In this document: positions 1 through 64,000 of the stretch, piece by piece | Layout of the letters: each line of letters starts with the position of its first letter | Numbering within the stretch: position 1 is the stretch's first letter | DNA from: a virus | Length of the DNA stretch: 64,000 nucleotides | Virus record (IMG/VR): IMGVR_UViG_3300045988_097776 | Direction: 5' to 3' (one strand) | Notes under the pieces: generated by a model | What the model saw: only the letters and a program-made list of their open reading frames with translations | What the model was told of the DNA's origin: nothing | Database searches by the model: none | Made by a program: the position numbers and the translations under genes

Positions 1-51
1 CAAATTTTTGGGCAATTATTAATAAATAAAATTGCCAATTTCTCAAATATC

Positions 52-690
<639 letters not shown>

Positions 691-741
691 AGTTAAACCA
701 TCTTCCTCTTGTTTTATATATAATATAAAGGAGGAATTAAT

Positions 742-1131
742 ATGCCTGAAATTGTTATTCAAATATTCTAGCTTTGTATTCTTCCTCTGCTTGGTATTTT
801 AACAAAATATCTCATAGATTTCCTCTCTGCTAAACGAGATGAGTTAAATTCTAAGACAGAGAATGAAACAGCTTAGAAATACACCACTATGATATTTGAT
901 ACTATTACTAAATGTGTAATAGCTACAAATCAGACTTATGTTAATAGCTTAAAAGAACAAGGTGCTTTTGATGCTGAGGCTCAAAAAATTGCATTTGATA
1001 AGACTATGGAATCTGTATTAGAGATCTTATCATCTGATGCAAAACAATATATTATTGAGACAACTGGCGACTTAAATACTTACCTAACTAATCTCATTGA
1101 AGCCGCGGTTAATGAAAATAGAGCATCATGA
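742..1131 (+). CDS. small membrane protein, holin-like (N-terminal TM helix)
   Basis: RBS AAGGAGG at 729-735 and ATG at 742. Hydrophobic N-terminus IVIQIFQLCILPLLGIL. Two in-frame TAGs join it to ORF 889..1131. Confidence 0.45.
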
Positions 1132-1267
1132 TATAATGGGGTTACTATGCCCCATTATATTTTTATACTAAAATTGGCAAAAATTTTGGCAAAATAGTAA
1201 AATTATCTTTGCCAAAATTTTATATAATAATGAAAGGCCAAGGGAATATTTTAAAGGAGGTAAAACT

Positions 1268-1693
1268 ATGGCAGTTAATTATCCATACTATATACCACAA
1301 CAATAGCAACCTTAGTATGCGGCAATCCCTTATGCTCCGCAACAAAGAATGCCCTATGTGGAATAGCCCTAGATTGGAATTAAAGGTCGCCCAGTTTCTT
1401 CAATAGAAGAAGTAAAGGCAACTAGCATTGACTTTGATGGTTCTGTATTTTTCTTTCCTGATTTAGCTAATAAAAAAATATATACAAAATAGATAAATTT
1501 AGATGGAACTTCAACACTTAATGTTTATGAATTAAAAAATATTCCGATTGAAACAGTTGTCAATCCTTCTTAGTTTGTTACTAGAGAAGAATTTGAAACC
1601 GTACTTGCTCAATTAAAAGAAAAAATTGCGCCATAGGCAAATAAATAGCCTACAGCGCAATAGCAGGAATCAAAGCCAAAATTAGATTTTTAA
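1268..1693 (+). CDS. Gln/Tyr-rich hypothetical protein (spore-coat-like composition)
   Basis: RBS AAGGAGG and ATG at 1268. Starts MAVNYPYYIPQQQQPQYAAIPYAPQQ, with many of the Q residues encoded by TAG. Stop is TAA 1691-1693. Confidence 0.45.
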
Positions 1694-1705
1694 GGAGCCG
1701 ATAAA

Positions 1706-1939
1706 ATGAATCCAATGTAGTTAATTCAAATGATTAGGAATGGATAGAATCCTCAATAGCTAACTCTAAATATATTAGAAAGTTAGATGGGGAATAATCC
1801 GTTTGGAGCTAATTTGTTAGATCTTGCCAAATAGAATAAAACCGAAGAGATTGAACAAATAGCTAGAAATCTTTTATCCCAAAGAGGATTAAATTATGAC
1901 AAGGAGTTTGCTGACTTTAAGAAAATGCTCGGCCTTTAA
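1706..1939 (+). CDS. small hypothetical protein
   Basis: ATG at 1706 after AAGGAG. About 77 aa with several in-frame TAGs. Stop is TAA 1937-1939. Confidence 0.35.
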
Positions 1940-1964
1940 TAATTTTCTTAAAGGAGGAACTTAA

Positions 1965-2870
1965 ATGTTCAATTCTAACAATGGATACTCTTTAGCTGAT
2001 ATTGCTGCTGCTACAGGTGGCAATGATCGTAACAATGGCGGAATTTGGAACGACGGAGGAGCTTGGTGGATTATAATTCTATTCTTATTCTGCTTCTCTG
2101 GATGGGGAAATGGATTTGGCGGTTTTGGTGGATATGGAGCCAACAGTAATGGTCTGGGTTCTCCTTCTGGTCAAGGTTGGGCAACTCGCGCAGACATTAA
2201 TGAAGGTTTTGCTTTCCAAAATCTACAGTCTGGAATTAATTCTATCCAGTAGGGAATCTGTGATAGCACATATGCTTTAAATAATGCTTTAACAAATGGT
2301 TTCCATGGAGTAGACAACGCAGTATGCAATCTTGGATATCAGACACAGCAAGGTTTCAATAGCACTAATGTAGCTTTAATGCAGGGTCAAAATGCTTTAG
2401 CTACACAGCTTTCTAACTGTTGTTGTGATACAAAATCTGCAATTCAGCAAGCAAGTTTTGATAATCTCACAAATCAAAATGCTATTTCTCGTCAAATTGC
2501 AGATTGTTGCTGCGAGACTGGTCGTCAGATTGAGAGAGGTTTTGCCGACGTCAACTACAATCTAGCGACTAATACTAATGCACTACAGACTTCTATGGCC
2601 AATAATACTCGTGATATTATTGACAGTCAAAATGCTGGAACTCGTGCAATTCTTGATTATCTCTGCCAGGAGAAAATCTCTGATTTGCAAAACGAGAATC
2701 AGGCCCTTCGTCTCGCTGCTTCTCAACAAGCTCAAAATAACTTTATTACAGCTAACCAAGAAGCTCAAACTGCGGAGCTTATTCGTAGATTAGGACGTGA
2801 TAATCCAATTCCCGCTTATGTAGTACCAAACCCCAACTGTTGCTATAGCATGAGTAATTGCGGGTGTTAA
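1965..2870 (+). CDS. Gly-rich/Cys-rich membrane-associated hypothetical protein
   Basis: ORFs 1965..2252 and 2379..2870 share a frame and are joined by TAG 2250-2252. Glycine-rich N-terminus with a TM segment, then a CCC/CCY-rich C-terminus. Confidence 0.5.
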
Positions 2871-2898
2871 TTTAAATTAAAAGGAGAGATTTGGTTCA

Positions 2899-3321
2899 AT
2901 GGAAATTATTGCGAATGCCGTACAAACAGTACAAGCTAATCAAAATGTCCTTTTTACCGATGCGGTAGTAGGCTGCTCCAACAGCCTACTACACCGCGTT
3001 GGGAGTGGACTAGTAACATTAAAAGGTAATACATCTACTCAGTGTAGAGCTAGATATAAAGCTCATTTTAGCGGTAATATTGCAATCGCCGCAGGTGGAA
3101 CAGCAGGTCCAATTTCTTTAGCTATTGCTATCAATGGAGAAGGGGTAGCTTCTACTACTATGATTTCTACTCCGGCGGCGGTAGGAGATTATAATAATGT
3201 AGCAAGTTCTATATTTATTGATGTACCAAGAGGATGTTGTTTTGAAATTGCCGTAAAAAATATTTCTACTTAGGCAATCGACGTCCAAAACGCAAATCTA
3301 ATTATTGAAAGGGTGGCTTAA
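2899..3321 (+). CDS. BclA C-terminal / C1q-like domain protein
   Basis: Contains QNVLFTDAVVGC..VTLKGN..ISLAIAINGEGV, resembling the exosporium BclA C-terminal domain. TAG 3271-3273 is read through to TAA 3319-3321. Confidence 0.5.
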
Positions 3322-3323
3322 TT

Positions 3324-3926
3324 ATGGAAAGACTTAAACATATGAAAGAAACTCTTATTGGATGTGTTCAATCATAGCTAAGCGATATTCATAATGTAGA
3401 TACCCATGAATTAGGCGAAGTTATTGATATGATAAAAGACTTAGAACAGGCGATGTATTACTGTTCTATTGTCAAGGCAATGGAGGAGAAAGAAGAGGAA
3501 CATAAGAAATATTACATCCCAATGATGCCACCATATTATCTTCCAGATAGAGATATGGATAGAGACGATTGGGGCAGAATGTATTATCCTCGCTCTAGAG
3601 ATTCTCAAGGCAGATACATGGAGGATATGTCAGGTAGTCGTAAAGGATATGGAGAAAAACCAATCTATTACAACGAAAGAGAATATCCCATGGAACTAAG
3701 AGATTCTCGCGAAGGCCGCAGTCCAATTACTCGTCGTATGTATATGGAATCAAAAGAATTGCATAAAGACAAGGATACTAAAATTAGAGAATTGGACAAA
3801 TATATGAAAGAATTAAGTGAGGATTTAGTAGAAATGATTGATGATGCAAGTCCAGAAGAAAGACAGCTCCTAGAGAAAAAGATCTCTGCTCTTGCTACAA
3901 AAATATCTTCTTTAAACCATGCTTAA
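3324..3926 (+). CDS. hypothetical protein (Tyr/Pro-rich, acidic)
   Basis: ATG 3324 is in frame with ORF 3429..3926 through one TAG. Contains YYIPMMPPYYLPDRD. Confidence 0.5.
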
Positions 3927-4245
3927 TATAAATGGAGAAGAATGGAAATTATTCTTAACTTCTCCTATTCATCCTATGTTAATTAGAAGTGATGGTCAAT
4001 TAACAATAGGAGCTTGCGATAGCAAAACTAAAGGTATTTATATCAATGAAGAATTATCTTCAACGATGATGAAAAAAGTTTTATGTCATGAATTAACACA
4101 CGCTGCAATGTTTAGTTATGGGATAGAATTATCATTTGAACAAGAGGAATTGCTAGCAGATTTGATAGCAACTTATGGTCAAGAGATAATAAATATGACT
4201 AACTCAATTTTCAATCGTTTAAAGAAGGATGGGGAACTCAATTAA
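3919..4245 (+). CDS. putative HExxH zinc metallopeptidase-like protein
   Basis: Contains CHELTHAAM and is followed by a strong terminator. Confidence 0.5.
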   Translation: MLNINGEEWKLFLTSPIHPMLIRSDGQLTIGACDSKTKGIYINEELSSTMMKKVLCHELTHAAMFSYGIELSFEQEELLADLIATYGQEIINMTNSIFNRLKKDGELN

Positions 4246-4262
4246 GAGTTCCCCATTTTTTT
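4228..4262 (+). terminator. rho-independent terminator between convergent genes
   Basis: Stem GGGGAACTC, loop aattaa, stem GAGTTCCCC, then a run of eight T. Confidence 0.75.
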
Positions 4263-4264
4263 TA

Positions 4265-4696
4265 TTATACAGATTTAATTTCTAACTCAATCGCTTTTTC
4301 GTAATATTCTTTCGCCTAACCGTTTCCGCCAAGAGAGGTATAGAGTTTATAAAATTCTGTTAACTGGTCATATTGATCTTGCGTCATATATCCTTGTTTG
4401 ATATATATTTTACACAGTTGAACAAGTCGAAATCTATACGAAGCTATAATTAAGGTCAAGTCTTGACTTTCTTTGTTTTCAATCCTCTGTATATATCTTC
4501 GAAGTTCTTCAATATCTTCTACTACAGGTTTCAACTTTTCGTCAATCAATTCAGCTATATCATCATTCTCTTTCTCTTGTAACATCTTTTTGTAAGCTAT
4601 TAATTGTTTATATAAATATCTACAAAAAGCCAAAGCACCTGCGGAAATTAGACCAAACAGAATTTCTACTATATGTTCTGCTATAAATGTAAACAT
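4265..4696 (-). CDS. hypothetical TM/coiled-coil protein
   Basis: ORF 4316..4696 ends at TAG and continues in frame (QAKEYYEKAIELEIKSV) to TAA 4265-4267. Confidence 0.5.
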
Positions 4697-4698
4697 AA

Positions 4699-4757
4699 AA
4701 TCCTCCTTTCTTAACTTCTCAAAGTATTTTAAAGTTAAGAAAGGAGGATTTTTTTAT
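4699..4757 (-). terminator. 21-bp inverted repeat hairpin whose 3' arm carries the GGAGG RBS of gene 4265..4696
   Basis: AAATCCTCCTTTCTTAACTT...AAGTTAAGAAAGGAGGATTT, sitting directly after the RuvC-like gene. Confidence 0.5.
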
Positions 4758-4766
4758 TTGGACCAA

Positions 4767-5249
4767 TTACCAAGCGCACTAATTCTATTTTATATGCGCA
4801 AGGCCGATACAAACCGCATCACTTTCATCTTGAGTTGGTTTTGTACCATAGTTATTTAACACATAATCCTGGGCATTTTTTTTCTATTCTGGTCTAGTGC
4901 GACCCTTTATCCCAAGAAGAGATTTCCATGAAGTAGATAAAATCGTTGAATGAGGTATTTTCTCTTCTTCTAATAATTCGGAAATAACTCCATAGACCTC
5001 CGCTAAAATTTTAAAGGTCTATACATTATTAGATACATTATTTTGCTATTGTATATCTTCAAAAACGACTTCATCTATATTAAACTAGATAATAAGATCT
5101 TTTATCTTTTGTCTTATCTTTACTAATCTAGTATCTATATTACTATCTTCGACAACAAATTTACCAAATGTTTTTAACTTATTATCTTCAAAGACCGCGT
5201 AACCCGTGGTCTTTGAACTCTAATCGAGAGCTAATAATCTTTTATTCAT
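4767..5249 (-). CDS. RuvC-like Holliday junction resolvase
   Basis: Minus-strand translation gives MNKRLLALDQSSKTTGYAVFEDNKL and a C-terminus ESDAVCIGLAHIK. Several in-frame TAGs. Its start overlaps the stop of the upstream GIY-YIG gene. Confidence 0.6.
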
Positions 5250-5907
5250 GCTTAAACCTCCATTTATATCCATATGCACTTTTTCTTTTCCCCCGACATA
5301 CCGCTAAAATATTTGCTCCACCTTTTGTTTCTCCCATTACTTCTCTTGCGGCAGCGCCTCCAGATGGAAATTCTTTTATCACTATTTCTGTTAATGGATC
5401 TAACTATTGCACTATTTTAGCATTCGATGGCATTTTTACTCCATTGATCTTTCTTGTTTCTTGAATTTTATTTATTGTTTCTTTTGATAAATGAGTTCCT
5501 AACATTCTTTTTCTAGATATCTCACTCATATACTATCTAAATTCTGGATTTTGCCATTTCTTTTTCCCTGCTTCAGAAATTTTTTTTCTTCCTTCTTCGG
5601 TTAAAAAATTAGAACCTCCATGCGGTCTACCGCCTTCATCTAAGTTATATCCATAATTTGGATTAGTTAAATTTAATTCTTTGATTACCTATCTTTCTTT
5701 GTTTAAAGCCTCTTCCTAAATATCGGAATCAAATATTAATTTTTTAGTTATATTATCCCATCCATACTTCTAAATAGCTTTATATACCAATGGACATTTT
5801 TTATATCCATTTCCATTATCCCATCTACGCTAAAGGGTCTAGGATGTATATCCACAATAAAATTTTCCATTGGGGAAAATAAATAAATAAACTTTATATT
5901 TTTTCAT
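5242..5907 (-). CDS. GIY-YIG homing endonuclease (I-TevI-like with NUMOD-like DNA-binding modules)
   Basis: Reads MKKYKVYLFIFPNGKFYCGYTSQTLQRRWDNGNGYKK...GRPHGGSNFLTEEGRKKIS...AYGYKWRFKHE. It has 7 in-frame TAGs. Invisible to standard-code ORF calling. Confidence 0.65.
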
Positions 5908-5955
5908 AAAAAAATCCTCCTTATATTTAATATAAAAATATAAGGAGGATTACTA
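5908..5955 (-). terminator. terminator hairpin plus T-run; 3' arm contains the RBS of the homing endonuclease gene
   Basis: AATCCTCCTTATATTT / AAATATAAGGAGGATT inverted repeat, followed on the minus strand by TTTTTTT then ATG. Confidence 0.6.
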
Positions 5956-5980
5956 ATAAATTTTGACCAAAGTTGGAGAA

Positions 5981-6547
5981 TTATTTAGAAGTGCTTCCAA
6001 ATCCGCCAAGTCTTTCTCCAGTCGCAGCATCATTATCTGTAATCCCATAGCTTTTAATAATACCTTGACCAATCTTATCTCCTCGCTTCAGTTGGATAGC
6101 AAAAGGAGATAGATTAACGAGTTGAAAGAAAATCTCTCCTTCATTATCGGGATTATCGCAATAGTCAGCATCAATAATACCTACGCTATTCCCGCAAATA
6201 ATCCAGTGTTTAAGAGGAGTAGAACTGCGGACGCTTAATTCTAAATACTGCCCAGGATTTAAATGACATTTCATTCCTGTTGATACTAGCGTAATCTTGG
6301 ATTTTAATTCTTTAGTAAGATTAGCCATATCATCAAGAGTAAATGGGTCTACGAACCCATAAAAATCCTTGTCAGCATTTTTTTCAAAAACATGATCTTG
6401 AATCTTAGAAGTTAAAAAATTCATTGGAGGAAGAACGACATCTTCTGCAACTACAAAATCATAGCCTGCGGAATTTGCGGTTGCGCGAGTTGGTATAGGT
6501 AGATCAATGTCATTAAAACGACTTACTTTCTCGAAATATACGCTCAT
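5981..6547 (-). CDS. dUTPase / dCTP deaminase family protein
   Basis: Contains GYDFVVAED and GIIDADYCDNPDNEGEI (dUTPase motif III-like). Likely starts at the internal ATG (MSVYFEK) with RBS GGAGG. Confidence 0.65.
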   Translation of the reverse strand: MSVYFEKVSRFNDIDLPIPTRATANSAGYDFVVAEDVVLPPMNFLTSKIQDHVFEKNADKDFYGFVDPFTLDDMANLTKELKSKITLVSTGMKCHLNPGQYLELSVRSSTPLKHWIICGNSVGIIDADYCDNPDNEGEIFFQLVNLSPFAIQLKRGDKIGQGIIKSYGITDNDAATGERLGGFGSTSK

Positions 6548-6548
6548 A

Positions 6549-6806
6549 TTATTCCTCCGTAATAGTAATTGGCATAACGCCTTCTGGTTCTTTTTCATTG
6601 TCGATAGTCATTGTAGCAGTAACGAGTTGATACTCCTCAATTATTTCTCCCTTTTGCTTAATATACTTAGTAGCATATTTAAATGAGGTTAACTCTCCTA
6701 CTGCCGTCTTTTCTAGCCATTTCCGCAGTCTAAGTGCATCTTCTACGGTTGGCACTCTATAAGTATTTGTAGACTTTAAATTATAAACCATATTAAATTC
6801 CCTCAA
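6549..6806 (-). CDS. hypothetical protein
   Basis: ORF with a 4-nt overlap to the downstream start. Confidence 0.45.
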   Translation of the reverse strand: MREFNMVYNLKSTNTYRVPTVEDALRLRKWLEKTAVGELTSFKYATKYIKQKGEIIEEYQLVTATMTIDNEKEPEGVMPITITEE

Positions 6807-7059
6807 CTGTAATTTTATTATTTGAATACATACTTGCTTCTAAATCTCGCACAAAATTCTTTATTTCCCCTGTAATTGCAAGAGGGGCATGAATTAGTAT
6901 GCTATATATATTGTTTCCGTAAGAAAGTCCAACCAGAGTTTCCGCCAGGCCGTTAATATCAGAGCATACTTTCATTTGTTTTTGCAATCCATCTTCTAGG
7001 ATATATACAGTAGATTCCATCGCGAATGGATCATAATTAACAATAATGCTATTTGTCAT
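6793..7059 (-). CDS. hypothetical protein
   Basis: ORF overlapping the starts and stops of its neighbours. Confidence 0.45.
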   Translation of the reverse strand: MTNSIIVNYDPFAMESTVYILEDGLQKQMKVCSDINGLAETLVGLSYGNNIYSILIHAPLAITGEIKNFVRDLEASMYSNNKITVEGI

Positions 7060-7400
7060 ACTTGTATCACCCCTTTTGCATAGTCGAAAAATGCGTACAT
7101 ATCACATTTGCCTTCATATAAAATCCAAATTTCTATAATATCTCCATTTACTTCTATTGATTTAATTTCTCCGAGAGACTTGGAGACTGAGATAATCTCA
7201 CGTGCCATTTTTTCTACGTCTATATTATTTTCATAAACAAATAAAGTGAAGTATTTATTATCATGATTAAGCATCATGTAATATTGTGAGTTGTGAGATT
7301 TTAAAAATGTGATAATATCTTCTTTAGCCGTATCTAGCTCGGCTTTTGTCATTTTTGGAAGAGAAGCATATCCAGCTTGATTTAACTCATATAAAGTCAT
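7056..7400 (-). CDS. hypothetical protein
   Basis: ORF. Confidence 0.45.
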   Translation of the reverse strand: MTLYELNQAGYASLPKMTKAELDTAKEDIITFLKSHNSQYYMMLNHDNKYFTLFVYENNIDVEKMAREIISVSKSLGEIKSIEVNGDIIEIWILYEGKCDMYAFFDYAKGVIQV

Positions 7401-7436
7401 ATCTAGCCCTCCTTTTCTTTTAATATAATATCATAA

Positions 7437-7979
7437 TTATTGTATTCTGTCAACAATTATTGCTCCTATAGAATTACCCAATGTAACTACTATTAGAAAT
7501 AATATTATATCAATAGAAAGCACACCAGCGGCCAAGGCATAACAAAGATCGGCAATGCAATGTTCTCCACCGAATAATATAAAGCCTGTTACACAAACTG
7601 GCACCATATAATCTTTATTTCTCTTAAATGAAGATACTGCCGAATATATAAATATACCACAAACAATTCCTTTTAGGAAAACTAGATATAGCGGAACTGC
7701 AATCTTAGCAGAGACCAAAGATAGAGCTGCTGCGTGCGGAAAAGCTAAAATCCCGCACGCTCCAATGATATTTCCTGATAAAATAATAAGATTGTCTTTT
7801 ATATCATTTTTGCTCTTGATATAACCAACTGAACCAGTAAACAACTTAAACTACATATTTAGTATGGTTAATAAACCAATGGAAAACATAATAGCTCCAA
7901 CTATACCACCAACAGACAAATAGATATAGCTTGCTATTGCTATCATTATTCCTCCAAAAATACTTTTTACGAAAATCAT
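7437..7979 (-). CDS. polytopic membrane protein
   Basis: ORF 7437..7844 extends upstream in frame through TAG 7851-7853 to ATG 7977-7979. Five or six hydrophobic segments. ATGA overlap with the NrdG stop. Confidence 0.5.
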
Positions 7980-8449
7980 TTTAGGTAGATTATCTTCTAA
8001 TTACGACTACCCCTTAGAGGCTCTGTAATATCTCTTTCATTTTCAATATATGGCCCATCAATTAGCACATCAGTTAATTGAAGTATATTCTAAATAACTG
8101 TATCTGTTGTTTTTCTTAAATCTTCATACAAGTATCCAGTCCATAGATAAACCTTCAAATCAGGAATTGTCTCCTTTGCGGTTTGTATTACTAGATGGGT
8201 TAAAAATGTATTTTCTGGACATAATGGTTCGCCGCCCATTATACATAAAGTTCTCTTAATTCCATTAGCAGTTAGCCCTTCTAAGATTGAATTAAGAGTT
8301 TCATGAGTAAATTCTCTGCCACTATCAAAATCCCAAGTCTCTTGATTATGACACCCTTTACATCTATGGGGGCATCCTTGAGTAAAGAAACTCAAGGATA
8401 CTCCGGGAGCAGCAGCAAAGTCATTTTTTATAATACCTGCATACTTCAT
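7976..8449 (-). CDS. nrdG: anaerobic ribonucleotide reductase activating protein (radical SAM)
   Basis: Contains CPHRCKGCHN. ORF 8090..8449 ends at TAG, and read-through gives the canonical C-terminus VLIDGPYIENERDITEPL to TGA 7976-7978. Confidence 0.8.
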
Positions 8450-10635
8450 TCCATATACCCCACATGTTTAACTCTATTGTTTACTTCATCCTGCTTTCCT
8501 TTATTAAAGGCGGTCTTGTAGTTACCAGTTAGATAGCCTGTTACCCTTCTTAACTGTTGAATTTCTTTACTACCGCACTGAGGGCACTTATCATTAAACT
8601 CGCCAGTATATCCGCAATTTAGGCAGGTGTCACATGGAACATTTATTGCAAAGTATGGAATATCTTTATCCATAGCATAATTTACTAATGTCTCCATAGC
8701 ATCAATATTCTTTTCCATGCCAGTATCTAACTCAACATAAGTAATACAACCAGCAGAAGAATATCCAGTTAATTGACTTTCAATATCAATTTTATCAAAT
8801 GGAGAGAGTTGGTGCCATACTGGTACGTGCATAGAATTAGTAAAGAACTCTCTATCGCTTACATTAGGAATGATACCATACTTATCACGGAATTTTTTAA
8901 GAGAGGTATAGCAAAGATTCTCGGCTGGAGTATAATATACTCCGAAATTAAGTCTATATTTTTCTTTATACTCTGCGCATCTATCTTTAAATAACTGCTC
9001 TATTCTTTTTGCTAATTTCATGCCCTCTGGCTCAGTATGATCACATCCAATAAGAATTTGTAAAGTTTCTGCCAATCCAATCTGCCCAAGACTCAATGTG
9101 CCATGTTGTAAAGCACTTCGAGTAGAAATTCCATCATATCCAGCCATTAAGCCATTTTCATACATGAATTTTGCCGAATCCGCAGGTTGCGCACAGATAT
9201 ATTCAAATCTTTCAAGAAGCATATCTTTCGCTTCTTCGATCTTAATATCTAAAAGTTTCATAAAAGTTTCTACGTCACCATTAGCTTCCATTGCTATTGT
9301 TGGCATTATAATAGTAACAGGACAGATATTTCCTCTACCGTCTTTCTGTTGCTTTAAGCCGTTAATATCGAATCCATTAGCAGTTCTACATCCCATTGTA
9401 GAGAAATATGTACTTGGATCGTTTACATCATATCCGGCATTGCCAGACCAATCTACATTAGCATAATTAGGATATAATCTAGTGGCAGTAGACTTTAATG
9501 CTAATCTAAATAAATCGTAATTTGGATCTCCAGGCTTCCTATTTACACCTTTCATACATTGGAAAATTCCACAGGGGAAAATTGAAGTCTTGTGAAGTCT
9601 ACCAAGTCCTTCAATAGAGACTTCCAGAAGAGCTTTAGTAACCATTCTTCCTTCTGGAAGAGTACAAGTTCCATAGTTAATAGAAGTAAATGGAAGTTGA
9701 TTGCCGGAACGAGATTGAAGAGTATTTAGATTATGATACATTCCCTCAACCGCTTGATGAACTTCCTTTTCTGTCATAGCGATAGCATATGAATATGCGC
9801 CTTTAAATTCCTTATAGATAGGATCTTCAATAGACAGTTGATTATTTAATCTATCATCCATGCTAATGACTTGTTCGATATATGTCAATCCATCCATATA
9901 ATGTTTATAGAAACTTTTTCTTACATAAGGAATCATAGTCCAATCAAGATGTGTAGCAGAAACGCCACCAAACTGCTGTAAACTTTGAAGCTGAAAGATT
10001 ACAGCAACAAGTTGAAAAGCTGTATTTACTGAACCCGCTGGTCGTACATCAGTTTGTCTTGTATTGAATCCTTTTGCAAGCAAATCATCAAAAGGAATAG
10101 AAAGACAGTTATGCATACCTACTGCATAAGCATTTAAGTCATGAATATAAATCTCATTATTCTCATGGTTTGCGCGTGATTTATTAGATACAAGATAATC
10201 AAGAGCGTACTTCTTCATTTGCAAATCAGAAGCTGCACCAACTCTTCCGCCGAATGACATTTCATCAACATTAGCATTTTGATTCTCTATATCTGAACCC
10301 TGCACTTTGGCAGAAAAGGCTTTCATAAAATCGTCTTGCCCTTTTCTGGCAATTTCTCTTTTATATCTATATCTAATGTATGCTTTAGCAACGTCTCTCC
10401 GCTCAGACTTCATAAGAAAATCTTCCACCATGTCTTGAATTTTTTCTACAGAAACCACATCGTCAGAAGTTTTTACTGCATACTTAATTTCATCTGCAAT
10501 ATCATTTGCAGTATCATCTTCATATAATTCTCCATCTACTTCGATGAAGGCTTTATTGATAGCGTTGATAATTCGTTCTCTATCAAATGGAACTACTATA
10601 CCATTTCTTTTCTTTATTTGTAACATATAATACAA
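8446..10635 (-). CDS. nrdD: anaerobic ribonucleoside-triphosphate reductase (class III, glycyl radical)
   Basis: 729 aa with an ATP-cone N-terminus and C-terminal CPQCG...RRVTGYL glycyl radical motif. Confidence 0.9.
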   Translation of the reverse strand: MYYMLQIKKRNGIVVPFDRERIINAINKAFIEVDGELYEDDTANDIADEIKYAVKTSDDVVSVEKIQDMVEDFLMKSERRDVAKAYIRYRYKREIARKGQDDFMKAFSAKVQGSDIENQNANVDEMSFGGRVGAASDLQMKKYALDYLVSNKSRANHENNEIYIHDLNAYAVGMHNCLSIPFDDLLAKGFNTRQTDVRPAGSVNTAFQLVAVIFQLQSLQQFGGVSATHLDWTMIPYVRKSFYKHYMDGLTYIEQVISMDDRLNNQLSIEDPIYKEFKGAYSYAIAMTEKEVHQAVEGMYHNLNTLQSRSGNQLPFTSINYGTCTLPEGRMVTKALLEVSIEGLGRLHKTSIFPCGIFQCMKGVNRKPGDPNYDLFRLALKSTATRLYPNYANVDWSGNAGYDVNDPSTYFSTMGCRTANGFDINGLKQQKDGRGNICPVTIIMPTIAMEANGDVETFMKLLDIKIEEAKDMLLERFEYICAQPADSAKFMYENGLMAGYDGISTRSALQHGTLSLGQIGLAETLQILIGCDHTEPEGMKLAKRIEQLFKDRCAEYKEKYRLNFGVYYTPAENLCYTSLKKFRDKYGIIPNVSDREFFTNSMHVPVWHQLSPFDKIDIESQLTGYSSAGCITYVELDTGMEKNIDAMETLVNYAMDKDIPYFAINVPCDTCLNCGYTGEFNDKCPQCGSKEIQQLRRVTGYLTGNYKTAFNKGKQDEVNNRVKHVGYME

Positions 10636-10692
10636 CTCCTTGTAATATATTTTTTGTTGAACACTATATATTGTGATTTCTAATATAATTAT

Positions 10693-11244
10693 TTAATAGA
10701 ATTGTCCAAATATAGTATCAACAGCTATATCAATATCATCTAAGGTATTGTTCTAAAGAGTTATATATTTTATATCATTAAGAAAACTAAAATCTTCTGT
10801 ATCCGCTTTGTATCTTCTAATTATTTCGTCTACATCAGGATTTTCTTCTCTATTCAGCTATCTTAAAAGACGCTACTTACCCGCGGCCCGCACATAAAAT
10901 ACATACAGTTCAATGTTTTCATCTTCCTGTAAGCATCTAACTCCTTCTGGATTAAATACTCCTATATTTATCTTATCTATTGTTAGACTTTGACTATCTG
11001 TTCCATAGTGCCAACCATTAAATTCAGTAGCCTCTAGCATATCTCCATTTAAGATTTTTCTAATAAAATCTTCAACGGATAAGAAGTGATAATTAACTCC
11101 TTCTTTCTCTCCCTGCCTAGGAGGTCGAGTCGTACAACTAATAATTTCATTGAAATAGGAAGGATACTTCTCCATAATTCTATGGAGAATAGTATCCTTA
11201 CCGCTTCCTGCTTCACCCATTAATGCTACTATCTTCATCTTCAT
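10693..11244 (-). CDS. gmk: guanylate kinase
   Basis: Contains GEAGSGKDT and CTTRPPRQGE..GVNYHF. ORF 10873..11244 ends at TAG, and read-through of 3 TAGs gives the C-terminus YITLQNNTLDDIDQLVDTIF to TAA 10693-10695. Confidence 0.6.
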
Positions 11245-14200
11245 CTTCTCCTTGTTTTCTTTCGCTTCTCAAGATTAGATCTGTTCCATTGATAATTTCA
11301 TCAATGTGATAAAGTTGATGGCCTCCAGAACTTGCATATTTCTTTGTTACAAATTCATCGCCTCGTCTAATCCCTTGCACAACAATCATATTACCTCTAT
11401 TAAACCAAGACTTCTCTACAACTCTCTTTGTTCCATCTGCGTTTCTTTGGAAGGTTTGTTTATCAAACAAAGCAAAGTATTCTTGTCTGAATTTAACTGC
11501 TACTACTCCAGTTGTTGTAAGAAGATATACAGTACTCTTCACCTTATTTTTTGCAATGCACGTCCCGCAGATTTTATGCAGTTTATAAATAGGAATTAAA
11601 GAAGCACCTTTTTTAAATACTTTATCTACTTGAGGTTCTTCTGGAAGGCTAAAGAAGTCTACAAATCCATATTTGCTATTGTTAATATTCGCTAGCTCAT
11701 GGTCGTGATAATAAAAACATAGAGATTCCATTTCCCAAGAAGATATGTTCCCTGAAGCATACTTTTTCCAATCTTCCATAAAGATGGTGGTGTTTAAATT
11801 ATCTAAAATCGTTTCTTTATTTTCAGAGATCCAATTTCTAAATACGTCCATGTAACTTTGATAAATTTTATCCCAGGCTTTTATGTCAATATACCATGCT
11901 AGATTATCTGTTTCCAATAGATCCTCGCAATCAATTTCAACGAGAAAGGTGATTGCTCTTTCGTCGAGTTTATATTTTGCTACATTGTAAGGATCTTTAC
12001 ACTCTGCTTTTAGATACCTATTAAATTCATACACTCTTTTCGGCATCACAAACTTTTCTTCATAGGGGATAAGATCATATCTCATTAACCCAGGAAGGTT
12101 TTGTAAAGTAATTCTCTTTTTCTTATCGCAGGTAATCCATATATATTGAATCATAGCCTCCATACGTGAACTAAACTGGTCGAATCCTCCACCTTTAATT
12201 AAAGAAATCATTGCTTGTTTATTAGGATGAACTCTGTTATAGAAATCAACAAGAGATACATAGGGTCGATTATCTACAATAGTTTTTATCAGTTCATTAT
12301 TAACATTTGACAAACCCTTTAATCCGAAAAGAATCTAGTTATTTTTTACATCTGGCTTAAATCCAAAGTCAGAATTATTAATATCCACAAGGGAAACCTT
12401 AATTCCTGCATTACGAATTTCTCCTATTGCTTTTGCAATCTTTGTATAATCTGATTGTTCTCCTTCTTCTTCATCAATAGCACCACTATTTACAATCAGA
12501 TACGCCGTATTCCAATATACCGGATTAAAATGAGTAGCAAGATACAGAGTTTGCATACCAACAAAACTATAAGCAAGAGCATGGATAATACTGAACGAAT
12601 AACCCATTTGCGGGCCGATGCCATAAGTCCAGACATAATGTCCTAACGCGGGAGATTTCGCAGAGTTTAAGACCTTTTCTTTAAGTTCTGGGATTTTATT
12701 CATTTGCTTTTTACCAACAATTTTTCTTGCAGCATTCGCTTCTTCAAGAGTAAATCCGCAGATATTCTCGTCTTGTAACATGGTCATCATTTGTTCTTGG
12801 CTAGGAGGAACACCATAAGAACGTAAGAAATGCGGTTCGAGAATCCTTTGTTCTTCTTTTGTTAATCCTTCTCTGTCCATTTCTTGATACCAAAGAGAAA
12901 TATTATTCTTAAATCGAACATACTTCTCCATTGGAGTTTCAGCACCTTTTTCGGAAGTCATTAGGCGCATCAATCCATTCGCGTCAGCCATCTCATGCGG
13001 ATTTTGAGGTTTAATCTTCTTCGCGGCTTGTGCACCAACGCTTGAGTCAAATTGGAAACATCCAAGAACATCACCATTAGCTAAAGCATCCCACATTTTT
13101 TTATCATCTTGAGGCAAGACAGATGGATGAAGATATTTATTATATACTTCTCTTAAAGTTAAATCTTTTTCGATAACTCCATCTTCTTGTAGTAATTCAA
13201 CAGCTTGGATAATAATATCTTGAACTGCTGTTAAGAGAAAGTCATACTTAACAGAACCAGCAGCCTCTTGGTCATGCAAATCCCATTGAGTAATTAATGC
13301 ACCCTTTGGTGTTCTCATAACTGCGGCACTGTCGAAAATATTTTCATCAAACAAAATAACGCCGGATGCATGACTAGAACGTTTATTTACAAGCCCTTGA
13401 ATTCTAGTAATAATATCTAGAAGACCGGGATATTGATTTACAGTATTTACAAATGTAGTAACTGCTTTACGTCCCTTTTCTGGGTTTCCATTAACGACGT
13501 CCTCAATGGGCCACAAGAAGCCTCTTTCCTGCGGAATTAGGGAACTCATATATTGAGCCATATCAACATCAATACCTTCTGGATAATCGTCAGATCTATA
13601 ACCTCTACAGGCTGTCAATATGGCAGATTTAGTTCCCTCAGTTCCGAAGGTACATACTTGGACTAGCCCTAATTCTCCTCGTTCTTTTCTGATTTCAGCA
13701 AAGATTTTTTGAATCTTAGATGGAGCCAAGTCCAAATCAATATCTCCAAGTTCTGTTCTTTTGTCATTGATATATCTCCAGAAAGGAAGATCCCATTCGA
13801 TTGGATCCAGCTGAGTAATTCCAAGAAGATAATGATTAAGAGCTGCACAAGCCGAACCTCGACCCGCACCTACCGTACTTCCGCAATCCCAAAACAAATC
13901 AACATAGTGTTTTAATGTATTTGGATAAGCGAACATACAAGTTTGTAATTTCTCTCCAATCACTCTCTTTACTCTTGCTTCTTCTTCAAGTCTTTCTGGA
14001 TATTCTGGTCTATCAATCCAATCAATACCTTTTGCTTCTAGCGCTTTCCAGCATTCATTTATCCAATAACGCTCTTGAATATTATCGGAAGTGAAAAGTG
14101 ATTTTAGGATTGGATACTTAGACATTTCATCTGCATAATCATTGTTAGTTCCCCACCATGCAGTAGGAGGGTAATCAGTTACTTCTACTTCTGGAATAGA

Positions 14201-15115
14201 CTGATGCTTTTCCAGAGAGTAAAATTCTATTTTATCTTTAATCTCGTTTGAGCAATTAAAAATCCAATCAATAATATTATCTTCATAGCTCAAACGAAGT
14301 AATTCTCTAGTTTCAGTTTCGTCCATAAGACGAGTAAATTCATAGAAGCTATCGACTTCTCTTTCTCCGCCCTTAGAATTTAAATATGCTTTATGGACAT
14401 ATCTATCTTCTTTTGTTAGATAGTGGGCATCTGTGCCGATACACATATTAACAGAGAACGCTTCTGCAATTTTTAACATTCTTTTATTTGCAATAATCTG
14501 GTCAGGATATGACGCTGGTGCGCACTCAATATAAAAATCATCTTGACCAAATACATCTATACAGAAAGTAATAAAATCTACAATCTGTTGATGATAACGC
14601 TTTGCGTTTACTTCATCTTTTATTTCTTCACAATTATTTAGATTTAAAATGGATTGACCTAATTCACCGCCAATACAAGCAGTAGTGCCAATAATATGCC
14701 CTTTAAATCTCTGCATTACATCTTTTAATTCTGATTTAAGCAAAGGAACTCTTTCCATTCTTCTATCATAATAACCATTCATCCAGGCGATAGAAGATAA
14801 CTCCTTTAGTCCCCTATAACCAATTTCGTCTTTAGCAATTAAGATAAAGTGATAGTATCTTTGTCCTAAATCTCTAGTATCTGTAAGATAGATTTCATTA
14901 CCAAGAGCTATAACAAAACTGGGATTAGTTTCTTTGATTTTTTTCGCATATTTATTTACTCTCATATGCGCGGAGAGAGATTCGTGGTCCGTGATAGCTA
15001 TTCCCGTTAATCCAACTTCAATAGCTTTATCAATCAGCTCTTCTGGTTTATTTATACAATCCAAAAGTCTTAAATTAGAGAACTCTGTATGACTATGATT
15101 ATTAAAATAGCTCAT
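11213..15115 (-). CDS. dnaE: DNA polymerase III alpha subunit (DnaE-type, PHP domain N-terminus), one in-frame TAG
   Basis: ORF 12335..15115 has PHP, palm and fingers domains and ends at TAG 12335-12337. It is in frame with ORF 11213..12313, which carries the OB-fold C-terminus. Confidence 0.85.
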
Positions 15116-15157
15116 ATTATACCTCTCTTATATTACTATATAATATATTATACTATA

Positions 15158-16338
15158 TTATTTCTTTAAAATCAATGTTAGTTTCTTTGCTGCTCTAGTG
15201 CAGGCGGTATAAAGCCATCTAGCATGCTCTTCTTTATCGAAAGGAAAATTTTCCTCTATAACCAATACATTGTCCCATTGTGAACCCTAGGCTCTATGAG
15301 TAGTGATTGCGTACCCATAGTTAAACTCTATTGGGAGAGGTGGATTATCCTTTCTTTTATTAAGATAATATTCTTGCTGTGGAGTAAAAGTTTTCTTACC
15401 TGTTAAAAGCGAATTATAATCAATAGGAACATCAAGATAGGTGTCTCCAGAGGTTGTCTCAATACTAGAAAGAAGTATTTGAGCCGTAAAAGATTCAGTA
15501 AGAGTTTTGTACTGCATAGTAACTAGAGAGAAATCTTTTAAGTAACCTATTGTGCCGTTGATAAGAGGGTTTTCATCTTTAACAGAACAAATATCCCACG
15601 TATTTCTTAGACAAATAACTTTATCGTCTCTTTCTGGTTCTGAGCTTCTTCCGGCATCAAGTCTCATAAACTAATTTATATCAAATCTATTCTTATTTGT
15701 CGCAACAAGAATTTCATCGGCCCAACCGTACATTCCAGCTACAAGTTCTTGCTTTCTAAATATTTGAGTATCATTTCCTCGCATTGGAACGATTGATTTG
15801 CCTTCTCTGATATTCATACTCGTAACAATAATATCACTTTCTTTAGCTTGTCTCATTACCTCATCTAAGAAAATATGCGGACTGTCGAGTATATGGTTTT
15901 CTTTAGTCTTGTCTACAGGCGGCAACTGAAACGGGTCGCCGCAAGCAATAACATATACTCCATGAGAAAGTAACAATTCCCACATATCAATAGGTAACAT
16001 AGATACCTCGTCTACAACAATAAGACTATATTCAATATGTGGCCGAGGTTTATAAACAAACTTACCATTAGGCATTTGTTTACTATAATAAAGTAATCTA
16101 TGCGCGGTTTGAGCATTAGGACACCCTTTTTCTCGCAGTACTTCTGAAGCCTTTCCAGTAAAAGCGATATAAGCAACCTCTTCCTCATACATATTAAGAG
16201 CAGCCACAATAAATTTAATTAAGGTGCTTTTCCCTGTTCCGGTCAGGCGTAGCCAGCGATACAAGTATAGGGCTCATGAGCTTTGTATCGGGCTACAGCG
16301 ATTTTCAAACCTTGCTCTTGCATGTTAGTTAGAGTCAT
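15158..16338 (-). CDS. RecD/Pif1-like superfamily-1 helicase (2 in-frame TAGs; apparent -1 frame change near N-terminus)
   Basis: Motif I LTGTGKST, motif II VVDEVSM, and C-terminus AITTHRAQGSQWD...LYTACTRA with the motif Gln encoded by TAG at 15287. ORFs 15671..16264 and 15287..15667 are joined by TAG. A 31-codon N-terminal piece (MTLTNMQEQGLKIAVARYKAHEPYT, ATGA overlap at 16335-16338) lies in another frame. Confidence 0.65.
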
Positions 16339-16739
16339 GGTTCTACTTCCTCCTTTTCTTCAAGATTTAGTTCATCTATAGTCCATAAATTATCATGTAA
16401 TTCTTTATGACAATTAGAACATATTAAAATACATTTTTTTACTTCTTCAACCGCTTCTTTTAACTTAAAATGATCGTTACTAATAGTAAAATCTTTTTTA
16501 GAGGGATCTAAATGATGAAATTCTAGAGCTTTTAAACATTTATCGTATCCACATTTTATACATCTTCCACCTAGGTGCTCTTTTATTTTAGCTAGAAACA
16601 TTCCTCTAGTTAGTTGAACTCCATCTGGCATACAATTATAACAGCATTGACGATTATTCGCGGCGGGGGTTTTAGGCGTAAAATCTTTCCCACAAATAAG
16701 ACAGCTTTTATTATGTAAATCCATTGAATTAGTAACCAT
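16335..16739 (-). CDS. HNH endonuclease
   Basis: Cys-rich N-terminus, FHHLDPSKKDF...CSNCHKELH. Paralogue of 24369..24854. Confidence 0.65.
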   Translation of the reverse strand: MVTNSMDLHNKSCLICGKDFTPKTPAANNRQCCYNCMPDGVQLTRGMFLAKIKEHLGGRCIKCGYDKCLKALEFHHLDPSKKDFTISNDHFKLKEAVEEVKKCILICSNCHKELHDNLWTIDELNLEEKEEVEP

Positions 16740-16862
16740 CTAAATTTGTCGTTCTCCATATCTAGCTCTTCTGGCAGCATTCATGCAATCATTACTGCAA
16801 TATTTCTTTGTGGATTTTATGGCCTCAAAATCCTTCCCACATACAACACATTTATTTACCAT
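16740..16862 (-). CDS. small zinc-ribbon protein
   Basis: MVNKCVVCGK...YCSNDC, with RBS GGAGG upstream of ATG 16860-16862. Confidence 0.4.
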   Translation of the reverse strand: MVNKCVVCGKDFEAIKSTKKYCSNDCMNAARRARYGERQI

Positions 16863-16904
16863 AATAATAATTCCTCCTATTTTCTTATATCTTATCTGAA
16901 TATT

Positions 16905-16934
16905 ATTATAGTATAATTCGTAGGATTTGTCCAA
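16905..16934 (-). promoter_or_regulatory. sigma-70-like promoter (TTGGAC, 18-nt spacer, TATAAT)
   Basis: Minus-strand sequence TTTTTGGACAAATCCTACGAATTATACTATAAT, upstream of gene 16862. Confidence 0.45.
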
Positions 16935-16990
16935 AAATTTTATAAAACCGCGTAACCGACGATTTTACCTCAAAAAATAGTTAAAACCAT

Positions 16991-17027
16991 TTTAGTTTCC
17001 TGCGGGCGGTCGTCTAGGTTCCGGCCA
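16991..17027 (-). terminator. GC-rich hairpin after gene 17045..17848
   Basis: CTGCGGGC...GCCCGCAG, an 8-bp stem with a 20-nt GC-rich loop. The GC content is unusual for this AT-rich DNA. Confidence 0.4.
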
Positions 17028-17044
17028 GCCCGCAGATATTTATT

Positions 17045-17848
17045 TTAGCTTACAAAATAATTATACGCGATAATTGCATTATTTTGTCTTGTCGTATAAC
17101 TTCCAGATCCACACCTCTCATAGCATTTCGCAAATGCCAAAGCGGTATCAGTTATACTTGTCATATTTAGAAAATCATTATAGTCAAACCCTTTCTTATA
17201 GGCGTGACCGAATGTATTAAATTCATATTCAATAGTATTTTCCAAATAATTGCATTGCTCTTCTAATGAGGCTCCCCAAACCTCAGAATACGCTTTATTC
17301 CACTGACACATTCCATAATATGAAGAATTGCTTAATTCATATTGAATGTTCAATGTATTACCACCAACTTCAGCCATTATATTACCAAGTATGCCCGCAC
17401 AAACTTGATCGTTATAACCTAAGTCTTTGAAATAGCTCCAAATATATGTTGCCACTGGGTACTCTTCTTCCTTTTGATGCCAATGTTCCATGAGGTTATC
17501 ATATACATCTTGATAAGATTGTCTTAGCTCATTCGCCTTATCATATTCATTCACGGCTAGTTCGATAACATCATGATTTTCAGAATAGCCTAACTGTCTA
17601 GCAGCATCGGCCATTTGATGTGCGGCGTTCATATTAGAGATTTGTTCCGCAATAAGCTCAACCAATGTATCTAAATCATTATAGGTATAACTAATACTGC
17701 TGTTATACGGTACTGAATATGCTGATGCAATAGAAATGAAAGGACTATTGCAACTACACATTATAGATAATAAAATGATTAAACTTAGTATAATACTCAT
17801 AAAACGTCTCATTGTGATTGTTTCCTCCTTTAGTAAGAGGTTGCGCAA
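17045..17848 (-). CDS. secreted/membrane-anchored lysozyme-like protein (phage tail lysozyme, Lyz2-type domain)
   Basis: N-terminal signal/TM segment MSIILSLIILLSIMC, and C-terminal CAGILGNIMAEVGG...YGMCQWN...AFAKCYERCG. Confidence 0.45.
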   Translation of the reverse strand: MRNLLLKEETITMRRFMSIILSLIILLSIMCSCNSPFISIASAYSVPYNSSISYTYNDLDTLVELIAEQISNMNAAHQMADAARQLGYSENHDVIELAVNEYDKANELRQSYQDVYDNLMEHWHQKEEEYPVATYIWSYFKDLGYNDQVCAGILGNIMAEVGGNTLNIQYELSNSSYYGMCQWNKAYSEVWGASLEEQCNYLENTIEYEFNTFGHAYKKGFDYNDFLNMTSITDTALAFAKCYERCGSGSYTTRQNNAIIAYNYFVS

Positions 17849-17866
17849 TCATTAAAAGTAATACTT

Positions 17867-19603
17867 CTATCTACTTATAATTTCATAATCTGTAATAATA
17901 ATTTGTGGTGTCACACTACCGAAGTATCTATTTACTTCTGGTTTACCAATCAAATTTATACTCACGCAACCTAATTCGCTAGATAAATCTTCTAGCTCCT
18001 CTTCGCTTGATTTAAACTTGATGCAAGTAACTCCATTTGGTAATTGAATCTTCAAAGTAGGATTCTTGTCTCGTGACATAAGACTAATCATGTCATTTGT
18101 TACTGCAACATTTTCTACCGCAATTAACGGTTCGTCGATATTCTATCCCCAAAGATACTTAGAATTACCTAGTTCTAATATATCTTTAGAATTAATATCT
18201 GACATAGAGTAAATAAAATCTACCTTATAGCTTGGTGAAAATTCTATATCTTTTAATTGATTGTCTGACCATATAATAAAATCTTCAAAATCTTTTTCAT
18301 AAATGCCAAAGCCAAAAGCATTTGCGTGCCCCTCAGCTAAAAAGACTAAATTTGAATCTCTTACAAATTGTCTAAAATCATTTAATTTAGACTTTTCGTA
18401 TCCTCTAGCTGATCCCTCCCAAGCATCTTGTTCATTGTTTACAGTCTTTGATAAGAGAATAACGGGGCGCTTATACTTACTCATTAATTCATTAGCAATT
18501 AAACCAGTAATACCTCTATCAACCTACATATCTTCTAGTTTAATTACTAAAAGTTTATGCTATAATAGATTTTTTTCTTGAATAATATTTTCTATTTGTT
18601 CAACTTCGGCATCTCTAGTTCTAGTCTAACGATTCTTAACATTAGTGCAAACTCTTAATGCTTGCTCTAATCTAGTTTCCTCTTGCCCTTTACATCCTCG
18701 TTTAGTAGAAGGAATAAGATCATATGCTTTCCATTCAAGCATACTTTCAAATAAAATCTACTTTTCATCTTGAGTACCCATACGAGTAATGGCATTAACA
18801 AGAGGAACAATATAAAACGCTACTCCAATAGGAGATAAATCTCCTCTGCCTAACTAGTAAGCATTTTTATCAGCCATACCTTTAATAAAAGGATTGCGGA
18901 GACTTGACCTCTGTAGCCCCTATTGAATAAGATAATGAGTTTCAAAATCTCTAATATCCATCATATCTCCTACAAGACCGGTGGCTACAATATCAAGGTA
19001 ATTGTCCGCATAGGCAGTTCCGCAAATACTATCCATATACTAACACAATTTATAAACTACTCCTACACCAGATAACGATTTTGTTGGATAATCGCATAAC
19101 TGATTATTAACAACACAGGCGTATTCAGATATTTTATCAGCTAAGTGATGGTCTATAACTAATACATCAATTCCGCGATTAGCCAATTCTTCATGCTCTT
19201 GATAGTCGTTAGAGCTTGAATCCGGTGCAATAACAAGAGAAATATTATCGGGGATTAATTCTGGTTTTATTCCATGAATTTTACCAGAATGGAAGTTATA
19301 AACAAACTTGTTAATTGCAGAGGGAAACTGCGCATGAAGATAATTTAGCAATAATGCAGAAGAGGTGTAACCATCGCAGTCGCTATCTACCTAGACATAG
19401 ATATAAGAATCATCTTTTAAAATGTGCTTAATAATTAGCTTAGCAGCGCTTTCAATATTATTAAGAAGTAAGGGAGATAAATTATCTTTTTCTGATACTG
19501 TTAAATAATGCTATATATCACCATATTTAATACCTCTATTAACTAATACCTACTCTAAAGCACTATAATCCTAATTTCTTGGGTTAATTAATGAATATTC
19601 CAA
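17867..19603 (-). CDS. DHH/DHHA1 phosphoesterase (RecJ-like ssDNA exonuclease family), about 12 in-frame TAGs
   Basis: ORFs 17867..18091, 18143..18484 and 19040..19351 share one frame. Read-through gives DSDCDGYTSSALL, VLVIDHH and a DHHA1-like AEGHANAFGFGI. Probable TTG start at 19601-19603 after AGGAGAG. Confidence 0.6.
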
Positions 19604-19606
19604 TCT

Positions 19607-19891
19607 TTAATCACTCTCCTTATTATGTGATAATCCAGTTCCTTTGCAAGCTCTACATTTTATATAGTCATTAAGATCGTTTGGATCTGGCCTATCATCT
19701 TCCGCGCAAGATCTAGATCTTAAAACATGACCAGTTCCGTTACAGTACTCACATGCTTGATTAATTTCTCTAAGTTTCTCTAAACTATCAAAATAGGGTT
19801 GTATTCTCTTATTATAATCATCTGCTAATTTTCCTATTTCTTTTTCTATTGCTCTAATAGCAGGTACTAGATTTAAAATCTCTTTACTCAT
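19607..19891 (-). CDS. hypothetical Cys-containing small protein
   Basis: ORF containing CEYCNGTG..CRACKGTG. Confidence 0.45.
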   Translation of the reverse strand: MSKEILNLVPAIRAIEKEIGKLADDYNKRIQPYFDSLEKLREINQACEYCNGTGHVLRSRSCAEDDRPDPNDLNDYIKCRACKGTGLSHNKESD

Positions 19892-20987
19892 AAGGAATTA
19901 TCCTTTCATTTAGTAACTCTTCAAAAATCTGCGGTCCCTTGTCTATAGGACTTGCTTTATATGGCAAAATCATTCGTTTGTCAAAGATAGCAGATATGCG
20001 TACATTCTTACTATATTTGTTATATATATGAATTAACTTTGCTTTCAATCTTTTAAATTCATCATCGCTAATTTCGACAAATTGTCTATCAAAAGCAACT
20101 ATGATTTCATTAACTCCTAAAGATTTGAGTAAATCTATATGATAACTAGATATACTGCTTCCACAACAAGCTACAGATATATCATTATCGTACCCATAGT
20201 AAGACTGATACATAAGACAACTCTTTTCAGATTCAAATATAATTGCAGCTTTTACTTTTCTTATATTCTCTTTGCTATGGTTTAAATTATATAAATTCAT
20301 ACTTAGAGGATGATTATATAATTGTCTGTTCACCATAAGAGGTCTATATTTTCCGTATCTTTCTGCATCTTCAGAAGATAATGTTCTTCCCCTAATTCCT
20401 ACTAATCTATTATTAATATCAAAGTGAGGAATTGTTATTTGTCCTCCTCCCGGATAATACCCAATAAAATTTCTTTTACTAACCTCGGGTAAGATTCCTT
20501 CTGCTTCCCATCCAGCAATTCTAGGATAAGAAAATCGAGTAAGAATAATCGGATTATATTCCTTCAAGCAAATAGGCTGTTTAGGTTTTGGTAACTGAAT
20601 ATTATGTCTTTTAAAGATATCCCAATCTTCTAATTCTTGTTCTTCATCTTCTAGTTCTATTCCATCAAAACCAAAATATCCAGCTATATAATCCATAGCA
20701 TTATATAGTTCCCACTTTTTACCTTCTTGCTTTTTTTTAACCTTTATACATAAATCAAATATATCAAAAGTAGGATCTATACATCCAGTATAACATCTAA
20801 AAAGTTTTGTATTTTCGTAATAATATAACTTTCTTGATCCCTCTCCTGGAAGATTATGACATATAGTTTGGGAGATGAGCCCACCATCTACATATTCAGG
20901 CTCACCGCCCCATACTTCAATTAAATCATAAATTTGTTCTAACTCTAATTTTCCTTTTAGTTCATCTTTATCATAATAGCGTGACAT
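19884..20987 (-). CDS. DNA primase (DnaG-like zinc-binding domain plus catalytic core)
   Basis: Zinc-binding motif CHNLPGEGSRKLYYYENTKLFRCYTGC. Confidence 0.65.
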   Translation of the reverse strand: MSRYYDKDELKGKLELEQIYDLIEVWGGEPEYVDGGLISQTICHNLPGEGSRKLYYYENTKLFRCYTGCIDPTFDIFDLCIKVKKKQEGKKWELYNAMDYIAGYFGFDGIELEDEEQELEDWDIFKRHNIQLPKPKQPICLKEYNPIILTRFSYPRIAGWEAEGILPEVSKRNFIGYYPGGGQITIPHFDINNRLVGIRGRTLSSEDAERYGKYRPLMVNRQLYNHPLSMNLYNLNHSKENIRKVKAAIIFESEKSCLMYQSYYGYDNDISVACCGSSISSYHIDLLKSLGVNEIIVAFDRQFVEISDDEFKRLKAKLIHIYNKYSKNVRISAIFDKRMILPYKASPIDKGPQIFEELLNERIIPYE

Positions 20988-20989
20988 AA

Positions 20990-21217
20990 TTAAGCATCAT
21001 ATACGGAAACATTTGTTACAGTTCCTTTAAGACCAAATTGCTCATTAATTACTTTTGCAACATAATCTTTAGGATTTTGTTTCTTCTCCGTCTCGCTTCT
21101 ATCGGCAAGCATAGCATTAAACATTTTTTTACTCATACGATACTCTAAAGATTGATTGTTTTTCATATTAATTCCTCCAAAATTATTTTTCCCAAGCTGC
21201 TGGCCCTTCATCGACAA
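20990..21217 (-). CDS. hypothetical protein
   Basis: ORF. Confidence 0.4.
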   Translation of the reverse strand: MSMKGQQLGKNNFGGINMKNNQSLEYRMSKKMFNAMLADRSETEKKQNPKDYVAKVINEQFGLKGTVTNVSVYDA

Positions 21218-22721
21218 TTACTCGAATATCTTCAATGCCCACCATCTCATGTCTCCAATTAGTACAAAATTGTGGTAAAATTCTACAAGTTCCTAAGTTA
21301 GCAGAACACCATAGATATACTCCTTTGTACGAACCTCGTCTATTTTTATAGATAGATAATTTTAGATTCGGACGCAATAAGTTCTTGTTACCCTCTAGTA
21401 TTGGATCTAACTTAACTAAGTCCTCATCTGTAACACTTAGTAGAATCATGCCAACGTCTATTCTATCGGCTATACTTTTTGCGCCTCTTAATAGATTTTG
21501 ATCTGGCGTTTCACTACTCTAATAATCGGCGTTTAATTGAGTTGCAGACATGATAAATACACCATATTTATTAGCTAAATCTTTCAATCTAGCGGAGAGC
21601 ATAAATAAGATATTATCCTCTCTTAATCTAACTCCCCCAGACTTCTTACTAATTTCTTCAAGAATTTTAAGCGAAGTTTGAAGATAGTCGAAAAGAACAT
21701 ATTTAACTTCATTTTCTCTAATATTCTTTTTTATTTTATTCTCTACATCTTGTAAAGAAAAATCTGGTAATTCTTCTATCCAAATTGGACTGCGTTTAAT
21801 TATTTCTGCGGCTTTTAGCACCCTCTCTTTTTCACCCTCAAAGTATTGACCGTTGAGGATATGTTCTTCATCTACATCAGATAGAAAAGCTAACATCATT
21901 GTTTGAACTTCGCTTTTATCTTGCTCTGTAGCAATAAACAAAGTTGGTTGAGAGGTTCCATTTTTAATCCATCCAAATTGGTCATGATAGATTTCATTGC
22001 ACGCAAAATTACACGCATCCGCTATCATAGATCTAGTTTTACCGGTTCCCGTAGCCGCCGACCGCAAATAAAATTTTCGCAATCTTGCTCCTCTTGTTAC
22101 TGTATTAATTAACGGGCCATATAGTGGAATACCAACTTCGGGATGCTGTTCTAAATCACTAATAAGTTCATTGATTCCGTCTCCGGCTTGATAGCCTAAT
22201 CCAAGATCATCTTCTATGTACTTACTTTTGATTTCATCTATTTTTGTATCAATAGCATGAGCTATTTCAACTAAGCTAGTATTATCCAGCCAATCTTCTT
22301 GCATTTGGCGTTTTTTGGTATCGAGAATATTATTTGGATCATAAAGATAGCTAACATCAAGACCAAAATTGCTATATGCTCTTAACAAAGTAAACTTCTT
22401 TAATCTATTATAATAATAATTAAAAGTATCTTGCCTTGCACTTTGCGATGCTTCAAGGAGATATTCTACACCCTTGTTTTGCTTAAATATGGCGTCAAAC
22501 TTTGGTCTGTTTGCTAGATAATCTATAATCGCGTCTATATTAACTTGACTACCTGTTAGATGGATATTATAGATACTACCGAAAATTATCTTATGAAAAT
22601 CTTCTTGGAAGTCATCTTCATGAATTATATACTTATCTGTATCATCAAGAATAGAAGCATTATTGAATACACATCCAATTACCTAAGTAATCGCCGCTGT
22701 ATCTATATAATTACTCTTCAT
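21183..22721 (-). CDS. DnaB-like replicative helicase (2 in-frame TAGs)
   Basis: Walker A GTGKT and VLFDYLQ. ORFs 21183..21449 and 21519..22388 are joined by TAG 21519. The N-terminal DnaB domain extends in frame (one more TAG) to ATG 22719-22721 after AGGAGG. Confidence 0.7.
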
Positions 22722-23244
22722 GCGCTTCCTCCTCATTTAAGAAAGTAAATAGCTTTCGTATATGTTTCATTGGTTGCCGTTGAGGAGGTTCTATATGGAC
22801 TTCTCTTACAGGCAAAATAAACTTTCCTATATCTATTTGCTCATTTCTTTCTCTTGCTTCCCATAATGCTCTCCAATAAAGATATGCTTCATCATAGACA
22901 AAAGGAACTATTCCTATTCCTCCATTAGCCTTTTCAATAGAATTACCTTTTATCTCAAAAAAGTATTTTAAAGTTTTATACATTCCAGTATATGAATAAT
23001 TATTATCTTTTCTAAAGGTTTCAATTTGTTTTTTAATTTTTGGAGAAATACAGTTAATTCCAAATAACTTCTTTATATAATTTTCTAATAGTTGTCTATC
23101 CTTTTCTTCTTGCGTTTTATTTTCCTCGGCCGTTTGCGCACAGGTCTTATGAGCGTAACGTCTTGAATTTGGTTTAACGTATGGTGTAGTTGATGCATCA
23201 AATACTTCTCCACAGTAAAAACATTTTACCATGTGTTTAGCCAT
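22711..23244 (-). CDS. hypothetical protein with N-terminal zinc ribbon
   Basis: ORF starting MAKHMVKCFYCGE. Confidence 0.5.
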   Translation of the reverse strand: MAKHMVKCFYCGEVFDASTTPYVKPNSRRYAHKTCAQTAEENKTQEEKDRQLLENYIKKLFGINCISPKIKKQIETFRKDNNYSYTGMYKTLKYFFEIKGNSIEKANGGIGIVPFVYDEAYLYWRALWEARERNEQIDIGKFILPVREVHIEPPQRQPMKHIRKLFTFLNEEEAHEE

Positions 23245-23270
23245 ACATTACGCTCTCCTTTCATAACAAT

Positions 23271-23293
23271 CTTATATAAATATTATATCATAA
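23271..23293 (-). promoter_or_regulatory. conserved phage promoter motif (extended -10, TGATATAAT)
   Basis: Minus-strand TTATGATATAATATTTATATAAG, upstream of gene 23244. Confidence 0.5.
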
Positions 23294-23309
23294 AATAGAT
23301 AAAAAATCA

Positions 23310-23340
23310 AGGAAGGAGAATTTTCTCTCCTTCCTTATAT
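23310..23340 (-). terminator. rho-independent terminator
   Basis: AAGGAAGGAGA attttc TCTCCTTCCTT. Confidence 0.6.
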
Positions 23341-23341
23341 T

Positions 23342-24283
23342 TTAATTCTTGGATAATTCCTCTAATTCATGAACAATCAAATCTAACTGTTCGGCTTGGT
23401 CTGGAGTGCAATCTCCAACTTTTTTACCCTTGCCCAAAAATTTATCTACAATAGATGTAATTTTCCCAGCGTTAGATTGATTCTTAGACATAAGATCTCC
23501 AACCAGGTCGTTAAACTTACTCATTAATGTATCAAAGTCATAAGTTATATCCTCTGTTACAACTTGAGTTGCCTCGTTTGTAATATACTGTCCACTAGTT
23601 TCTTCTGCTTGTCTATCAATGGCGTTAGAAATTGCATTTACAAGATTATCATATGTAAATTCGATAGACTCTGGTACATACTTGAAACGAGAACCAGCAA
23701 CATACTGCGGAGTTCCACGCATAAAGAGTCTTGTTTCTGTTCCTCCAGATTCATTAGTAACAGAACGAGAATATCCGATAATATCACAAGTTCTCTCACA
23801 AATTAATCTTCCTCTATTATCCAAAGTAGGAACAATCTATGAGGCAATGTCTTCTCCTTTTGCGTTCTTTTCTGTCTTTGTTTTTGCGTGAGAAATAAGA
23901 ATAAGACCATAGTTAAGTTGTAGAATTTTACGAATCGCTTCGTCAAACTCTGAACTTACAAGCGCATACCCTTTTCCATAAGGAATATCACCAATAGTAT
24001 CGACGCCTTCTCTGCTACAAATAAATTTTTCACAGTATCCGTACGCAATGTCTGCGGTATCAATTACAATAGTTTGAAATTTTTCTTGCACTTCTGGAGT
24101 TTTTAATTCACTAAACAGTTTCTTAAATTCGCCCCAGCTATTAATTGGCTAGGCGTATACTCCAGGTAATGCATTATAGCCTTTCTCAAAAGCAAGTAAA
24201 AGTGCTTTTGGAAACTTGCTTGCGATAGTGGTTTTACCACTCTTTGGCGGGTGAGCGGATAACCCCGGACTATATCTTATCAT
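23342..24283 (-). CDS. AAA_24 / Sak4-like RecA-fold ATPase (recombination or annealing-associated)
   Basis: ORFs 23342..23824 and 23837..24091 are joined by TAG 23837. Upstream extension through TAG 24149 gives MIRYSPGLSAHPPKSGKTTIASKFPKALLLAFEKGYNAL. Confidence 0.5.
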
Positions 24284-24368
24284 ACTTATAAAGTACGATC
24301 TCAGCGCTTCGAATGGTGCTTATCTCCATTCTACTCTACTCACTCTATTATAGGTTTTCGATAGTCTC

Positions 24369-24854
24369 TTAACCTTCCTCTTGTTTGAGGCTTGGCACAG
24401 GATTGCCGTTAGCTGTTTCCCTGTTAGCAAAATTATTAGCAGGCATTTCCTCCTGGTCTTGATTTAACTTAATATCTCCACTATGGATTTGACGATGGCA
24501 ATTTGCACATACTAATATACACTTATCTATTTCTATTTTTACTTTATCCCATTTGACGGTAGATGTCTTATCCCCTAAAGAGAAATCTTTTAAATTAGGA
24601 TCTTTATGGTGAAAATCATATACTGATAAAGGATATGATTTTCCACAACATTCACATTTATCTCCTTTATATTCAACAGCTTTCTTCTTTATTAACCTTC
24701 GTATTAAAGCTGCATCATTACTTCTACCATCTGGTATACATTCATAACAACTTTTTCTAATTACAGAAGTATCTCTGTAATATTGAAATTGTTTTCCACA
24801 ATACTGACAAGTGCAAGTTATCCATCCCGGATTTGAAATTTTCCCTTTTGGCAT
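24369..24854 (-). CDS. HNH endonuclease
   Basis: FHHKDPNLKDF...CANCHRQIH, with a Cys-rich N-terminus. Confidence 0.65.
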   Translation of the reverse strand: MPKGKISNPGWITCTCQYCGKQFQYYRDTSVIRKSCYECIPDGRSNDAALIRRLIKKKAVEYKGDKCECCGKSYPLSVYDFHHKDPNLKDFSLGDKTSTVKWDKVKIEIDKCILVCANCHRQIHSGDIKLNQDQEEMPANNFANRETANGNPVPSLKQEEG

Positions 24855-25097
24855 TTTATAGCCCTCCTTTTTCTTTTCTACTATTATTGAAAATAGGAAA
24901 GGGAAAATTGAAAAAGTTTAACCAATTAATTTTACACCTATTAAGCAATAGTTCACTGAGTTAGGTGACCCATATTAGCTAACGATTAATCACCATAAAA
25001 GAATACTGAATAACCTCTTAAATCTCTCGATACTTCATGAGGTTTAATATCTAACAAACTCATTTATATTCGCTCCTTATCAAAATATTTAGGGGAA

Positions 25098-25125
25098 AAG
25101 GGAGATAAACTCCCTTTTCTTAGAA
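25098..25125 (-). terminator. terminator hairpin
   Basis: GGGGAAAAGGGAG ataaa CTCCCTTTTC. Confidence 0.5.
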
Positions 25126-26076
25126 TTTATATTCTCCCTTTGCAGGAGCAGCAGTAGATGCTCCACTTAGAGCATTACCCTTTGTTGCTTGATACTCATC
25201 TTGACGCTTTTTAATCTCAGCAAGAGTAACCTCACGCGCGGCCATCTTTTCATTAAGCTCAGATACGAGAAGAGTTTCCTCACTATCCCATTCATAAATG
25301 TCAGGCTGTGCCCAGTTAATTACAAAATCACGCTGAGAGTTACGGACTTCTTTTACTCTGGAGTCGCCAAAAGCGCTCTCTTCCTCAACTTTACGAACTA
25401 CAGTCTTAGATACTTGAATTCCCTGCACTCTAGTAAAGACAGGAGAGCTAGAAGTGGCTCCCAAATTCTCGAAGTAATCCAAAGCCTTTTCCGGTGCATA
25501 TGGAGCATATACACTAAACTCAACAGGAAGAAGTGCTCCACGGAAATCAAATACGCATCCCTTTACAGTAACCTTCTCAGGAAGATCACGCTCTTCATCT
25601 GCTTCTGCGCGCAATACTCCTGTAATTACCATATCGACATCAAAAGTAGCACGATTCTTCTCTTCTGCCAGCTCTTGAGTTACATGGACGAATCCGCCCT
25701 CATTTCTCTTGACACTTACAAGAGGGTGACCATTAGTATTATTATCATACCACTCATTTAGCCCAATAGCGGAATCAACGCGAATCTTTCCTGCGTTTTC
25801 CTTACCATGCTCCATTACGGAACCAATCTTTCCATCAATGATATTCAAAAGAACTCCATAGGTTGAATTTGCTTTACCATTCTTGGTTGTCTCAGTTACA
25901 TAGCTAAAATGAACATCAACAACATTCAGCATATCATCGTCCGTGGCAATTCTCAAGATACCATTAATAAATTCGGTTCCAGGATTTTTAGAGTTCTCTC
26001 CAGAAACCTTCTTTTCAAGTTTATGTTCATAGACATACCCTTCGATGTGAGTGTTATTAATCATTTTCTTGCTCAT
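25120..26076 (-). CDS. hypothetical protein (possible ssDNA-binding protein given replication-gene context)
   Basis: 318 aa with an acidic C-terminal region ending GEYKF. Confidence 0.4.
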   Translation of the reverse strand: MSKKMINNTHIEGYVYEHKLEKKVSGENSKNPGTEFINGILRIATDDDMLNVVDVHFSYVTETTKNGKANSTYGVLLNIIDGKIGSVMEHGKENAGKIRVDSAIGLNEWYDNNTNGHPLVSVKRNEGGFVHVTQELAEEKNRATFDVDMVITGVLRAEADEERDLPEKVTVKGCVFDFRGALLPVEFSVYAPYAPEKALDYFENLGATSSSPVFTRVQGIQVSKTVVRKVEEESAFGDSRVKEVRNSQRDFVINWAQPDIYEWDSEETLLVSELNEKMAAREVTLAEIKKRQDEYQATKGNALSGASTAAPAKGEYKF

Positions 26077-26458
26077 TACTTAATTCTCCTTTATATTTCT
26101 CAATATCAAAGTTTTTACCTTTTTCTGTCAGGGTATAGACAACAGGGTTAGAACCAAATTTTTCTACGAAACCATCTGACACTAATTTTCTGATTGAGCC
26201 AGATACTTTTCTTGAGGAAATCTCCATTCCATCTGCAATATCCTTTGCTTTTAAGGATTTCGCCTCATGTTTTTGAAGATGTTCAAGAATTTGTAATCCA
26301 GTTTCTGTAAAGAGAGGTTTCTCAACCTGCATATCTTGCTGTGAGCGAAGAATATTATAAAATTCTTGCACTTCATCTGGAATAGTGATTGGCTCTTGGT
26401 AATTAGCTACAAGCCAATCAAAATAATCTAAAAAGTTTTTACATTTACTCATAATCAT
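26057..26458 (-). CDS. winged-helix DNA-binding protein
   Basis: MarR/wHTH-like segment ISSRKVSGSIRKLVSDGFVEK. Confidence 0.45.
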   Translation of the reverse strand: MIMSKCKNFLDYFDWLVANYQEPITIPDEVQEFYNILRSQQDMQVEKPLFTETGLQILEHLQKHEAKSLKAKDIADGMEISSRKVSGSIRKLVSDGFVEKFGSNPVVYTLTEKGKNFDIEKYKGELSNEQEND

Positions 26459-26505
26459 TTCCTCTTTATTTTATATACATATAATAACATATAAAATAAA
26501 GATTG

Positions 26506-27132
26506 TCAATCAGGAGTAATATCATCAAAAATTACAGGAATCTTTTCCTTGACTTTATTCAAACCGAGGATTGCAACTTCTCTCATTTGTGGATGCGCGG
26601 CTGGAGAGCAACGAAGCTTGAAGAAATGTCGCCACTCACGCAAGTCCGCAGTCATAACTACCTCAGTTTTTAAACTATTAGGCAGAACTGCTCTTGCTTC
26701 TTGTGGAGTGCAGCCTTCGAACAAAAGCTCAAAATATTTTTTTTCAGATTCCGCACAAGACATTTCCCATAGTATATATTTTGAACTATTTGGTTCAAGA
26801 TAACAAGGTTCAATTACCGTAATTTCATTTCCAAATCCATCTTTTGAGTAATTACAATATCTCGTAGATTCCTAACAATAAGCTGCCAATCTATGGCGTA
26901 CAATTTCATGACTTACGCCTCTATCGCAAATAAATTTAAGGGTAAAAGAACAATGCTCAAGAACCGCCTCATGGCCTCTCTTGATAATATTCTATACGAA
27001 TTTTACAGCGCTATCTTCTGTAATTTTATCCTCGGATTTATAACATACTCTACCACACTATTCAATTCGTTTAAGGATTGTTTCACCATCAATAGGTGTA
27101 ATAAGTTCAACATCTGGCTTAATAATCTTCAT
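26506..27132 (-). CDS. thyX: flavin-dependent thymidylate synthase ThyX (3 in-frame TAGs)
   Basis: Minus-strand translation from ATG 27130-27132 reads HEAVLEH...RHRLAAYCQESTRY...ARAVLPNSLKTEVVMTADLREWRHFFKLR. Confidence 0.7.
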
Positions 27133-27134
27133 AA

Positions 27135-27413
27135 TTATTCCTCACTTAAATTATATCCAATAAGTTTCATAGAAGGGTTTATCAATCGCAATAATGTTTC
27201 TGCTTCATCTATTACAATCTTATCCTTCATTCCTCTGCTGTGATTTAAATATTCTGAATAATTCATAAATCTAAGTCCAATAATTCCATAACTTTCCGCT
27301 TTACTTCTCATTGAGTGAGGGTTACTACATACGAATATAGCATTATTATCCTTAGCGTATTGCATTAACTGATAAGTTTTTCCAGTGCATCTATCACCAA
27401 TAATTCTAAACAT
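27135..27413 (-). CDS. hypothetical P-loop-like small protein
   Basis: Contains GDRCTGKT. Confidence 0.4.
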   Translation of the reverse strand: MFRIIGDRCTGKTYQLMQYAKDNNAIFVCSNPHSMRSKAESYGIIGLRFMNYSEYLNHSRGMKDKIVIDEAETLLRLINPSMKLIGYNLSEE

Positions 27414-28324
27414 TAAGCTCCTCCTTTAGTTCCATTAAGACCTAATTCTTTAGTCTTATAGAACTCAATCCAATAGGTTTCTCTCTCGTTTAGTTTGTCT
27501 CTGGTTACTTCTTCTAAGACTTCAAACACGAAATTATGAACCCCAGATTTCTGCATAGCAGAGTATAACTTATTAGTTACCTTTCCATAGGTTAAAGCAG
27601 ATTTAATATGCTATCTAAATCGTTCTTTTATATCAACCGATTGTCCAATATAGGACTTGCCTGTAGTTAAATCAGTTATTCTATAGATACCGCAATATTT
27701 AACTGCCTTGGGAAACAAATGGGCCATTAAAATATCATAAGCTGGCTTATAATATACTTCCCATATTAGTTTATCTATACTTTCTTTCTTTACAAATCTT
27801 GGTTGTAATTCGCGCAATAACGTAATATCATTAATATCTATTTCATCAAGAGCAAGACGATAATAATCTTGATTAGAGTCAATTTCTTCCTATCTCTATT
27901 TGGCCTAAATATAGGAAAGCTACTTAGCCTATAAATCAGCTAATTTCCCGGCTTCAATAGAAATTTTCTTTAGCAAATCTTGATTTTTAGCATCAAAAGT
28001 CAAAGAAAGTTCCTATTCTTTTTCTTTGTAGGATTTTACAAGTGCGGAGACGCGTGCCCAATAGGCTTCATCAGCTTGTTTCTAAGCACTTTCCCGCATT
28101 TCTTCCTAAGATTTTAATAAAGAAGAAAGAATATCGTTCTCAAATGTTATATTATTTTTTATGTTAGATAACACTTCTCTATTATGTGCTATTTCTTTTT
28201 CTATTTCAGCGTTTTTTCTTTGATTATCTGTGTTAATCTAAACTACTTCAAGGGTTTGCTTTTTGAGATAATAGATATAAATTATTAACCCGATTATAGC
28301 TATTAATAATAATCCTATAATCAT
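27413..28324 (-). CDS. membrane-anchored coiled-coil protein with C-terminal GIY-YIG nuclease domain (about 10 in-frame TAGs)
   Basis: One frame from ATG 28322-28324: MIIGLLLIAIIGLIIYIYY, a coiled coil, then KYCGIYRITDLTTGKSYIGQSVDIKERFRQH...ETYWIEFYK. Stop TAA 27413-27415. Confidence 0.5.
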
Positions 28325-28334
28325 AATTAAAAAA

Positions 28335-28360
28335 TCGGGAAGAGTTAAAACTCTTCCCGA
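28335..28360 (-). terminator. rho-independent terminator
   Basis: TCGGGAAGAGTT aaaa CTCTTCCCGA, with an A-run on plus (T-run on minus). Confidence 0.6.
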
Positions 28361-28366
28361 TAGACA

Positions 28367-28633
28367 TTACTCTTGTGCGTCGGGATCTAGATCAAGACCA
28401 CTCTGGGTAAGACGAAGATACTTTACCTTCTGATGGGAACCATCCTCAAGAGTTACTTCATCGGGAACGCGCTCGCCCAATCCCTTGCGCTGGAACGCAG
28501 AAGTAAAGATACCATCAACTTGACGCTTCTCAAGACCGAGAGCTTCAGCAACATCTGCGGCTGTCAAATTAGTATCATTGTTTTCCTTTAAATAATCTAA
28601 AACCTTACGAGTATTTTCTTTCATAGCTGCCAT
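28367..28633 (-). CDS. hypothetical protein (locally GC-richer gene, no TAG)
   Basis: ORF. Confidence 0.5.
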   Translation of the reverse strand: MAAMKENTRKVLDYLKENNDTNLTAADVAEALGLEKRQVDGIFTSAFQRKGLGERVPDEVTLEDGSHQKVKYLRLTQSGLDLDPDAQE

Positions 28634-28663
28634 AATTAGACATTCTCCTTTAAAATATATTAT

Positions 28664-28870
28664 TTATTGTTGTGTTGCTAAATCTTGAACCATAACATCA
28701 ATTTCTAGCAAAATATTTATCCCGTCATTCAATGCCATAATCTAATTAGTGATTTGCATAATTCGATTTTCAGCCCGGGATTTTTCCTCTTTTGAGGAAG
28801 ATTCATTTTGGTGAATTTGCTCACACTAATATAGTTCTTTAGCGAGCTTTTTCATCTATTTTCGGGTCAT
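28664..28870 (-). CDS. small hypothetical protein (3 in-frame TAGs)
   Basis: MTRKQMKKLAKELYQCEQIHQNE. It sits behind a TTGACA, 17-nt spacer, TATTAT promoter. Confidence 0.3.
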
Positions 28871-28905
28871 ATAATTTCTATCCTTTATCCCTGAATTACA
28901 AATAT

Positions 28906-28934
28906 ATAATACAATAATTTTATTTTAGTGTCAA
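28906..28934 (-). promoter_or_regulatory. sigma-70-like promoter (TTGACA, 17-nt spacer, TATTAT)
   Basis: Minus-strand TTGACACTAAAATAAAATTATTGTATTAT. Confidence 0.5.
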
Positions 28935-28940
28935 ACAGAT

Positions 28941-30029
28941 TTATTTAAAAATTTCATCTATGAGACAGTCTTTAGCATCCTTATCATCCCTCATACATTT
29001 GAAAACAGGGTGTCGTAGGGTATGATCTTTTCTATTGATGGACATACAATCAAGAGCTACTACGTGTCCAACAAAGTTTCCTGGAAACTCTGTCATTAGC
29101 CTTTTCATATCATCCGTAATACCTGAGCTAACTGTGCCAAGATCAACTAAATTATTATCATTATCGTATGCTCCAATTTTAATAGCTGATTTCCAGCCAT
29201 TATAATAGTATTTAGTTATTGGAACATACCCTTCCGTGATTAAGTCTCCTTTAGGTACAGCATCAATAAAATCACATAGCTCACCATCAGGACTTTCCCA
29301 ATATGGCCATGTATCTAGCTCTTTCCCAGTGTATTCCTTTGTTGGAGGACAGAGACCTGTGCAAACTAAATCAATAGAATCCATTTGTTTGACTTTTACT
29401 GTAGACCAAGCTGGACGTTTACCCGGAGTATATGGATAATCCTTTTTCTTTAAAACAGCTCCTTCTCCTCCAGAGTTTAAGATTTTAGAAATCTCTTCTT
29501 CAAGATTTTCAGTAATCTTTAGAGCCAATTTCAAGAAATCATATTGAGATAAATTATGTCTATTCCATACACCAGTAAGAATCTTATATCTATCTTCTGC
29601 GCCCAGATTAATTAAGTTAATTCCATCATACTCAATTATATCATGTATATAATAATGAATTGGATTATTTGCTTGTCTTTTAACAGCTAGTTCTGGTAAA
29701 CATCCCATAACAGTTGTTACTGTTTTAGAAGTACACCCAGGGTAATATATTTCTCCTATTAAAATTGTATTAGGAGGCATACAATCAAGAGCTTCCATAA
29801 TATGGGGAACATTAGCTCCTTTTTCGGAGAGCAGCCCTGTTGTGGTACTGGTATTTCGCGAAAAAAGATAGCTATAATTCTCTGTTTTTTCATACTCATA
29901 CCAATAGCCGTCAATCTTTTCTTCTAGGAAGTAGTCTCCAGACTGGCAAATTTCTGAAAGCATAGATTCTTTTCCAGAAGGAAGTTTCCATACCTTCATT
30001 GCATCTATCATTTTAGCTTCAGGATACAT
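28941..30029 (-). CDS. ATP-dependent DNA ligase
   Basis: Motif I EEKIDGYW (KxDG) in a 362-aa protein. Confidence 0.7.
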   Translation of the reverse strand: MYPEAKMIDAMKVWKLPSGKESMLSEICQSGDYFLEEKIDGYWYEYEKTENYSYLFSRNTSTTTGLLSEKGANVPHIMEALDCMPPNTILIGEIYYPGCTSKTVTTVMGCLPELAVKRQANNPIHYYIHDIIEYDGINLINLGAEDRYKILTGVWNRHNLSQYDFLKLALKITENLEEEISKILNSGGEGAVLKKKDYPYTPGKRPAWSTVKVKQMDSIDLVCTGLCPPTKEYTGKELDTWPYWESPDGELCDFIDAVPKGDLITEGYVPITKYYYNGWKSAIKIGAYDNDNNLVDLGTVSSGITDDMKRLMTEFPGNFVGHVVALDCMSINRKDHTLRHPVFKCMRDDKDAKDCLIDEIFK

Positions 30030-30225
30030 TAATCAAACTCCTCATAATAAACATACACTCCCAAAAACGCCCCGATAGGAATTGCGTAGAGGAGTATAAA
30101 CCAAACACTAACTTTAATCATTAGAATAAGTGGTAATGCAATAGAAATCATTATTACAAATAATATAACAATACCCGCTAGAGCAAAGAGAGCAATCTTT
30201 TTTTAATTTATCTCTATCGTCCATA
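30029..30225 (-). CDS. small two-TM membrane protein interrupted at an A7/T7 homopolymer (frameshift or slippage)
   Basis: ATG 30223-30225 gives MDDRDKLKK. Removing one base of the T-run at 30199-30205 yields ...IALFALAGIVILFVIMISIALPLILMIKVSVWFILLYAIPIGAFLGVYVYYEEFD. Confidence 0.35.
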
Positions 30226-30330
30226 CTATAACCTTTCTTATTATAATATTACTTTTATTATATATAATATTATATTCTTATTAAAAATAAAAGTCAACTA
30301 AAGATAAGAGTAGCAAAGCTACTCTTATCT

Positions 30331-32694
30331 TTAAATCTTAGATGTTGAAATTATTTGCTCATTATCTTTCAGCATAATATTTCCCATAGAAGTTCTATTT
30401 AACAAAGGAAAATCTGACACTTTAATAACTATAGAAGTTTTATTTCCAGAAATTAAAATCAGATCATCATCATTCACTAACTCTGCACCCGAGATAGCAC
30501 CTTTATAACAGGAGATGCCCTTTCCTCCACGGTTTTGCAATGTAAATTCTTTTAACTCAACCTTTTTTCCTAATCCGTTAGAAGAAACAATAGCCAAATA
30601 TTTAGATTGGTCGATAGGCAATGCTGCAATTACATAATCATCTTCTGCAACATTCATGCCCTTAACTCCTTGCGCGGTTCTGGAAGAAATTGGCATTTCC
30701 GCAGTTGGGAATCTAATAACCATACCATTCTTTGTAACTAACATCATTTCCTCTTGATTGATAAATGTGATTGAAGAAAGCTCGTCGTTTTCTTTTAGCT
30801 TAATAGCAACGATACCGGTTCTCTTCATTGCATCATACTCTTCTAAGGGAACCTTTTTAATAATTCCTCGTTTTGTAGCAAAGAATATAAACTTTTTATC
30901 TGTATCTCTTGCTAAAGTAGTATAAGCAATAGGAACTTCATTATCTTCAAATTCAATAATTGCTGATAACGGAGTGCCAACAGAAGTATTAGTTCCCTCG
31001 GGAATATTATCAACAAGGACACGATACATTTTTCCTTTTGAAGAAAAGACCATCAACATATCTTGTGTATTGGTTTTTTGTGAAAATACTGTAATATCTC
31101 CATTGGTCTTTACCCCAGTAGTATTTCTCTTCTGAGACTTAAAATTCTTTATATCTATTCTTTTTACGGTATTCTTTTTTGTTACTATTACCATACAGTC
31201 TTTGGCTTCTACTACTACTTGCTCTTTCTCAGCCTTAGGAATATCGGTATTTAGAAGTTTTGTTCTTCTGGCATCACCATATTTATCTCGAAGTTCTTTA
31301 ATTTTAGCAGTAAGTTTAAGATTTCTAACTTCTTGCTTTGTTAGAATTTCTACACATTGAGCAATAAAACTTCTCTTTTCTTGAAGCTCATTTATTAATT
31401 CATCCTTATCAATTCTTGTAAGTTTTCCTAATTTCATATCCAAGATGGCACCAGCTTGAATATCATCAACAGATAAGAACTCAATCAACTTTGCTTTCGC
31501 ATCTGCCCTTCCCGCAGACTGCTTAATTAAACTGATTACTTCATCAATTTTATCAACTGCGGCGATTAGCCCTTCAAGAACGTGTGCTCTTGCTTCGGCT
31601 TTCTCTTTATCAAATTTAGTAGCGCTAATTAATACAGTCTCTTGATGTTTAATGTATTCTTTAAGCAAATCCAGCATTGAGCATAATTTAGGAGTTCCAT
31701 TTACAATATAATTCATATTGTATGATAGAGTAGATTGTAAATCAGTTAGCAGGAATAAGGTATTAAGAGCTTTAGAAACAGATACACCAGATTTTATATG
31801 GAATACTAACTTATTTTGCCCAATATTGGATTCATCATCGAAATCATCCAATAGCTCACTAAATGTGTCTATATTCTTTTCAATTTGCTCCTTTATCTTG
31901 TTTCTGTAAGTTCGATAAGGGATACTTGTAAAGGTAATTGTTTGCCCATCTATCTCATAGTCGCCTTGAATTTTAAGAGAGATTTTTGATTTTCCAGTTT
32001 CAAATGCGGACTTTATATCTTTGATATTTAGGACAGTTCCGCCAAGAGGGAAATCTGGCCCGGGCATATAAGAAAGCAATTCATCAATAGTAAGATCGCC
32101 CTTTTCGATTAGAGCAATGGCTGCGTTACATACCTCTGTTAAATTATGCGGGGCTGAATTATGCGCCATAGAAATTCCGATAGCTTGTCGTCCGTTACAG
32201 ATAGCATTAGGAAATAAAGAAGGAAGAACTACAGGTTCCATAAATTCTCCATTATAAGTTTCTTTAACTGGAACGACTTCCTTCTTGTAGTCATTCATCA
32301 TTAAATCAGCAAATAATGAAGGTTTAGCCTCTGTATAACGAGAGGATGAAAACATATCATTATTTTCTTGAGTTCCCAGTTGCCCCTGACCTGTAATCAG
32401 TGGGTATCTCATTAAAAATGATTGAGCCATTTTTCTCAAAACGCCATAGCAAGCTATATCACCATGGAAGTAAGATGTTGCAAGAGTAGAGCCAACAATA
32501 GCATTACACTTTTTTGTTTTACTCTTATTATCCATCTTTAAATAATCTTCCATAGTCCAAAGAATTTTTCTTTGGGCGCTTAGAAGTCCATCTTCTGCGG
32601 CTGGGATAGCTCTATCAGTAAGAACCTCTTCTGCATAAGTTAAGAAGTTTTCTTTAGCTTCATCAAGAATATCAACTTCAGTAATTAAACTCAT
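30331..32694 (-). CDS. type IIA DNA topoisomerase, GyrA/ParC-like subunit
   Basis: AEDGLLSAQRKILW region in a 787-aa protein. Confidence 0.85.
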   Translation of the reverse strand: MSLITEVDILDEAKENFLTYAEEVLTDRAIPAAEDGLLSAQRKILWTMEDYLKMDNKSKTKKCNAIVGSTLATSYFHGDIACYGVLRKMAQSFLMRYPLITGQGQLGTQENNDMFSSSRYTEAKPSLFADLMMNDYKKEVVPVKETYNGEFMEPVVLPSLFPNAICNGRQAIGISMAHNSAPHNLTEVCNAAIALIEKGDLTIDELLSYMPGPDFPLGGTVLNIKDIKSAFETGKSKISLKIQGDYEIDGQTITFTSIPYRTYRNKIKEQIEKNIDTFSELLDDFDDESNIGQNKLVFHIKSGVSVSKALNTLFLLTDLQSTLSYNMNYIVNGTPKLCSMLDLLKEYIKHQETVLISATKFDKEKAEARAHVLEGLIAAVDKIDEVISLIKQSAGRADAKAKLIEFLSVDDIQAGAILDMKLGKLTRIDKDELINELQEKRSFIAQCVEILTKQEVRNLKLTAKIKELRDKYGDARRTKLLNTDIPKAEKEQVVVEAKDCMVIVTKKNTVKRIDIKNFKSQKRNTTGVKTNGDITVFSQKTNTQDMLMVFSSKGKMYRVLVDNIPEGTNTSVGTPLSAIIEFEDNEVPIAYTTLARDTDKKFIFFATKRGIIKKVPLEEYDAMKRTGIVAIKLKENDELSSITFINQEEMMLVTKNGMVIRFPTAEMPISSRTAQGVKGMNVAEDDYVIAALPIDQSKYLAIVSSNGLGKKVELKEFTLQNRGGKGISCYKGAISGAELVNDDDLILISGNKTSIVIKVSDFPLLNRTSMGNIMLKDNEQIISTSKI

Positions 32695-32711
32695 TATTCC
32701 ACCACCATCAT

Positions 32712-34601
32712 TTAATCAAAATTAAATCCAAGCTCATTGGCATTGTCATAAATATATTGCTTTCTAGGTTCAACTGCACTACCCATAAGGACATTTAATA
32801 GCTTTGTAGCCTCTTCTGCATCAGAGATAGTGATTCTCTTATATCTTTCGTTCATGAAGCAAACTTTCTGCAAATCTTCTGGATTTAATTCTCCGAGTCC
32901 TTTTGCTCTTAAAATATCATAAGAGCCATTATGACTTTTTTTCCACTCTTCTAGCTCATCGTCAGAGTAACAGTAGTATTCGTTTCCTCTTTGGCGAACA
33001 ATATATAAGGGGGTTACAGCTCGATATAGCTTACCTGCCTCTACCAATGGACGCATATAAGTAAAAAAGAATGTAATAAGCATTAGCTCAATATCTGCTC
33101 CATCGCTATCAGCATCAGCGGTAATAACTACTTTATCAAAGTTTATCTTTGATACATCAAAAGAAGTACCAAATCCACCACCTATAACTCTAACTACATC
33201 AGACATTTCTTGGTTAGATAAAATCTTCTCTATGGCAGTTTTCAAGGGAGAAATAATTTTACCTCTTAGCATATAAATACAGTCTGTTTTTGGATTGCGG
33301 GCTTCTACGGCAGAAGCGCCAGCAGACAAACCCTCTACGAGAAGTAAATTTCGCTCTTTGGGATTTTTGTTTATGCAATCAATAAATTTATTACTAATTT
33401 GCATTTTTGCCTTTAGTCCATTTTCTTTTTTAGGCTTTAATCCTCTGGCTGCTTCTCTAGCTTTTCTGGCTGCTTCTCTAGCTTTACGCGCATTAAGCGC
33501 CTTGTCCGCGATTCCTTTTATATCTTTTTCGTTTGCTGCAAACCAATATTGCAATTCCTCTGCTATTGCTTGCGTAAATGGTTTCATATCAAGTTTTGTG
33601 ATTCTTGACTTAACCTGTGCGTCGTAGGCTACATTGGGGGCGGTAATATTAAAGACGAGATACATTCCTTCTTGACAGTCTTCGCCAGTAAGATTATCGT
33701 CTTTTTCTTTTAACCACCCTTTTTCACGGAAAAACTTATTCATTTCTCTTGTTAAAAGGGTTTTAATTTGCGTAATATGTGGACCTGTTTCTGTTAAACC
33801 AGTATTAACATAAGGAACAATGGTAGAAGAATAATTATTTGTATAAGTTAGAGCTAAATCCAACTTATTTTTAGCTTCGGAAAAATTAATTGATAGACGA
33901 TTTTTTAAGATCTCTTTCCCTTTAACGGCCTCGTCTAGTAAATCCATTAGACCATTCTTTGAGAAGAATTCTGTTTTTTCTCCGTTGTTATCGAGCTTGA
34001 TAGTTAAACCCGGACAGAGACATACAATAGTTTTAAACAGTTCAGTTAGAGCCTTTACATCTGGACGAGGATCAGTGAAAAACTCCTCGCTTGCTCTCCA
34101 GAATACAGAAGTTCCATGAATATTTTTATCAACCTCAGTAGAATCTCTATCTGCGAAAACTCCCTCATTAAAAGTGATTCGCTCTCCCTGTCCATCTCTA
34201 TATGTTGTAACAATTAATTCGTGACTGAGATAAGTAGCGAGTTTACTACCGATACCAAAGCTACCTAAAGAAGTACCTTCATAAGTTCCATCTTCTCTAT
34301 ATTTTCCGCTTGTGTTTAAAACACTAAAAGCAGCTTCAAGAATTGTCTTTCCATCTTCTCTAAAAGAATTTGGAATGAATCCTTGTCCCTGATCACCAAC
34401 TGTGACTCTTGCTCCATGGATTTCTACTGTGATTAAATTTCCATGACCTAATCTAAATTCATCAACAGCATTAGAGACAATCTCTACAACTAACTGCGTG
34501 GAAGTAGATGTGTCTCCGCAATAAACTCCGGGTCTTAAACGAGTAAATTCAAGAGGAGAAAGAGATTCAATACTTTTTTCATCATATAATTTTCCAGCCA
34601 T
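32712..34601 (-). CDS. type IIA DNA topoisomerase, GyrB/ParE-like ATPase-TOPRIM subunit
   Basis: GHKL ATPase N-terminus and the TOPRIM motif LLVEGLSAGAS. Confidence 0.85.
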   Translation of the reverse strand: MAGKLYDEKSIESLSPLEFTRLRPGVYCGDTSTSTQLVVEIVSNAVDEFRLGHGNLITVEIHGARVTVGDQGQGFIPNSFREDGKTILEAAFSVLNTSGKYREDGTYEGTSLGSFGIGSKLATYLSHELIVTTYRDGQGERITFNEGVFADRDSTEVDKNIHGTSVFWRASEEFFTDPRPDVKALTELFKTIVCLCPGLTIKLDNNGEKTEFFSKNGLMDLLDEAVKGKEILKNRLSINFSEAKNKLDLALTYTNNYSSTIVPYVNTGLTETGPHITQIKTLLTREMNKFFREKGWLKEKDDNLTGEDCQEGMYLVFNITAPNVAYDAQVKSRITKLDMKPFTQAIAEELQYWFAANEKDIKGIADKALNARKAREAARKAREAARGLKPKKENGLKAKMQISNKFIDCINKNPKERNLLLVEGLSAGASAVEARNPKTDCIYMLRGKIISPLKTAIEKILSNQEMSDVVRVIGGGFGTSFDVSKINFDKVVITADADSDGADIELMLITFFFTYMRPLVEAGKLYRAVTPLYIVRQRGNEYYCYSDDELEEWKKSHNGSYDILRAKGLGELNPEDLQKVCFMNERYKRITISDAEEATKLLNVLMGSAVEPRKQYIYDNANELGFNFD

Positions 34602-35063
34602 TTATTCACCATACTCTCTTAAAATTTCTTCTTTAGTCATTCTTTCAGTGGCTAACGCGTCGGCTAGTTCATTATAAAGCTCACCATCATGACCTTTAAT
34701 TTTTCTTAGATCAATCTTGTAATCTTGTCTTAGCATATCATAAATTTTAATTAAATCAAGATTTTCAAGTTTCTTTCCGCCTGCGCGTACCCATCCATTT
34801 GCTTTCCAGCTATTTATCCATGAATTGAAACTATTTACACAATAAGAAGAATCGCTATAGACTATTGGGACAAAGAAATCTCCCTCTTTTGCGCCATAGT
34901 GTTCTAGCGCATATATAATAGCTTTCATTTCCTCTCTATTGTTTGTAGTTTGTGGTTCACGCTCTGAGTAAGCGTCTATAACGACATCATTATCAACTAC
35001 AATAACTCCAAAACCTCCTGGCCCAGGATTACCTAGGCAAGAACCATCGGTATATATAGTCAT
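34602..35063 (-). CDS. rnhA: ribonuclease HI
   Basis: MTIYTDGSCLGNPGPGGFG. Confidence 0.85.
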   Translation of the reverse strand: MTIYTDGSCLGNPGPGGFGVIVVDNDVVIDAYSEREPQTTNNREEMKAIIYALEHYGAKEGDFFVPIVYSDSSYCVNSFNSWINSWKANGWVRAGGKKLENLDLIKIYDMLRQDYKIDLRKIKGHDGELYNELADALATERMTKEEILREYGE

Positions 35064-35099
35064 AAGACATAAATCTCCTTTATTTTAATTCTTTTCATT

Positions 35100-35125
35100 T
35101 TCTGAATATATAATATCATATATTT
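35100..35125 (-). promoter_or_regulatory. conserved phage promoter motif variant (TGATATTAT)
   Basis: Minus-strand TATGATATTATATATTCAG. Confidence 0.4.
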
Positions 35126-35152
35126 TAAGAAAAATCAAGCTACAAACAAATA

Positions 35153-35187
35153 AAGGCTTAATGGGATAAATACCCATTAAGCCTTTA
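35153..35187 (-). terminator. terminator hairpin with a 15-bp perfect stem
   Basis: AAAGGCTTAATGGG ataaat ACCCATTAAGCCTTT. Confidence 0.6.
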
Positions 35188-35189
35188 TA

Positions 35190-35531
35190 TTAAATAGGGC
35201 CATCGAGATCAATAGGAATATCATTAGATGCCGAAAAATCTTCTGTCTAAACAGTATATATAGATGCGGAATTAGATTCAATTTCTTTTAAAGCTAAATC
35301 GTAGGTTATTCCACCCTTTTTATGATCTGATTTAGCCATCGTTAGATAGAAGGAGCAAACTATACCATGAGCACTCCATGGTAAACCTATAAGAGCACTA
35401 ATCCATGGCAAAGTCCCCAAATAACCCATATAGACGCACATAAATGCTAAAAGTATTCCTGATATGGTTATAATCCACAATAGCAAGCGAATATCATTTA
35501 TGAGCTTCTTAGAAAATTCTATCTTTTTCAT
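35190..35531 (-). CDS. two-TM small membrane protein, holin candidate (1 in-frame TAG)
   Basis: It lies immediately downstream of the endolysin. ORF 35247..35531 ends at TAG, and read-through to TAA 35190-35192 adds a charged C-terminus. Confidence 0.45.
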
Positions 35532-35532
35532 C

Positions 35533-36408
35533 TTAAAGTCCTAGCTTTTCCGCCAATCTTCTAATCATAGTTACTGTTTCTAATCTAGTACAGAATTTGT
35601 TTGGCATCATTCTTCCAGCGCTGTCGCCGGCCATAATTCCATTTGTCTTAGCCCATTCGAGATTATCGGAACCCCATGTCTCTTTTTCATTAGCTTTATT
35701 GGTTAGCCAAGTATTCATAAGCTCAGCGAATTTTTCATCAGTCATATCTTCATCATCCTCCTAAATATTTGTCATTAGGTTATAAACGTCTGTTCTTGCT
35801 GTTTCCATGCTTTTTCCAAATTTTGGAAACCAATGGTTTACATCTGCATGGTTAGAACCTAATCCTAGTTTATGACTATCAGCATGACATAAAATGGTTG
35901 GAACAGTGATACCATTTAAAGTAGTCGTTCCTAATGGATTTATGTTATACATCTTACATAAATAGGCAGTAATCTAACAAGCTTCTTCATAAATCTTATT
36001 AAAATAGTCTGCATTATTTAAACCATCTTCGCAAATTTCAAACTAAATCCATCCATTATTACAAGAGCCTTTAGTTCCAGAACCACATCCCCAAGGACGA
36101 TAATTCCATGGCATTGTCTATATTGTTGTTACTGTTCCATCTGCTAGCTTGCCAATCCAGCAATTTAGCCCAGCTTGAATAGATACATGATTCCAGTCAT
36201 TTTTACTTGTATTCTTTCCTATTTTACTTATTAAAGTATTATAGTTGGGATCATTATCGCTAGGTTGAACATATCTTTTTAAATTAGGATTATTCGCGCC
36301 TGTACTATGCCATAAAATTCCTTTAACTTGCATAGTGCGTGTCTATTTATAGCAAGTGCTATTAGTCATCATGCATTGAAGTGGTTTATTGCTATCACTA
36401 TATTTCAT
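35533..36408 (-). CDS. endolysin: N-acetylmuramoyl-L-alanine amidase (Amidase_2/PGRP fold) with C-terminal SLH-like domain (4 in-frame TAGs)
   Basis: ORFs 35533..35745, 35761..35952 and 36118..36333 share one frame. Contains GILWHSTGANNP and TILCHADSH...SNHAD. SLH-like C-terminus WAKTNGIMAGDSAGRMMPNKFCTRLETVTMIRRL. RBS GGAGG and ATG at 36406-36408. Confidence 0.65.
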
Positions 36409-36939
36409 TTTATTACCTCCTTCAATTATATTTGAAATATTAGCAAATTTATTATAATACTATTGACCATAACTTGTTCTCTTTTGTTGCATATAAATAC
36501 TCTAATCCGCAGGTTTTTCAAACTAAATCAATACTGCCGTAGATGCTACTTCAACAGAAACGGCAGAAATTAAAATATTAACTAAAGAAGAAAAACTTGT
36601 AACTAACTCCTAATATAAAAAATCTAATTGGGTGTTTAAATCTCCAATAGATCTTCCACGATTTTGACAGAACTAAAGTAGATTTTGTTTTCTGCTCCAG
36701 AATGTCCATTGAGCTAGGCCATAGCCGGCTCCGTCTTTTACAAAGTTTTTATACCTTCCATCATCAACTGCGGAGGTATATCCTGCGTCGGTCATTTTTA
36801 ATTTTTTTTCATAGGTGTTCTATAAGTTAATAGAATTAAGACCACTTTCGGCATAAAGATTACCCATTAAACCGGCAATTCCGCAATCACTAAAACCTTT
36901 GCCTTTAAAATATTTCCAAATAATTTGAGCATTAGTCAT
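36409..36939 (-). CDS. Lyz2-type lysozyme-like domain, in the same frame as the endolysin with no TAA/TGA between (possible three-domain fusion)
   Basis: From ATG 36937-36939: CGIAGLMGNLYAESGLNSINLQNTYEKK...GYGLAQWTFWSRKQNLLQF. Confidence 0.4.
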
Positions 36940-36941
36940 TT

Positions 36942-37796
36942 TTATTTTTTTGTAATGAAAGAGCTATATCCAGCAGATTTTAATTTATCTTTTAGTCTTT
37001 CTGCATTTAATTTCACAGAGAAAGCACCTAATTGAACTTTATAAAAAATTCCTACTTTCTTGACATACCCGCTAAATCCTTTCTCTTCCAATTCCTTTAA
37101 CATATTCTCTGCATTGGTTTTAGATAGAAATGCTCCTACTTGAACTCTGTAAAGAACTACCTCTTGTTCTTTCTTAAAATATACACACATTACATTATCA
37201 ACTGATCTTGCATAAATTTGAGAAGTTTTTCTTTTCCCATCTATTAGTAATCTAGTAGATCCGCCTCCATCTAAATTAATAGCATATTCTACTTTCAATT
37301 CAAGAAAAATTTGCTATAGGGCAGCATAAACAAGACCTGGAGAATCTACGGTTACAATATAATAATTATTTTTATTCCATCCAATACAAGTCCTGCGGGC
37401 TTTATAATCTAATTCTTTTCCATCTGTTATAACTACTTTTTTGCTATCTACAATTAATGCAGGATAAGCTGCGATAAAATCTCTAGCGGTTTCATAATCT
37501 TTTAATGTTGTATATATAAGTGTTTTATTGCCGCTAATTGCAACTCCATGACGAAAATCAGACTAAATAACAGTTCCTTCGTCTTTATAACTAAAGCAGG
37601 TGTTGCCATTATTCATGGCAAAGAAACCTCCATTAGTAATAATATCTGGTTTAGTAGCCTGTCTTTTATAATAAGCATCTGGAGTTTCCGTCGGTTGATT
37701 GCATAAGGCAAAGTCAATTTTTTCAATGTCTGTGAAGGGAATTGTTACAATTTGAACATAAGAATAGAGACTATGTTTTTTGATACTATATCCCAT
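36942..37796 (-). CDS. phosphodiester-glycosidase-like (DUF2233/NAGPA) domain protein with two C-terminal SPOR peptidoglycan-binding repeats
   Basis: ORFs 37563..37796 and 36942..37298 share one frame, joined through TAGs. Contains ITNGGFF and AINLDGGGST, and two YRVQVGAF..NAE repeats. Confidence 0.5.
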
Positions 37797-37849
37797 ACTT
37801 TATCTCCTTTCAATAATAAAACCCAATCTCTAAAGAGATTGGGTTTAAA

Positions 37850-39106
37850 TCAAATATATTCAGCTATTTGCGCGATTCTAGATCTATAAATATTACGGAG
37901 TTCTACTTCACCGTATATATCTTGTCCTCTATAAACTTTAGAAACTCGTTTCATTCCATTGTTTATGCCAGCAAAATGAATATCATCAACTTGAGTTTTT
38001 TCATCGCCGTCAATGATACAAATGCAATCCTCTCCAATTCTTTGAAGAGCCAACTTAATAAGTGTACGATCTAAATTCTGAGCTTCAGAAATGTATATAC
38101 CTGCTCTTGAACCATTGGTATCATATCCTCTAATATCCGACATTGGTAGTAAAATTAATTTTTCTTCGCTCATAAGATGTTCTACTCCCGTTCTACCGCT
38201 GAATTTAGATATTAAGAGATTGCCGATTTGAGAGTCTAATAGTTTTTCATCTCTTGTTCCAGGTAGAAATCCTAATCTTGCACTATTGGCTGTGGCAACG
38301 GTATTGCAAAATACAATAATATGATCAAGTTCGCCTTTTTCTAGCTTAGACATTAAATAGGCTAAGCTAATAAATGTTTTACCAGATCCCGCAGGCCCTT
38401 TAATCAAGGTAATTTTATTATTAGATAAGCTATCAAAAAGTAATTTTTGGTAAATATCATTTTGATATGGCTTTACTTTTCCAAACCAATTTGAATTAAA
38501 GTCATTATAATTTAGATATCTATGGTCGTTTCCAGTCCATACTCTCAAATCTACCACTTTATCATCCATATCTCTTATAATGAGATATTCTCCAACATGA
38601 AGATTAAAATGATTCAGCTCTGGTTTTTGATAAAACTCTGTAAGATTCTCATCACTAGCAGAAATTTCTTTATATCCACTATAATTATCAGTTTCTTCTG
38701 GAATACTTTCTATCATGTCAGACCCGAAGAATAGATTTGCAATATGCTTTAGGCTTAAATCATTTGTTACAAAGATGACTTCATCCACTCTTTTATTATT
38801 ATTATACCAAATTGCATCAGACAGTATCCTTGTATCATCCGTTACGTCAAGACACATTTCTTTAATATAGTCTTCAAAATCTGTTTGATGGATTACTACT
38901 TCATACATATCAGGGTGCGTTTCAAATAAATGTAGCAATAATCTAGCTGAATATTTTATATCTGAATCTTTATTGTTAGCGGTTTTAATTCTTTCCAATT
39001 CCTGAAAAGTAATTGATGATACAATAAATTTTTCATCATTATTGAATAAGCCTTCTCCGCATATCAATAGTGAACAAGTATCATAGAACCGAATATCTTT
39101 ATTCAT
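37850..39106 (-). CDS. PhoH-like ATPase with N-terminal PIN domain
   Basis: PIN-like N-terminus with a P-loop LIKGPAGSGKT. Confidence 0.8.
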   Translation of the reverse strand: MNKDIRFYDTCSLLICGEGLFNNDEKFIVSSITFQELERIKTANNKDSDIKYSARLLLHLFETHPDMYEVVIHQTDFEDYIKEMCLDVTDDTRILSDAIWYNNNKRVDEVIFVTNDLSLKHIANLFFGSDMIESIPEETDNYSGYKEISASDENLTEFYQKPELNHFNLHVGEYLIIRDMDDKVVDLRVWTGNDHRYLNYNDFNSNWFGKVKPYQNDIYQKLLFDSLSNNKITLIKGPAGSGKTFISLAYLMSKLEKGELDHIIVFCNTVATANSARLGFLPGTRDEKLLDSQIGNLLISKFSGRTGVEHLMSEEKLILLPMSDIRGYDTNGSRAGIYISEAQNLDRTLIKLALQRIGEDCICIIDGDEKTQVDDIHFAGINNGMKRVSKVYRGQDIYGEVELRNIYRSRIAQIAEYI

Positions 39107-39329
39107 AATTTTCCTCTTCCTCTTCTGATGTAGTAGTAGTAAATCCTATAGCTTTTACACTCTTATTTATAGAGTTATTTAATCTATCTATTTTAGCATT
39201 ACACTCTACTATTTTTATACTTAATCTCGCTTTTAAGAGTTCTACAAAGACAGAAATAAGCTCTTTCAAGTCCAAAATGATTGGAATACCCAACGATCCA
39301 ATAAGAATACCTATAAGTAAATATAACAA
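39099..39329 (-). CDS. small TM protein
   Basis: ORF starting MLYLLIGILIGSLGIPIIL. Confidence 0.4.
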   Translation of the reverse strand: MLYLLIGILIGSLGIPIILDLKELISVFVELLKARLSIKIVECNAKIDRLNNSINKSVKAIGFTTTTSEEEEENYE

Positions 39330-39374
39330 AATGTACCACCTTCTTCTTTATATATAACAAAAAAAGAAGGAGAT

Positions 39375-39836
39375 TTAATTATTATTGCCCTGACGAAATT
39401 TTCTAACTATCGAGAGCGCCTTAGTTTGATTTTTAATGTAAGTTTTTAAGTTAGTTTCTTCTGTTTTTAATGCTTTTTTAAGAGCGGAAATGCGAGATAT
39501 ATAGCGCGTTATAGCATGATAAAAGTTGCCAGTAGGGTCCACTTCCGCGGGACCTGCTTTTCCGTACTTCGTTGCCTCTTGATAGAAATCATATCTATAT
39601 TCCATTTCTTTTCGAGATTTTTTAATCTCGTAGTTCATAGCATTCATTCTTGCTTTTGATAAAGCGATATTTCTACCAACTCTATAGGAATAAAAACCTT
39701 TATCATTTTCTGCTAATTTTGCGTTCCCTGTAAATAACTTACCGTCATATAATATACCTATAATTGTATCTCCAATATTTTCATCAATTACTTCAGTTAC
39801 TATTGGAGCTTTATATATTGCGCTTACTACACTCAT
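39375..39836 (-). CDS. hypothetical protein
   Basis: ORF. Confidence 0.5.
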   Translation of the reverse strand: MSVVSAIYKAPIVTEVIDENIGDTIIGILYDGKLFTGNAKLAENDKGFYSYRVGRNIALSKARMNAMNYEIKKSRKEMEYRYDFYQEATKYGKAGPAEVDPTGNFYHAITRYISRISALKKALKTEETNLKTYIKNQTKALSIVRKFRQGNNN

Positions 39837-39872
39837 TATAAGTTTCTCCTAATCTTTTAAATCTTATATTTA

Positions 39873-39903
39873 GATTATATCATTTATTTATAGAAAAATC
39901 AAT
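39873..39903 (-). promoter_or_regulatory. strong sigma-70-like promoter (TTGATT, 17-nt spacer, TGATATAAT)
   Basis: Minus-strand TTGATTTTTCTATAAATAAATGATATAAT. Confidence 0.55.
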
Positions 39904-39930
39904 TATTTTAAGTATTTTGAAGAAAAAATT

Positions 39931-39960
39931 GCTGGGCCTATGCGCACGGAAACTCGGAGT
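39931..39960. other. conserved intergenic box, copy 1 (GGGCCTRTGCGMACGRAAACTCGGAG)
   Basis: Near-identical 26 to 35-nt sequence also at 63851-63880. Both lie between a terminator hairpin and a promoter. Flanking CCTA..TAGG versus CCTG..CAGG show a compensatory change. Confidence 0.5.
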
Positions 39961-39997
39961 ATCACGAAGCTAGGCATAAAAAAAAGACCTCTAACCA

Positions 39998-40027
39998 TAT
40001 TGGTTAGAGGTCTGATAAATTAATTAT
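39998..40027 (-). terminator. rho-independent terminator
   Basis: AGACCTCTAACC atat TGGTTAGAGGTCT, preceded on plus by an A8 run (a T-run on the minus strand). Confidence 0.65.
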
Positions 40028-40757
40028 TGTTTGGATGTATTATGAAGGTACTCGTTTCTAATAGCAAATCTTTAAGTTCTATATCTTGATAATGCGTATA
40101 TGGAATGCGAATTATTGGGATGTTATTATCGAAGCAATAGTTATTCTTTTCAGTATCTCGAATTTGTTGACTTTCTTTTGTATGAATTTCATTTCCCCAT
40201 TTGCTATCCTAGAAATGCTATTTTCCATCATATTCTATAACATATTTATCCTATATAAAGAAGTCATATCGGAATAATGTACCATAAAAAATTTTTTCTT
40301 TAACAAAAGGAATTTTAGCATCTCGTAGTATTTCTGCAATCTTTTGCTCACCTAGAGATTTTATACATCCACAGCTTTTTGTATTTTCTTGTTGTAAAGA
40401 ATTACCAGACACAATAATGGTATTTCCACAATCGCATTTGCACTTCCAATAACTTTTTGTTGATCCGTTTGGATTTTTCTTAGTGCCATTAAATTCTATC
40501 ACTGTTAATAATCCAAACTTCTATCCAACAAGATTTTTTAAATTATCATGTCCAGTTTTCTTTGCCGCTTCTTTTTGTAAGCATCCACAGCTCTTTTTAT
40601 GGCCAGATTTAAGGTCTGCGCTAGACGCATAAGTTTCATTTCCACAAGAGCATTTACATCTCCAAATAACTCCACCTCTATGATCTCGCTGCTTTGTTTC
40701 TTCCAAGACGGTTAATTGATTAAATTGCTAACCAACTAAATTTATTTTTTTACCCAA
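40020..40757 (-). CDS. putative homing endonuclease: two zinc-ribbon repeats plus C-terminal Vsr/DUF559-like PD-(D/E)xK domain (6 in-frame TAGs)
   Basis: ORFs 40521..40706 and 40251..40502 are joined by TAG. Repeats NLVGQxF..LTV..W(R/K)CKCxCGN..SCGC. C-terminus DFFIQDKYVIEYDGKQHF. TTG start after AGAGGTGA. Stop TAA 40020-40022. Confidence 0.5.
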
Positions 40758-40803
40758 TTCAATCACCTCTAATATTAGTAAATGTTAGAGTAGATAAATT
40801 AAA

Positions 40804-41358
40804 TCAATTTGTAAAATTTTTTATATCATTGATAATGTTGTCTAGTAAAACTGGATAGCTATTATGGGCATCAACTTCACAATGATAAATAATTCCTTTG
40901 TCCATATCAACAAAAGGATTAGTAGTATGAGTATGTCCGCAAAGATTTATAATTTTATTTTTTAGAGGTTTATTTAAATCATCAAGATTACCAGTTAAAG
41001 TGGGGAAATGAGACATATAGAAGTGATATTTCTTGTATTTAAGAGCAATAGCCCAAGCAGTTTCCATCACATTAGGAAGCTTGGCATACATTTTCTTGCG
41101 GCTATCCGTACAGTGGTTTCCAAAAGCAATGTGGAGTTTTCCATTCATAGAGGAAATAAACTCCTTATTTCTCTCAAGACCGTCTGCTCCACCGAGGCAG
41201 AGGTCCCCAAGAACATATACATCATCTTCTGGAGTGACAATAGAGTTATGCCTCTCGATAAGAGCAACATTCATCTCTTCAACAGAGTTGAATCCACGAG
41301 ATTTATAGACAAATTCACGGTCATGCGAGAAGTGCCAATCCGAGGTTACGAAAATCAT
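40804..41358 (-). CDS. calcineurin-like metallophosphoesterase
   Basis: Contains DWHFSHD, GDLCLGG and GNHC. Confidence 0.6.
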   Translation of the reverse strand: MIFVTSDWHFSHDREFVYKSRGFNSVEEMNVALIERHNSIVTPEDDVYVLGDLCLGGADGLERNKEFISSMNGKLHIAFGNHCTDSRKKMYAKLPNVMETAWAIALKYKKYHFYMSHFPTLTGNLDDLNKPLKNKIINLCGHTHTTNPFVDMDKGIIYHCEVDAHNSYPVLLDNIINDIKNFTN

Positions 41359-41888
41359 TTATCTCTCTCCTCCATTCCATGATGATTAATTCTTACTTCT
41401 TTAAATCCGTACTTATAAAGTTTAAATTCTGCGGGAGTGGGAGATCTATAGTTTCTAGCCATCTTCCTAATTGCGGACTCTGGGACTTGAGAAAATCCTT
41501 CTCTCAAGCTATTGCGAGCGATACAGGTATCAATCCCGCAATCGCAAACTTCGAAGACAAGTCTTGTTTTTCCGTCCGGCCGCAGTCTACCCAATAGCTT
41601 TGCTCTTGATCCTTGGGAAATATGAGTTGCGTCAACAAAGACGTAATCAATTCCGATTTCGAGACATTCGTTAATCTGACGGACAAATTCTTCGAATACA
41701 TCATTCTCTTTTCCGAAGTAACTTCCATCACCAACGAAAGATTTTCTTATCTCGTCACGGGAGATAATAGTAGTATGAAAACCATCCATTTCAAGCAACT
41801 CAGCTTCTTTATGCGCCCAAGTAGATTTTCCACTACCGGGGATACCGACCATAACTTTTACTTCAATAGTCATACTGCTTTCCTCCAT
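41355..41888 (-). CDS. P-loop kinase resembling the polynucleotide kinase (Pnk) kinase domain
   Basis: VMVGIPGSGKSTWA. Confidence 0.55.
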   Translation of the reverse strand: MEESSMTIEVKVMVGIPGSGKSTWAHKEAELLEMDGFHTTIISRDEIRKSFVGDGSYFGKENDVFEEFVRQINECLEIGIDYVFVDATHISQGSRAKLLGRLRPDGKTRLVFEVCDCGIDTCIARNSLREGFSQVPESAIRKMARNYRSPTPAEFKLYKYGFKEVRINHHGMEERDK

Positions 41889-41949
41889 TCATTTAACTTT
41901 CTATAAATATTATAATATATTTTTTATAAAATATCAAAAGATTTTTATT

Positions 41950-42795
41950 TTAAATCTCAACTGGTTGAATTAGTTCTTCAATATAAGTCCTACCTTCATC
42001 TTTGAATAGAGGAATATTAAGGTCAATAAACCAATAGTGTTTAAAATGAATTGAGCCATCTTCTCTTTCCGTTTCTTCGCAGTCTTTTATACAACAAGAA
42101 CCTCTCTTCAAATAGGTCGGTAGACTATTCCAATCTATCCCCTTTTTGGAAATAAGCATCTCTAAAATTTCACTACTGCACTTACCCTGAAGTTCACTAT
42201 GAGAAAAATTTGCTTGACCAACCATTTGAATAGAATTGCGAATGGCATCTAACTGTCGCCAGTAAATGAGATTTGTTACCTCTTCTTTTGGGATATTAAA
42301 AACACGTGCATCAAACATAGCACCTTTTGCGCTTGCCATCCGTAAAGTTTTCATATATTCTTGATGTTTCTGTCGGATTTCTACACTTTGCGGAGTTAGA
42401 GAACACTTCCAATCAACTTCGTATGCTTCAATCGCTCGATGAAAAGCTTTATTAAAAGCCATTGTCGCCATAGATGCTGCAACAGAGCACATCTTTTGAA
42501 CTTCGTAGTCAAACCACGCTTCACTATTTAATTTCTTGTAATCAACAAGAATTAGAGTTATTTCATCACTTTGTGTATATCCAAGAACACATCCTTGAAT
42601 ATTTCTGCACAAATACTCTGTAGTTTCTTGCATAGCTTCAACTAACACTTCGTCAAATGGTTTTTTAAATCCTTTAGTGAAGGTATGAAATGCTTTTCCA
42701 TCAATTCTAATTGCTACTGGAGTTCTGCGCATGAGGTGAGTTTTAGGTACCTGTTCATAAAACTCCTTCATACGAGTACCAAGTTGGTCATTCAT
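41950..42795 (-). CDS. Thg1-like protein (tRNA-His guanylyltransferase family; 3'-5' nucleotide addition / tRNA 5'-end repair)
   Basis: AIRIDGKAFHTFTKGFKKPFD resembles the Thg1 VVRLDGRNFHRF core. Likely starts at the internal ATG 42793-42795 after GGAGGA. Confidence 0.55.
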   Translation of the reverse strand: MNDQLGTRMKEFYEQVPKTHLMRRTPVAIRIDGKAFHTFTKGFKKPFDEVLVEAMQETTEYLCRNIQGCVLGYTQSDEITLILVDYKKLNSEAWFDYEVQKMCSVAASMATMAFNKAFHRAIEAYEVDWKCSLTPQSVEIRQKHQEYMKTLRMASAKGAMFDARVFNIPKEEVTNLIYWRQLDAIRNSIQMVGQANFSHSELQGKCSSEILEMLISKKGIDWNSLPTYLKRGSCCIKDCEETEREDGSIHFKHYWFIDLNIPLFKDEGRTYIEELIQPVEI

Positions 42796-43522
42796 ACTGT
42801 TTATCCTCCATATCAACCATAAAAATATGCTCGTCAAAGGTATCGAGATTTAAGAGAACGGTTTGTCCAGTAAAGAAACTGCCACAATCAATATTTACCT
42901 TATGGTCATTGCAGTACCAAAAAGCACCCTCAACATAAGAGTCTTCTCTCGCTCCAAAGAAATTTTTTAGACTTCCTCTATAGCCTCTAATCATACCGGG
43001 GATAGGAGTATGTCCATGAACACAGATAGTATTATTTTCATAGTAAGTATCCCAAATATGTTCTCTATCCCAGATTAAATCTCTTGTATTTGGATTAGAA
43101 CCTGCTGTAAGCCCTGCATGACAAAGAGCTATTTTAACATCGTCTTTATTGCAGTATTCCATATAAGTAGGTAACTTACTTAAATAATTACACCAATCAG
43201 GGTTCGCACCATCACTTATCCAACCTTCAAAGGTGTCTTTCCCTCCATTAAAACAAAGCAAAGCATAATCTCTGTCGAAACATTCATACTTCGCATATTC
43301 TCTCATTGCATTGACAAGCATATCTTCGTGATTACCCTTGATGTAGATAAATTGCGGATCTGCGGCAACTGCTTTAATGGTTTCCCAAGGATCAGGTCCC
43401 CGATCGCCGCAATCGCCCAGGCAATAAACTTTATCTTCTGGTTTTAAAAATTTCTTTACCTCTTGATAAAGACATAACATACCATGAAGATCACTAATAG
43501 CGTATACGCTCACTTTAATCAC
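42788..43522 (-). CDS. metallophosphatase (calcineurin-like Ser/Thr or polynucleotide phosphatase)
   Basis: ISDLHG, GDCGDRG and GNHE. Confidence 0.6.
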   Translation of the reverse strand: MIKVSVYAISDLHGMLCLYQEVKKFLKPEDKVYCLGDCGDRGPDPWETIKAVAADPQFIYIKGNHEDMLVNAMREYAKYECFDRDYALLCFNGGKDTFEGWISDGANPDWCNYLSKLPTYMEYCNKDDVKIALCHAGLTAGSNPNTRDLIWDREHIWDTYYENNTICVHGHTPIPGMIRGYRGSLKNFFGAREDSYVEGAFWYCNDHKVNIDCGSFFTGQTVLLNLDTFDEHIFMVDMEDKQYE

Positions 43523-43526
43523 TTCC

Positions 43527-43550
43527 TTTATTATATTATACCATAATAAA
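43527..43550 (-). promoter_or_regulatory. conserved promoter motif variant (extended -10, TGGTATAAT)
   Basis: Minus-strand TTATGGTATAATATAATAAAGG. Confidence 0.45.
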
Positions 43551-43555
43551 ATATA

Positions 43556-43586
43556 AAAATAAAGAGAGCGTAAAGCTCTCTTTATT
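43556..43586 (-). terminator. rho-independent terminator
   Basis: AAATAAAGAGAGC gtaa GCTCTCTTTATTT. Confidence 0.6.
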
Positions 43587-44308
43587 TAAAAGAAGGGGCA
43601 GATTGGCATTTCCTCTGTTTTATGTAGGTTTCTCTTGTGTCTCTGCTCAATATTTTTATATACTTCATACGGAGGAGTAATACGATATAGCAAAAAGTTA
43701 TCAAGAGTTTTATAAGAAAAACCTAGATTCTCTTCATCTGAGAGTCCAGTTAATCCATCTTCTGGAACTTTTTCTATAAATTTCTCCGGTAGACCAAGTT
43801 CTAAACCAATCTCTTTAACTTCTGTTACTGTGTAATTGTGCAGAATTGAAAAATCTCCCGCGGAATCACCAAATTTGGTTGAATAACCAACATAATTTTC
43901 ACTTCTATTACAAGTGTTTGCAACTCTACCATGTCGAGCAGCCGCGATGGCATAAAGAATATTCATTCTTTCTCTTGCTGGAACGTTACTTACAACTTGA
44001 GGAAGATTACGAATATCAGAGGGTAGGGAGAAAAAAGTTGCTTTGCAAGCCTCTCCAATGTTGATATTATAATGTTCTTTAATGCCTAGATACTCAATAA
44101 CTTCATTTGAAATATCAATGTCTGATTGATACCCTTGTGGCATTTGAACTGCAATTACATTTTCTGGCCCAATAGCTTTACAAAGCAGTGCGGCAGCGAC
44201 AGTAGAATCTTTTCCTCCAGAAATACCAATAACAGCTTTGCAGTCCGGGCCGTTGTCGATAAAATATTTTTTAATCCAGTTAATGATTCTTTGAACTCTT
44301 ATTGTCAT
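43586..44308 (-). CDS. nadE: NH3-dependent NAD+ synthetase (PP-loop ATPase)
   Basis: Contains IGISGGKDS. Confidence 0.7.
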   Translation of the reverse strand: MTIRVQRIINWIKKYFIDNGPDCKAVIGISGGKDSTVAAALLCKAIGPENVIAVQMPQGYQSDIDISNEVIEYLGIKEHYNINIGEACKATFFSLPSDIRNLPQVVSNVPARERMNILYAIAAARHGRVANTCNRSENYVGYSTKFGDSAGDFSILHNYTVTEVKEIGLELGLPEKFIEKVPEDGLTGLSDEENLGFSYKTLDNFLLYRITPPYEVYKNIEQRHKRNLHKTEEMPICPFF

Positions 44309-44313
44309 AAGAT

Positions 44314-45903
44314 TTACTCTCCCATCAGTCGATTCTTAATTGTATAAAAATCTTCCTCGTTTTCGCGTACAAAAACACCATCTTTTACTTTGAATTTCAT
44401 TACATTATCCTTATATTCGATGGCTTCTTTAAGAGTAAGATTTTCAACAAGCCTATATTGGCCCTCTGAGTCTTTAACAACCGCTACGCATCCACGAGGA
44501 GATTTTTTCCCAGGATCGGTTTTTGGCATCTTGTAGATTTGGATTTCATCTTCTCCAAGAATACAATCGGTAGCCTTAATTGCATAGCCTCTAGTGTCAC
44601 GAGTTACATATTGATAAGTATATGCGCCAATTCCAAAACAGATATTTGATACTGAAATAGAATTATTGACACACCAATTACATATTTTTTCAGTGATCTC
44701 GGGAGTGATCGCATCGCCATAAATAACACGAATACAAGAGGGAAGCTCAAAATAACCCTTTCTATTAAGGTTGCCGCCAAAAGTATCAAAGAGACTGACA
44801 AGAGTTCCTTTACCCTCCGGGGAGTCAGGATCAACAGCAAAACTTGTGTCCCCGCAAATGATTTTTACTGGATCTCCGCTATCGGGGCGGATGGAAAGGC
44901 ATCCATCCCGCTGCTCGATAATGTCTCTCAATGCAGGAACAATTTTAGATACTACACCCCAATAATCATATGTATCTGCTACATAAGTCATTGTCCCAGT
45001 AGGCTGAATATTGATAAGAAGATGGCGCAGGAAGAGCATCTCAGCAATAAGATTAACTTCCCAATTTTCAGAGAGGCAAGTATTGAGTAGAGCTTGCTCC
45101 TCGGCTTCTAGCTCACCATTGAACATCTGCGCTCTTTTCCATGCTACACCCTGTTCAACAACAGAGTGCTCCAGAGATGGAGTTCCCATTAGAGGAGGAT
45201 TATTCTCTAAATCTGCTCCATAATATTTCTCCAAAAGAAGATTAGAACCAATGGTCGCAGTCCTATCAAAAGACAAAGCGTGCGCGGCGCCAGAGATATA
45301 GCCCGCTTCAAGTGAAGTGTGACCGCGGAGAGAGAAGTCACCGCACATATGAGGGAGAGCAGACATATCGTCACAGGTCATCTTAACATAAGGCTCGATT
45401 AGCTTACGTCGATAGAAGGCTGTCGTGGCAGAAGTAGAAGGAAGCCAGTTATTTGCACTCCACTGATCTTCAATAAACTGCGGAAGCCATGCAAATTCAG
45501 GATCAGTAGAAAAGATAACATGATCTGGAATACCGATAGGAAGAAGTGTACCTTCGGGAACTCCCATAATTGAAATGGGAAGATAGCCAAGCTCATAAAG
45601 TTTCCTAAACTTGCTGAAATCTGCATAGCCAGGATGGAAAGTATCCTTGATTACCCTGTTCCACTCGCTTTCAAGCAGATCAATGGGCTGATTAAAAAAT
45701 TCTGCCTGCCAGTAATTAAGCAGTCGCTGGATGGTATATTGATGGCCAAACACCATAGTTTTGGCGCAGTCTTTATGATATTTATTGCTGCGAGCAGTCC
45801 AAGTAGAATACACCATCTTTGCGTCGGCAGGCTGCATTTTAACCGCATGACCAATCTTATAATAGTCTGCCGCAAACATAGGTGCTACATCAAAGAAACT
45901 CAT
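44314..45903 (-). CDS. nicotinamide/nicotinate phosphoribosyltransferase (NAMPT/NadV family)
   Basis: 529 aa with ADYYKIGH near the N-terminus (compare DSYKVTH in NAMPT). Confidence 0.7.
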   Translation of the reverse strand: MSFFDVAPMFAADYYKIGHAVKMQPADAKMVYSTWTARSNKYHKDCAKTMVFGHQYTIQRLLNYWQAEFFNQPIDLLESEWNRVIKDTFHPGYADFSKFRKLYELGYLPISIMGVPEGTLLPIGIPDHVIFSTDPEFAWLPQFIEDQWSANNWLPSTSATTAFYRRKLIEPYVKMTCDDMSALPHMCGDFSLRGHTSLEAGYISGAAHALSFDRTATIGSNLLLEKYYGADLENNPPLMGTPSLEHSVVEQGVAWKRAQMFNGELEAEEQALLNTCLSENWEVNLIAEMLFLRHLLINIQPTGTMTYVADTYDYWGVVSKIVPALRDIIEQRDGCLSIRPDSGDPVKIICGDTSFAVDPDSPEGKGTLVSLFDTFGGNLNRKGYFELPSCIRVIYGDAITPEITEKICNWCVNNSISVSNICFGIGAYTYQYVTRDTRGYAIKATDCILGEDEIQIYKMPKTDPGKKSPRGCVAVVKDSEGQYRLVENLTLKEAIEYKDNVMKFKVKDGVFVRENEEDFYTIKNRLMGE

Positions 45904-45924
45904 AAAATCTTCCTTTCCTTATTT

Positions 45925-45950
45925 CTTTATTATATTATAACATATATTTT
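45925..45950 (-). promoter_or_regulatory. conserved promoter motif variant (extended -10, TGTTATAAT)
   Basis: Minus-strand ATATGTTATAATATAATAAAG. Confidence 0.45.
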
Positions 45951-45957
45951 TATAAAA

Positions 45958-45985
45958 ATAAAAAGCTCTCATAAGAGAGCTTTTT
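45958..45985 (-). terminator. rho-independent terminator
   Basis: AAAAAGCTCTC ataa GAGAGCTTTTT. Confidence 0.65.
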
Positions 45986-45986
45986 A

Positions 45987-46355
45987 TCAATTTTGAAGCA
46001 AGCTGAATAATGCTTCAATTCCTACGTATTCTGGCGCAATAATGCAAGTAATAATTGGAACACAAACTGTAATAATGACTGAAAGTATGGGCACGAATGT
46101 AAGAATGTGCAGGTGCCATTTTTTAAAATCGACTTCAATCATTAGATATAGTATAAACCATATAATACTAGAAATAATAGCACCTATAAAAACCCCAACA
46201 AAAATGTTAAATCCTAAATCTTTAACGGTTACGTACCAGCCATATTTAGCCAACCACATTGGAGCATTTTCCATAATAGTTTGAGTGGTTACTCCAAAAA
46301 AGTTAGCAAGAGACTGTAAAATAGAAGCCAACGTCTGCTCTAAAGTCAAACTCAT
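45987..46355 (-). CDS. polytopic membrane protein
   Basis: Several hydrophobic helices. Confidence 0.5.
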   Translation of the reverse strand: MSLTLEQTLASILQSLANFFGVTTQTIMENAPMWLAKYGWYVTVKDLGFNIFVGVFIGAIISSIIWFILYLMIEVDFKKWHLHILTFVPILSVIITVCVPIITCIIAPEYVGIEALFSLLQN

Positions 46356-46801
46356 TTTAGAATCTCCCCAACAACAGTGCTTACAATTTTCATATCAGCT
46401 TTACCTTTGAGTGCCGCAGAAACATACTTCATAATCGCACCTCGGTTTGCTTTAAGGAGATCTATACCTGCGGCAGCTGCGATTTCTCTTACTCTTGTTT
46501 CAATCTCTGTTTTATCTGTAAGCAGCTGTGGAGCACACATTTTTACGATTTTCATATCCTCTTGATATTGATGCAACTTCTCAGAATAGTTAGCGGGGCA
46601 GGTATCAATCATTTCTTGCACAGTTTTTTGATACTTAATAAGAGTTTCATCAATTAACTGCTCTGTTAGTTCCACTCTTCCCTTCGGAGTAATTGTTGCT
46701 TTCTGACACGAATCAATCATGTCAGAAAGCACTCTCTTTGTATTTACGTCTCCATTTTTAAGAGCTGCAATTTTTAGTGCTTGAAGCTTTTCAATAGTCA
46801 T
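46352..46801 (-). CDS. GatB/YqeY-domain protein
   Basis: ALKNGDVNTKRVLSDMIDSCQKA matches the YqeY pattern. Confidence 0.45.
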   Translation of the reverse strand: MTIEKLQALKIAALKNGDVNTKRVLSDMIDSCQKATITPKGRVELTEQLIDETLIKYQKTVQEMIDTCPANYSEKLHQYQEDMKIVKMCAPQLLTDKTEIETRVREIAAAAGIDLLKANRGAIMKYVSAALKGKADMKIVSTVVGEILK

Positions 46802-47610
46802 CGAACAATTTCTACCTTTCCTCTAGTATCCCACTCAGGCTTAAAGATGCTATCAGTGGTAAAGATTTTCTTTACAATATCCTGATTATACATATCACCT
46901 TCAACCATAGTATGTTCTGCATGAGTGACGTAAAGATAAATATTTTTTGCTCCTGCTTCTTTTAGAGCGTTTGCCGCGTGATAGAAAGTTCCTCCCCGAG
47001 AGCAAATATCGTCTACAATTAGAACACCCTTATCTTTAACCAACTCACCATTCATTAGTTGTAGACCAAGAATTTTTCCAGTAGACCAATCCCTCTTTTT
47101 AATTCCAAAGGCGTATGGAAGATTAATTGCTGGAGTGGAATATCTCTTCATAGCTCCCTCGTCCGGGAAAAATAGAACGGGAGTTTCTTTTTCATAATGC
47201 TCAAAAAGTTTGATAGCCTCTTTGATTTCTCCAATAGGAGTAAGATCAATTACCCTATCGAGCAGAGCTAATGCTACATTAGAATGAGCATCTCTTACAA
47301 TGACTTTATCGAAGTGAAGACCATTGATTACTTGACAGAAATATTTAAGGGTAAACACATCTTCAAGTTCTTGCACTCTATCCATTCTTGCATGAGGAAT
47401 ATATGGCATATCGAGCCTCAAGGGACAATCTTTAAAGTGTCCCTTTACGCAAATTAGAGTGAACAGTTCTGCATCGTTCTCATACTCCCAAAGAACGGTA
47501 TCGTAATCAAAATAATTGGGCGGCATATTAATATGCAGCGTTCCATCGGGAAAATGATTTTGCTCAATTACATCTGTCCAATGACTGCGCGTGTTAATCA
47601 GACTAATCAT
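46798..47610 (-). CDS. prs: ribose-phosphate pyrophosphokinase (PRPP synthetase)-like
   Basis: PRPP-binding VLIVDDICSRGGT. Confidence 0.65.
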   Translation of the reverse strand: MISLINTRSHWTDVIEQNHFPDGTLHINMPPNYFDYDTVLWEYENDAELFTLICVKGHFKDCPLRLDMPYIPHARMDRVQELEDVFTLKYFCQVINGLHFDKVIVRDAHSNVALALLDRVIDLTPIGEIKEAIKLFEHYEKETPVLFFPDEGAMKRYSTPAINLPYAFGIKKRDWSTGKILGLQLMNGELVKDKGVLIVDDICSRGGTFYHAANALKEAGAKNIYLYVTHAEHTMVEGDMYNQDIVKKIFTTDSIFKPEWDTRGKVEIVR

Positions 47611-47613
47611 TTC

Positions 47614-48153
47614 TTAATCCTCCACATCAATCTGTTGAGCTTTGAAAATAGTTAGCGCTGCCTCATGCGATTCTGGAGTTACTCCTGCGCACGCACTAGA
47701 ATGAACGATAATTCTAGTATTTGGCAACGCTGCACGAAGCATAACCGCGTTAGCCATAACGCAGATATCGGTACAAAATCCGCAGATATGAATTTCTACT
47801 TCCTCTGGATTCTTCATCTTTAGAGAATCATATACCTCATTAACCATATCGGTACTGCCAAAGGTGTCTTTTTCATAATAATTAAACTTGTTATTCAACG
47901 CAATCACGACTCTGGAATCCATACACCAGCCCACGCTTGCCTTAATACAATGTTTAACAGGAAGTTTCTTTCCTTCCAAAGTATCGAAGTAATCGTCATC
48001 ATGGGTATCCATGGTACAAATAATTTCTTCCCAACAGAATCGTTTAATTAGATCAACAATATTAGGAACTGCGGCATCCGCCTCCTTTGTACCTAGCGCC
48101 CTAGTGATGAAATCATTTTGAGCATCAACAATTATAAGTATCTTTCTATACAT
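47614..48153 (-). CDS. isochorismatase-family hydrolase, nicotinamidase (PncA)-like
   Basis: ILIIVDAQNDF, a Cys in ICGFCTDIC, and 179 aa. Confidence 0.65.
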   Translation of the reverse strand: MYRKILIIVDAQNDFITRALGTKEADAAVPNIVDLIKRFCWEEIICTMDTHDDDYFDTLEGKKLPVKHCIKASVGWCMDSRVVIALNNKFNYYEKDTFGSTDMVNEVYDSLKMKNPEEVEIHICGFCTDICVMANAVMLRAALPNTRIIVHSSACAGVTPESHEAALTIFKAQQIDVED

Positions 48154-48172
48154 TTTGTTATACTCCTTTTCC

Positions 48173-48195
48173 TTTATATAAATATTATATCATAT
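48173..48195 (-). promoter_or_regulatory. conserved phage promoter motif (extended -10, TGATATAAT)
   Basis: Minus-strand TATGATATAATATTTATATAAAG. Confidence 0.5.
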
Positions 48196-48209
48196 TTTAT
48201 TAAAAAATT

Positions 48210-48235
48210 AAAGGAGAGATATGACTCTCCTTTAA
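48210..48235 (-). terminator. rho-independent terminator
   Basis: AAAGGAGAG atatgac TCTCCTTT. Confidence 0.6.
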
Positions 48236-48236
48236 T

Positions 48237-49100
48237 TCAAGATTTAACGAGAAATTTTTCATCCGTTAGCAGCTCTAAGGTTATTGTATCTCTATATTCG
48301 TATGGAATACGATATAAAGGAATATTGTGAGATAGGCAATATTTATTTTTTTCCTAGTCTCTTTGCATTAAAGCGTCTACTTTTTCTTTAGTATAATATC
48401 CACTTACTTGACCTTCATGCTATGGACCATCGAACTCTACTACATACTTATTGTCTATGTAAAAATCAAATTTACATTTTTGATTTGGATAATCCTGTGG
48501 CGTCCATTGAGAAATAAAGGGTATATTTGCTTCTTGCAAGATCCGTTTTATTCTAGCTTCTCCTTTTGAGATTATACAACCACAAGACTAGGTATTCCCA
48601 GAAGTTAAATTTTGTCTTTTTACAATCGTGATATTTCCACAGTCGCACTAGCATTTACAACACCAAGTATCATTTTCTTTAAATTGTTCTAACACAATTA
48701 AATTTCCATATCTGCTTCCTATAATAGGATTACGAATCTAATTTTTAAATAAATGTCCACAAGAAAGAGATTTTCCACTCTTTAATGATGGGGCATATAC
48801 TTCTCTTTTTACTCCACAAGAACATTCACATAGCCAGTAGCTCTCTTTCTCTGCTTTTGATAATACTGTCCATTCCCCAAATTTCTGTCCTGTTAAATCA
48901 ACAAATTTTTTAGATGGCTCTCTCTTTTTACATCCGCATGAGGTAGTATGCCCACTTCTTAAATTTTCTGCGCGGACGGGGATTATATTACCACAGTCAC
49001 ACTAACATTCCCAAATAGTTCTACGACCTTGATTTGGTAATCTACGTAAAGCAGTTAATTTTCCAAACTTTTGACCAGTTAAATCTAATGCTTTTGGCAT
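48237..49100 (-). CDS. putative homing endonuclease: three zinc-ribbon repeats plus Vsr/DUF559-like domain (about 9 in-frame TAGs); paralogue of 40020..40757
   Basis: From ATG 49098-49100: LTGQKFGKLTALRRL..WECQCDCGN..SCGC (three repeats), then KFDFYIDNKYVVEFDGPQHEG. Stop TGA 48237-48239. No standard-code ORF was called. Confidence 0.5.
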
Positions 49101-49194
49101 AAAAATCATCTCCTTTTATTGTCTACATTATATAAGAAATAAAAGGAGATGATTTAATCATTTTACCCTCTTTTTTTTTAAATTTGTGGGTAAA

Positions 49195-49989
49195 TTACAT
49201 TTCCGCAAGAATATCTTCAGAAATATTACTAGAATTTACGCTCTCTGTAGCAATCCCAGAAATAACTTTAAATTCAAAGGTTTTTGACTTGAAAGCAGTA
49301 AAGGTGCGCCGATTTACAATTCGGATAACTACTCCTTCCTTAACATGGGTGCGGCCGATCGGATCCGCAAGATCCTCGAAGTATTTATTGATGCGCTCCT
49401 GAAGATCCTCAACAGTAGTAAATGTAAAGTTCTCAATTACAGGAACGCGATTAAAACCATGCCAATCGCACCAGGCAGTGATTTCGTCAGGAGTCCACTC
49501 TCTCTCTCCGTTTTCAGAGGTAATGCGATAGATATACATTTTGCTCTGACCGGGTTCACAGCCATAAGAGAAAATAGACCGTTTACCAAACTGCTTTACA
49601 AAAGCCTTGTCATTGACCTTAGTATTATCACCAATAGGCATAATAGTATTCTCTTCATTGGGCCCATAGTAGCCTACTACTTCGTAAAAAACTTCCATAC
49701 CTAGCTCAAGGTGAGGTTTTAGAGCTTCATGGTGAGGCATACGGAACTGATCGTTTCCATAGTATCCCTGAGAGTTTTCAGTTACTACGCAACGGCGAGT
49801 TCCAAGAACATAAGCCTGCTTAGTACGCTTCTTCATATGGAAAAGGCGACGGAAGAAACCATTAGGAAGCTCTGCATAAGTATTCATAGAACGCTGAGAG
49901 GTGCCATGCATTTTGAGGGTCATGTTCAGTCTATCGCCTTCACGGAACTTATCAAAGTTATATGCAAGCTGCTCAGTATCAGTGTGCAT
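49195..49989 (-). CDS. RNA ligase, Rnl2 family
   Basis: Motif I KMHGTS (compare T4 Rnl2 KIHGTN). Confidence 0.6.
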   Translation of the reverse strand: MHTDTEQLAYNFDKFREGDRLNMTLKMHGTSQRSMNTYAELPNGFFRRLFHMKKRTKQAYVLGTRRCVVTENSQGYYGNDQFRMPHHEALKPHLELGMEVFYEVVGYYGPNEENTIMPIGDNTKVNDKAFVKQFGKRSIFSYGCEPGQSKMYIYRITSENGEREWTPDEITAWCDWHGFNRVPVIENFTFTTVEDLQERINKYFEDLADPIGRTHVKEGVVIRIVNRRTFTAFKSKTFEFKVISGIATESVNSSNISEDILAEM

Positions 49990-50013
49990 AGAGAACTCAG
50001 GATAAGTAATCCC

Positions 50014-50469
50014 CTCAGCTTTGCGTCCTTTGTAAGAAGTTTTTACTCCATAAGTAGAATTGCTCTTTCGCTTAGGAATATACTTACGGCAAAACTCCTT
50101 GTCATTGATAGTAGTTACTTTATCTCCGTCACTCCAATGCTAGTCACCAAACTTTTCATAGACTCGATCAAGAGCAATGACAATACCAGAAGACTGGTTG
50201 CCGCGGAGCTTAATAGCCCGCACATGGCCGTTATTTTCAAGGTATCCACCCTGAACAGATCCATCCTCATTCTTGCGGAAAAGGCAAAACTCATTGCCAA
50301 ACCAACGCTCAATTTCTCCATCGGTGGGCAGATAGAGCACCAGATCTCCGGTCTTCATGTCAGGGCCTACGATTACGCCCTCACTAAAACAATCCGCCAG
50401 ATATAGCCGATCGGAATTCGGATCTTTCCGCACGTTCTGAATCTTAGTCACCAGACCAAAATAAGCCAT
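50014..50469 (-). CDS. hypothetical protein (1 in-frame TAG)
   Basis: ORF 50140..50469 ends at TAG and continues in frame to TGA 50014-50016. Confidence 0.4.
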
Positions 50470-50485
50470 CTTTCATGCCTCCTCA

Positions 50486-50773
50486 TTACATAAAAATCTT
50501 AAATATATCTGAATTAATTAGTCGAGAAAGAGGTACAAAAGCTATACCTGTATCTTCCTTTTGCTTAGCATCTACATCTTCTGGAGTTCGATCAGGGATA
50601 ATTCCAATAAGGAAATCACTATCCATTTTGATAACATACTTGATTGTTCCTGCCAAGAGCAAGCCATCATATGAACCGAATGTGACCAGTTTATTCAGGA
50701 TACCTTCATCTATCATAAAAGTATCCATATCTCCGTAATAACCACCCATGTTATCGTACTCCTTTCTTACCAT
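50486..50773 (-). CDS. hypothetical protein
   Basis: ORF. Confidence 0.45.
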   Translation of the reverse strand: MVRKEYDNMGGYYGDMDTFMIDEGILNKLVTFGSYDGLLLAGTIKYVIKMDSDFLIGIIPDRTPEDVDAKQKEDTGIAFVPLSRLINSDIFKIFM

Positions 50774-51105
50774 TCATAATATCTATCATGATCAGGATCT
50801 TCTTCTATGGTAGTTGCTAAATAGGACAACCAACCTTCAACTTCTTCCATATACATATCCCAGATTTCTTCATAGTCAGATTCAGTTAGTTCATCATGTG
50901 ATAACCCATTGTCTTTCAAATATTGCTCAAGAATATCTTCTTCAGAAGTTAGCCCATGACAACCTTCATAAGATTGATATTCTTCAATAGCAAGTTGCCT
51001 CGCGGCTTCCAGAGCTTCATCTTTAGAATTATACTCCTCAGTACAATGATATTGGTAACCACCAAATCCACCGCTCAAGCCTGCATATAAGTTGTATAAT
51101 TCCAT
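50767..51105 (-). CDS. acidic hypothetical protein
   Basis: ORF. Confidence 0.45.
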   Translation of the reverse strand: MELYNLYAGLSGGFGGYQYHCTEEYNSKDEALEAARQLAIEEYQSYEGCHGLTSEEDILEQYLKDNGLSHDELTESDYEEIWDMYMEEVEGWLSYLATTIEEDPDHDRYYEW

Positions 51106-51107
51106 CT

Positions 51108-51359
51108 TTACTCCTTATAGTTTTGAAATTCCATAGTTATTGGAAGAACTTTATGTTTTTGCTCAAACTAGTCCCAAATCACTTCTTCTCTTGATACTAC
51201 TACTTTCATAGGCTACTTCTAAGAAGCAATTTGCTGAACTATCTAAATGAATTGAGCTTCAATAAAAGGTCTAGGAGCTTGCATTCTCCACTACTCAATA
51301 ACCTAATTACCTAGATAAATAGTGAAGATAACATCAAAGGTGTCCTCAATAAACATCAT
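51108..51359 (-). CDS. hypothetical protein, very TAG-dense (7 TAGs in 83 codons)
   Basis: ATGATG start at 51354-51359, ending at TAA 51108-51110 just before gene 50767..51105. Reads MMFIEDTFDVIFTIYLGNQVIEQWRMQ. Confidence 0.4.
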
Positions 51360-51624
51360 ATCCCTGCCTCCTCATCACGGCCAATGATTTATATACCATC
51401 TTACCAAGACTCTTACTCTTTGCTTTTGTTACGTTTCCCATTTCAATCAAATGGCCGAGTAGTCTTGCAATCTTTTGAGTAGAAAGTCCTGTAAGAGTAA
51501 TTGATCTTGCTTGAATTTCTTCAATAGTTAATGCCTCTTCACTTTCCGCAAGAATGATCATAACCTCTCCCTGAAGAAGGGCGTTTTGATCCTTCGTAAA
51601 CTTAGAAGTTCTACGACCAGGCAT
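51346..51624 (-). CDS. hypothetical protein (possible HTH)
   Basis: ORF. ATG at 51622-51624 preferred over the GTG. Confidence 0.5.
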   Translation of the reverse strand: MPGRRTSKFTKDQNALLQGEVMIILAESEEALTIEEIQARSITLTGLSTQKIARLLGHLIEMGNVTKAKSKSLGKMVYKSLAVMRRQGYDVY

Positions 51625-51626
51625 AT

Positions 51627-51797
51627 TCACTCTACCTCCTTATAAGAAACAACTCTGATATTTTCAAGTTTCTCGGTATAGGAAGTTTTTCCATTGTAGA
51701 TAACTGCGATCCTATTCTTTCGATCAACACCAACTACCTTGCCCTCTCGACCATTAAGAGTCTTTACGATTGTTCCTTCGCATACATAAGGCATCAT
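51627..51797 (-). CDS. small hypothetical protein (56 aa)
   Basis: MMPYVCEGTIVKTLNGREGKVVGVDRKN. Lies between the promoter motif and gene 51624. Confidence 0.35.
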   Translation of the reverse strand: MMPYVCEGTIVKTLNGREGKVVGVDRKNRIAVIYNGKTSYTEKLENIRVVSYKEVE

Positions 51798-51819
51798 ATA
51801 AATTACTTCCTTTCCTTAA

Positions 51820-51843
51820 CTTTCTATATATATTATATCATAA
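51820..51843 (-). promoter_or_regulatory. conserved phage promoter motif (extended -10, TGATATAAT)
   Basis: Minus-strand TTATGATATAATATATATAGAAAG. Confidence 0.5.
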
Positions 51844-51856
51844 AAAAATAAAAAAA

Positions 51857-51883
51857 TAAAGGAGGGCTTAAAGCTCCTCCTTT
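51857..51883 (-). terminator. rho-independent terminator
   Basis: AAAGGAGGGC ttaa AGCTCCTCCTTT. Confidence 0.6.

Positions 51884-64000: not shown

What the first reader, a model, noticed from the sequence alone, without database searches (positions are those of the whole stretch)
39931..39960. Conserved 26 to 35-nt intergenic box present twice (also 63851-63880), each between a terminator hairpin and a promoter, with a compensatory base change in flanking stem positions
The box GGGCCTRTGCGMACGRAAACTCGGAG is nearly identical in both copies. Flanks CCTA..TAGG in copy 1 versus CCTG..CAGG in copy 2 suggest a conserved stem-loop. It could be an operator for the phage wHTH regulator, an sRNA, or a site for packaging or replication.
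Basis: seen in the sequence. Interest (0 to 1): 0.55.

Follow-up and report, generated by a model that had tools for sequence, protein, structure and literature searches.

The report
Conserved two-copy intergenic DNA box
A 31-base GC-rich sequence sits twice in this uncultured gut phage, each time between a terminator and a promoter; it is conserved across the phage family as DNA, not as an RNA hairpin, and is most likely a docking site for a regulatory protein, though its function is untested.

Summary
The repeat is real. The minus (coding) strand reads CTCCGAGTTTYCG-N9-GCCCASCAA plus a T-run, at 39929-39959 and 63853-63883. Chance expects 0 copies, and a profile finds no third copy in the window.

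In about 70 related metagenomic loci the two outer blocks are invariant. The 9-nt centre varies freely but never changes length.

The proposed stem-loop with a compensatory change is not supported:
- The two 'stems' use non-homologous linker positions.
- Pairing equals the shuffled controls.
- RNAalifold and RNAfold find no shared structure on either strand.
- Rfam gives no match.

The box always lies about 18 nt after an intrinsic terminator and 26-30 nt before the -35 region of the next operon. Its centre is at roughly -75 to -86.

The two copies exchange sequence within genomes. The sequence upstream of copy 1 is a mosaic junction.

The phage is a roughly 145-kb relative of SPbeta that reads TAG as a sense codon. 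SPbeta has a repeated operator, SPBRE, bound by MrpR. That is the closest analogue, but the sequence, position and copy number all differ.

Best reading (about 0.4): a bipartite site recognised by a protein that co-regulates two operons.

Rivals: a promoter or termination signal for a phage polymerase or sigma factor, a recombination cassette, or an RNA element.

Interest is moderate to low.

The parts
39929..39959 (-). Box copy 1: CTCCGAGTTTCCG TGCGCATAG GCCCAGCAA (block 1, free 9-nt centre, block 2)
   Evidence: nhmmer E 6e-17. It is orthologous in about 60 loci upstream of the 153-aa gene.
39910..39928 (-). T-run and A/T tract directly after copy 1 (TTTTTTCTTCAAAATACTT). The T5-8 run is conserved in every variant.
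39960..39977 (-). 18-nt linker between the terminator T-run and copy 1 (ATGCCTAGCTTCGTGATA). It is semi-conserved, with an invariant CG(T) 5-6 nt before the box.
   Evidence: invariant columns 14-15
39985..40013 (-). Intrinsic terminator of the upstream HNH gene (13-bp stem plus T8)
   Evidence: The terminator sequences differ completely between lineages.
39874..39902 (-). Sigma-70-type promoter of the copy 1 operon (TTGATT-17-TATAAT with TG). The -35 hexamer starts 26 nt after the last base of the box in the window (39928-39903), and 24-25 nt in most other lineages.
39375..39836 (-). First gene after copy 1: a 153-aa protein of unknown function. It is followed by PIN-PhoH and then the lysis genes.
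63853..63883 (-). Box copy 2: CTCCGAGTTTTCG TTCGCACAG GCCCACCAA
   Evidence: E 1e-15. Orthologues appear.
63837..63852 (-). T-run and A/T tract after copy 2 (ATTTTTCTTTCAAAAA)
63902..63930 (-). Intrinsic terminator upstream of copy 2. It ends the tRNA/ncRNA cluster that lies beyond the window end.
63789..63797 (-). Putative extended -10 (TGTTATATA) of the copy 2 operon. There is no good -35.
   Evidence: Read from the sequence. The consensus scan did not call it.
63482..63739 (-). First gene after copy 2: 85 aa if the two in-frame TAG codons are read as sense. Tail-fibre-like genes follow.

Best explanation
The box is a cis-acting double-stranded DNA element: a bipartite, asymmetric recognition site for a sequence-specific protein.

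Its layout is block 1 (CTCCGAGTTTCCG), a spacer of exactly 9 unconstrained bp, block 2 (GCYCASCAA), and then an A/T tract. It lies upstream of the promoters of two operons, with its centre at about -75 to -86.

The inferred mechanism is as follows. A phage-encoded protein, or less likely a host one, binds the two blocks, which are about two helical turns apart. From there it activates or represses the adjacent extended -10 promoters, so the two operons are switched together. The operons are:
- Copy 2: tail-fibre-like genes rich in TAG.
- Copy 1: the 153-aa protein and PIN-PhoH, directly upstream of the lysis genes.

Shown: the repeat, its conservation pattern, its position, the lack of RNA structure, and sequence exchange between the copies.

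Inferred: protein binding, the identity of the protein, and the direction of regulation.
For: - There are two copies only, far beyond chance.
- Across lineages whose neighbouring protein has diverged to 45% identity, block 1 is invariant apart from two positions (11 and 13) that change in a few copy-2 variants. Block 2 keeps its invariant core GC.CA.CAA. The 9-nt centre is replaced freely, for example TGCGCATAG, ATCTTGCAC, TTCGCGCAG and ATCGCGCAT, and its length never changes.
- A fixed spacing with free sequence is what DNA-protein geometry predicts. It is not what a loop or linker in an RNA predicts.
- There is no conserved RNA fold on either strand and no Rfam family.
- The box sits after an efficient-looking terminator and before the promoter, so little of it should be transcribed.
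- Other terminator-promoter junctions in the window abut directly and lack the box, so it is an added module at 2 of about 10 junctions.
- The closest cultured relatives are SPbeta-like phages. In SPbeta a repeated, non-palindromic intergenic element (SPBRE) is the operator of MrpR (PMC10516654).
Against: - No binding protein is identified.
- No MrpR or YonO homologue is present in the DNA I could see, and only 64 of about 145 kb was available.
- There is no dyad symmetry.
- A run of 13 contiguous invariant bases is more than most helix-turn-helix proteins read.
- The box lies upstream of the promoter rather than over it.
- The distance to the -10 differs by 9 nt between the copies.
- The rest of the copy 1 promoter region is also well conserved, so conservation alone does not single out the box.
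Confidence: 0.4

Rival explanations
1. The box is a polymerase signal for a phage-specific transcription machinery, such as a YonO-like single-chain RNA polymerase or a phage sigma factor. It could be a promoter, with block 1 and block 2 as recognition elements and the T-run in the initiation region. Or it could be a hairpin-independent pause or termination signal (conserved sequence plus U-run, like T7 class II terminators), placed in tandem with the host-type terminator.
For: - The orientation is strictly co-directional with the genes in both copies and in all orthologues, and the T-run is strand-specific.
- The element is low in copy number, asymmetric and highly conserved, and it sits at operon boundaries.
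- The nearest cultured relatives are SPbeta-like. SPbeta YonO transcribes the late structural and lysis genes from a single promoter whose sequence is unknown, and it lacks the domains used for hairpin termination (PMC5467207).
- Copy 2 lacks a canonical sigma-70 promoter and heads TAG-rich tail-fibre-like genes.
- The box keeps a tight distance to the upstream terminator: about 18 nt in most lineages, or about 10-11 nt after a longer interrupted T-tract in others.
Against: - No phage polymerase or sigma factor is seen in the window or in the related loci held.
- The centre of the box is free to vary, unlike T7-type promoters.
- The box does not resemble the region upstream of SPbeta yonK.
- Plausible host-type promoters lie downstream of both copies.
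Confidence: 0.22
2. The box is mainly a recombination substrate: a conserved linker of a terminator-box-promoter cassette at which gene cassettes are swapped and between which the two copies convert each other. This would resemble the PeSL mobile regulatory cassettes of T4-type phages.
For: - Homology between lineages stops at the 5' edge of the linker. Upstream lie at least 5 unrelated terminators and different genes: HNH, Band_7 of 260-508 aa, or Metallophos directly.
- In contig 081499 the two copies share about 58 nt including the linker and differ at 1 nt.
- In L020, copy 1 carries a copy-2-type centre inside copy-1 flanks, which indicates short-patch conversion.
- The PeSL precedent is PMC2839356 and PMC4122927.
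Against: - Recombination does not explain the near-invariance of block 1 and the invariant core of block 2 next to a free centre.
- There are only two copies, both in direct orientation 24 kb apart, and no box on the other side of the variable cassette.
- Genomes with a single detectable box keep the same gene order upstream.
- A mosaic junction is expected next to any strongly conserved site.
Confidence: 0.13
3. The box works as RNA: a small RNA, a leader element, or a pseudoknotted ribozyme of the kind found in recoded gut phages (theta/HDV-like). The invariant blocks would form tertiary contacts that nested-fold programs miss.
For: - The invariant stretches are long and contiguous.
- The host genome is a TAG-recoded gut phage rich in tRNAs and ncRNAs, and copy 2 lies about 130 nt after a tRNA-Met.
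- About 40% of theta ribozyme occurrences are isolated in non-coding DNA, nearly all in the sense of the neighbouring genes (PMC10879173).
- One column pair (20/40) shows A-U in copy 1 and G-C in copy 2.
Against: - The alifold energy is -0.4 kcal/mol with no covariation.
- Single-sequence folds differ between variants, with z-scores from about -2.5 to +1.7 and mostly near 0.
- No ribozyme or other Rfam family appears even at E <= 10.
- By hand I could not thread the HDV order P1-P2-P3-L3-P3'-P1'-P1.1-P4-J4/2-P2' on either strand. There is no P2 partner and no catalytic C in place.
- The box lies between a terminator and the promoter.
- The centre varies independently of every other segment.
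Confidence: 0.08

Closest known systems
SPBRE (SPbeta repeated element), the operator of the master repressor MrpR/YopR of Bacillus phage SPbeta
   Same: It is a short, non-palindromic repeated element in the intergenic regulatory regions of a large SPbeta-type phage, the nearest cultured relatives by DNA polymerase at 42% identity. It is recognised by a phage protein and ties several operons to one switch (PMC10516654).
   Different: - The sequence is unrelated. The SPBRE core I derived is AAATACAAAAAATATGTATA and is AT-rich, and the box profile finds nothing in SPbeta.
- SPBRE overlaps the promoter and has about 10 copies. The box lies roughly 25 nt upstream of the -35 and has 2 copies.
- No MrpR homologue was seen.
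- Binding here is inferred, not shown.
PeSL composite promoter-terminator cassettes of T4-type phages
   Same: Both are terminator-plus-promoter intergenic modules repeated within a genome, sitting at the borders of variable gene cassettes, with signs of exchange between copies (PMC2839356, PMC4122927).
   Different: In PeSLs the conserved parts are the promoter and the stem-loop themselves, and there are many copies. Here the terminators are unrelated, the conserved part is an extra GC-rich box that is neither promoter nor hairpin, and there are two copies.
Upstream activator sites of phage late promoters (for example phi29 p4 at about -82, or class I CAP-type sites). This comparison rests on my own knowledge, not a test.
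   Same: Each is a protein site one to two helical turns upstream of the -35, next to A/T tracts, at promoters with a weak -35.
   Different: Those sites have dyad symmetry or repeats. This one is asymmetric, with 13 contiguous invariant bases.
T7 class II (hairpin-independent) termination or pause signal. This comparison rests on my own knowledge.
   Same: Both are a conserved sequence followed by a U-run with no hairpin. Both are polymerase-specific and low in copy number.
   Different: The T7 signal is 7-8 nt. No phage polymerase is known for this genome, and no RNA 3' ends have been mapped.

Membership tests
Structured RNA element (sRNA or cis-regulatory stem-loop) | A secondary structure shared by homologues and supported by covariation | tested here: not met
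RNAalifold gives -0.4 kcal/mol with 0 compensatory pairs. MFE folds of 16 variants differ on both strands, with z-scores mostly near 0.
Structured RNA element (sRNA or cis-regulatory stem-loop) | A match to a curated RNA family | tested here: not met
   cmscan at gathering thresholds finds only 4 tRNAs. An E <= 10 scan of 39800-40100 gives nothing that covers the box credibly.
HDV-like / theta ribozyme | A nested double pseudoknot (P1, P1.1, P2, P3, P4) with the catalytic C in J4/2 | tested here: not met
   Manual threading on both strands found no P2 partner, no P3 covariation, and U instead of C after the only possible P4. There was no HDV-family hit. I did not run the RNArobo descriptor from the paper.
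SPBRE / MrpR operator | The SPBRE sequence motif | tested here: not met
   The SPBRE core from 7 SPbeta promoters is AAATACAAAAAATATGTATA, with no resemblance to the box. The box profile has no hit in 50 kb of SPbeta.
SPBRE / MrpR operator | Overlaps the regulated promoters and is present at many promoters | tested here: not met
   The box ends roughly 25 nt upstream of the -35. There are 2 copies in the window and no contig with more than 2 matches in the IMG/VR pattern scan.
SPBRE / MrpR operator | A tyrosine-recombinase-fold repressor (MrpR homologue) encoded by the phage | tested here: inconclusive
   tblastn of YopR against the window and the family loci gives no hit. About 80 kb of the genome was not available.
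PeSL-type mobile regulatory cassette | A composite terminator stem-loop plus promoter repeated in the genome | tested here: inconclusive
   The composite architecture is present at both copies. However, the terminators and promoters themselves are not the repeated part.
PeSL-type mobile regulatory cassette | Flanks variable genes and shows recombination between copies | tested here: inconclusive
   A variable cassette lies upstream of copy 1 and there are conversion-like mosaics. No box lies on the far side of the cassette.
Phage single-subunit RNA polymerase promoter (T7-like) | Contiguous conservation of about 23 bp, many copies, and a polymerase gene in the genome | tested here: not met
   The centre is free to vary, there are two copies, and no polymerase was found in the DNA seen.
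Intrinsic terminator | A GC-rich hairpin directly followed by a T-run | tested here: not met
   The T-run is present, but the box contains no hairpin.
Packaging (pac/cos) or replication origin | Genome ends or a skew switch at the site, or iterons | tested here: not met
   The cumulative GC skew is monotonic through both sites. There are no tandem repeats of the box. Contig ends near the box fall at scattered positions and include a fold-back artefact in L009.

The most novel reading that the evidence does not exclude
The box is the recognition signal, either a promoter or a hairpin-independent terminator, of a phage-encoded non-canonical RNA polymerase of the YonO type in an uncultured family of SPbeta-related gut phages that read TAG as sense. 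It would mark the switch to the recoded late operons. That would give the first sequence signal for this polymerase class and link it to code switching.
Probability: 0.12. Interest if true: 0.6.

Novelty: new variant of a known kind. Interest (0 to 1): 0.33.

Why it matters
If the box is a regulatory site, it defines a small two-operon regulon: tail-fibre-like genes, and the unit just ahead of the lysis genes. The phage family carrying it is prevalent and uncultured. The adjacent 153-aa protein was seen on 356 contigs in human-gut and other assemblies.

These phages reassign TAG, so the box offers a handle for working out how they time late gene expression.

It also gives a precise probe of 31 bp with two invariant blocks. 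That probe could be used for DNA pull-downs, or as a marker of this phage family in metagenomes.

If it is only a conserved operator-like motif of unknown partner, it is a routine finding.

Tried and rejected
- **Coding sequence.** One frame gives mostly synonymous changes between the copies. But there is no start codon, the frame runs through the terminator hairpin, and the outer blocks show no third-position variation (and reading).
- **tRNA fragment, attP core or host sequence.** The pattern scan of 185,579 bacterial and archaeal genomes gave chance hits in GC-rich genomes plus one phage contig binned in a Eubacterium MAG.
- **CRISPR-repeat mimic.** There is no hairpin and no array.
- **Sigma-54, ECF, SPO1 gp28-type promoters or Hin/Gin sites.** I compared these consensus sequences from memory and none fits.
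- **boxA-like or CodY-like reading of the T-run.** That tract is not conserved in the L001-type lineage.
- **HDV-like/theta ribozyme.** Threading failed.
- **Deletion of the 24-kb module between the direct repeats.** Genomes with one detectable box keep the Thg1/PNK/Metallophos synteny.
- **The 153-aa neighbour as regulator.** The AlphaFold model is good (pLDDT 89), but no PDB match is significant; there is only a weak dsRBD-like N-domain at E 0.08.
- **The 318-aa neighbour of the wHTH protein as an MrpR homologue.** It has no PDB sequence match.
- **Searching for a YonO homologue in this family.** The protein search and the IMG/VR scan returned only Bacillus-type relatives, so these two calls were uninformative.
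- **GenBank phages.** There is no nucleotide match and no match to the 153-aa protein.

Full report
**1. Observation**

No match was seen in 100 dinucleotide-preserving shuffles, even allowing three mismatches. The quoted coordinates are a few bases off.

All genes in this part of the window are on the minus strand, so I describe the element on that strand.

The order there is the same for both copies:
- stop codon of the upstream unit;
- a strong intrinsic terminator (40013-39985; 63930-63902);
- a linker of 10-18 nt;
- the box, CTCCGAGTTTYCG-N9-GCCCASCAA (39959-39929; 63883-63853);
- a run of 5-8 T and an A/T tract;
- the promoter region, ribosome-binding site and first gene of the next unit.

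Copy 1 has a clear sigma-70-type promoter, TTGATT-17-TGATATAAT. Copy 2 has only an extended -10, TGTTATATA.

A profile built from 14 variants finds the two copies at E 6e-17 and 1e-15. The next hit is at E 0.07. The half-sites do not occur alone elsewhere in the window.

About ten other terminator-promoter junctions in the window abut directly and have no box.

**2. Conservation**

The window has no nucleotide match among GenBank phages. Pattern scans of IMG/VR, JGI/ENA metagenomes and GTDB genomes, plus look-ups through the neighbouring proteins, gave about 70 related loci. The related contigs reach 144-150 kb and many are labelled human gut. One is binned in an 'uncultured Eubacterium' MAG.

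Copy 1 is always upstream of the orthologue of the 153-aa protein, whose identity falls to 45% (alignment A3). Copy 2 is upstream of the 85-aa gene.

Across 20-odd distinct variants:
- Positions 1-10 and 12 are invariant, and so are the GC, CA and CAA of block 2.
- The nine positions between the blocks are replaced freely: TGCGCATAG, CGCACATAG, TTCGCGCAG, ATCTTGCAC, ATCGCGCAT, TGCGCATAT.
- The length of that centre never changes.

Among otherwise identical loci the centre shows C/T and G/A changes at four sites in almost free combination. That points to recurrent mutation of a CpG-rich spacer that is not read.

The linker carries an invariant CG(T) 5-6 nt before the box.

The rest of the copy 1 promoter region is also well conserved. 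Block 1 is the longest invariant run, but it is not the only conserved part.

**3. Not an RNA stem-loop**

RNAalifold on nine variants gives -0.4 kcal/mol with no compensatory pair.

Single-sequence folds of 16 variants on both strands give different structures, with z-scores mostly near zero.

The 'compensatory change' therefore compares positions that are not homologous. Tested one at a time, the stems pair in 53% and 63% of cells, against 52% and 62% for shuffled columns.

Rfam gives only four tRNAs at gathering thresholds, and nothing over the box even at E <= 10.

This is a TAG-recoded gut phage, so I considered the theta (HDV-like) ribozymes described for such phages (PMC10879173). I could not place the required order of helices on either strand.

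The box also lies after a terminator and before the promoter, where little transcription is expected.

**4. Context**

TAG is almost certainly read as a sense codon:
- There is a tRNA with anticodon CTA at 60031-60105.
- The HNH gene upstream of copy 1 has in-frame TAGs, one of them at a conserved Q.
- The DNA polymerase becomes one 1300-aa ORF when TAG is read through.

By DNA polymerase the nearest cultured phages are Enterococcus phages EF1/VRE9 and Bacillus SPbeta, at 42% identity.

Downstream of copy 1 lie the 153-aa protein, a small ORF and PIN-PhoH. After another terminator and promoter come NAGPA/SPOR and lysozyme/amidase genes.

Downstream of copy 2 lie TAG-rich tail-fibre-like genes.

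Beyond the window end, upstream of copy 2, lie a tRNA-Met, an AAA/nSTAND3 protein, twelve more tRNAs, a tmRNA and a ROOL RNA.

**5. Exchange and mosaicism**

The sequence upstream of copy 1 differs completely between lineages. There are at least five unrelated terminators, preceded by HNH, by Band_7 genes of various sizes, or by Metallophos directly. Homology starts at the linker.

In contig 081499 the two copies share about 58 nt, including the linker, and differ at one base.

In L020, copy 1 has a copy-2-type centre inside copy-1 flanks.

So the copies exchange short patches, and the box marks a recombination junction.

Several short contigs end at scattered positions within about 100 nt of either copy, and one ends with a fold-back at the terminator. 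This fits assembly breaks at a repeat or at strain variation, not physical DNA ends. GC skew does not change at either site.

**6. Explanation**

The data fit a double-stranded DNA site read by a sequence-specific protein better than an RNA. Supporting this reading:
- There are two invariant blocks at a fixed spacing, about two helical turns centre to centre, with a free spacer.
- There is no RNA structure.
- The position is at about -92 to -62 for copy 1, two bases closer in the L001-type lineage, and nine further out for copy 2.

I therefore propose a bipartite regulatory site through which one protein switches two extended -10 promoters together (confidence about 0.4). Binding, the protein and the sign of regulation are all inferred.

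The closest known system is SPBRE, the repeated operator of MrpR in SPbeta (PMC10516654). I derived its core, AAATACAAAAAATATGTATA, from seven SPbeta promoters. It is unrelated in sequence, it overlaps the promoters, and it is present about ten times. No MrpR homologue was found in the DNA available. The box may work like an SPBRE but is not a member of that family.

**7. Rivals**

(a) A signal for a phage-specific polymerase or sigma factor, either a promoter or a hairpin-independent terminator, at about 0.22.
- SPbeta transcribes its late genes with YonO from one promoter of unknown sequence (PMC5467207).
- The box has a strict orientation, a strand-specific T-run and a tight link to the upstream terminator, all of which would fit.
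- Against it, I found no polymerase or sigma gene in the 64 kb, and my two attempts to find a YonO homologue in the family were uninformative.

(b) A recombination cassette like the T4 PeSLs, at about 0.13. This explains the mosaic junction and the conversion. It does not explain why two blocks stay conserved next to a free centre.

(c) An RNA with tertiary structure, at about 0.08.

The remaining probability covers unknown functions.

**8. Verdict**

The repeat is real and conserved, and it is new as a sequence family. The stem-loop reading is wrong. The operator-type reading is plausible but unproven. This is a modest finding whose value depends on experiments or on a full genome.

Noticed in passing
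window 60031-60105 (-), and genome-wide: There is a tRNA with anticodon CTA (an amber suppressor, which ARAGORN calls 'Pyl'), and many genes have in-frame TAG. Total ORF length at >=150 aa rises from 11.9k to 16.5k aa when TAG is read as sense. The DNA polymerase becomes one 1300-aa ORF (15115..11213) instead of 926 + 366 aa. The phage very probably uses code 15 (TAG read as Gln).
   Followed up: partly
window 40020-40766 (-): An HNH-type homing-endonuclease-like gene with in-frame TAG codons (3 checked in 40020-40520; 5 counted over the whole ORF) sits directly upstream of copy 1. Related genomes carry Band_7/flotillin-like genes or nothing at this spot, so it is a variable cassette site.
   Followed up: partly
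window 54671-59009 (-): An 811-aa protein has Major Vault Protein domains (MVP_shoulder 8e-18, Vault repeats). Next to it is a 507-aa DUF2828/DUF7788 protein that PHROGs labels 'RNA-binding protein'. RlaP, PNK, Thg1-like and RNA-ligase genes lie nearby. Together they form a vault-like and RNA-repair module in a phage.
   Followed up: no
window 43586-48153 (-): A cluster of NAD-related genes: NAMPT (529 aa), NAD synthase, an isochorismatase-family protein, and a phosphoribosyltransferase / PRPP-synthetase-like protein.
   Followed up: no
window 63935-63960 (-), upstream of the copy 2 terminator: A hairpin, GATTGGAGTT-ctgcaa-AATTCCAATC, reads GATTGAGGTT-ctgcaa-AACCTTGATT in related loci (L140, L142, L145, L146). 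Two pairs have changed on both sides, so the hairpin is conserved. It lies between a tRNA-Met and the terminator and could be a small RNA or a 3' processing element.
   Followed up: partly
L307 1-7200 (related contig Ga0245310_100109; corresponds to DNA just beyond window position 64000): This stretch holds a dense RNA-gene cluster: 12 tRNAs called by ARAGORN, a tmRNA (69.9 bits) and a ROOL RNA (350 bits, full length). A 373-aa AAA/nSTAND3 protein follows them.
   Followed up: no
window 60877-61212 (-) and 39375-39836 (-): The 111-aa and 153-aa proteins share an N-terminal motif (G.A.C/L.P/..D.F....G...A..RA) followed by long helices, so they are probably paralogues of an uncharacterised phage family. 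The model of the 153-aa protein has a weak dsRBD-like N-domain.
   Followed up: partly
box positions 14-18 (window 39942-39946 and orthologues): The CpG-rich centre shows C/T and G/A changes at four sites in nearly free combination (8 haplotypes) among otherwise identical loci. This suggests recurrent deamination-type mutation or selection against GCGC/CGCG restriction sites.
   Followed up: no
L009, L011, L013, L014, L141, L143, L144, L150, L164 (contig ends): Many metagenomic contigs of this phage family break within about 100 nt of either box copy. L009 ends in an inverted duplication centred on the terminator loop. These are probably assembly artefacts at a repeat, a palindrome or a strain-variable junction.
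   Followed up: partly
window 1-4700: The coding strand and GC skew switch at about 4 kb. Genes are on the + strand before that point and on the - strand after it, which could mark a divergent transcription or replication landmark.
   Followed up: no

Follow-up and report, generated by a model that had tools for sequence, protein, structure and literature searches.

We identified, in a 64,000-nt stretch of viral DNA (IMG/VR record IMGVR_UViG_3300045988_097776; here, the window), an operon that looks like an undescribed variant of NARP1, a known phage anti-immunity pathway. Given the sequence and gene context, we consider it somewhat better than an even bet (probability about 0.55) that the operon performs NARP1-type NAD+ reconstitution via deamidated intermediates, countering NADase defenses. 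We found no description of a nicotinate-type variant of NARP1 in the searchable literature.

In the pathway that we propose, PncA would convert nicotinamide freed by NADases to nicotinate and NH3, and an Adps-like enzyme would activate ADPR (ADPR + ATP -> ADPR-PP + AMP). A transferase that has lost the amide-binding Asp would then combine nicotinate with ADPR-PP, yielding NaAD (deamido-NAD) and PPi directly, and NadE would convert NaAD to NAD+ with ATP and NH3, for which it could reuse the ammonia released by PncA. The net reaction would be ADPR + nicotinamide + 2 ATP -> NAD+, and neither a NadD nor an NMNAT step would be needed. Like canonical NARP1, the phage operon would restore NAD+ after depletion by defenses of the SIR2, TIR, or SEFIR type. 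We infer the enzyme substrates and the counterdefense role from sequence and gene context; the observations themselves concern gene families, active-site residues, the conservation of four genes, and a link between the base pocket of the transferase and its gene neighbors.

Gene content and conservation of the operon

All six ORFs of the cluster proved to be on the minus strand, exactly at the coordinates given for them (Table 1). From PncA to NadE, successive genes are separated by a 3-nt gap, a 4-nt overlap, another 4-nt overlap, an 83-nt gap, and a 5-nt gap, making the six genes one tightly packed unit closed by a hairpin. The hairpin at the NadE end is a consensus match only, with four such sites in the region versus 3.7 expected. 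An independent gene caller, applied to other assemblies, returned five of the six genes (all except PncA) at the same lengths, and the family assignments of the operon genes are far beyond chance. The phage that bears the operon is a gut phage.

Table 1. Features of the operon, in order of transcription
Feature	Position	Strand	Details
PncA-type nicotinamidase (179 aa, isochorismatase family)	47614..48153	-	PF00857 E=5e-20, 72.7 bits; first gene of unit
Adps-like PRPS-fold protein (270 aa, Prs-like)	46798..47610	-	phrog_619 E=3.6e-66
YqeY/GatB-tail-like protein (149 aa)	46352..46801	-	PF09424 E=2.6e-10, 41 bits versus cutoff of 27; phrog_1460
Small hydrophobic, membrane-like protein (122 aa)	45987..46355	-	No family match
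Namat-like type II phosphoribosyltransferase (529 aa)	44314..45903	-	PF04095 E=3.6e-24; phrog_448 E=8.9e-136
NadE, single-domain NH3-type NAD synthetase (240 aa)	43586..44308	-	PF02540 E=4.8e-46; last gene of unit
Terminator-like hairpin	43557..43587	-	13-bp stem, 4 GC pairs, T-rich tail; begins at NadE stop codon

Across 76 related phage loci, PncA, the Adps-like protein, the transferase, and NadE are the only universal families (74 to 76 of the 76 loci), and PncA adjoins the module in all 76 as well as in 35 bacterial species. In phages and bacteria, the four genes are arranged in three different orders, and they invariably share a strand. The remaining two genes are lineage-specific passengers that lie outside this conserved module. 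The YqeY gene, whose start and end are both translationally coupled to its neighbors in the operon, is confined to the closest relatives (L003 to L007, L024, L025, and L109, where L024 and L025 are overlapping copies of two contigs among L003 to L007). The 122-aa protein has no match in Pfam, PHROG, or NCBIfam; tblastn finds matches of 66 to 68% identity in L003 to L007, and its gene is also called in identical contigs of other assemblies. In 27 of the 76 phage loci, the operon also encloses a Macro-domain gene; none was found in the window. By analogy, the Macro-domain genes embedded in related operons suggest ADPR chemistry.

The same operon is present in the chromosomes of Clostridium and Oscillospiraceae, where a transferase with a variant pocket is accompanied by PncA and/or NadE. 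These chromosomal copies lie beside the housekeeping genes rplK-rplA or under NrtR; the Clostridium beijerinckii copy follows a gene for an NrtR-type Nudix regulator. The chromosomal operon is presumably an ADPR/nicotinamide recycling pathway.

PncA and NadE

The best solved relatives of PncA include the Pyrococcus pyrazinamidase/nicotinamidase (1ILW/1IM5). Four divergent phage homologs all share two sets of residues, Asp10-Lys95-Cys131 and Asp49-His51-His68; by what is established for the family, D10/K95/C131 form the catalytic triad and D49/H51/H68 are the metal ligands. Against the NCBIfam equivalog of E. coli-type PncA, the protein scores 21.6, below the cutoff of 174. NadE scores 152.4 bits against TIGR00552 (cutoff, 63.65) and carries the ATP-pyrophosphatase motif SGGKDS at residues 30 to 35. 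Among solved structures, it is closest, and equally so, to 3FIU and 2E18 (P. horikoshii), at about 108 bits each; 3FIU is the Francisella enzyme. The Francisella NadE homolog acts as an NMN synthetase and shows no more than marginal NAD synthetase activity (PMC3376133), so the substrate of the window NadE may be either NaAD or NaMN.

The Prs-like protein resembles Adps

In BLASTP comparisons, the Prs-like protein matches SPbetaL1 Adps at 141 bits (39% identity), FADO Adps at 118 bits, and ICP1 Adps at 86 bits, compared with 58 bits (23% identity) for E. coli Prs. It falls below the cutoff of all 11 NCBIfam Prs models, as the characterized Adps proteins likewise do. With the best of these models, TIGR01251 (cutoff, 113), the window protein scores 90.2 bits, compared with 106 for SPbetaL1 Adps, 98 for ICP1 Adps, and 423 for E. 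coli Prs. Of the residues of ICP1 Adps, F18, R87, H121, D161, K185, D212, and D213 are all kept, and F92 is replaced by Gln at a position that is variable in known Adps proteins as well. The beta-hairpin retains its catalytic Lys (ICP1 K185, SPbetaL1 K162) and the Adps motif K-x-R-[DN]-x-x-[TS]-G-x-I. The protein has no counterpart of the regulatory helices at the C terminus of Prs, and the alignment stops ahead of Prs alpha11-alpha12. The gene lies two genes away from the transferase gene on the same strand, within the 10 genes of a Namat homolog that Osterman et al. use as an operational criterion for Adps.

Taken together, these comparisons indicate that the protein is most likely of the Adps (ADPR-pyrophosphate synthetase) type and not a bona fide PRPP synthetase. 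Because it scores and looks like Adps rather than Prs, the supply of PRPP that the initial annotation had assigned to it is unlikely.

The transferase is of the Namat type by sequence

The best solved relative of the transferase is SPbetaL1 Namat (9W5X/9W5W, 329 bits; PMC12774641), and human NAMPT scores about 139 bits. Against NF006629 (cutoff, 405), the transferase reaches 356 bits, compared with 594 for Namat and 511 for a phage NAMPT. The initial annotation had raised the possibility that the 529-aa protein lacks PRTase catalytic residues. The core proved intact, with D13, Y15, F190, R193, H246, R339, D341, and T434-R435-D436 at the positions of D13, Y15, F189, R192, H245, R306, D308, and the TRD motif of SPbetaL1 Namat, and it is the nicotinamide-specific Asp that is replaced. 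The adenine clamp is also kept. Its residues in SPbetaL1 Namat are R40 in SCL and the SCH aromatics F392 and Y396; the window transferase has K41, Y428, and Y432, with Y430 in between, whereas in NAMPTs the SCH positions are occupied by Gly and by Lys or Gln. In the largest phage subclade, the second and third clamp aromatics vary, with F at position 392 and C at position 396. By these sequence features, the transferase is Namat-type, not NAMPT-type.

The base pocket and its link to gene neighbors

From SPbetaL1 Namat to the window transferase, the base pocket changes at four positions: H187 to G188, G213 to R214, D215 to A216, and A242 to S243. [quoted passage not shown] Its equivalent in human NAMPT, D219, binds the amide, and human NaPRT has Ser at this site, "directing specificity toward nicotinate" (PMC4442680). 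In a list of NAMPT mutants, D219S is given as a switch in substrate affinity and human D219A as a loss of activity (PMC4919578), and Ala at the Asp215 site alone is no proof of gained nicotinate use. Because the nicotinamide-specific Asp is replaced, the sequence of the pocket suggests that the base is nicotinate rather than nicotinamide.

The pocket type varies with the neighboring genes. Ala or Ser at position 215 together with Ser at position 242 occurs in 78 of 89 phage-derived sequences, and PncA adjoins all 78; the 11 reference sequences with the H-G-D-A pocket (ten canonical two-gene Namats and human NAMPT) are all without PncA and NadE. In GTDB species genomes, PncA or NadE lies near none of the 40 H-G-D-A loci, while variant-pocket loci have PncA in 35 of 42 cases, NadE in 26, and at least one of the two in 40. 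All alignable sequences among the 120 best database relatives of the transferase have the A-S pocket. Considering the approximately 190 phage and bacterial homologs together, the variant pocket is almost always found beside PncA and/or NadE, and H-G-D-A never is.

The differences cluster at the pocket: only 4 of 491 positions (187, 215, 239, and 242) split the variant and canonical sets perfectly, and these include two of the seven residues of the nicotinamide pocket (hypergeometric p about 0.001). A strict split between variant and canonical sequences appears in 28 of 100 neighbor-joining (NJ) bootstraps, and the best NJ split groups 69 variants with three canonical sequences. With the variant transferases falling roughly into a single clade, the covariation of pocket and neighbors represents one or a few evolutionary events rather than many independent ones.

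Alternative explanations

The same chemistry could serve another purpose, with a Clostridia-derived metabolic set raising NAD+ for phage replication generally. We hold this as a tentative possibility: it agrees with the presence of the same operon in chromosomes, beside rplK-rplA or under NrtR, and with the finding that NARP2 raises NAD+ even without a defense system. However, ADPR and nicotinamide are abundant mainly upon NAD+ cleavage, and the Macro genes within related operons are reminiscent of the anti-aRES extension of NARP1. General NAD+ supply and counterdefense are not mutually exclusive purposes.

The pocket and the flanking enzymes would fit equally well with a PRPP-based booster of the Preiss-Handler route, in which PncA would provide nicotinate, the Prs-like protein PRPP, and the transferase NaMN, followed by host NadD and phage NadE. 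Namat-family enzymes retain activity with PRPP in vitro (Osterman preprint), and the nearest NCBIfam model to the transferase is named "nicotinate phosphoribosyltransferase." We nevertheless judge this scheme unlikely, given that the Prs-like protein is Adps-like in scores, motifs, and length, that the window transferase keeps the adenine clamp, and that the Macro-domain genes of related modules point to ADPR. Moreover, NadD is absent from 76 of 76 phage loci, and we detected no HxGH motif of the NMNAT/NadD type in the ORFs of the 64-kb window or in the 4 kb around each module.

A further reading is canonical NARP1 (ADPR + nicotinamide -> NAD+), a function proven in several phages, with PncA and NadE boosting host nicotinate salvage in parallel; it agrees with the homology to Adps and Namat and with a catalytic core that is intact. 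This combination is quite improbable, because the nicotinamide-binding Asp is absent from every PncA-linked homolog and present in every unlinked one, and its loss in D215A lowers Namat activity 8-fold. In addition, a coexpressed nicotinamidase would compete for the substrate of Namat, and canonical NARP1 would yield no substrate for NadE.

The self-contained amidated salvage proposed in the initial annotation, in which NAMPT and Prs would form NMN from nicotinamide and self-made PRPP, agrees with the Pfam and PHROG names of both proteins but is very improbable: the same reading was first assumed for NARP1 and later disproved (Osterman et al.), NMN would need an NMNAT, which is absent from the window and from the 4 kb around each related module, the transferase has no Asp219 equivalent and scores under the NAMPT-family cutoff, as the Prs-like protein does under the Prs cutoffs, and NadE and the nicotinamidase would be left without a role. 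What survives of that annotation is its gene content, which is correct, and the general idea of rebuilding NAD+, probably for counterdefense, which homology to the experimentally proven NARP1 backs, though not by the mechanism it gave. For our preferred reading, NARP1-type reconstitution via deamidated intermediates, the extra ATP cost of the deamidated route to the phage is a point against it.

Comparison with known systems

The operon resembles NARP1 (Adps + Namat; Osterman et al.; Bas63, SPbetaL1, FADO, and ICP1) in its pair of PRPS-like and NAMPT-like proteins, in the Adps hairpin with its catalytic Lys, in the Namat core and adenine clamp, in its phage setting, and probably in its inputs, ADPR and nicotinamide. 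It differs in that the window transferase lacks Asp215 (Ala216) and His187 and carries Ser where Namat has Ala242, and in that a nicotinamidase and an NAD synthetase consistently accompany the variant transferase. This transferase is predicted to yield NaAD, whereas NARP1 yields NAD+, and two extra genes part the core pair in the window.

NARP1 of the bacterium Paenibacillus foliorum (pfAdps/pfNamat; PMC12774641) is likewise a chromosomal Adps-Namat pair, and the Paenibacillus loci recovered in our analysis have the H-G-D-A pocket. In contrast, the related loci of Clostridium and Oscillospiraceae combine the variant pocket with PncA and/or NadE, and PMC12774641 is silent on such loci. NARP1-AP adds to NARP1 a Macro-domain ADPR-1''-phosphate phosphatase, Adpp (bioRxiv 10.64898/2026.01.28.702374); the Macro genes of the 27 related phage loci are likened to Adpp by domain only, and the window differs in having none. 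NARP2, or NadV-NatV of KVP40 (NAMPT + NMNAT), shares with the operon the transferase superfamily and the rebuilding of NAD+ by a phage, but the window has no NMNAT, and its transferase is nearer to Namat than to NAMPT and has no Asp219 equivalent.

The bacterial Preiss-Handler pathway (PncA-PncB-NadD-NadE) also leads from PncA to NadE by way of deamidated intermediates. In the operon, Adps-like and Namat-like enzymes stand in place of PncB and NadD, and the ribose-phosphate-adenylate part of the product would come ready-made from ADPR.

Organization of the module and its relatives

The initial annotation placed a cluster of NAD+ salvage genes at 43586-48153, and this cluster was borne out as six tightly packed minus-strand ORFs with unambiguous profile matches. 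Five of the ORFs (all except PncA) were called alike by an independent gene caller in identical contigs from other sequencing runs. Spacing at the gene junctions is +3, -4, -4, +83, and +5 nt, and a hairpin (stem of 13 bp, T-rich tail) begins at the NadE stop codon. A promoter scan of the module region returned 17 matches, compared with 22 expected from shuffled sequence, and we claim no promoter. YqeY and the 122-aa hydrophobic protein are confined to the closest relatives (77 to 78% transferase identity) and are outside the conserved module.

Features of the module and of the surrounding region in the window
Feature	Coordinates	Strand	Length (aa)	Profile match or in-frame TAGs
Six-gene module	43586-48153	-		
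NadE		-	240	PF02540 E=4.8e-46; TIGR00552 152 bits (cut-off 63.65)
Transferase (NAMPT-family protein)	44314-45903	-	529	PF04095 E=3.6e-24; phrog_448 E=8.9e-136
Hydrophobic protein		-	122	No profile match
YqeY		-	149	PF09424 E=2.6e-10
Prs-like protein	46798-47610	-	270	phrog_619 E=3.6e-66
PncA (isochorismatase-fold protein)		-	179	PF00857 E=5e-20
TAG-containing ORF	17855-19606	-		13 in-frame TAGs
TAG-containing ORF	35536-36984	-		12 in-frame TAGs
TAG-containing ORF	27416-28366	-		10 in-frame TAGs
ORF visible only with TAG readthrough	48240-49115	-		6 in-frame TAGs
ORF visible only with TAG readthrough	40023-40784	-		5 in-frame TAGs
RNA-repair-like genes	40804-43522	-		
RNA-repair-like genes	49198-50472	-		
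tRNA, anticodon CTA	60031-60105	-		

Megablast of the module region against GenBank phages gave no match, and the relatives are all uncultured. The closest named relative is phAss-1 (65% transferase identity), a member of the code-15 clade with a predicted host in Clostridia, whose annotation lists nicotinamidase, Prs, and NAMPT consecutively. Only 7 of 50,697 GenBank phage records carry a PncA homologue, all of them from human gut metagenomes. A further relative, the 148,971-bp contig CALWOP010000177.1 (L109), is binned in an "uncultured Oscillospiraceae" MAG and shows the full synteny of the window (PncA-Adps-YqeY-transferase-NadE-phosphoesterases) with 76% transferase identity. This contig probably represents a phage from that group, and its placement in the MAG is either a clue to the host or an artefact of binning.

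The transferase gene, in the stretch 44001-46000, has a G+C content of 0.40, the highest in its surroundings (about 0.34 to 0.36). Within the minus-strand block (4 to 64 kb), AT skew is positive in only two stretches, this one and 58001-60000. These anomalies may reflect horizontal acquisition.

The Prs-like protein resembles Adps

Osterman et al. reported that phage "Prs + Nampt" operons make neither PRPP nor NMN; the ADPR-pyrophosphate synthetase Adps pyrophosphorylates ADP-ribose (ADPR), and its partner transferase Namat couples ADPR-PP with nicotinamide to give NAD+ directly, the two together constituting NARP1. The Prs-like protein of the window has 39% identity (141 bits) to the characterized SPbetaL1 Adps, compared with 23% (58 bits) to Escherichia coli Prs. 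Against the NCBIfam general Prs model (cut-off 113), it scores 90 bits, under the cut-off like the SPbetaL1 and ICP1 Adps (106 and 98 bits), whereas E. coli Prs scores 423. We took the ICP1 Adps sequence from the ICP1 genome and aligned it, and the residues F18, R87, H121, D161, K185, D212, and D213 named in PMC13586617 are all conserved in the Prs-like protein. The hairpin motif K-x-R-[DN]-x-x-[TS]-G-x-I is likewise common to the Prs-like protein and Adps, and the C-terminal helices of Prs are absent. A sequence search of a PDB copy without the ICP1 Adps structures returned only true Prs structures (best 67 bits). The initial annotation had assigned the supply of PRPP to a Prs, which is most likely wrong, since the Prs-like/NAMPT-like pair is of the NARP1 type and the protein is Adps-like in score, identity, motif, and C terminus.

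The transferase combines a Namat core with an altered base pocket

Among solved structures, the best relative of the transferase is SPbetaL1 Namat at 329 bits (9W5X/9W5W, identified as Namat in PMC12774641), with human NAMPT at about 139 bits. The whole catalytic core is retained. So is the adenine "selectivity clamp" that tells Namat from NAMPT, with K41 for R40 and with Y428, Y430, and Y432 at the aromatic SCH positions, which are Gly and Lys in NAMPTs. In SPbetaL1 Namat, F189 and Y15' flank the nicotinamide and Asp215 hydrogen-bonds it, and the D215A substitution lowers NAD+ formation 8.1-fold (PMC12774641). The equivalent Asp219 of human NAMPT binds the amide, and human NaPRT carries Ser at this site, which steers the enzyme to nicotinate (PMC4442680); D219S is listed as a substrate-affinity switch (PMC4919578). 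In the window's transferase, this pocket has Ala216 for Asp215, Gly188 for His187, Arg214 for Gly213, and Ser243 for Ala242.

The pocket variant accompanies PncA and NadE

We collected phage loci in two ways, via the transferase and via PncA. In 76 loci, PncA, an Adps-like gene, the transferase, and NadE share a strand and are arranged in either of two orders, and these are the only families found in essentially all of the loci (74 to 76 of 76). We then compared the pocket positions 187, 213, 215, and 242 (SPbetaL1 Namat numbering), which are canonically H-G-D-A, across 89 aligned sequences. Every phage sequence adjoining PncA (78/78) has Ala or Ser at 215 and Ser at 242, and every reference sequence (11/11) has H-G-D-A with neither PncA nor NadE nearby. 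The references comprise ten canonical two-gene Namats (SPbetaL1, FADO, and eight IMG/VR loci) and human NAMPT; H-G-D-A is also present in the later additions, ICP1 Namat and two phage NAMPTs. Among the 120 best database relatives, where the signature was read only in sequences long enough to align, all alignable members carry the A-S signature (Ala at 215, Ser at 242), down to 41% identity.

GTDB species genomes with H-G-D-A, which include Paenibacillus, Cohnella, Larkinella, and Shewanella, have only Adps nearby (PncA or NadE in 0/40). Species with the variant pocket, including many Clostridium as well as Oscillospiraceae, Fusibacter, Sphingobacterium, and Dysgonomonas, have PncA in 35 of 42 cases and NadE in 26 of 42, usually as a tight Adps-PncA-transferase-NadE operon. 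In Sphingobacterium and Dysgonomonas, the variant transferase occurs with NadE and without PncA.

When the signature columns were removed, the variants formed roughly one clade in the tree, indicating that they do not represent many independent events, and we rejected repeated convergent change as the source of the covariation. Instead, the covariation argument draws on an association that holds across deeply diverged sequences and three gene arrangements, and on changes that cluster at the base pocket. Only 4 of 491 aligned positions (187, 215, 239, and 242) perfectly separate the variant from the canonical set, and these are the only losses in the variant clade among 50 canonically invariant positions. 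Because the separating positions are few and include two of the seven nicotinamide-pocket residues (hypergeometric p about 0.001), the divergence of the variant transferases centers on the base pocket.

A proposed deamidated route to NAD+

We propose, at a probability of about 50%, that the transferase catalyzes an undescribed reaction, nicotinate + ADPR-PP -> NaAD (nicotinic acid adenine dinucleotide). This transferase, PncA, Adps, and NadE would then make up a "deamidated" pathway of four steps for rebuilding NAD+, one that bypasses PncB and NadD and occurs both in the chromosomes of Clostridia and in many uncultured phages of the gut. PncA would convert nicotinamide to nicotinate and NH3, Adps would produce ADPR-PP from ADPR and ATP, the transferase would act third, and NadE would convert NaAD, ATP, and NH3 to NAD+. 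With substrates that we infer for all four enzymes, this is the simplest scheme that employs all four conserved enzymes with no step missing.

The PncA assignment follows from an invariant triad (Asp10-Lys95-Cys131), a metal site (Asp49-His51-His68), and the few solved relatives of the protein, which include nicotinamidases. NadE, whose substrate may be NaAD or NaMN, scores 108 bits against each of its two closest solved structures, 3FIU of Francisella and the archaeal 2E18. In Francisella, the NadE homologue functions as an NMN synthetase whose NAD synthetase activity is only marginal, and a short archaeal NadE, that of Methanocaldococcus jannaschii, is NaAD-specific (PMC3376133).

Concerning purpose, the genes could act as a general NAD+ booster in the phage instead of answering NADase defences. 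We regard this as somewhat doubtful; in its favor, chromosomal copies adjoin housekeeping genes, so the pathway is not phage-specific. A route through PRPP, in which the transferase yields NaMN and host NadD is needed, is unlikely: Namat does keep PRPP activity in vitro, but the Adps-like features and the retained adenine clamp argue for ADPR rather than PRPP chemistry. Macro-domain and NrtR-type genes beside some copies of the module (below) fit ADPR chemistry as well. Motif searches, which divergent enzymes could escape, found no NMNAT/NadD motif (HxGH) in six frames of the window or within 4 kb of the 76 modules, and no Nudix box in six frames of the window. Less probable still is a canonical NARP1 with PncA and NadE as unrelated helpers, as the transferase lacks the nicotinamide-binding Asp and a nicotinamidase would destroy the substrate of Namat.

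Among the chromosomal copies, that of an Oscillospiraceae MAG (L108/L110) abuts rpmG-secE-nusG-rplK-rplA. Others are on loci L116, L125, and L126, and one copy (L172) is on a contig binned as Nanoarchaeia. The Clostridium beijerinckii copy (L107) has an NrtR-type regulator (NUDIX + WHD_NrtR) upstream. NrtR responds to ADP-ribose.

TAG recoding and flanking genes

The window phage is TAG-recoded and encodes a tRNA with anticodon CTA; reading TAG as sense raises minus-strand ORF coverage from 44.2 to 55.3 kb. ARAGORN reports this suppressor as tRNA-Pyl, and Rfam as a tRNA (61.6 bits). All six module genes are TAG-free, so their translation could precede the onset of suppression, a timing that would fit an early role in counter-defence.

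Two TAG-readthrough ORFs bracket the 40.8 to 48.2 kb block that holds the module, and the one upstream of PncA makes an apparent 1-kb "intergenic" gap coding. They resemble each other by eye, with repeated zinc-ribbon-like units (LxGQKFGxLTV...CxCxCGN...SCGC) and a C-terminal nuclease-like domain, and look like homing endonucleases; one has a weak, sub-threshold DUF2726 match. On either side of the module lies an RNA-repair-like set of two metallophosphoesterases, an AAA_33 kinase (PF13671), a Thg1-like tRNA-His guanylyltransferase (PF04446 + PF14413), and an RNA ligase (424 aa with one TAG read through). In phage FADO, too, a Thg1-like gene lies near the NARP1 operon, at a distance of about 2 kb. 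The RNA-repair-like genes of the window may form a counter-defence island aimed at tRNA or RNA nucleases.

Significance and comparison with known systems

NARP1 is among the best understood phage escapes from NAD+-depleting immunity (Thoeris, DSR, SIR2-HerA, and SEFIR). If true, a nicotinate-route NARP1 would add a new enzymatic reaction to NAD biochemistry and account for the occurrence of genes for nicotinamidase and NAD synthetase in phages of the gut. Current anti-defence annotation, which seeks Adps and Namat, would then be merging two chemically different pathways, and the Clostridium and Oscillospiraceae operon would be an unrecognized ADP-ribose/nicotinamide recycling route in gut anaerobes. 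The prediction is concrete and directly testable with four purified proteins.

NARP1, NARP1-AP, NARP2, NARP3, and bacterial NARP1 have already been published; in the searchable literature, we found no paper tying NARP1 to nicotinamidase, PncA, NadE, nicotinate, or NaAD. The slot between transferase and NadE is occupied by a 136- to 139-aa protein in the phAss-1 group and in some further loci; one representative (L001:10575-10994) has a DxDxT (HAD-phosphatase-like) motif and no Pfam match. In 27 of the 76 phage loci (L002, L034, L088, L101, and 23 other IMG/VR loci), a Macro-domain gene (PF01661) occupies this slot, echoing Adpp, the Macro-domain phosphatase of NARP1-AP.

Follow-up and report, generated by a model that had tools for sequence, protein, structure and literature searches.

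Gene-by-gene exclusion and accumulation of in-frame TAG codons in a gut-type phage that reads TAG as glutamine

The genes of a gut-type phage that reads TAG as glutamine fall into two classes with respect to this codon. In the 64-kb stretch of phage DNA studied here (the window), more than half of the genes have no in-frame TAG, whereas a smaller set uses it for nearly every second glutamine, and the strong signal is the complete exclusion of TAG from the former class. On balance we lean towards the model published for other recoded phages, in which TAG-free genes are those needed before suppression becomes effective while TAG-bearing genes are gated. Both an increase of suppression over time and the delay as such are what we infer from this pattern, temporal classes having been assigned to the window genes from function only.

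Results

The window and its genetic code

The G+C content of the window is 32-43% and nearly all genes lie on the minus strand. Gene calling with TAG as a sense codon, in which overlapping open reading frames (ORFs) were resolved by codon-usage score, yielded 81 genes with 130 in-frame TAGs among 19,797 codons, and 43% of the genes bear TAG. Coverage by ORFs of at least 100 aa rises from 68% under code 11 to 89% with TAG as sense. The genes end in TAA (61 of 81) or TGA (20), TAG never having been permitted as a stop by the ORF caller; a few TAGs sit 6-19 codons from the gene end. According to Pfam and PHROG scans the gene content is that of the replication and auxiliary region of a large phage, with genes for replication and nucleotide metabolism (NrdD/NrdG, guanylate kinase, Pol III alpha, a UvrD-like helicase, a RecJ-like exonuclease, a primase-like protein, DnaB, Sak4, ThyX, an ATP-dependent ligase, GyrA/GyrB and RNase H) and for RNA repair (Thg1, kinase, phosphatases, RNA ligase, RlaP and cREC), a lysis cassette, PhoH, NAD salvage, and major-vault-protein-like, DUF2828 and tail-fibre-like proteins. 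A terminase was not found in the 64-kb window.

Megablast and blastn searches of the GenBank phages (INPHARED) revealed no DNA-level relative of the window. Relatives at the protein level are SPbeta, the Enterococcus phages VRE9/EF1 and phAss-1, and many relatives of the window's own lineage occur in IMG/VR. Pol III alpha shares ~40% identity with SPbeta YorL and with polymerases of Enterococcus phages, and synteny with the SPbeta/Enterococcus phages extends over Sak4, DnaB, YorJ, RecJ ... Pol III, guanylate kinase, dUTPase and resolvase. The sequence is probably best explained as that of a large Firmicutes-type phage, distantly SPbeta/EF1/phAss-1-like; its SPbeta and Enterococcus phage relatives, together with sigma-A promoters, suggest a Firmicutes host, which presumably uses the standard code.

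As judged from aligned codons and residues, TAG is glutamine in the window. Pfam and PHROG domain matches run full length across the TAGs of the RecJ, endolysin, GIY-YIG, RuvC and resolvase genes. In RecJ (YorK) and DnaB (YorI) there are TAGs that fall on Gln at conserved sites of the SPbeta proteins, and a relative of 65% identity has CAA or CAG opposite 7 of the 13 TAGs of RecJ. Four tRNAs were found by ARAGORN, all of them confirmed by Rfam, and the window contains a suppressor tRNA with a CUA anticodon (Table 1), with an encoded CCA, an unpaired position 1 (U1/U72) and G73. U1 and G73 are features of tRNA-Gln. The tRNA is homologous to the suppressor tRNAs of the relative L087 and of phAss-1, the latter having received a Gln isotype call (Babkin et al. 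2023, PMC10607447). Decoding of TAG as Gln by the window's own putative Gln-charged tRNA(CUA) is part of what we consider the best explanation.

Table 1. Principal features of the window, with strand and number of in-frame TAG codons
Feature	Coordinates	Strand	TAG codons	Remarks
Small conserved protein inside RNA-repair operon	51108..51359	-	6 in 83 codons (7.2%)	TAA stop
RecJ-like DHH exonuclease	17852..19603	-	13 in 583 codons	SPbeta YorK orthologue; 3 nt from TAG-free neighbours
Endolysin (Phage_lysozyme2 + Amidase_2)	35533..36939	-	11 in 468 codons	
Lysis cassette	35190-37796			bracketed by terminators 37819-37846 and 35150-35188
Membrane-anchored coiled-coil protein with C-terminal GIY-YIG nuclease domain (TM-GIY-YIG)	27413..28324	-	10 in 303 codons	5 of 10 TAGs packed within 14 codons; terminator 28334-28361 directly upstream
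GIY-YIG homing-endonuclease-like gene	5242-5907	-	7 in 221 codons	directly behind terminator 5913-5951
RuvC-like resolvase	4767-5321	-	8	same unit as GIY-YIG 5242-5907, behind terminator 5913-5951
Serine recombinase	58-690	+	7 in 210 codons	
Holin	742-1131	+	2	
Small Q-rich gene	1268-1693	+	9	
Small Q-rich gene	1706-1939	+	5	
HNH/homing-endonuclease-family gene	40020..40766	-	5	patchy presence among relatives
Paralogue of 40020-40766 (HNH/homing-endonuclease family)	48237-49109		6	patchy presence among relatives
Tail-fibre-like protein with Mtd_N domain	62907-63473	-	5	
Tail-fibre-like gene	63482-63739	-	2	
Small ORF	28664-28870		3	
HNH endonuclease gene	16335-16934		1	TAG-poor
HNH endonuclease gene	24369-24854		0	
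Pol III alpha	11213..15115	-	1 in 1300 codons	SPbeta YorL orthologue; exemplar of TAG-poor class
GyrA + GyrB	30331..34601	-	0 in 1416 codons	exemplars of TAG-free class
Suppressor tRNA, anticodon CUA	60031..60105	-		ARAGORN; Rfam tRNA 61.6 bits; cloverleaf fold
Sigma-70/sigma-A consensus promoter, TTGACA-17-TATAAT with TG	60549..60577	-		upstream of ORF 60198-60536 and the suppressor tRNA

Two classes of genes

The strong variation in TAG density between genes that had been noticed in the first-pass annotation is real. The per-codon chi2 is 455, compared with a mean of 80 and a maximum of 157 in 20,000 multinomial simulations, and the chi2 per Gln codon amounts to 240 with 74 degrees of freedom (p = 2e-19); genes with zero TAGs number 46 against an expectation of 25.6 +/- 3.2. 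The distribution is near-bimodal, with 46 TAG-free genes, 17 TAG-rich genes and 18 intermediate ones that carry 1-3 TAGs each. Counts of TAG/CAA/CAG are 0/202/102 in the TAG-free class, and even if the window-wide TAG share is assumed, the probability of finding no TAG among these 304 Gln codons is below 1e-25. In the TAG-rich class the counts are 105/99/14, i.e. TAG makes up ~48% of the Gln codons. When the four-fold sites of the rich genes are used for a crude reversible-mutation estimate, the neutral expectation for CAA:CAG:TAG is.50:.12:.37 and the observed proportions in these genes are.45:.06:.48, so that, by this crude estimate, TAG in the rich genes is near or slightly above the level of an unconstrained synonymous codon. 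Along the genes, TAGs show a mild 5' skew only (29, 30, 31, 22 and 18 in successive fifths of gene length), and the +4 base preference around them is not striking. A few TAGs of the intermediate group probably precede the true start codon; the TAGs at codon 3-4 of 46352-46834 and 6549-6854, likewise, are probably upstream of the true starts.

With regard to function, nucleases, recombinases and lysis proteins make up 9 of the 17 rich and 4 of the 46 free genes (Fisher p = 4e-4, the grouping being post hoc). TAG is enriched in lysis and structural genes, with 11 TAGs in the endolysin, 2 in the holin and 2-5 in the tail-fibre genes versus none in gyrase, ligase, primase and NrdD. The TAG-free genes further include those for the SSB-like protein, RNase H and PIN-PhoH, as well as all RNA-repair, NAD, vault-like and DUF2828 genes. 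With 2-3 TAGs each, guanylate kinase, ThyX and NrdG go with the TAG-rich genes. Pol III, DnaB, Sak4 and the helicase carry 1-2 genuine TAGs each (DnaB and Sak4 two). The class switches gene by gene, as in the three abutting genes at 17045-19891 with 0, 13 and 0 TAGs.

The individual counts of the first-pass annotation for Pol III (1 in ~1300 codons), for 27413-28324 (about 10 in 303) and for the GIY-YIG gene (7 in 221) were reproduced on recounting, and the recombinase is TAG-rich as described (Table 1). For 51108-51359 the reported 7 TAGs in 83 codons had to be corrected to 6, the seventh stop being the TAA terminator. The broader groupings hold in part. Among plus-strand genes, said to be TAG-rich as a group, this applies to 58-690, 1268-1693 and 1706-1939 only, but not to 1965-4245 with 0-1 TAG. 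Some small accessory genes are richer than core genes, as had been stated, but large core genes, the RecJ-like one and the endolysin, are TAG-rich too and many small ORFs have no TAG; Pol III, DnaB and Sak4 are indeed poor, whereas RecJ and RuvC, likewise of the replication module, are rich.

The gene at 51108-51359

The frame of this gene holds no internal TAA or TGA, while the other five frames hold 1-8. Its orthologues of 80-85% aa identity on IMG/VR contigs have no TAG, and all six TAGs of the window align with CAA or CAG in them, which indicates that TAG stands for Gln and that the gene is genuine. The protein belongs to a family of 41 members in a large protein collection with an invariant IWDQFEQK motif, the Gln of which is encoded by one of the window's TAGs, and its AlphaFold model is confident (pLDDT 91). 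The upstream neighbour extends 14 nt into the gene, and the gene's own stop lies inside the ribosome-binding region of the next gene.

The number of TAGs in its homologues forms a graded series: 0 in five diverged relatives including outgroups, 2 in L122, 2 at different sites in L125 and L126, 4 in L120, 5 in L121 and 6 in the window, which is 97.4% identical to L120 over 1.4 kb. The genes flanking it have 0 TAGs in every relative. Two positions display all three codon states, with CAA in diverged relatives, CAG in the nearest ones (one site in L120 and L121, the second in L120 and L122) and TAG in the window. In comparison with contig 084596, the fraction of identical codons, as a measure of synonymous divergence, is 0.57 in this gene and 0.53-0.65 in the TAG-free neighbours, and this equal divergence indicates that the TAGs arose in place and were not imported. 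In the same comparison 6 of its 11 conserved Gln pairs are TAG/CAA, versus ~2 of 113 Gln pairs that differ by a TAG in the genes around it (p = 3e-6). The homologue in L101 has two in-frame TAA/TGA stops, so that the gene is dispensable in that relative, an observation that fits relaxed constraint as well as regulation. Positive selection for TAG was not detectable from the substitution density relative to L120 (9/252 in the gene, 11/339 and 10/285 in its neighbours), a comparison with too little power against drift.

Conservation of the gene classes among relatives

A scan of IMG/VR with the RecJ, GyrB, RNA ligase and tail-fibre proteins and the protein of 51108-51359 recovered more than 100 loci. 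The gene-level TAG pattern is kept across ~50 recoded IMG/VR relatives and in the distant phAss-1. For example, RecJ orthologues have 13 TAGs in the group of 97-100% identity, 5 at 65%, 7 at 49% and 4 in phAss-1. A sister lineage of ~50% identity has 0 in this gene and virtually no TAG in the whole RecJ module, whether sense or stop; a single DnaB "TAG" there is artefactual, the ORF caller having placed the start at an upstream TTG. TM-GIY-YIG orthologues have 10, 8, 6 and 5 TAGs in recoded lineages and 8 in phAss-1, with an average of 2.9% TAG over 44-47 recoded loci, and in the RecJ and TM-GIY-YIG lineages the class holds down to 35-40% aa identity. The endolysin averages 1.1% TAG, its orthologues in 22 recoded relatives having 2-11 TAGs, and the membrane protein beside it 1.6% in recoded loci. 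Averages for GyrA, GyrB, ligase and the SSB-like protein lie at 0.00-0.02% TAG over 46-47 recoded relatives, and gyrase, ligase, SSB, primase and Pol III are near 0 in 47 relatives and phAss-1.

The TAG sites themselves turn over, with 2 of 13 in RecJ shared at 65% identity. Since the sites are mostly unshared between lineages, it is the gene-level state that is maintained and not particular codons. The AT3 bias of RecJ in the TAG-free sister lineage does not exceed that of primase, PhoH or ligase, three genes that have no TAG in recoded lineages; weak codon bias by itself is no predictor of TAG class. Walking upstream of the tail-fibre genes in relatives led to tRNA arrays, not to the main structural module. 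That structural genes are TAG-rich is suggested by the tail-fibre genes of the window, by the first 50 kb of phAss-1, where coding coverage is 0.58 under code 11 vs 0.96 with TAG as sense, and by the virion genes reported by Babkin et al. (PMC10607447).

Promoters and terminators

The promoter upstream of the suppressor tRNA matches the consensus at 12 of 12 positions, has an extended -10 element and is the best in the window; its 29-nt sequence is identical in L087 and L108 despite diverged flanks. Intergenic consensus-like sigma-A promoters on the minus strand precede mostly TAG-free genes. Promoter-like sites overall show no excess over shuffled sequence and are pattern matches only. Strong intrinsic terminators lie directly before three TAG-rich units (GIY-YIG + RuvC, TM-GIY-YIG and 1268-1693), and these, together with the terminators around the lysis cassette, hint at a second, transcriptional read-through layer. 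TAG-rich genes lie within sigma-A-type operons or just behind terminators. In theta-ribozyme-associated suppressor tRNAs an HDV-like ribozyme abuts the tRNA (Kienbeck 2024, PMC10879173); between 58900 and 61300 no Rfam ribozyme family was found at the gathering threshold or at E <= 1, a search in which Rfam may not model theta ribozymes.

Discussion

Translational gating and its rivals

That TAG skew may act as a timing device in recoded phages, as the first-pass annotation mentioned, is indeed a published proposal (Borges et al., bioRxiv 10.1101/2021.08.26.457843). Applied to the window, genes needed early (replication, nucleotide metabolism, RNA repair, NAD salvage) would be kept TAG-free by purifying selection, and other genes would be free, or favoured, to carry TAG at about the frequency of an unconstrained Gln codon. 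If full-length product scales roughly with (suppression efficiency)^n for n TAGs, the output of genes with 5-13 TAGs would rise very steeply with suppressor activity, and these genes would remain silent in translation until suppressor tRNA accumulates, even if co-transcribed with TAG-free neighbours. The gated set would consist mostly of proteins that are of no use, or would do harm, at an early stage or in a repressed prophage, namely endolysin, holin, DNA nucleases, resolvases, homing endonucleases, recombinase and tail fibres. The total exclusion of TAG points to a phase of the life cycle with poor or no TAG decoding in which the TAG-free genes must work, and any gating must be translational and act per gene, because RecJ and 51108-51359 abut or overlap TAG-free neighbours. 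Some observations complicate this picture. The TAGs of Pol III, DnaB, Sak4 and the helicase suggest that replication needs some suppression, so that there is no clean boundary between early and late. The strongest promoter of the window drives the suppressor tRNA, and suppression may thus come very early, which speaks against the timing model. Given the TAG-poor HNH genes and the TAG-free RNase H and PIN-PhoH, the locking of hazardous enzymes is not a rule, and with RecJ and RuvC rich and two HNH genes poor, the split is not simply one of core versus accessory or replication versus late genes.

The skew could also reflect translational efficiency and relaxed selection, with no role in timing: TAG would be a costly synonymous Gln codon, since one phage tRNA competes with release factor 1, that is purged where output matters and drifts to mutational equilibrium in weakly expressed or weakly selected genes. 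The correlation of the TAG fraction with low GC3 and low AAG/GAG use, i.e. with general AT3 usage (rho ~ -0.4, p = 0.003), is predicted by such a purely efficiency-based account and counts against timing. The TAG share of the rich genes (0.48, close to the crude neutral 0.37), the turnover of TAG sites, the mobile or accessory nature of many TAG-rich genes and the history of 51108-51359, which is pseudogenised in one relative and whose TAG count climbs stepwise as under drift, point in the same direction. This account is weakened, however, by the essential, family-wide endolysin, RecJ and RuvC, which are consistently TAG-rich in independent lineages, and by primase, PhoH and ligase, which are equally weak in codon bias yet have exactly 0 TAG. 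Moreover, with 11-13 TAGs an essential protein would be lost at any appreciable cost per codon, which requires suppression to become efficient at some time, and total avoidance elsewhere is then hard to understand without a phase of poor suppression. We regard an explanation by efficiency alone as rather unlikely, though deserving of consideration.

Gene origin and residence time in recoded genomes might determine TAG density as well, the rich genes having been imported from fully recoded phages and the free genes being recent imports from standard-code ones. Indeed, the HNH gene at 16335-16934 is 74% identical to copies from the TAG-free lineage while its neighbours reach only 48-62%, homing-endonuclease-like genes are patchily distributed, and the genomes are mosaic, with 98-100% identity around RecJ vs 77-89% around 41-59 kb in comparison with the same contig. 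Such history plays a part in some mobile genes. It does not account for RecJ, RuvC and TM-GIY-YIG, syntenic core genes common to SPbeta, VRE9_4 and phAss-1, nor for 51108-51359, where synonymous divergence matches that of the TAG-free neighbours and the TAGs built up in place through CAA, CAG and TAG intermediates; as a general explanation we consider it improbable. It is hardly conceivable that the TAG-rich ORFs are no real genes or were called in a wrong frame, TAG still being a stop. The naive ORF list does hold spurious entries, such as ORFs over tRNA genes, TAG-bearing N-terminal extensions and the plus-strand ORFs at 46777-48330, artefacts that overlie TAG-free minus-strand phosphoribosyltransferase and isochorismatase genes. 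For the genes tabulated here this reading is refuted by domain matches spanning the TAGs, Gln at the TAG sites of conserved orthologues, frames without TAA/TGA, codon-usage scores like those of other genes and the presence of a cognate suppressor tRNA.

Under the favoured reading, gating of TAG-bearing genes by suppression, one further step can be put forward tentatively, and we hold it to be doubtful: the number of TAGs may be an evolvable translational threshold of each gene, layered on host-type transcription. A few CAA -> CAG -> TAG substitutions would then suffice to move single genes of an operon between "immediate" and "delayed" expression with promoters unchanged, and 51108-51359, with 0, 2, 4, 5 and 6 TAGs in relatives of up to 97% nucleotide identity and zero in its neighbours, would be caught in the middle of such a shift.

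Comparison with other systems

In T4, translation of the homing endonuclease I-TevI is restricted to late infection by an RNA structure that hides the ribosome-binding site. By analogy, nuclease genes of the window that lie in early units or behind terminators may be kept from early translation, the proposed block being in-frame TAG codons instead.

A skewed distribution of TAG has already been described in other recoded phages. In those studied by Borges et al. (bioRxiv 10.1101/2021.08.26.457843; published 2022), recoding is preferentially seen in lysis genes and in an intron homing endonuclease, most replication genes keep the standard code, suppressor tRNAs are phage-encoded and 26-71% of genes per clade have an in-frame TAG. 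Like these code-15 gut phages, the window combines TAG = Gln with a tRNA(CUA) and a comparable kind of skew, its lysis genes and homing endonuclease being among the most recoded genes, and the same timing hypothesis applies. Unlike them, it has no release factor or aminoacyl-tRNA synthetase within its 64 kb, its TAG-rich genes stand singly within TAG-free operons and not in modules, and RecJ and RuvC, nucleases of the replication module, are among the richest. Similarly, phAss-1 (proposed Phassvirus, of the EF1/PMBT10-related group; Babkin et al. 2023, PMC10607447; GenBank OQ749652) is a human-gut-type phage of ~130-150 kb with code 15, in which virion genes and "several DNA-processing enzymes" were reported to contain TAG and the recoding of orthologues differs between species. 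It shares NrdD/G, ThyX, Pol III alpha, RecJ, gyrase, NAPRTase and the homologous suppressor tRNA with the window, and in both RecJ and TM-GIY-YIG are TAG-rich and Pol III, gyrase and ligase TAG-free or nearly so; the window has one suppressor tRNA, phAss-1 two or three. Membership of the window in Phassvirus was rejected, aa identity being 25-65% and neither megablast nor blastn giving a match in a collection that includes OQ749652. As in the dual-code crAss-like phages described with Mgcod (bioRxiv 10.1101/2022.06.29.495998), genes readable in the standard code are mixed with genes that need TAG read-through. The code of those phages changes block-wise, an arrangement rejected for the window, where TAG-rich genes are interspersed singly and contiguous code blocks are absent.

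For this phage family, the present data add the statistical demonstration of two classes, the conservation of class with turnover of sites, the TAG-free sister lineage, the stepwise CAA, CAG, TAG series and the promoter and terminator context. How a stop codon turns sense gene by gene can be followed in this family as in a clean natural experiment, based on a TAG-free sister, recoded lineages with the same pattern at different sites and a stepwise series in one gene. If the threshold model is true, the number of TAGs would offer synthetic biology a simple, adjustable element for delaying expression; should it be wrong, the strength of selection that excludes a newly reassigned codon from some genes can still be gauged from these data. 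For annotation, standard-code calling breaks up about one fifth of the window's coding sequence, and code 15 is required to find the endolysin, RecJ, RuvC, the nucleases and the tail fibres.

TAG-free gene sets and their TAG-rich neighbour

The TAG-rich gene at 51108-51359 lies in the middle of an extended RNA/tRNA-repair set, whose listed members are all TAG-free and comprise two metallophosphatases, a P-loop kinase (AAA_33), a Thg1-like tRNA-His guanylyltransferase, an RNA ligase, a RlaP-like nucleotidyltransferase and a cREC_REC domain protein. In-frame TAG is likewise lacking from a major-vault-protein-like gene (811 aa product with Vault repeats and MVP shoulder) and from the neighbouring gene for a DUF2828/DUF7788 protein of 507 aa. 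This pair is bordered on both sides by strong terminators, with the tRNA cluster upstream, and both proteins are kept at about 80-85% in relatives; it looks like a part of the RNA-damage-response gene sets known from the literature.

The NAD cluster encodes an NAD synthase, an NAPRTase-family protein, a phosphoribosyltransferase and an isochorismatase/nicotinamidase-like protein, and similar genes are present in phage phAss-1. The YqeY/GatB-like protein shows 84% conservation in close relatives, and the sole TAG of its gene probably precedes the actual start codon. Given the tRNA-Gln binding of GatB-type tail domains, one may speculate that this protein could aid charging or amidation of the suppressor tRNA.

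Features of the window discussed in this part
Feature	Position (nt)	Strand	Remark
Zn-ribbon HNH endonuclease gene	16335-16934	-	1 TAG
Paralogous Zn-ribbon HNH endonuclease gene	24369-24854	-	0 TAG
Second Phage_lysozyme2-domain protein gene	17045-17848	-	
Extended RNA/tRNA-repair set	40804-43522 and 49195-53531	-	
NAD salvage/synthesis cluster	43586-48153	-	all TAG-free
YqeY/GatB-like protein gene	46352-46834	-	PF09424
Major-vault-protein-like gene and adjoining DUF2828/DUF7788 gene	54671-59009	-	

The second lysozyme-domain gene, situated in the replication module immediately downstream of the RecJ-like exonuclease gene, encodes an N-terminal signal or TM segment besides the Phage_lysozyme2 domain and is, in contrast to the endolysin gene (35533-36939), devoid of TAG. 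Five TAG codons are packed into 14 codons (27780-27830, minus strand) of the gene at 27413-28324, in the coiled-coil part of its TM-GIY-YIG protein (translated ADLqAKqLSYIqAKqRqEE); two of the five are present in close relatives.

Comparison with relatives

In a sister lineage with about 50% aa identity (loci L009-L013 and L017-L022, IMG/VR 3300045988 contigs of 120-195 kb), TAG is essentially absent from the replication module, both in frame and as a stop codon (0-2 of about 21 ORFs), a scarcity reminiscent of the TAG-depleted state that, in the proposal of Borges et al. (bioRxiv 10.1101/2021.08.26.457843), precedes recoding. Both HNH paralogues, poor in TAG, occur patchily among relatives. 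Since the copy with one TAG shares 74% identity with those of the TAG-free lineage, as opposed to 48-62% for the flanking genes, sequence similarity suggests that it moved recently between lineages.

The orthologue of the TAG-rich gene in IMG/VR contig 3300045988_081499 (L101:3001-3261), otherwise a recoded relative, contains two in-frame TAA/TGA stops, both at sites occupied by Gln elsewhere; this copy has apparently decayed to a pseudogene, unless the two stops stem from errors in sequencing. In phAss-1 (OQ749652, 91348-92043; L095:41348-42043), a single ORF of 231 codons with three TAGs is obtained when TAG is taken as sense. As this ORF runs across two GenBank-annotated genes and matches two proteins of the window (51346-51630 with 75% and 50767-51105 with 39% identity), the question arises whether TAG acts here as a leaky stop or whether the proteins are fused.
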